From Octopus bimaculoides (Eukaryota): DNA of 32,774 nucleotides. Where the stretch lies: the NCBI RefSeq assembly GCF_001194135.2, contig NC_068987.1, forward strand, positions 11,480,419-11,513,192, in the 5' to 3' direction. A program made the position numbers and the translations under genes. The notes below the pieces were generated by a model. The model was not told where the DNA came from and made no database searches. It was given only the letters and a program-made list of their open reading frames with translations. Positions within the stretch are counted from its first letter, which is position 1. The number at the start of each line of letters is the position of its first letter. Shown one piece after another: positions 1 to 32,774 of the stretch.

Positions 1-91
1 TAAGTACCAGTTAAATACTGGGGTTGATGTGATCGACTGTCCTCCTCTCCCCACATAGTACCTTTAGTACCTTGTACCTTTAGTAGAAAGG

Positions 92-100
<9 letters not shown>
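1..100 (+). mobile_element. SINE family B, 3' end fragment with (ATT)n tail
   Basis: taagtaccag..ctggggttgatgtgatcgac matches the 3' part of the copy at 19649-19842. Confidence 0.7.
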
Positions 101-121
<21 letters not shown>

Positions 122-122
<1 letters not shown>

Positions 123-163
123 GGGCGGTGAGCTGGCAGAATCATAGGCTGGGCGAAATGCTT
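122..163 (+). mobile_element. SINE family B, 5' head fragment
   Basis: ggcggtgagctggcagaatc...gggcgaaatgctt is the reverse complement of the heads at 11121-11164 and 11360-11387. Confidence 0.7.
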
Positions 164-330
164 ACTCTCTTTTTACTCTTTTACTTGTTTCAGTCATTTC
201 ACTGTGGCCATGCTAGATCACCGCCTTTAGTCGAGCAGATCGACCCCAGAACTTATTCTTTGTAAGCCTAGTACTTATTCTATCTGTCTCTTTTGCTGAA
301 CCGCTAGGTTACGGGGACATAAACACATAC
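164..330 (-). mobile_element. SINE family A, 3' half
   Basis: Near-identical to 5262-5415 (tactcttttacttgtttcagtcatt...ggttacggggac). Confidence 0.85.
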
Positions 331-334
331 AATG

Positions 335-645
335 GACTCTGGGGAAATCTTGCATATTTTCGTCACCCAGCTAAAACTTGGTAGTCTTCATCATCAACCC
401 CTAGATACCACTTTCTCAAGTCCTAGGGCTCGTAAGGCCTGCTTACTCTGTTTCCATGACCTATAAGTTGCCGAGATCACAACCATTCTCTCTGAACGGG
501 TTGGTGGTTACTCGTTAACAGCTGAGTGGACTGGACCAATACAAAATAAGGTGGTTTGCTCAAGAACATAATGTACTACCAGGTCTGGGAATTGAAACCA
601 CAATCTTGCAGTTAGGTGTGCAACATTCTAACCACTAGGCCATGC
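335..645 (-). mobile_element. tRNA-headed SINE with central cttgagcaa...ccagtccactcagctg domain
   Basis: The reverse complement has an A-box (tggcctagtggttag), a B-box-like motif (gtttcaattccc) and the same central domain as 6167-6493. The 3' boundary is uncertain. Confidence 0.65.
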
Positions 646-1789
646 ATATTCATACAGCTAGAATTTGCTAAACATTAATTAAAAGCACCCCTTTTTTATT
701 CTTTTAATTTTTTCTCTCTCTCTCTTTTTTTTTTGTGCCTTGTAACTCCTACATAAACAGTTGGCAATATAACGAAGCATAACAATAATTACAGGTACAA
801 ATGTAAAATTTTTGAATGCATGTGTTTCAAAAGGATGTCTTTCATAGCTGTCAAGTTTCCCAAAATTAACATAAAACCATGTTTAAATTCAATTTCTACC
901 AAAACATCAGTACGTTTTTTTTTTTTTTTCTCTACTAACTCTTGATAACATCCATTATATCTGTTCATCATCATCATTATTATTATTAGATTAAGTACTT
1001 TAGATTACAGACCATTATTGCTTAGCTCCACCTCCCACTATCACCACTACCATCATCATTGTCTCTTTGCCTTTCCTAAAAACATTACAGATGCTTTACC
1101 AAAAAATCATTTCTATCATCATTCTTTGACATTGGTAGGAATCAATATTTTTTCCAATTTTTGTTGTTTTTTTTTTCGTTTTTATTTTTTTGGTGTCTTT
1201 TTTTCCTATTTTTCTTTTTTTAAATTACACTCGACAAGGAATCTAGAGGAAAAATACCAATCTGAAATTTTAATTCAACTTCTTTTTTTCTTCTTTTTCC
1301 ATCCTCAATAGTAAAATTTTGAGATTGTGAAATAAACTTAAAGCTTGCTTGATGGAAAACACATGTCAAATTTAAATGACTTTGAGACTTTTTCTCCCCC
1401 CTCTTATTTTTCATTCCTAATTCTGAGATATATATATATACACATATATATATATATTTTTTGATTTATTTATTTAATTATTTGGTTCTCTTCCACAATT
1501 TAATATCTGCGTTAAGTATCATAACTGTGATGAAGATCAAAACAGTTCTTTTCGCCTGTATCTTTTGTAATTATTTCATTTCTTTGGCTTTTCAGAAATT
1601 TAAAATAATTTTTAAAAATTTTTTTGATTTCTTTGTAATATCAGTATTTTAGTAAATTAATCCTTTCAACAAACTCCAGGTAGCCATAGAACTGATGTTT
1701 AACTCTATTCTCTCTATATATTATTGCGGCAATTAGAACACACGAAGCTAGTCTGTTGCTAGTCAATAACTTTCAAAGATGGTTCTGTG

Positions 1790-2450
1790 TCTTATTCCTT
1801 CAATACCATTTCCCCTCTGAAAGTCTCTTTGTCTTGCAAGTTACTTAGTGGCTCCCCACTGATGCTGGTATTACATGAAAAGTGTAGTGATTAAGAGCAC
1901 GGGCTACTAACCCCAAGATTCCGAGTTCGATTCCAGGCAGTGGCCTGAATAATAAAATAACAACAAAATCGAAAAATACCTTAGGAATGAGAACCTAGTT
2001 TCAAAATTTCCCCAAGATACCTGATGATGAAAAATATCCATCAAGTGTAAATAATGTACATAATTCCTCATCTTTTAAATATAGAACTGGAAAAAGCATC
2101 AAAGTCCTCTCTGTAAAGTGGTTCGCATTAAGAAGTGCATCCAGCCATAAAAACCTTGCCAAAGCAGATCTTACTGGTGCTGGTGCTACATAGTCCTCTC
2201 TGTAAAGCGGTTGGCACTAGGAAGGGCATCCAGCTGTAGAAACCATGCCAAAACAGAACTTGCCAATTTTGGTGCCATGTAAAAAGCACCCAGTACACTC
2301 TGTAAAATTGTTTCTCCAGTTGGATTGCCCTTTCTAATGCCAGCCATACCAAAACAGACATTGGGGCTTGATGCAGTCCTCTGGCTTGCCAGCGCTTGTC
2401 AAACTGTCCAACCCATGCCAGCATGGAATGCAGATGTTAAATGGGGATGA
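1790..2450 (+). mobile_element. SINE family C (ggaagggcatccagc...ccaacccatgccagcatgg, GAT-repeat tail), interrupted by the SINE at 1882-2089 and internally duplicated
   Basis: Homologous to the reverse complement of 16751-17085. The segment gtcctctctgtaaag occurs twice. Confidence 0.7.
1882..2089 (+). mobile_element. tRNA-derived SINE nested in family C
   Basis: tRNA-like head gtgtagtgattaagagcacgggctactaaccccaagattccgagttcgattcc with A and B boxes. Flanks gaaaa(a)g resemble a short target duplication. Confidence 0.7.
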
Positions 2451-2512
2451 GAGTGAACTGTGGCTGTACATGGAGTAAATAACAAGGAGGCATCATATCC
2501 TGAAATACAAAT

Positions 2513-2578
2513 CATCATCATCACCACATGTCCATTTTCCATACTGGCATGGGTTGGACGGTTTGCCTGGAGCTGGCA
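2513..2578 (-). mobile_element. SINE family C 3' tail fragment
   Basis: ttccatactggcatgggttggacggtttg is 27/29 complementary to 2400-2428. Confidence 0.75.
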
Positions 2579-3498
2579 TTTGTTTTATAATTAATTTTCC
2601 CATGAACGTCAGGCTTGTGAACAGTCCCCGTCTTACTCGACAAACTTATGAGCTCTTGGGGATCCACCCCACCCCACCCCAGCTCCTCCCGTTCGCAACT
2701 GCTATTCTAAAATATTACTGGTACATCATCATTCCAGTAACTCTGTCTTTGTTCAGTAATTTTGTCTTTGACAGAATTCATTCTCTGTTTTTCTCACACA
2801 CATACACACACACACAAATGCAGACATACGCTGCAAACTTTTTATTTATTCATCTACCTCTGCTGTGTCTTCTAATTATTAGTAATGAACCAGTTTTATT
2901 TATTTAGGTTTTTTTTTTTTCTTTTAAGTTGTTTATTGTCTGAAGAACCAAAGATAATAAATTAAGCATAGAACCACATAACAGAGGTGTTTACTGTTCT
3001 TGTCTCAACGAAATGAGCTGTGTTAGTTTCTGTCCATCATTTTATTGATGGTAATTCTCACATGTACACAACTCTAAATAATAATAATAAACATATTCAC
3101 TCGCATCTTTGCTGCTTTTTAGACATGTTTTTAAGAGCTGAAAGAACTAATCAAGTTTTGGGTTACCAAGAAATCTAACTCTGCTTTGCATTTTGGTTGC
3201 ATTGGATTCTCTGTCATTCCTGTTTCTCCAGAAGACAAGAAATTTGTCCAGCTTCTTTTTTTTTTATCATATCAAATTAATTTTGTATTTCATAAAGCAT
3301 TTTCATTTTCTTTTCTTAAAACTAAAATAGCCACAGGGGTCAGAAATCAAAGTCAGACTTAATTTTTTTAAAAAATTACTCAGATAAGATTGTTTGCTTT
3401 TTTTTTTTATTACTATTTAATATTTTAAAAAGAAAAAAAGTCAGTTTGTAATTTTTTTTTTTTTTAATATTTCAAACTAAAAAGGAAACAACAGCTCA

Positions 3499-3646
3499 TT
3501 AAACCCTTTAGCATTTGAACAGGCCATATCCGGCAGTGTTTTATGTTCAAACCAGTCAGATCCAGCCTCTCACACCTACAGTGTCATTCTAAAATTAAGC
3601 CACCATGTCATTTAAATCTCAAAGCTATGAGATAATGCATGATTAA
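3499..3646 (+). mobile_element. TTAA-type (piggyBac-like) MITE family D, partial
   Basis: ttaaaccctttagcatt...ggccatatccgg...gtcattctaaa, shared with 8876-9086, 9604-9791, 19946-20017 and 23445-23640. Confidence 0.75.
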
Positions 3647-3994
3647 AGAATTAAACCTGATATACTCTTTCATTGGTTTCTGTAGAAATATAAACAATTT
3701 ATTGGACATAGATATTAACAACAAAACTTTCTATGGACCTTCCCCCAAGGGCCATGTGAACCCCAGTTCAGAATCTCTTATCTACCCAATTGCCTAACCA
3801 GCAAGAAGTAGCAACTAAATCTTCCTCAAATGTTTTACTAATATTCTTCAAAAATAGTTTAAATATACAGGATGAACTGAATGTGGTTGGGAAAGATATT
3901 AGCTTCAATATAAAGGGTTTGTTTCTGTTGCGGAGACTTCACTGAGAAAGAAGATGACTCTTAACCAAGTAGCTATGGTTTTTCAAATTCCTCT

Positions 3995-4078
3995 TCTCTC
4001 TCTCACTCACTCCACCTCTCTCTCTCTCACTCACTCCACCTCTCTCTCTCACTCACTCCACCTCTCTCTCTCTCTCTT
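3995..4078. repeat. Three tandem (CT)n-CACTCACTCCAC units
   Basis: Directly visible. Confidence 0.85.
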
Positions 4079-4385
4079 TCACACACACCATCACAACATT
4101 GGGTATTATCAATTAGCCTTGAAGCAATCAATCTTTTATTTTCAACCCCTCCTTTCATTTCTCTCTCTCTTCCCCTTTCTCTCCCTCCATCATGCACCTC
4201 TCTCCCTTCCCACCACTAATTATTTGTTTTCAAGTTGTGTGTGTGTGTGTAAGTGTGTATAAAATTTCAGAGTTGACCATTGATTTTATTCTAGCCTTTA
4301 ACTCTGCAGTTCTTCATTGATTTCAACAAAGCTTCGAAATACTTCCTCTCAATCAATTGTGTATGTATGTGTGTGTGTGCTTGTA

Positions 4386-4475
<90 letters not shown>

Positions 4476-4525
4476 TTTCTACATGCATGCATGTGTGTAT
4501 GTATGTATGTATGTATGTATGTATT
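4386..4525. repeat. Compound microsatellite (CT)n(TA)n...(TATG)n
   Basis: Directly visible. Confidence 0.95.
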
Positions 4526-5261
4526 AACTGTGACCCCCTCTTTCTCCCTCCCCCTCTCTATCATTCTGTATGTGTTTTTGTAATGTTGTTTGGGGTTAAA
4601 AGTGAGTGATTTGCAAGTATTAGCATATTGATTGAGACTCTGTCGTGAAACAACCTATTCTGGTTGTGTTAAATTTTATTTTCTTTCGTTCATTTTATTC
4701 TTTATACCCCCCCCCCCCTATTTTGTTTTTGTTTTTTTAATCAATTTCTCTACCATTCATTGTAGGCTAGTTTACATAAGCAAGTTGGAGTATTGGAGAA
4801 TATAAACGACATGGAGCTGTAGAATATTTTCTCTGTCGCTTTATATAAGTCTTACGTTAAATAGAAACGTTTGTAGGTACATCTTTTGCCCTGCTTTATT
4901 TTATAGGGGAAAGGCCCCTTTTTTTCTTCTTTTCTTTATACCCTGCTCGCTTTCTTGCTAAACGCATGTCATTCTTGAAGGTTTACATGTGTGTGTGTAT
5001 AGTTTGGAGTGGGTCCTGTGAAACTAATGAACATGATAGACTGTGAGACTAGCAGCCAGCTGCTGTCTCCAGTTTTTACAATCAATATAACAAACCTTCT
5101 TTAACTGCCACTATTCCTCTTAGCTCTATCACTATTTCACTTGGCTTCTCTGTGTGTATCCATGTGTGTGTGTATGTGTGTATATTCTCAAATTAACTAC
5201 ACATATATCTATATATATAATCTGTGTATGTTTGTGTTTGTATGTATATATATATATATAT

Positions 5262-5452
5262 ATACTCTTTTACTTGTTTCAGTCATTTTGACTGCGGCCA
5301 TGCTGGAGCACCACCTTTAGTCGAGCAAATCGACCCCAGGACTTATTCTTTGTAAGCCTAGTACTTATTCTATCGGTCTCTTTTGCCGAACCACTAAGTT
5401 ACGGGGACGTAAACACACCAGCATCGGTTGTCAAGTGATGTTGGGGGGACAA

Positions 5453-5511
<59 letters not shown>

Positions 5512-5679
5512 TCTATACGACGGGCTTCTTTCAGTTACCGTCTACCAAATCCACTCACAAGGTTTTGGTCAGCCCGAGGCTATAGTAGAAGATACCTGCC
5601 CAAGGTGCCACACAGTGGGACTGAACCCAGAACCATGTGGTTGGTAAGCAAGCTACTTACCACACAGCCGCTCCTGCGC
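5262..5679 (-). mobile_element. SINE family A, full length (tRNA-like head, CORE-like ggcaccttgggcagg segment, internal (TA)/(TG) microsatellite, tandem-repeat tail)
   Basis: The reverse complement aligns with 18363-18630 over the head and with 164-330 over the tail. Box B-like gggttcagtccc is present. Confidence 0.88.
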
Positions 5680-6030
5680 ATATATATATGTATAAAATCT
5701 GTGTATGTTTGTCTGTGTTTGTATCTATCTATCTATCTCTATATATATATGTAATCTGTGTTTGTGTATAGATTGTAATTTGTCAATTAGATATGAAGAT
5801 ATTTATAAAAAATTCTAAAATTTACTTAGTTGCTTTATTCTTACAAGAGAAGAGAGGCTATTTTTTCAACCTAATATGAAATCATGTACAATTTTTCTTT
5901 TCTTTTTTTCTTCTTCTTCTTAATTTTTAAGATCCCAGAACCACGGCATAAAATAAGCAAACTTCTTAGGCATACAACTGTAATCATAGATAAATTTTTT
6001 ATTTATGATTACAGTTGTATGCTTAAGGAA

Positions 6031-6142
6031 TTGGTTGGCTTGCGGTTGTAGTAGAAGACACTTGGCCAAGATGCCACATAGTCAGACTGAACCCGGAACC
6101 ACATGGTCGGGAAGCAAGCTTCTTACCACGCAGCTACACCTG
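6031..6142 (-). mobile_element. SINE family A head fragment
   Basis: gtagtagaagacacttggccaagatgccac...cttaccacgcagc matches the family A head. Confidence 0.75.
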
Positions 6143-6166
6143 TATAGAGACATGAAGAAGTTTGCT

Positions 6167-6493
6167 GTGAAGGCACATGGCTCACTGGTTAGAGCATCAG
6201 GCTCACAATCATGAGGTAGTGAGTTCAATTCCTGGACCGGGCTGTGTGTTGTGTTCTTGAGCAAGACACTTCATTTCACGTTGCTCCAGTCCACTCAGCT
6301 GTAGAAATGAGTTGCAACATTACTGGTGCCAAGGTGTATCAGCCCCTTTGTCCTTCCTTTCGATAACATCAGTGGCGTGGAGACGAGAGGCTGGTATGCA
6401 TGGGCGACTGCTGGTCTTGCCTGAACTTGTACTTTGGAGGGAAACTTTCCATGGTCGTTCATGACTGAAGGGAGTCTTTACCCTTTACCCTTT
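6167..6493 (+). mobile_element. tRNA-headed SINE with CORE-like and ctccagtccactcagctg central domains
   Basis: A-box tggctcactggttag, B-box gagttcaattcc, then cttgagcaagacactt, and a (taccctt)n tail. Confidence 0.75.
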
Positions 6494-6494
6494 A

Positions 6495-6900
6495 AAGAAG
6501 TTTCCTTCTTAACCACTTGGTTTCAGGTTCAGTCCTACTTCGTGGCACCTTGGACAAGTGACTTCTACCATAGCCCCGGGCTGGCCAATGCCTTGTGAGT
6601 GAATTTGGCAGATGGAGACTGAAAGAAGCCCATCATACATATGTATATGTACATATATATGTCTCTGTGTGTATGTTTGTGTTTCTTTGTCTTGACATCT
6701 CGTGGTTGTTGTAAATGAATGTCGTTCATTTCCAGTATTCTGCTGAAACCTGTCTGGTCTCATGGGAGAGGGGGTGGGGATATGACCTCATACTTGGCAA
6801 CTAGAAGGGCATTTGGCTGTAGGAAATCTGACTCAAACTCTTTCTACCCATGCAAGCATGAAAAAAGCATACATTTAAGCTATGATGATGATGGTGGTGA
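6495..6900 (+). mobile_element. Family A-related SINE with a different 3' tail ending in (GAT)n
   Basis: The head (ggttcagtcct...gtggcaccttggacaag...ctgaaagaagccc) matches family A. The 3' portion differs. Confidence 0.7.
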
Positions 6901-7084
6901 TCATGATACTGATGGGTGAGGTGCTTGGTTCAAATTTTAGTGGGTTTTTTTAATATTTATTAATGTTTTTTTGCCCCTTTTGCTCAGTTTTTTTTTAATG
7001 ATTTTTTTTTCTCTTAAGTAATGCCATTCCATAAATTCAGTACGTTTGTTTTACATTCTTCCTTTTTGTCTTTTTTATTTTCAG

Positions 7085-7370
7085 AGTCAAGAGAAAGACG
7101 ACTCTGAGGGAAAGTCTGCCACTGTAGACAAGGAAGCCAGCATCATTCAAGACAACCCAGAGATCTCGGCTATGCTTAAAGAAAATGCAAGTGCAGTGGC
7201 AGCTGGTGGAGGAACTATAAACCATGATATTAATGGTACCAATACAATAAAATGTGAGGCAGTTGATATAAAAGAGGAAATGAAAGATGTCATTCCAAAA
7301 TCCAAAGATGGTGGGACCCCAGCCAGTACTAAGGCATCTCCTAACTCACTCACCAATGGCAGTAATACCG
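7085..7370 (+). CDS. BCL9: BCL9 first visible coding exon (SQEKDDSEGK...MLKEN...IKCEAVDIKEE...NGSNT)
   Basis: Acceptor ttttttattttcag|AGT at 7084/7085 and donor ACCG|gttagt at 7370/7371. Open frame throughout and ends in phase 1, matching the downstream exons. First in-frame ATG at 7172. Confidence 0.75.
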
Positions 7371-7622
7371 GTTAGTAATATACACTAAATTTCAACTTAA
7401 ATTGGTGTTGAGGATGATGATGATGGTGATCAACTTTGAAAAATTTAACAAGGGAGGTTTTTTGCTGCCAATTAATAAAATCGTTATAGCCACTATTTGG
7501 TTCATACTCTAAAACGAATGCTCGTTTTCTCAAAATTGGTTCTTGGAACCCAGGTTGAAAACCACTGTCAAGGAACATCTTCAAATTATCGATTGCTATA
7601 TATATATATATATGTATGAATG

Positions 7623-7657
<35 letters not shown>

Positions 7658-7916
7658 ATGTATGAATGTATATATATATATATATGTATGTATGTATATG
7701 TATATATATTTTTTTATAATTCATTTGGAGTAAAGAAAAATATGAATTGCACTAAATCTTATCATTTTAGAATAGTTTGGAATATTTTTGTGTCTGAGCA
7801 GATTATTGTTACAAATAGACTCATATTTAATGGGGAAAGGTTGATTGGCATTATTTCTAGCAATGTCAGCAAGAAGACAAACTTTTCCTTCCATCTGATC
7901 TGCTTACAGATCAGAT

Positions 7917-7967
<51 letters not shown>

Positions 7968-8216
7968 GCTGTTGCTGATCCATTTCTACTAGATTTTCAC
8001 TTTTCAAATTCTCTTTAAGTTAGCTTTTAGCATCGTTCATCGAATCAGGTTTCCCTATAAGTTTTCTCCCCTACAGCTGCACACACATTGTGTCACATTG
8101 AGAGGGGAGAATACTCTTATAGCAACATGATTTGCCTACAGCATGCTAAAGGTTAGTCACCCATGCCAACGGGAGAAAATATTTGAGGAAGGGAAAAAAA
8201 CAACCTTGTTTTGTGG

Positions 8217-8249
<33 letters not shown>

Positions 8250-8479
8250 ATTCTGAGATAAAATGCTGTGTAAGGTTTACTGTCTTTCGTTCTTTCAGGC
8301 TTGATAAAATAAATCCCAGTCAAGAACTGGGTTGGTTTAAATCTCTCTCTCTCTCACTCACACATACACACACAACTTTTGACCATGCACCTCACATTAG
8401 AAATAATTATCAAGTTGTGAATTAATTATCACAGAGTTGTTATTCAAACTAAAGTAAAGTAAAAGTTTGATCTTCCCTC

Positions 8480-8697
8480 TCCTGGTATCCATCTGTCTGA
8501 AACTGCTCCTAGTTCTATCATACCTGTTTTAAAGTGATTTGAATTAAAAGCTTCCATCAGAGTTTCATATTAATTTTATGTTCCAAACACCAGCTCAATT
8601 ACAACAAAGTTATTTTACTAAATTCTGAATTGTTTTCAAAAATTAATTGAAAGAAAGGTATCGTACTTCATTACAAATACAGTAATGAAAGGATTAA
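8480..8697 (+). mobile_element. TTAA-type MITE family E, degraded
   Basis: ttttaaagtgat...cttccatca...ttatgttccaaacacc...aaaggattaa, shared with 17880-18326 and 25204-25409. Confidence 0.65.
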
Positions 8698-8875
8698 TGA
8701 CTATAAGTCCAAATGTAGCAATGGTGATTAACGATATTAATTGTCCGTAAGAGGGTAATCAATTAAGAACATGTCTTTTTTTGTGTGCTTATTTCTCCAT
8801 TTTAATCCAGTTAACTACAATCAAAAGAATAGCTATTTTTAAAGATCTCAGAATAATTTTAATAAAATTGGGTCC

Positions 8876-9086
8876 TTGACCCTTTAGCAATTAAACTGAC
8901 CATATCCAGCCCAAATATTCTATCCTTTTTATGTTCAGAGCAACCAGATCCTGCCTCTTGCACCTACCCTACAATGTCATTCTAAAGATAGTTACATTGT
9001 CAAAATCATGAAGCTATGGGATAAAGCATGATTGATTCAAAAAAATTTCAATAAGCATTATGTTTATCTAAATGCTAAAGGATTAA
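8876..9086 (+). mobile_element. MITE family D, complete copy
   Basis: Terminal inverted repeats ttga-CCCTTTAGCA ... TGCTAAAGGA-ttaa. Confidence 0.85.
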
Positions 9087-9150
9087 GATGTTAGAGTAAA
9101 GATAGGTGCTTTTGAATTGTGTCCCTTAATGTAATAGGTCATTTGGAAGT

Positions 9151-9791
9151 TTAGCCCTTTAGCATTCAAATCAAATCAAATCAAATTTACTGGCAGGAGA
9201 AGAGCACAATGTGCTTAAGCCATGTAAAAAAAAAAAAAGAAAAACAGTTATTGTTATATACAGTTTTATACATAGTTGCGATAGTTGTCTAGACCCTCTT
9301 TGAACAAGGGAGTGGTAGGCAGTTGAATGACATCTTGTGGTAGCTTGTTCCACGGAGCTGCAATACAGACAGAGAATGTAGCCTTCCGCCTGTTGTGTCG
9401 AAAGTGTCGGGGATAGTGTTTGCTATCATGCCCACAAAGACCCCTGTCCGGCACGGGTGAAAAACTTTGCAAATGGTAGGTTTACGTTTCTGTTGAAGAT
9501 GTTGGCAGCCAGGATGAGATTTTCCCGCATCCTCCGACATTCGAGTGATGGTAATGCCAGCTGTTGGAGACATTCCTCATATGTAAGCTTAGACAAGCCC
9601 GCAAGATTACTCTGTCAAATATAATGGTTATTTATTCTCATTGTTTTGAATTAATCATGCATTATCTTGAAGCATTTAAGTTTCAATGATGTGATTGTTT
9701 ATTTTTAGAATGACATTGTAGGGTAGGTGTGAATGGCTGGATCTGGTCAGGTAGAATATTTTGGCCAGACATGGCTGGTTTAAAGGGTTAA
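9151..9791 (-). mobile_element. MITE family D, inverted copy split by the LINE insertion (pieces about 9151-9167 and 9604-9791)
   Basis: The left end ttagccctttagcattc resumes at agattactctgtcaaat and ends aagggttaa. Confidence 0.8.
9168..9603 (-). mobile_element. CR1-type LINE, 5'-truncated 3' fragment (ORF2 C-terminus plus (TTTGA)n tail)
   Basis: Minus-strand translation with one frameshift: GLSKLTYEECLQQLALPSLECRRMRENLIL...//..RGLCGHDSKHYPRHFRHNRRKATFSVCIAAPWNKLPQDV...FKEGLD. This matches the CR1 YEERL..L.L.SLE.RR.RGDL / RGH..KL / WN.LP pattern. Confidence 0.85.
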
Positions 9792-11120
9792 GGCACTGGA
9801 TTATTGACCAAGCACTCTTCAGTTATGTCCCTTGACAATATAGGTAATTCGTTTTTTTTTTGCCTCAGTGTGTCTGGCTGACAAAAGGGTTTCTATTTTT
9901 CTCTATAGTTTAGCAATTTGCTGCATGGACAATGAGCTATAAAAGCAAATCAGTTCTGGAAAAAATACAACTTTACAGTTTTGCTGTACCTGCTACAAGC
10001 CATGTTAGCATGACAAAATAAATAAATAAATAAATAAAGTACTTATAAATTTTAAATTATCTCTGCATATTGTATGCCAAAATGAAACATCAAAAATATT
10101 AAGTTACTAAGAAAAATGATAATTGTGAACTAGTTTAATCAGAAATTAATCAATATTCTTTTGGATTCTGGCTGAATAATTTAGTAGCGAAGCCACTGGA
10201 CTGCCCACTCATTCACTCCTTGTTCCATAAAGCATTCAGAGATTTATATGTTCATCTGATAAAGCATTTAGTTGGCATCAAAAAGATTGTTGATTTCTTC
10301 TCCAATTGGTTCTCCTGCTAATTTTTATTCTTTATATGTTTAATGCTTCATCTTAAGCATCTGTCATTTCCTAGCTTATAGACTTACTCAGTCACTGGTG
10401 CACACTCACACACACACTTATACACTCACACACTCTCTCTCTCTCATTCTTACGCACGCACACTAACTAACACACGTATCTACTACGTCTTTCAGTTCCA
10501 CTTCGGAACACAGCTTAACTGTAAATTGTACCATTTCCCTGCAGTCTTGTTTGACCGATTGTGTATGCTTAGCATTTGAATGCAAAAGAAAAATGGCGAC
10601 AAAGTGAAAGAGAGGCAGCAACAACACATAATCCATCATTAGGCTGAAAGACTGTCCAAGATTATCTCGTTCTTTGGTTCTGCTTACCTTTCTAACATCA
10701 GAAACATTACTATTACCTATCTTGTCAGACATAATCCTTCTTTCTTGTAGTTTAATCCATCTAATACCAGTGTTTCATTTTGGAACTCTGTTTACGCTTT
10801 TCTGAGGTTACCTTCAAATTTGATATCACGGAGAAGTTTATTTTGATTTAGTTTATAGCTAATAAATAATGGTTCGACAGCTGAATGTTTAAGGTACCAA
10901 CAAAGAGTTGGAGGAGATGAGTTCAAGACCCAACTGCCTGTATGTGTTCTTGTTGAATTAGCCTTACCCAGTTTTGCTTTGAGCATAGCTGTAGCAACAG
11001 AGGTAGGCTGTCAAAAAGGAAGTAACTGTGCAATCAATCAAACGACCCTCTACAAACTCTCTTCTGCTAAATTTTGTGTGTGTCTGTGTGTCCCATAAAA
11101 CAGTAGTCCCTCCCCAACCA

Positions 11121-11636
11121 TAGCATTTCACCCAGCTTGCTAACGATTCTGCCAGTTCACTGCCTTAAATGGTTTCGCATTTTGGTCCAAGGCCAACAGG
11201 TTTGGGGGAGGGGCTAGGTTGATTACTCCCCCACCCCCACCCCACCCCACCGTACTCAACCGGTACTTAAATTATCGTCTCTGAAAGGATGAAAGGCAAA
11301 GTCGACCTTGGTGGAATTTGATCTTAGAACGTGCAGAGAGATGAAATGCCACTAAACATTTCGCCCAGCATGCTAACGATTCTGCCAAGACATTTCCTTA
11401 ATAGTAATAATTATAATGATAATCCTTTCTAATATAGGCATAAGGCCTGAAATTTTGGGAGAGGGGTGGGGGCTAGTTGATTACATCAACCCCAGTGCAT
11501 AACTGGTACCTAATTTCTCAACCTCAAAAGGATGAAAGGCAAAGTCGACCTCAGCAGAATTTGAACTCAGAACATAAAGACAGATGAAATGCTGCTAAGC
11601 ATTTCAGTGTGCTAAAAATTCTGCCAACATAGTGCC
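11121..11636 (-). mobile_element. Tandem cluster of SINE family B: head fragment 11121-11164 plus copies at about 11170-11387 and 11421-11636
   Basis: Repeated aaaggatgaaaggcaaagtcgacct and ctaa(cga/aaa)ttctgcc in the same orientation. Confidence 0.85.
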
Positions 11637-12523
11637 TTAATAATAATAATAATAATAATAATGACAAGATTTGAAAGTAACTCCCTTGAGTATTTTTCCA
11701 TATTTAGTTTTATACCTTAAAACAATTTTTCTAAATTTAAGTATTCTTCTAATCAGATGATTGACTCAGGTGGTTCCCCACCCCCGCCCAATTCAGATGT
11801 GTAGGCATTATTATGTAAATAGTTGTAAACAGTTTTCTCCATAACAGTGTCATTCAGACAACACTGGTAGACTTGTTTTGCTGCTTGTGGTGGTAGTCAT
11901 GGCTGTTATGTGTTCTTGTTAGCTGTTTACATTTAGGTCTTTGTTAATTTCTCTGATTTAATGAACTGATTTTCCATATTGAAAGTAGCCAGCACTGTCC
12001 AAATGTTTGCCGACAATTATTGCAATTATATAGCTTGAAATAGTTTTGTTCATCATACATGCATATATATATATTTATGTGTATGTGTACACAGGAATCT
12101 TATAGATAGATGGCCATGTGTACTTTTAGGAATCCAGTTGGTTTTCTGAGTCAATGTAGAGTATTCTCAATACATCTGTGCCTCTGTGTGTGTGTTTGCT
12201 GCTTGTGCATTTAATTTCACTTACTAATTCCTGTATTCACCTATATTCAGTGAACTCCTATACCTGCACATATATATGCACACAATAGGTTCACTTCCCT
12301 TCCCACTCATGCACTCACAGCCCTTCGTCTAAACATGTGAGTATGAAATGCTGAAATGCTTTTGCATATAAAATCATAAATGCCTGTATCATGTTTATAA
12401 CGGTTGTTAATGATTTGTGTATGACAGATTCACATGAAAAACAGCTACTTTATAAGAAAGAAACAAACATCAGAAAAATCTTTTTAAAAAATGTTTATTT
12501 TGTTTATAGTTTGTATATATATA

Positions 12524-12645
12524 GGCATAGGAGTAGCTGTGTGGTAAGTAGCTTGATTACAAACCACATGGTTCTGGGTTCAGTCCCACTGCGTGGCACC
12601 TTAGACAAGTGTCTTCTACTACAGTCTCGGACCGACCAAAGCCTT
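12524..12645 (+). mobile_element. SINE family A, 5' part (ends at ccgaccaaagcctt)
   Basis: Aligns with 18363-18484. Confidence 0.85.
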
Positions 12646-12646
12646 C

Positions 12647-12895
12647 CCTTTTGATGTTGGCTACCCACAGCTTTCCGGCTGGATTGGTGCACTATTTCCT
12701 GAAGAAGATTGGTTTGGAACCCAAATGACTGAAGAAAGCCACCAAGGAGACAGCCATGGCAGCTAAAATCAGATCAAGGTGGCGATGGTTGCTGAAAGAC
12801 TGCAGGTGGGGCCCTTCCACAGGTGTAGCCTAATTCAGTCCTCAAGGCATAAACCTTGTGATCCCTGAGATAATTGCTGATGATATGGAAGAGTT
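12647..12895 (+). mobile_element. 3' fragment of an RLE-type (Hero-like) non-LTR retrotransposon
   Basis: PFDVGY/HSFPAGLVHYFLKKIGLEPK*LKKATKETAMAAKIRSRWRWLLKD (one frameshift, one TGA). It resembles the P(V/I)EVGCRGF...AAE..SRWLWL C-terminus of such elements as I recall it. Confidence 0.6.
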
Positions 12896-12912
12896 TCCAA
12901 CATTGTGATCAA

Positions 12913-13047
12913 TTCTTTTCTACTCTAGGCACAAGGCCCAGAATTTTTGAGGGAGGTGGGGCAGTCAATTAGATACCCTCCAGTATGCAACTGGTACTTT
13001 ATTGACCCTGAAAGGATGAAAGGCAAAGTTGACCTCAGCGGAATTTT
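12913..13047 (-). mobile_element. SINE family B, 3' part
   Basis: caactggtac...gaaaggatgaaaggcaaagttgacctcagcggaattt. Confidence 0.8.
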
Positions 13048-13309
13048 AGAGTAGTTTCTGCATCAGGCAGGGCATCTTGAGTGTTTATTGCCTTTACTCT
13101 TGCGTTTTGTGTTCTATTAAAAATTTATCCTCTAAAATTAATTTTAAAATACACTTGATGAGAAATGATTAAAACCTGGTTGAAATCGTGTGGTTAGCAT
13201 TAATTAAAGTTCCCCTTATTAGTTGAAAGATATAATAATGACTTGGTTGTGTGGGTTTGTCAAAAATCACAAAGTTTAAAATACATATCCACATATTCTC
13301 TGTATCTTG

Positions 13310-13645
13310 GGTGCAGGCATGGTTATGTGGTTACAAAGCTTGCTTTGTAACCATGTGGTTTCAGGTTCATTTCCTTTGCATGCCACCTTTTACTATAGCC
13401 ACAGGCTGACCAATACTTTGTGAGTGAATTTAGTTGATAGAAACTGTAAAAAATTGCCATTTATGTATGTGAGTGTGTGTGTGTGTTTTTGCATTGTGTT
13501 TGTCCCACTTCTTGGCAACCAGTGTTGGTCTTTTCAACAAGGGACCGCTAGAATAAAAAGTCCTGGGGTTGATTTGCTCTACTAAAACCCTTCAAGGCAA
13601 TACCCCAACATAGCCTCAGTCTAATGACTGGAACAGTAGTAAAGA
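13310..13645 (+). mobile_element. SINE family A, degraded full-length copy
   Basis: Head ggtgcaggcatggttatgtgg, internal (TG)n, tail aagtcctggggttgatttgctctactaaa...aatgactggaaca. Confidence 0.7.
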
Positions 13646-13754
13646 TTTTACTAGACGCGCAAAGAATTGCCCAGTACCATCCCATAGCTTTTCAGCATAC
13701 TCTCAAAAGATGTTAGTACTTTAGCTCTGCTTTATATAAGAATAACCAGGAATG

Positions 13755-13875
13755 GGACAGCCTTTCAGTTCTTTCTACCAAATTCACTGACGAAGCATTG
13801 GTTGGCCCTCAAGGCTTTAGCACAAGACACCCATCTGACTGCAAAATAAGCTTCTTAAACTACATAGCCATGCCT
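13755..13875 (-). mobile_element. SINE family A head, degraded
   Basis: ctttcagttctttctaccaaattcact...aagcttcttaaactacatagccatgcc. Confidence 0.55.
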
Positions 13876-15479
13876 TACTTACCTTTGGTTAAGAAACTAA
13901 ATAACATGGATACTTCTGGCTTAGAAACCCAAATGCACGTACCCACACACACACACCTACACCTCATTGGCTCAGTTTGCTTACAATTGTTTGGTTGAAG
14001 GGTGTAAAACTGATTTACTATAGAAAACACTCTTTTGTACTTCTGCTGTTGCCATATCTACTTTATATTTTTTGGTATTTGATGAGACTGTTTCCTATAT
14101 CCTTCCTGCCGTCTTCTGTGGCAGAATTTCTATAAAATAAAAACACAAATTGATGGTACAATGGAAAAACTATGAACATTGCCAAAGTTTTCTGTGTTTT
14201 TTTTTTCTTCTTTTTTAAATGGACCTGTTACATTCTCCTAGTAAAAACAATAACTTACTAACACATACCAATTTTCACACACATCACACACGCATGTATT
14301 TATTGTTCTTTTTTCTTTTGTAGTTGTGTCTATGATTCATTGCAGAAATTATGTCTTAAATCTCTATGATCTTCTGTGAGTGAGAAATAATCTTGCGCAT
14401 ATGAAAGTTAATAAATGAATATAATCTTTCCTCTTTTTACTCTCACTTTCTGATGCCATAAACTCTGCCAAGTTTTGAATTCTCTTGCTCAATCAGCTTG
14501 TAATTACTCTGTGTCTTTTAATGGTTGCTTGGCTCAGTATCTGCTGCGGTGCCTATCACTGGCAGTGTAGCCTGGCTTCTCTGATCTTGGCATGCTGCCA
14601 AACCAAGGGCAATATCATCCATATTATAAATATACAACAGGAGAAAGTTTGTGGACACACATGATATGTGCCATCTTTAGGTTTCCACTTCCTTTTACTC
14701 GACTGTTATTTGACCCGGTGCCAACACGGCGACTACGTACGGCTGAGGAATCTATTCCGATAATATGGCAGTTAAGCATCTGCAGATCTCCACTATATTT
14801 TATCTTCAAAACTCTAATGGCAATCAAATTTCTAATTGAGCTAAATTTCTCTGTGTTGCATCTGTAAATTTCATTCTACCAACTAAATACAGACTGGTTA
14901 GTTTATACATGCCATTATGAAGAATAGCTTAGCAAGTATTTGTATGAATTCATGCACACACACACACACACACATTCTTTAATATGTACAGTTTTTCCTT
15001 TATATGCCTATATAATAAATATAAATACATACATATACTCACACACACAAATTCTAAACAAAGCTGATGACTTTGTTTTTTTGGTTTTCTCATATCACAA
15101 ATCTTGTTAATATTAGTTAGTAGTAGTGGTAGTAATAGTAGTATTAGTTTAAGTGCATAGGAATTTTGGAACGTAAAGTATTTTTCTGTATGTAGTAGGC
15201 ATTTAAACTTGCAGTTTGTGCCATGTAAATTTTGAATTTATATTCTCTATATCAGAATATATTACTGAAAGCATGGCTGCATTCTGAACGCTTTTCTTTC
15301 AGTTTGTTTCCTTAACTTGTGTAATTTTGCCTTCATTTTGACTATTTAGTAAATATAAATATTTTATGGTGTTTTCATGGTGTTATGACGCAGACTACTC
15401 GAATCACTAGGAAAACATTGGAAAATATCATTAAACATTTAGGAAAATAAACACCAAAAACATCCAGAAGTCAAGGTAT

Positions 15480-15560
15480 ATATATATGGATAGATAGATA
15501 GCTAGCTAGCTAGCTATAGATATATAGACATAGATAGATAGATATAGATAGATAGATATG
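15480..15560. repeat. (GATA)n/(GCTA)n tetranucleotide microsatellite
   Basis: Directly visible. Confidence 0.9.
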
Positions 15561-16260
15561 AAAGAAAATTGTTTAATGTAAATTTATATTCATATTTTAA
15601 TAGTTATTTGCCTTAATGGAGAGATGTTACCTAAATACAGTACTTGAATATTGTGTATGCATGTGTGTGCATATTTACGTATATAGATATTATAACTTAG
15701 GCATTATCCTACTTAAGTGTATATAAATGTGCATAAAAATATGCATACACACACACACGCGCGCGCGCGCACACACAAACAAACATATATAACTGACATA
15801 ACAAACTTTTGATTAAATCACCATTTGAAATTTACTGTGGATTGCTATTAGATATTGTCTTTTTACTTGTTGAGCTCCATATTTTGTTATTTGCTTACAA
15901 ACTGCAAAACCAAAATGGAATGTTCCATTCTTAATGAATTTCCATTGCAAAGCAGCAAACAGTGTACTATTTTTGTCATCTTCCATTCTTCTTACAAACT
16001 ATTTCTTCCTTGTTATCTATGCACACTACATTGGAGTACATCTTTGCTTCTCTTAGCTCCTGTGCTGGGGGGGGGGGGTTGTTTTGTGTTTGTCTTGTTT
16101 TAGCCTACGTCTTTTTTTTATAATTTTTTAAAATTTATTCAGCCTTGTTCATTGTTTACTGTATTAGGGACAGCAATCAGCTAATCACTGCTCAGATTAA
16201 TTAAGAGCTTAGCCCATTAGAATCCTAGCTGAAATGATTTTTACTTTTTCATCTCAACAG

Positions 16261-16317
16261 ATACTCAGATTAAAACTGAAGAGTTGCCCCCAAAGATTAA
16301 ACAAGAGAATTCTGAAA
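16261..16317 (+). CDS. BCL9: BCL9 57-nt symmetric (phase 1/1) microexon, (D)TQIKTEELPPKIKQENSE(S)
   Basis: Polypyrimidine tract tttttactttttcatctcaacag| and donor |gtaagt. Length 57 = 19 codons, open in the BCL9 frame. Confidence 0.8.
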
Positions 16318-16750
16318 GTAAGTTTACCCTTTCTGTCTTGTGGTGCGCATTTCTTCAATTAATAACAACAACAATAATAATAATAAATGAAAAAGAATGG
16401 ACAAATAAAAATCCCCTCCCTCCAATCCTCCTATACACATACACAATATCCTTTTTTTTTTCTTCCCCTTTTTCCTTATATACTTGACTGTCTGATCTGG
16501 TGTGTATGCGTACGCATGCATGTATCTACATATGTACATACAAAACGGCAGCTTCTCTGCTTATGTATGTGTTGTGGTATTGTTTTGATACCCAATCTAG
16601 TTAGGTCATCGGTTTTATGTTGACCTCCCCTTTGAAACTTCTCTAGAATGCAGACACATACTACAAATGTAAGCAGAGATGGTGGAGGGCATGCATGCAA
16701 AGGTAAACAGACGCTCACGTACCAGTAATACATGTGAGTGAAGATGATTA

Positions 16751-17085
16751 CATCATCATCATCATCATCGTTTAACGTCCGCTTTCCATGCTAGCATGGG
16801 TTGGATGATTTGACTGAGGACTGGCGAACCAGATGGCTACACCAGGCTCCAATCTGATCTGGCAGAGTTTCTACAGCTGGATGCCCTTCCTAACGTCACC
16901 CATTCCGAGAGTGTAGTGGGTGCTTTTACGTGCCACCGGCATGAGGGCCAGTCACACGGTACTGGCAACAGCCACACTCAAATGGTGTTTTTTACGTGCC
17001 ACCTGCACAGGAGCCAGTCCAGCGGCACTGGCAATGACCTCGCTCGAATGTTTTTTCATGTGCCAGTAGGCGACGCTGGTAACAT
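16751..17085 (-). mobile_element. SINE family C with internal ~63-bp sub-repeats
   Basis: (cat)n cgtttaacgtccgctttccatgctagcatgggttgg...ctggatgcccttcctaacg; the motif ttttacgtgccacc is repeated. Confidence 0.85.
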
Positions 17086-17182
17086 GTGGCTGCAAACTCT
17101 GGTATGTGTAGCTAGAAATTAAGGTTCACATTTAACTTGTGCAAAGATATCCATGTAGTCCTTGTGAACTATATGGCAGCTT

Positions 17183-17378
17183 TACTGGTGCTGGGGTTAT
17201 GAAAAAGCATCCCAATACATGCTGTGAAGTGGTTTGCATTAGCAAAAGCAAGAACATTCATCTGTGGAAACTGTGTCAAAGTACTGAGCAGGAGTCAGTC
17301 CTTGGACTCGTCGGATCCTATCAAACTGTTCACTCATTCCAGCATGGAACGCCAACATTAAACGATGATGATGATAAG
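17183..17378 (+). mobile_element. SINE family C, degraded, opposite orientation to 16751-17085
   Basis: Ends ccagcatggaacgccaacattaaacgatgatgatg. Confidence 0.7.
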
Positions 17379-17879
17379 ATATGATGTGTATCTTTTATAT
17401 ATATGAGGAGGTCTACCATACATACAAGTATACATAGCTTCAAACTTAGGTGCACATACATTGTTTAGCTTCACCCACAATAATCAAAGACATACAGAAA
17501 AAAAAAATTTTGTAAAAAAAAAATAGGAAAGAAATTTTTTTTTTTTTGTGAGATTATTCTTTTTTAAGGTTGGTTGGTTTGTTTGTTTCAAGAGAATTCC
17601 TTAAATTTCTTTCCAGTTTGCTTTATATTATATTAATCAATTTGTTTGTGTTTAATACTCCTCCAATATTTACACAAATTCAATGTTTTATTTGAGTGTC
17701 ATTCCTTTCTATGATTTGTTTAAAGCTTCGTTATGGCATTAACAAAATATTGGCTCTGTATTCATGCATAATTGAGCTTGGCGAAAAATTTGAATCTGCA
17801 AGTTTGGAAAAACCTAGAGGTGGATCACTGATAAAATTCTGTACTGCAGGTGTTGATATTACAAGTCCCAAAATCTTCT

Positions 17880-18326
17880 TTAAACCTTTTGATACCAACC
17901 TGCTGACACTACCCCTGGTTCTATTCATGACTCAATCTTCCTGATTTAAAGTGATCTATATCAAACCCAAACCTTCCATCAAAATTTCATGATTTATGTT
18001 CTAAACACCTTTTGGTTTCAAATTCTAAGACAAGGCCAGCAATTTTGGAGAAGAAGTAAGTTGATTACATTGGCCCCAGTGCTCAACTGGTACTTGTTTT
18101 ATTGGCCCTAAAAGGATGAAAGGCAAAGTTGAACTTAGTGAAATTTGAACTCAGAATGTAAAGGTAGATGAATTGCACTAAGCATTTTACCTGGCGTACT
18201 AACAGTTCTGCCATTTTGCCACTTTATAAACACCAGGTTATTAATAAGTTATTTAACTGAATTCTTTCATTCTCTTCAAAATTAATTAATTATCATTTAA
18301 CAGAAATATGATGATGAAAGGGTTAA
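17880..18326 (+). mobile_element. MITE family E, complete, interrupted by a SINE B insertion
   Basis: ttaaaccttttgatacc ... aaagggttaa termini. Confidence 0.8.
18010..18226 (-). mobile_element. SINE family B nested in MITE E with 8-bp TSD taaacacc (18002-18009 / 18227-18234)
   Basis: Direct repeat on both flanks, with a family B body between them. Confidence 0.8.
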
Positions 18327-18362
18327 AGCCTCCTTGCTTAATAAAACCTAAACGTAAATACA

Positions 18363-18630
18363 GGCACAGGAGTGGCTGTATGGTAAGTAGCTTGCTCACC
18401 AACCACATGGCTCTGGGTTCAGTCCCACTGCGTGGCACCTTGGGCAAGTGTCTTCTACTATAACCTCGGGCCGACCAAAGCCTTGTGAGTGGATTTGGTA
18501 GACGGAAACTGAAAGAAGCCCGCCGTATATATGTATATGTATATATATATGTGTGTGTGTCTGTGTTTGTCCCCACCAACATCGCTTGACAACTGATGCT
18601 GGTGTGTTTACGTCCTCGTAACTTAGCGTT
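18363..18630 (+). mobile_element. SINE family A, 3'-truncated
   Basis: ggcacaggagtggctg...gaaagaagcccgccg(TA/TG)n...gtaacttagcg. Confidence 0.88.
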
Positions 18631-18990
18631 AGCACATCCTCTAGCTCCCTACTGTTTTATTAGCCGATTGGTTGGTTACTTGGCTATTTGTGTTACTGGG
18701 TTCTTTCTTTTGAACAATGATGCTTTCTGTTATGTTCTTCTGGTGCCACTTATATAGACATTCGTGTTACACAGCTAATGCAGATGTTGTATTTAATTAG
18801 TTGCGCATATTATGTATCAAATGCAACAGTTTATGGTATCAATCAGTTCTTTTTTAGTTTTGTTTGTTTTTTTTTTCTTAGTTTTCTTTCCAATGTCTGT
18901 TTTTTTAGACTATTGTTCTCGGTGCCTTCTTATTTACTAGGCTTGTACTAACATCTCTGTGTGTGTGTGTGTGGTTGTTCTCTACTAGTC

Positions 18991-19041
18991 NNNNNNNNNN
19001 NNNNNNNNNNNNNNNNNNNNNNNNNNNNNNNNNNNNNNNNN
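18991..19041. other. Assembly gap (51 N)
   Basis: Run of N. Confidence 1.
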
Positions 19042-19648
19042 TTGTTCTCGGTGCCTTCTTATTTACTAGGCTTGTACTAACATCTCTGTGTGTGTGTGTG
19101 TGGTTGTTCTCTACTAGTCTGAATAATGACATAAAAGCATGTGTATGTATGTATGTGTACATATATGGTTGCGGAACTATTTGAAAATAAAAACATGAGA
19201 ATTAAATAAATAATGTTGTAAAAATCAGCATTAACTCTTCTCTTTCTGTCATTATTTATATAATTTTAGCTTGACCCAGCATTACACACATCAGCAGCAT
19301 TCATATCGTGTTGCTTTGATAAGAATCATTCCATTCTTATCAGATGTGAATGACAGATTTGCTGATCATAGCTGAAGAAGTGAAACAAAGCAGAAACATG
19401 TACGTCCTACAACCCTGTGATGTTATTCACAGCCTATCCTGTGTCCGGAGACATGTTTAAGGGGAGAATTTTCTCCTAGGGCTATCTCTGCATCAAGAGT
19501 TTCTTCTCAAGTCCAAATGCACTTGAACATGTTGAATATGACTCTAAACAAATAAACTTGTGAATTTGGGGGCACAGGTGTGTGTATGTATATGAATGTA
19601 AACAAAAATATTCTTGTTCATTAATATATCGATATGCACATGTATGTA

Positions 19649-19842
19649 AGGTGGCACGCCAGGCAAAATGTTTAGTGGTAGTTCATCTGCCTTTATATTC
19701 TGAGTTCAGATTCCTCCAAGGTTGATTTTACCTTTCACCCTTTCAGGGTCTCTAAAATAAGTACAGGTCAGCACTGGGGGTCGATGTAATCAACTTAGTC
19801 CCTCCCCTCACATTGCTGGCTTTGTGCCAAAATTTGAAACCA
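19649..19842 (+). mobile_element. SINE family B, degraded
   Basis: ctgagttcagattcc (B box), taagtac...ctgggggtcgatgtaatcaac. Confidence 0.75.
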
Positions 19843-19945
19843 GTGTGTGTGTGTGCATCTTTGACCATGTGCTTATATTTAAGTGTGTGCATATGTATCT
19901 CGTGTGTCTGTGTGGACAGATGTCTAGTACTAGCACTACATGTTC

Positions 19946-20017
19946 TTAACCCTTTATTGTTTAAACCGGCTATATCCGGCCCAAATATTCTATTCATTTT
20001 ATGCTCAAACTGGCCAG
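19946..20017 (+). mobile_element. MITE family D, left part
   Basis: ttaaccctttattgtttaaaccggctatatccggcccaaatattc. Confidence 0.7.
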
Positions 20018-20226
20018 AACCACACACATATACATACATATATATAATACATATACATACATATATACACACGCACACACACACACATATAAATGTATGT
20101 ATATTTTTTCAATGTGTATGAATAACAAGGAAAAAAAACAGCTAGTTACCAGGGTAGCAAAAATTCACACAAGCGCCAAAGATATTACAGACTATCTATA
20201 AAAGTAGAAATTCCATGGTTGAGCTG

Positions 20227-20235
20227 TTATCTATA

Positions 20236-20300
<65 letters not shown>

Positions 20301-20451
20301 TGGGCTTCTTTCAGTTTCTGTCTACCAGATCACAAGGCTTTGGTCAGCCCGAGGCTATAGTAGAAGACACTTGCCCAAGGTGCCACACAGTGGGACTGAA
20401 CCCAGAACCACATGGTTGGGAAGCAAGCTTCTTACCTCACAGCCACGCCTG
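20227..20451 (-). mobile_element. SINE family A 5' half ending in a ~70-bp (TA)n tract
   Basis: gggcttctttcagtttctgtctacc...cttacctcacagccacgcctg, adjoining (TA)n at 20227-20297. Confidence 0.85.
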
Positions 20452-21640
20452 CTGGATTTTTACAACCTTTCTGCAATAAACTAAATCCTAAATGCCCGTA
20501 TTAAATGTAAATCACCTTCTGCTGGAAGAGTGTTTTAATCAGCTGGGGACATTGTGGTACCTATCTTGACAAAAGGATTTATGTGTATATATGCACTAAC
20601 ACACACACACTTCAGTTTGTTTGGTTTCTAGTCCAGCAATTTTATACAGTCCTTCAATGCGACATCTGGTTATCCAGAACCTATTCTTCTAAGATGTCCA
20701 GTTTAAACAGCTGCTTGTTTGTTTGGACTGCTACTGCTACTACTGCTGTTTTTAAGTCATTGCTTATCCTGTACTTGTTGTTTGCCGTTCGCCCAACTTA
20801 GCTGTTATCATCTTCGTTTCTTTAAATTATACTCAGTGTAAAATTAAATTGTGTGTGACTATTTAAAGTTGTTGATAAGGTGGAGTGAGTTTGTGTGGAG
20901 AGGGAAACTATAGTATCTGTAAATGTTTGTTCAAAATACGTTTTGTTTACATATTTTCATTTTTATGTAAATACAAACACGTACACACACACACACACAC
21001 GCCCACACACTCATACATTTTCAAATCTATTGCAATCAACAAATCATTTACAATACGTGAAACTTGTTTGGTAATAAACACCGAAGAAAACTACAATTTA
21101 ATCAGTATTGAATTTAATTGCAATATATTTCTCCCTCGTGCATTTCGTTTTGCTACTTTAAATAGAAAATTTTTTTTTTTTTCTATTTAAACTCTTTCAA
21201 ATGGTTAAGTCGGAGTCGGAGTGTTTTTGTGTTTATGTTCTAATGTATGTGAATTAGTTATCAGAGACGTTTAGCAATTTCTACTTCATACTCTGTCACT
21301 TGTGTTAATTCTAACTGTCGCAAATTAAATTAAAGTAAGATGGAAGAGTGTGCATGTGTGTGTGTGCAAAACAATCTAGTGTAATTAGTTTCCAAAAGAA
21401 AAAAAAAAGGACGAAAATTCCTTTATATGGTTGTAAATGTTGCGAGAATGATTAGGTTGTTGTTACTGATATTATTGTAAGTAAGGCAGTAGTACACCTC
21501 GTGTGATTAAGTGCATTTTGGTGTTTGATCATCCTGTTCTGTCTGGGCCACTGGTCTTTCTGCAAACAAACAGCAATAAACTACAAAGAACTCCAGACAA
21601 CACATCGTAATGTGTTGTACACTCGCCACACCAATGAACC

Positions 21641-21780
21641 ATCATAATCATCTTTCAATGTCCACTTTTCCATGTTTCCTGAGTGGGTCAGGTGGAATTT
21701 GTTGAGGCAGGTTTGGATGCTCTTCCTGTCACCAACCTTCACCTGTTTCCATGCAAGAATAGAAACAGACACCTTCCATT
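21641..21780 (-). mobile_element. Family C-related SINE tail fragment
   Basis: atcatctttcaatgtccacttttccatg...ggatgctcttcctgtcaccaacc. Confidence 0.55.
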
Positions 21781-21971
21781 TCCACTGCAAAAGAAAAAAA
21801 ATGTTCCTTCAAATACTCAGACAGGTTGAACATGGAGCACTATTACAACATCTTAATAACTCTCTCTCTCTGCTGTGTTGACAGGTTTGCACTTAAAATT
21901 CCCACATTTTAGTTACTATGGCGACAACACTACTTATCTATTTTCTCTCTCTCTTCTCCCGCCTTCTCGAT

Positions 21972-22051
<80 letters not shown>

Positions 22052-23444
22052 TATTCCTCTTTCAACAACTTTTTCTCTTCCCTTTCTTACCTCTGTCGAA
22101 AAATTTGTTGTGACGGACAGACAGAGATCAGTTTTCTTTTATAGTATAAGACTTGTAATGACATAAACGTCAGGCTGTGTCGTGTCTCATCACAAGCAAA
22201 TCCAAGTATTGTGTTTCTGTATGAAGCTTGCCATTACGAAGATGCTTTTTATTTTTATTTTTTGTCGAAAACAAAAGAAAGTGCTTGCTCTGAGTCTACA
22301 TTTTGTGGTGCAGGTGTAAATATCTTGACTTTGTAAAAGGTTTGACCTAACCTGAGAACAAAATGTAATAGATACATGGTGAAGGATTTCTCGTGTCTGT
22401 GACCGGACTGTCACAGTCCAAACCAGGAGTTCTACCTGTTGGTTTATGCAATATTGGATTTCCCCTTGTTTGGAGGATTTGAGAAAGAATGTGCAAGATT
22501 GTATTAAAAGAACAGGGTGGATGTGAAGATTTGATATAGACACAAAATATTGACTCTTAAAATAGAACTTCATTCTACCATCAATGATGCTTTTTTGTTG
22601 TTGTTTTCTTTTTACATCTTGCAAATGCTACATAGCTAAATGGGAAGTGGAGGGAGGCTTTATGCTCAACATGCTAGAAATAGCAACTAAATATCTATCT
22701 CTCAAAAAGGTAGGAATACATAATGTAATCCTAGATGTTTATAAAAACATAAAAGATACATTCAAGTGTCTATCGTTGACAAGACCAAGGAAGGTCAAAA
22801 TTGTGTAATCTGAGGGTAGTGGGGATTTATCTCTTGGCTAGCAATATAAACAAGAGTGCATTTTGCAACCAAATGTCTGTCAGTAATCTACCACAGTATA
22901 GTTTGTTCTAATAGAACATCCACATTTATGTGGAGATAAAAGACATGTTGGTCAGGGTTGACTTTGATCTGAATAACAACTACTAACCTTAAAAATATTA
23001 TTCAGTTATACACAGAATTACCACGACTTGAAAACTAACCAAATAATAGAATTTTAATCATACTAGTCTTACTCAGTTTGTGAGCAATCACAAAGTTCAA
23101 CCATAATTCAATACTATTGTAAAAGTCCTGACTGTAATCTTTTAAAAGCAAAAGCTTATATATCTGTATTTCAACAGTCTAAATAACATTACTGGTTAAT
23201 GGAATCAGTTGATTTCTCTTTCACCTGCTGCGTCTATGGTTTTATATTAAAAAAAATATTTGTTCTTATCCTTTGAGACCTTGTTGCAGTTGAAGAATTT
23301 TACCTCAAAGAGAATTAACAAATGTTATAACCAGGAATGTGACCAAAGCAAATTCAATGACTCTCTTTGTTGACACAACATCGACAAGAATAATAACTAG
23401 TATATTTTCAAATATTCCTCCATTAGTCTGTAATGGTTCATCTT

Positions 23445-23640
23445 ATCTGTGGCCATATCCAGCCTGAATATGCTCTCTGTTTTATGTTCAAATCAGCCTG
23501 TCACACACCTACTCTACAATGTCATTCTAAAAAATAAATCTTGGAAATCTCGAAGCTACATGATAACACATGCTTACTGCAAAACAGTGTGAATAATAGT
23601 TATTACATTTGATGGAGTAATTTGGATACTAAAGAGTTAA
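23445..23640 (+). mobile_element. MITE family D, degraded, ~130 nt upstream of the HD1 exon
   Basis: ggccatatccagcc...ctacaatgtcattctaaaaaataaa...taaagagttaa. Confidence 0.7.
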
Positions 23641-23768
23641 ACCACAATTTTCTACTGGTAAAGAGAACTGACCAGGTTTATAGCAAGTTAATGTCCATTA
23701 TTGGTGAGAATAAACCTCAGCAACTATTCCGTTTATATGTTTATACATCTTTCTCCTTCTTTTTTCAG

Positions 23769-24253
23769 GTGCAGAAAACATTGGTCGGTCACCTGGCTCT
23801 AATGACCTATCAAGGACTCCATCAACGACAGTGGGCCCCCCAACCACACAAACTCTCCCTGTTCCCTCACAGACTCAATGTACAAACTCTGGTGCACCCC
23901 AACCACTGTCAGTTGGCAACAGCTCCAAAGCTGCCCAGCCCAACTGCCCTAATCCTCAGGGACAGGTACATCCTCAAATTGCACCACAATGTGGTCCAGG
24001 ACAAGGCCCGCCTTTGGGCCAAACACCCCCACAACAATCTCCTGGAATGCCCCATCCTAGTATGGTTTCTCCTAACCATCAACAGCATCAGTCAACAGGT
24101 CCAATTGATGCACATTTTATGCAGCAACATAGTCAAATATTTGTTTTTAATACGAGTTTAGCCAACCAAGCTGCAGATTCTTACCGCCAAGGTCAGCATA
24201 AATCCATTTTAGCATTTCATATGGATCAACCAAGAACAAAGCAATTTTTACAG
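23769..24253 (+). CDS. BCL9: BCL9 exon with P/Q-rich linker and HD1 (Pygopus PHD-binding domain)
   Basis: Acceptor ttctccttcttttttcag|GT and donor CAG|gtaagt. Encodes IFVFNTSLANQAADSYRQGQHKSILAFH (from 24137), matching BCL9 HD1 VYVFSTEMANKAAEAVLKGQVETIVSFH. Confidence 0.93.
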
Positions 24254-24910
24254 GTAAGTCTTGTTTGTTAAATACCTGACAAGATATTATTATTGTTGAC
24301 AAGAATTATGCTGTTTGGATTATTATTATCCCCCATCTTTAGTATTGGAAATATGTCTTAACTGCTTTAGATCTCCATATACAGACATATATACATACAT
24401 CCATGGATAAGACACCTAATGACAATCAGTGATCAAACTGATTAAAGCATAGTGTAGAGATAAATGTTTTTTTTTTTTTAATCCACATTTTTGATCAATG
24501 AAGTTAAATATTTGAAAATGTATAAAAATATCATGTATTTATTTGTTTCATTCTTTCTCATTTTTTTCATTACTTCTATTTGTCACTCATGCACACATAC
24601 ACATGAAATTTAGTTCCATTATTAATAAGAATCGGTAAGATTTGAGTCAAACGATTACATTAGAGACCCCTAAGGTTAATTTCTTGATTTTCTTTTGGAT
24701 TCACATATTGCAATTTTAATTGAGAAGTGTGTAGACGATTTGTTGTACAAGCCTTGGTCAACTCTGATCCTACAGACTTCTAATCAAAGGCACTTTTCTA
24801 CTTTTTACTTAGTATATGTTTAGCTAAATATACTTACTTTCTTAAGACAGCCAAAGAGTTCAGAGGAAGAATTGACTGCTGTTTCTAGCAGATCAAATAA
24901 CTCTGTAGAG

Positions 24911-25160
24911 CAGTGGTTCTCACCTTGGTCCATATGGCCCTTAAGAGTCCATATAAGATTTTATTGTTAAAGTTTATATGCATCAAATTGGTTATACTTC
25001 TACGATATACAAAATATTTCAACAATTTTTTTTTATATATAATTACTAATAATATTTAATTAAAGAAATTTTAATAGGATTTCTTTTAGTAAGAGAAATA
25101 TATCTATTTCTTTAGTAAGAGAAATAAATATATCCATCAAAACGTGATAAATTCTTTAAA
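24911..25160 (+). mobile_element. hAT (Charlie-like) non-autonomous element, left end only
   Basis: CAGTGGTTCTCA terminus preceded by ...gtagag. No right TIR was found. Confidence 0.45.
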
Positions 25161-25203
25161 AGACATGTCTTTAAACTGAAAAATTCAATTATCATCATCA
25201 TCA

Positions 25204-25409
25204 TTGAACTCTTTTGATACCATATTCTGTTGAGATTCTTTGTGTTTATTTAAATTACTTTTAAATATAATGAAGAATTTGGTAAAAATAACTCTATTAT
25301 CAAGACTAAGTTTTGGTGGAAGATTTTGATTCTAAACTTTTGAAAACAAGGCATTTGTAATACAGAGCCAGGACCAGTCTCTAGTGGGGTTGATCTCAAA
25401 AAGGGTTAA
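25204..25409 (-). mobile_element. MITE family E
   Basis: ttgaactcttttgatacc ... caaaaagggttaa, with an internal reverse-complement match to 17880-18000. Confidence 0.7.
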
Positions 25410-25437
25410 TGTGTATACATGATTATATGTTATATGT

Positions 25438-25545
25438 CATCATCATCTGTTTTCCATCGGTTCTGGCCTGAGTTTTTAGGTTGGATGCCCTTCATAATGC
25501 CAACCACTTATCAGAATGTACTGGTTGCATTTTACATGGCACCAT
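25438..25545 (-). mobile_element. Family C-related SINE fragment
   Basis: (cat)n...ggttggatgcccttcataatgccaacc...ttttacatggcacc. Confidence 0.6.
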
Positions 25546-25788
25546 AACTTACAAGACAAAGATCCCTCCACTAGGAGGGATGTTGAGTGGGGTGGCTTTG
25601 TGTCAGATGATGGGAAGTCAAACTATGATAGAGGGAGAGAAACGGGTGACTAGCTGCAGACAAGATACATGGTTACCCAGTGAGAGAGAGTGAGTGCGAG
25701 AGATGTGTCGGGATGTATACTCTAAGAAAACATTGTTTTTTTTTAATTATGTAAATTCATACTGATTTTATTTGTATATCTCTTGCAG

Positions 25789-26397
25789 AAATTTCCTCCA
25801 AAAGGCAACCAATTTAACAGACCTCCAGGCGGAATGAACATGTATAATATGGCCAATATGCACCAACAAAACATGGGTTGTATAAAGAATACAAACATGA
25901 ACAATATGGGGCCCAGCCCTAATTCATTAGTAGCTCAGTGGGTGCAACAACAGAATGCTAACCTCCAGGAGCAAGAATTCCTTAATTACTCAAACAACCC
26001 AAACATGATGGGTCAAGGTCAAGGTGGAATGATGCCTTGGCAGGTTCCACCAGGTCATTCTTCACAGGGACAGGTGGGAATGTTACCGGATAATTCAGGG
26101 TTTGATCCTGAGCCCTACCGCATGTGTAGTAAAGGTCTTCCTCTCCCACATCGAAATTTACTGCAAGCAAAAGTTCCTGATGACAAACTCACTCCGGAAC
26201 AATTGCAGAAGAGAGAGGAATCATTGGCTTCCCTTCAGAAATTGCAGCTGTTATTATTTCCTGAAGAACTAAAGCAGCAGAGAGGATTCCCTCCGGGGGC
26301 TAACATGATACCTCCGGAGGGAATGCAGCATCCTCCAAATATGTTCCCTCTAAGCATGTCTCCACATGAGATGTCACCGCAGTCAGCTATGATGCAA

Positions 26398-26436
<39 letters not shown>

Positions 26437-27327
26437 CAACAGCAACAGCAGCAACAGCAACAGGGACTTATGCCACAGCAACCTCTTCCGTCGCAGCACA
26501 TGATGCAGCATCACCAGTTTATGATGCAACAACAGAACATGCCGCCTCAGTTTAGCCCCCAACCGGGCAACATAGAAAACATTACGACGGCGCAGCGGGA
26601 ATGGGTTCGCTTACAGCAGGAATTTTATGCTGAGAAAAGAAGAATGCAGCACATGCAAATGGCTCAACAGATGAACCCTGGTATGGAAATGCCCCCTAAT
26701 TCAATGCATGCGTCCCCCCCTTCGTATTACAGTTCCATCTCACAAAAACGACAAGGAGTCGCTGGTTTAAATGCATCTACCTCACCTAACATGAATGGAC
26801 CAATGCTGTCTCCCCCTCTATCTGGCCACGGCCATCCTGAATCTCCTGATCCTATGCATTTATTCCCTGGTCCTCGACGGGCCCCTTCATTGAGCTCCCT
26901 AGAGCAGGTTGGACTTGGAAGAATGGGTCACGGCTTCTCTCCTGGGCTTCCACCAACTGGAAATATGGAGCACCCTGTGGGTCACGTGTCTCCAGTTGGC
27001 CTGAACTCGCAATTTAACATGCCTCCTTCGGCTAAACAAAATTCAAATCTGACCCTACAGAGAGCTGGTAACCCAGAACAGTTTCAGCCTGAAATGAATG
27101 CCCCTCCAAATTCCGGTAGCAAACCTCCTCCTAGCTATGCACAGTCAACAAAACGAAAACGGGAAGATATGGATGAGATTTACAAGAACCTGCAACCGAC
27201 TCCATCACCTCAACAGCTAAATTACCTCAACGCATTCGAAGGACAAGAATTAACGATAACAAAACAGTTAAATACAGCATATCGAGAACCAAGCCAAACA
27301 GGAAATTCACAACAACCACCAACACCA

Positions 27328-27358
<31 letters not shown>

Positions 27359-30300
27359 AACCATCGCAACAGCAGCAGCAGCAACAACAACCATCACAAC
27401 AGCCACAAGCAAGTATACCACCACACCCACATCAACAACCGGGTGGTATGCCTCCTCATCAGCAAGCACCACAACAACCGCAGCAGCAACAACAACCGCA
27501 AGCAAATATTCCTCCACAAGCAAACATGCCACCCCATCAACCAGGCATGCCTCCCCATCCTCATCCTCCTCAGCAGCAACCACAACAACCAGGTATGCCC
27601 CCACATCCAGCATCACAACAACCAGGCATGCCATCCCACCACCAACCACATCCAAACATGCCCCCTCATCAACATCATTCTGGTTTACCGCCACACCAAT
27701 CGCCTATGTCTTCTCAAGCACCGCAGTCTAGTATGGCCTCGCATCACCCTCAACCCCCGGGTATGTCCCCACATCCGCAGCCACCATCCAACATGGCCAC
27801 CCATCAGTCGGCGATGAACTCCCATCAGAACAGTATACCTCCACATCCACAACCACCCACGGTGTCCGCACCACATCATCAACCTGGCGTATCGCCACAT
27901 CACCCTTCAGTCGGTCTGCCGCAACATCAACAGCCACAAGCTGGTGTCGCTACTGCTGCCCCACCTCATCCACCCGGAGTCCCCCACCAACCAGGTGTAC
28001 CACCCCATCAACAGTCAAGTATGAGCAACCAAGGAATTAGTTCCCAGCAACCCATCTCATCACAACAGCAGGGAACGTCTCAACAGCAGAACATGCATTC
28101 TCAAGCGCAAGCTATGCCTCCACACGGCATGTCACCCCAACAGGGCATACCGCCACACGGCATGTCGCCTCAACAAGGTATGCCTCCACACGGTATGTCA
28201 CCCCAGCAGGGCATACCTCCACACGGTATGTCACCCCAGCAGGGCATACCTCCACACGGTATGTCACCACAGCAAGGCATACCTCCACATGGTATGTCAC
28301 CACAGCAGGGCATACCTCCACACGGTATGTCACCCCAACAAGGCATGCCTCCACATGGTATGTCGCCCCAGCAGGGCATGCCTCCTGGCATGTCACCTCA
28401 GCAAGGCTTGCCTCCACATGGTATGTCACCTCAACAGGGAATACCACCGCACGGAATGTCTCCACAGCAAGGCATACCTCCACATGGTATCAGTCAGAGC
28501 ATGGCATCTCAACAACATGGCATTCCCCCACATGCTATCCCTCCACAGCAACCAGGCATGCCTACTGAAACTCAGAGTGGTAACTTCCCTCATAGCCAAG
28601 TCAACTCTCCAATGCATATAGCACCAGGCTCCAACAAAGGCCCCATGTCCAATTCCAGCCAATCTTCCAGCGTTGGTCCTTTGTCCAGTCCCGGTCCGAT
28701 GTCTGGACCCTCACCAATGTCCAGTGGTGGGATGCGTTTGTCTCATTATGATCCACCCTCAATAAACTGTAGCTCGAACATATCAACTGGGGGCACCAGT
28801 ACATCCAGCAGCGTGTGTTCTGCTGCTGGTAACAAATCTGGCAACATGACGAATATCACTTCGGCCAGCCTAGCAAACCTTGCAAAGGGCGTTGAACACT
28901 TGTCACATCAGATGCAGCAAAACATGATGCAAGGAGGTCCATTTCATAGCATACAGATACAAGGTAATGTTAGCAACCAACAGAATTCTACAAGCACCTC
29001 ACAGCCATCTACTCCATCTAATCTACCTACTTCTCAAAGCCAGTGTAACAGCCCGATGCCATCAAACACAGTCGTGCGCCCAGGACAAGGTTCTGTGACG
29101 CCAGATACAATGGCACAAGGTCAGATGCCTGGAGTTAATAACACTTTCATTAATGCTAATATGCAGATACAACAGCTGAATATACAATCTGTTGACGGGC
29201 CTAGCTATAGTCCTTCTATGCAGGTCCAGCAAGTTCCTAATGAATCTTCCCAAATGAACATGGGACAAGTATCTGCGCAGAGGTCGTCAGGGCCTCTGCC
29301 ACCACAACAAGGTTGTGCTGGTCCAGTTCCAACATCTGTGAACCCTAATGCAGGAATGTTACCAAATGCCAGTGGGCATCCTCCCACGAGCAAACAATCG
29401 AACTCCAAGTCAGGGAACCCTCCAAACCTCATGATCAACTCAAATTCACGCATGACACATTCACCAAACTTTCCTGCAAATTCTGTTGGCAACGCCAATA
29501 TCCAAATCCAAGCTAAAGCCCCCAACACCATCCAATATCTGCCAGCACAACCTGTTCAGAATTCACAGAATATGAATACTAAGCAGCAGCGGCCGGATTT
29601 AGACTTCATGCAAAAGCTGGCCTCACCGGGTCACACTTTAGACTGTAAACCACCTCAAAATAAAATGCCACGTTTTTCAGGACCTTCTTTAGGAGAAATA
29701 AGACCTGGTATGCCCAACCATTCTCTAGGTATGCCTCCATCCCTAATGATGCAGAACCCTAATCCTAACATGGTTGGTAATATGCCCAGTGGTGGTATGG
29801 CCAGTCCAGTGCATATGTCTCCCATGAACAATCCAATGGGAGCTCTTCCTGGTAACATGGGTCCTTGTGATATGATAGCCCCTGGAATGGGTGGACCCAT
29901 GCCCAATATGGGCGCAATGAATGGTATGAATCCTGGTGGGGGTAATGTATGTGGAGGAATGCCTCCTCATGGCATGGAAGGCAGTATGCCTCCCCATGGC
30001 ATGCCCCACCAGTTTAACCCCCAGATGATGGGTGGAGGTCCACCTGGTATGATGAACAATGGAATGATGCAGGGGCAACAGATAATGCAAGGTCATGGTA
30101 TGCATCCAGCCATGTCTATGCATGGAATGCCTCACCCAGCCATGCAGCGAGGCCCACGTATGACTGCGCCACCAAACGGCCCACCACAGGGGCCAGGATC
30201 AAATCCTGTTAGCCCTGGTTTTAGCCAACAGTTTCAACAGTTTCAGCAACAGCTTTACTCACAAAACCGCCCACGTCAAATGTCCCCCATGGGTAACATG

Positions 30301-30360
30301 ATGCCCAACCCTGGCCAGCAATACATGGGCGTGATGCCTAATATGCCTGGTCCCACTTGA
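25789..30360 (+). CDS. BCL9: BCL9 terminal coding exon (1523 aa) with HD2, HD3, low-complexity Q/P/H/M/G regions; stop TGA 30358-30360
   Basis: Acceptor tatatctcttgcag|AAA, phase 0. HD2 DDKLTPEQLQKREESLASLQKLQLLLFPEE (26179-26268). HD3 ITTAQREWVRLQQEFYAEKRR (26581-26643). IQAKAPNTIQYLP resembles the C-terminal EKPSQTLQYFP motif of vertebrate BCL9. Confidence 0.95.
26395..26463 (+). repeat. Coding polyQ tract, Q23 (includes 9 uninterrupted CAG)
   Basis: caa caa (cag)9 followed by mixed caa/cag, counted directly. Confidence 0.97.
27328..27390 (+). repeat. Coding polyQ tracts Q11-PS-Q8
   Basis: Direct translation; the tract is CAA-rich. Confidence 0.95.
28114..28473 (+). repeat. Coding minisatellite: 11 units of 33 bp encoding [MIL]PPHGMSPQQG (unit 9 lacks His)
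   Basis: Direct translation. Synonymous positions vary between units. Confidence 0.97.
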
Positions 30361-30745
30361 AGAGGTTCTTTCGGTTATTTAGTGGTGCCTAATAATGGAA
30401 TTATCACTTGTTGATATGAGGGAAAACAAAAATAGAAAATAGAGGCTGGATTGATTTTTTTTTGCCTGCGTCAAGCAACTATTTGTGTTACTAATAATCG
30501 CAGAAGCAGAAGAATCAAGCTCTGTGGGTTGTTATCAACTCCCAAAGGGCCAGTGGAAACCAACATAGATGGTTCCTGACCAGCCTCACCCCTCAGCTTT
30601 TACCCTAGATTAAATCTTAATGGATCCAAAGCTGCTACAGTTCTAGACATTTCATGGAATACAGTCTGACATTTCGTTAGTCCATTCTTCACCTGACCTC
30701 TTTTTTTTTTTTTTTTTTGTATATTTCCCCCCATCCCAGTCTCCC

Positions 30746-31105
30746 NNNNNNNNNNNNNNNNNNNNNNNNNNNNNNNNNNNNNNNNNNNNNNNNNNNNNNN
30801 NNNNNNNNNNNNNNNNNNNNNNNNNNNNNNNNNNNNNNNNNNNNNNNNNNNNNNNNNNNNNNNNNNNNNNNNNNNNNNNNNNNNNNNNNNNNNNNNNNNN
30901 NNNNNNNNNNNNNNNNNNNNNNNNNNNNNNNNNNNNNNNNNNNNNNNNNNNNNNNNNNNNNNNNNNNNNNNNNNNNNNNNNNNNNNNNNNNNNNNNNNNN
31001 NNNNNNNNNNNNNNNNNNNNNNNNNNNNNNNNNNNNNNNNNNNNNNNNNNNNNNNNNNNNNNNNNNNNNNNNNNNNNNNNNNNNNNNNNNNNNNNNNNNN
31101 NNNNN
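30746..31105. other. Assembly gap (360 N) in the presumed 3' UTR
   Basis: Run of N. Confidence 1.
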
Positions 31106-31154
31106 ATATATACAGAGATGTAAAAATGTGAGGCTAAAAAAAATGTGTTTGTTA

Positions 31155-31167
31155 AATAAAAAATAAA
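31155..31167 (+). terminator. Possible polyadenylation signals (AATAAA x2)
   Basis: Two hexamers ~800 nt after the stop codon. They lie in AT-rich sequence, so chance occurrence is likely. Confidence 0.25.
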
Positions 31168-32238
31168 ACACACACACACACACATCCCCCTTCACTTAAG
31201 TCTACCTTATTTCTCTACTGATTTATTATCATTTATTATTATTATTATCACCATGTTTTTAAATGTCCAGTCCCTCCTTGTCAATTGAAGCTACTGCTAA
31301 TATTAATCTGTGTCCTGTTGAAGACCCAATGTCAGGGCCCCTTCTGTAAAAGTAAACAAAAAAAATGACAAACACTCAAAGAACAAATTCAATTTGGTTT
31401 TTACCATTTCCTCCCTTGAAAGACAAAAGACAAAAAGATGAAGAAAGAAAGAAAGAAAACAAAAATTTAGATGTTATTTTTTTCTTGTTTTATCATATTT
31501 TTTTCTCAAGTAAATGAAAAACAGCCATATCAGATTTTGTTTGTGTTTGCGTGTGTGCTATTATATGTGTGGGTATATGTGTGCGGCTGTGTTGTTGACT
31601 GCGGAAAATAATGGTGACAATTTGGGGGAAGGAAAACGCTTAAAGCGTTCAGGCATCTCACCTTTCAGCTTCAGTTCCTTTGCCATTCTGTCTATACTTT
31701 GAACCTCAACTCCTTCTGACCACTCTGGCACCAACGTACGGAACCTTTATTTTCATTCCCCCCCCCCCTCATCTGATTACATGTGTTGGAATCGAACCCA
31801 ATTCTCAGCAAAGGGAAAGCAACTAAGGAGATGTCTCACTCTTCCCTAAAACCCCTTTTTACACACGCACATACTCACACAAAAAAAAAAAAAGACATAG
31901 AACAATCTTTTCCTATATATATATATGTACATATATGTATATATATACATACATAAACTTGTGTTACTTTAATTATGCTCTGGTTTGTAGGTTAATGAAT
32001 CATCCTTCTTTCTCATTGTCATCATTATCATCATAGCAGCCCCTAACATGATAGTAAATACTCAATGAGGGCCATCTCTCTCTGCCTGGTTTCACTTCTC
32101 AGTAAGATCAGCTTCATATAACTGGGCTCATATACTTTCGAATAACATAAGCATCACAACTTACTCTTCTCTCACAGTTTTTAGAGATGCATTATTATTA
32201 TTATTATTATTACAATTCATCTTCATCAATATCACCAT

Positions 32239-32505
32239 GCAGTGAGTTGGCAGAAACAGTAAGAAGCAAGGAACAAAATACTTCTACAGTAATTAGATTT
32301 GTCTCTTAAGGATCTGTGTTCAAAATCCTGCTTGGTCGACTCTCACCTTCCATCAATCCGAGGGGTTCGATTAAAAATTAAGTAGCAGTAATATCCTTGG
32401 AGAGGGCTGGGCGCAGAGGAGGGAATTCGATCCAGTCATCTCTACCTGTTCCTTAATCATGTATGACCTGTGCCATCGTCAGAAATTAGTATCATTATTA
32501 TTATT
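32239..32505 (+). mobile_element. SINE family B, highly degraded
   Basis: gcagtgagttggcagaa...tgttcaaaatcc...gtcgac...taagtagcag...(att)n. Confidence 0.55.
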
Positions 32506-32774
32506 ATAATATCAGCCAACTTCAATGCTGGGCTAAATTGATAACCTTTGGTCAAATGAAGCAGTTAGCTAAGAGATCCCTACCCCCATCACATCAAACA
32601 TCCTTCCTTCTCCCCAGCTTTTGTGAGTGGTTGGTGTAACAGAACAAGGATGGAATGACCTCTTTATAGAAAGGCTTTTTTTTTTTCTGGAAAAGGTCAA
32701 CAATAAGGAGCCTGATTTCTTCGTGAAGTGTATTGTTTTTTACTGTTGCTGCTGCTATCGTTGTTGCTGCTGCT

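Follow-up and report, generated by a model that had tools for sequence, protein, structure and literature searches.

The closest described relatives of the gene considered here are vertebrate BCL9 and BCL9L and Drosophila Legless, adaptors between beta-catenin and Pygopus, in which HD1 and HD2 (PF11502) follow each other in the same order as in the octopus protein. Two kinds of regulatory element known from other systems also bear on this locus. One is the SUMO consensus psi-K-x-E/D, a four-residue rule in which a large hydrophobic residue precedes the lysine; psi-K-x-E motifs in disordered regions are recognized directly by Ubc9. Synergy-control (SC) and SUMO motifs are known in the transcription factors GR, C/EBP, SF-1, and others, and the SC motif, P-x(0-3)-[IV]-K-x-E-x(0-3)-P, needs a proline on both sides. 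The other is the neural microexon, an SRRM4-dependent cassette of 3-27 nt; the upper length of a microexon is put at 27 nt in strict usage and at 51 nt in broad usage. The octopus exon described below resembles both and departs from both. As in the SUMO/SC motifs of transcription factors, a disordered regulatory region harbors several closely spaced [IV]-K-x-E motifs with prolines nearby, but unlike SC motifs, the octopus motifs have a proline on one side only. Like neural microexons, the exon is small, preserves the reading frame, lies between long introns, and encodes a surface or disordered peptide; unlike them, it lies above the usual limit at 57 nt and showed no skipping in 13 RNA data sets. 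We read it as a constitutive, old molluscan exon of BCL9/Legless situated within a cluster of candidate SUMO acceptor sites, and we assign this reading a probability of roughly 0.55.

The window, by which we mean the whole 32,774-nt stretch of Octopus bimaculoides DNA that was analyzed, contains the following features of this gene:

7085..7370, + strand: upstream coding exon of the BCL9 homologue (open reading frame; RNA depth is 0 past 7370, and RNA contigs lie over 7084-7370)
16240..16260, + strand: pyrimidine-rich tract and AG acceptor of the 57-nt exon, tttacttttt catctcaacag (junction 7370>16261 in an RNA contig)
16261..16317, + strand: small exon of 57 nt, phase 1/1, encoding (D)TQIKTEELPPKIKQENSE(S), present in every RNA data set examined
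16269..16280, + strand: IKTE, a psi-K-x-E SUMO consensus motif (translation)
16296..16307, + strand: IKQE, a psi-K-x-E SUMO consensus motif (translation)
16318..16323, + strand: donor of the 57-nt exon, a perfect GTAAGT (junction 16317>23769 in a contig of RNA assembly X25)
23769..24253, + strand: HD1 (Pygopus-binding) exon, HFMQQHSQIFVFNTSLANQAAD... (RNA depth, a contig piece, and a donor GTAAGT at 24254)
25789..30360, + strand: large last coding exon with HD2 and long Q/P-rich repeats, to the stop codon (Pfam PF11502; open reading frame)

When spliced, the reading frame of the window encodes 1,799 residues before it reaches a stop codon; an RNA loose end after 24253 (AAATTTCCTCC...) matches the sequence at 25789. 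The HD1 encoded in exon 23769-24253 (SQIFVFNTSLANQAADSYRQGQHKSILAFHMDQ) matched PDB 3ZPV (Legless HD1) with E = 4.7e-5 as well as PDB 2VPE/2VPB (BCL9 HD1), and alignment of the mollusc and insect homologues revealed 23 invariant columns in this domain. The beta-catenin-binding HD2 was found at residues 410-437 (LTPEQLQKREESLASLQKLQLLLFPE), where PF11502 scored 38.8 bits (gathering cut-off, 25). Among named full-length sequences, the nearest relatives were the BCL9-domain proteins of two freshwater mussels, Potamilus streckersoni and Sinanodonta woodiana, together with the "protein BCL9 homolog" of tenebrionid beetles. We conclude that the gene is a BCL9/Legless homologue and consider this assignment sound. 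The C-terminal part of the octopus protein is long, disordered, and rich in Q, P, and M, and its end resembles the mussel protein. Between approximately 26500 and 28600, the last exon encodes long poly-Q runs, one of which numbers 24 residues, and a 10-residue unit, PPHGMSPQQG(I/M), repeated about 14 times in tandem; owing to these runs and repeats, the octopus protein exceeds its mussel counterpart by several hundred residues.

Inspection of the sequence and its open reading frames identified 16261-16317 on the + strand as a 57-nt coding exon of phase 1/1. In its junction context (splice junctions marked by a slash), it reads ...tttttcatctcaacAG/ATACTCAG...TTCTGAAA/GTAAGTttac, or in full ...tttttcatctcaacAG/ATACTCAGATTAAAACTGAAGAGTTGCCCCCAAAGATTAAACAAGAGAATTCTGAAA/GTAAGTttac. 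The upstream exon, which carries the motifs IKCE and IKEE, ends at 7370 in phase 1, its last base (G) opening a codon and the intron beginning GTTAGT, and the next exon begins with GT at 23769, preceded by ttttttcAG; the 57-nt exon is therefore of phase 1/1. Its codons are G/AT ACT CAG ATT AAA ACT GAA GAG TTG CCC followed by CCA AAG ATT AAA CAA GAG AAT TCT GAA A/GT, giving the peptide (D)TQIKTEELPPKIKQENSE(S), of which the first and last codons are split with the neighboring exons. The flanking introns span 7371-16260 (8,890 nt) and 16318-23768 (7,451 nt), ~16.3 kb combined. An earlier sequence-only reading of this DNA had proposed a symmetric BCL9 exon with strong splice sites, isolated within ~16 kb of intron, and both the sequence and the junctions in RNA contigs bear this out. 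Translation likewise confirmed that the exon holds two canonical psi-K-x-E SUMO consensus motifs, IKTE and IKQE, exactly where that reading had placed them, separated by the spacer E-L-P-P-K; both have a large hydrophobic residue before the lysine and fit the psi-K-x-E/D rule. No A>G change of the kind produced by RNA editing was present within 16261-16317 among the changes listed in the RNA alignments. Two of the labels that had been attached to the exon do not hold. It had been called a microexon, a term that its 57 nt exceed under either length limit. The motifs had also been assigned to the Pro-flanked synergy-control consensus, which in its strict form is absent here: NTDTQ-IKTE-EL-PP has no upstream proline and PPK-IKQE-NSESAEN has no downstream proline, such that each motif has proline on a single side and the two share the PP between them.

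Comparison with a bivalve indicated that the exon has a long history. The BCL9-domain protein of P. streckersoni (KAK3604620.1) and that of S. woodiana (KAL3841740.1) have the same layout, the same exon phases, the DTx[IL]KTE[ED] core, and the ...KxENS[EK] end. At the Potamilus locus (L003), the orthologous exon occupies 7674-7757 and is of phase 1/1; it measures 84 nt as against 57 nt in octopus and encodes GMELDTKLKTEDSHVKMTQQKQQKENSK. The Potamilus sequence reads ccAG/GCATGGAGTTGGATACCAAATTAAAGACGGAGGAT...GAGAATTCAAAAG/GTgatc, and the exon ends ...GAG AAT TCA AAA G/gt, compared with ...GAG AAT TCT GAA A/gt in octopus. When the mussel protein was mapped onto its locus, the neighbors of this exon proved to be an N-terminal exon at 501-~686 and an HD1 exon at 10256-10567. 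Octopus and Potamilus thus have a four-exon layout in common: psi-K-x-E motifs lie on the N-terminal exon, which is followed by the small exon, the HD1 exon, and a large last exon. When the octopus peptide was placed without gaps along the mussel N-terminus, its best position coincided exactly with the Potamilus small exon (shuffle P = 0.0015), and the core DTx[IL]KTE[ED] is kept between the cephalopod and bivalve exons. A second molluscan class therefore has an orthologue of the exon that matches it in phases and position, which indicates that the small exon predates the cephalopod-bivalve split. Judged by this sequence comparison, the exon is evolutionarily old and not a cephalopod novelty.

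The sequence-only reading had known of no such cassette in vertebrate BCL9 or fly Legless. Such an exon does occur elsewhere, as shown by the phase-1/1 exon of Potamilus with DTKLKTED, and the BCL9 N-termini of beetles, a bug, and other protostomes carry two to five psi-K-x-E motifs. Of the two motifs of the exon, IKTE is kept in the mussel as LKTE, but IKQE is not, the mussel alignment having QQKE at the same place and VKMT nearby. In the beetle Zophobas (L004), the first 327 residues of the protein are encoded by one exon, showing that a separate small exon is not universal among protostomes; compared with the beetle, the molluscs place part of the motif cluster on a phase-1/1 exon of its own. 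Genomic contigs from two close relatives of the octopus (organisms B and D) had no differences inside the exon, at an overall divergence of only ~4%, and in the organism B contig over 16176-16346, the exon is identical and its flanks differ. DNA searches and degenerate patterns did not recover the small exon from the 10 kb downstream of the upstream exon in L002, a less closely related, cephalopod-like contig in which that upstream exon is 85% identical. RNA contigs of a further organism (E) gave no match to the upstream exon at 80%, and protein searches with the octopus N-terminus returned no spliced cephalopod BCL9 protein. For annotation, the locus confirms a small exon that dates back at least to the cephalopod-bivalve split and is of a kind that gene predictors can miss.

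The two motifs of the small exon belong to a larger group. Within the 1,799 residues, psi-K-x-E occurs just four times, as IKCE, IKEE, IKTE, and IKQE, and every occurrence falls at residues 55-111, N-terminal of HD1. We compared psi-K-x-E counts N-terminal of HD1 with those in composition-matched shuffles, with the following result:

Octopus: 4 observed, 0.16 expected
Potamilus: 5 observed, 0.18 expected
Three beetle-type sequences: 4-5 observed, about 0.25 expected
Homologue P0102: 3 observed, 0.23 expected
Lygus: 2 observed, 0.28 expected
A mite: 0 observed, 0.11 expected
Human BCL9: 0 observed, 0.04 expected

The shuffle P for the cluster was ~0.0002 or lower in octopus, mussel, and beetles, and for the 57-nt exon alone, two or more psi-K-x-E motifs arose in 0.2% of shuffles of its 18 whole codons. 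The octopus, mussel, and insect proteins thus carry a psi-K-x-E cluster before HD1, in contrast to human BCL9, which has none. Fly Legless presumably has motifs of the VKDE/VKEE/MKKE/VKIE type. The upstream ORF of a compact BCL9 gene from a metagenome eukaryote (L001) is without psi-K-x-E. We did not find this enrichment of SUMO-consensus lysines in mollusc and insect BCL9/Legless N-termini described in the literature, and we regard it as mildly new.

Within the cluster, the alignment pairs DTQIKTEE of octopus with DTKLKTED of the mussel and DVRIKKEDE of the beetle, and both motifs of the upstream exon, IKCE and IKEE, are kept in a related cephalopod ORF (P0002; NNIKCEAVDIKEEMKD). At other places, the alignment shows motif positions shifting among lineages. 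The start of the HD1 exon reads KVKDEP in the mussel, AVKKEP in beetles, IVKKEN in a likely cephalopod ORF (P0003), and SVKTEP in P0014; the octopus sequence at this point (23769-23800 of the window; from 10256 onward at the Potamilus locus) reads SAENIGR, without a psi-K-x-E, so that the extra VKDE of the mussel stands opposite AENIG in octopus. One might speculate that the octopus-specific IKQE compensates for the missing motif at the HD1-exon start. From these alignments, it is apparent that the cluster is conserved as a cluster while individual sites turn over. We consider it highly probable that the exon is real, that it is included where sampled, that it has a mussel orthologue, and that an enrichment of the motif cluster extends across the BCL9 proteins of protostomes.

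What the cluster does is proposed here in conditional terms. Exons 7085-7370 and 16261-16317 together encode a K/E-rich, disordered segment that precedes the Pygopus-binding HD1, and the lysines of IKCE, IKEE, IKTE, and IKQE in this segment would be direct targets of Ubc9, so that the co-activator could take up one or several SUMO groups. SUMOylation would then tune, and most likely damp, the activity of the co-activator or its partitioning in the Wnt enhanceosome, as it does for many transcription factors and co-factors, and regulation would be exerted through the SUMO conjugation and deconjugation machinery and not through splicing. Because Ubc9 recognizes psi-K-x-E in unstructured regions, we infer that the lysines may serve as SUMO acceptors whose modification tunes the co-activator; we put the chance that the lysines of the cluster are indeed acceptors somewhat below even. 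Should these lysines be in use, the Wnt enhanceosome of protostomes would gain a post-translational point of control, for which Drosophila Legless would provide an easy test system. Human BCL9 has no psi-K-x-E N-terminal of HD1, so core BCL9 function does not require the cluster. A bolder version of the proposal, which we advance tentatively and think rather unlikely, is that protostome BCL9/Legless may possess a conserved, hitherto undescribed multi-SUMO acceptor module of three to five psi-K-x-E motifs before HD1 that regulates Wnt/beta-catenin co-activation, that came to lie partly on its own ancient exon in molluscs, and that was lost or remodeled in vertebrate BCL9.

The conserved element could instead be something other than a SUMO site, such as a linear binding motif, a set of lysines for acetylation or ubiquitin, or a signal for nuclear import or retention, with psi-K-x-E arising as a by-product of K/E-rich composition. 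The literature that we searched contained no report of SUMOylation of BCL9 or Legless, and the supplementary tables of a large endogenous SUMO-site study, in the part available to us, do not include BCL9. The second site of the octopus exon is VKMT in the mussel, and in human BCL9 two I-K dipeptides, likewise spaced by 9 residues (DSDIKECNSADHIKSQDS), lack the consensus glutamate. The full consensus, however, including its glutamate, recurs three to five times per protein in mollusc, beetle, and other arthropod homologues, far above the composition-matched expectation, and such a glutamate-inclusive recurrence is what selection on a SUMO consensus predicts. Residues 119-136 of human BCL9 (P0173) are the best ungapped placement of the octopus peptide, with D, I-K, I-K, and S spaced as in octopus DTQIKTEELPPKIKQENS, yet this likeness was not significant (shuffle P = 0.07) and MAFFT aligned the human stretch with another motif; homology of the exon to the human stretch was therefore not established. 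We consider a non-SUMO element an unlikely explanation.

Less probable still is that the motifs have no specific function and are chance products of composition in a neutral, disordered linker. The region is of low complexity and rich in K, E, S, and T, the motif positions move between lineages, and the mite homologue and human BCL9 have no motifs at all, each of which would suit a neutral linker. The shuffle probabilities given above (~0.0002 or lower for the cluster in octopus, mussel, and beetles and 0.002 for the exon alone) and the retention of the exon and its DTx[IL]KTE[ED] core from cephalopod to bivalve argue against chance, and we regard this explanation as improbable. A constitutive exon within a cluster of candidate SUMO acceptor sites thus remains our preferred reading, and the RNA data bear on the first part of it.

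A 1,464-nt RNA contig from assembly X25 covers 7084-7370, 16260-16319, and 23769-24253 at record positions 1-287, 287-346, and 345-829. Since these pieces are contiguous in the record, junctions 7370>16261 and 16317>23769 are both proven; the latter rests on this contig and not on raw-read counts. The X25 loose end ahead of 23769 reads ...AAACAAGAGAATTCTGAAA. Raw RNA reads running off 7370 entered the small exon (ATACTCAG...) in 53 of 53 cases among the matches listed from three runs: 16 reads in X24, 22 in X44, and 15 in X45 continue past 7370 as ATACTCAGATTAAAACTGAAGAG..., with agreement of 1, 0.98, and 1, respectively. A read from a skipped transcript would align for two bases beyond 7370, to 7372, since GT opens the next exon as well as the intron. 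Depth past 7371 left room for at most one read to 7372, a possible skip, and this in X24 only. Ten Logan RNA assemblies (X25-X31, X37, X14, and X17), drawn from at least seven studies, gave the same picture: the sole contig reaching 7370 continued into the 57-nt exon, and no contig ended at 7372, the signature of a skip, in a type of assembly that loses rare variants.

Across these 13 RNA data sets, whose tissue labels were hidden, no 7370>23769 form was seen. The sequence-only reading had described the exon as a cassette whose inclusion or skipping might switch the SUMO load of a Wnt co-activator, and had suggested that the three junctions be counted; both inclusion junctions were found in RNA and the skipping junction was not. 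A cassette exon is one for which inclusion and skipping isoforms both occur in RNA, and here inclusion alone was seen. Inclusion of ~100% had been set beforehand as the outcome that speaks against a switch, and the switch is thereby refuted for the available samples; the RNA data do not support a splicing-controlled SUMO load on the co-activator. Most likely, the exon is constitutive, an ordinary one within a known gene and not an alternative cassette, being included at ~100% wherever sampled. That it is nevertheless skipped in some tissue, such as neurons, removing two SUMO sites and switching the co-activator, would fit its phase 1/1 (a skip preserves the frame, G/GT giving Gly), its isolation between introns of 8.9 and 7.5 kb, the single read permitted at 7372 in X24, and the hidden tissue identities of the runs, among which a rare, tissue-restricted skip could escape sampling, but is very improbable given the 53 listed junction reads and the assembled contig that all enter the exon, the strong splice sites, and the retention of the exon in the same phase in a bivalve.

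A few minor observations concern the RNA records and the surroundings of the exon. A contig of assembly X14 stops 59 letters past 7370, that is, 2 nt beyond the end of the small exon, at exactly the point where a spliced continuation (GTGCAG) parts from an unspliced one (GTAAGT). Assembly X14 has 55% of the intronic words of 15800-16800 and hence contains much pre-mRNA or DNA. At the other end of the upstream exon, X25 RNA contigs join two different sequences to the acceptor at 7083-7085. With the first (...CAAGATGGTTTTCCATAAAATGAAG/), the protein start would be MVFHKMK-SQEKDD; the second (...CCAGGTAAAAGAAAAAAGAAAGAAAACCTG/) gives PGKRKKKENL-SQEKDD, similar to the mussel start MMLPGKENL. Both sequences are absent from the window, and they look like alternative 5' exons or promoters.

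The intron 3' of the small exon contains several repeats. An (AAT/AAC)n microsatellite at 16352-16397, 35 nt 3' of the donor site, attracts masses of unrelated reads and contigs in all species tested and so inflates the depth beside the exon. At 16751-17110, 430 nt 3' of the exon, lies a high-copy interspersed repeat found with hundreds of different flanks, whose RNA depth is in the thousands (as much as ~1,900 per strand in raw runs and a word depth of 200,000 in X25); diverged pieces of it occur at 2218-2569, 17332-17375, and 25456-25543. ARAGORN predicted no tRNA-like gene in the window, this repeat included, and the repeat looks like a transcribed SINE-like element. Assembly gaps (N runs) are located at 18991-19041, in the intron 3' of the small exon, and at 30746-31105, after the stop codon. 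Inverted repeat copies that flank exons can favor back-splicing or skipping, although neither left a visible trace here. A second repeat family, with copies 80-88% identical, is present at 5400-5800 (+), 6495-6660 (-), 12515-12645 (-), 18349-18620 (-), and 20249-20452 (+), so that the introns next to exons 7085-7370 and 16261-16317 contain copies of either orientation.
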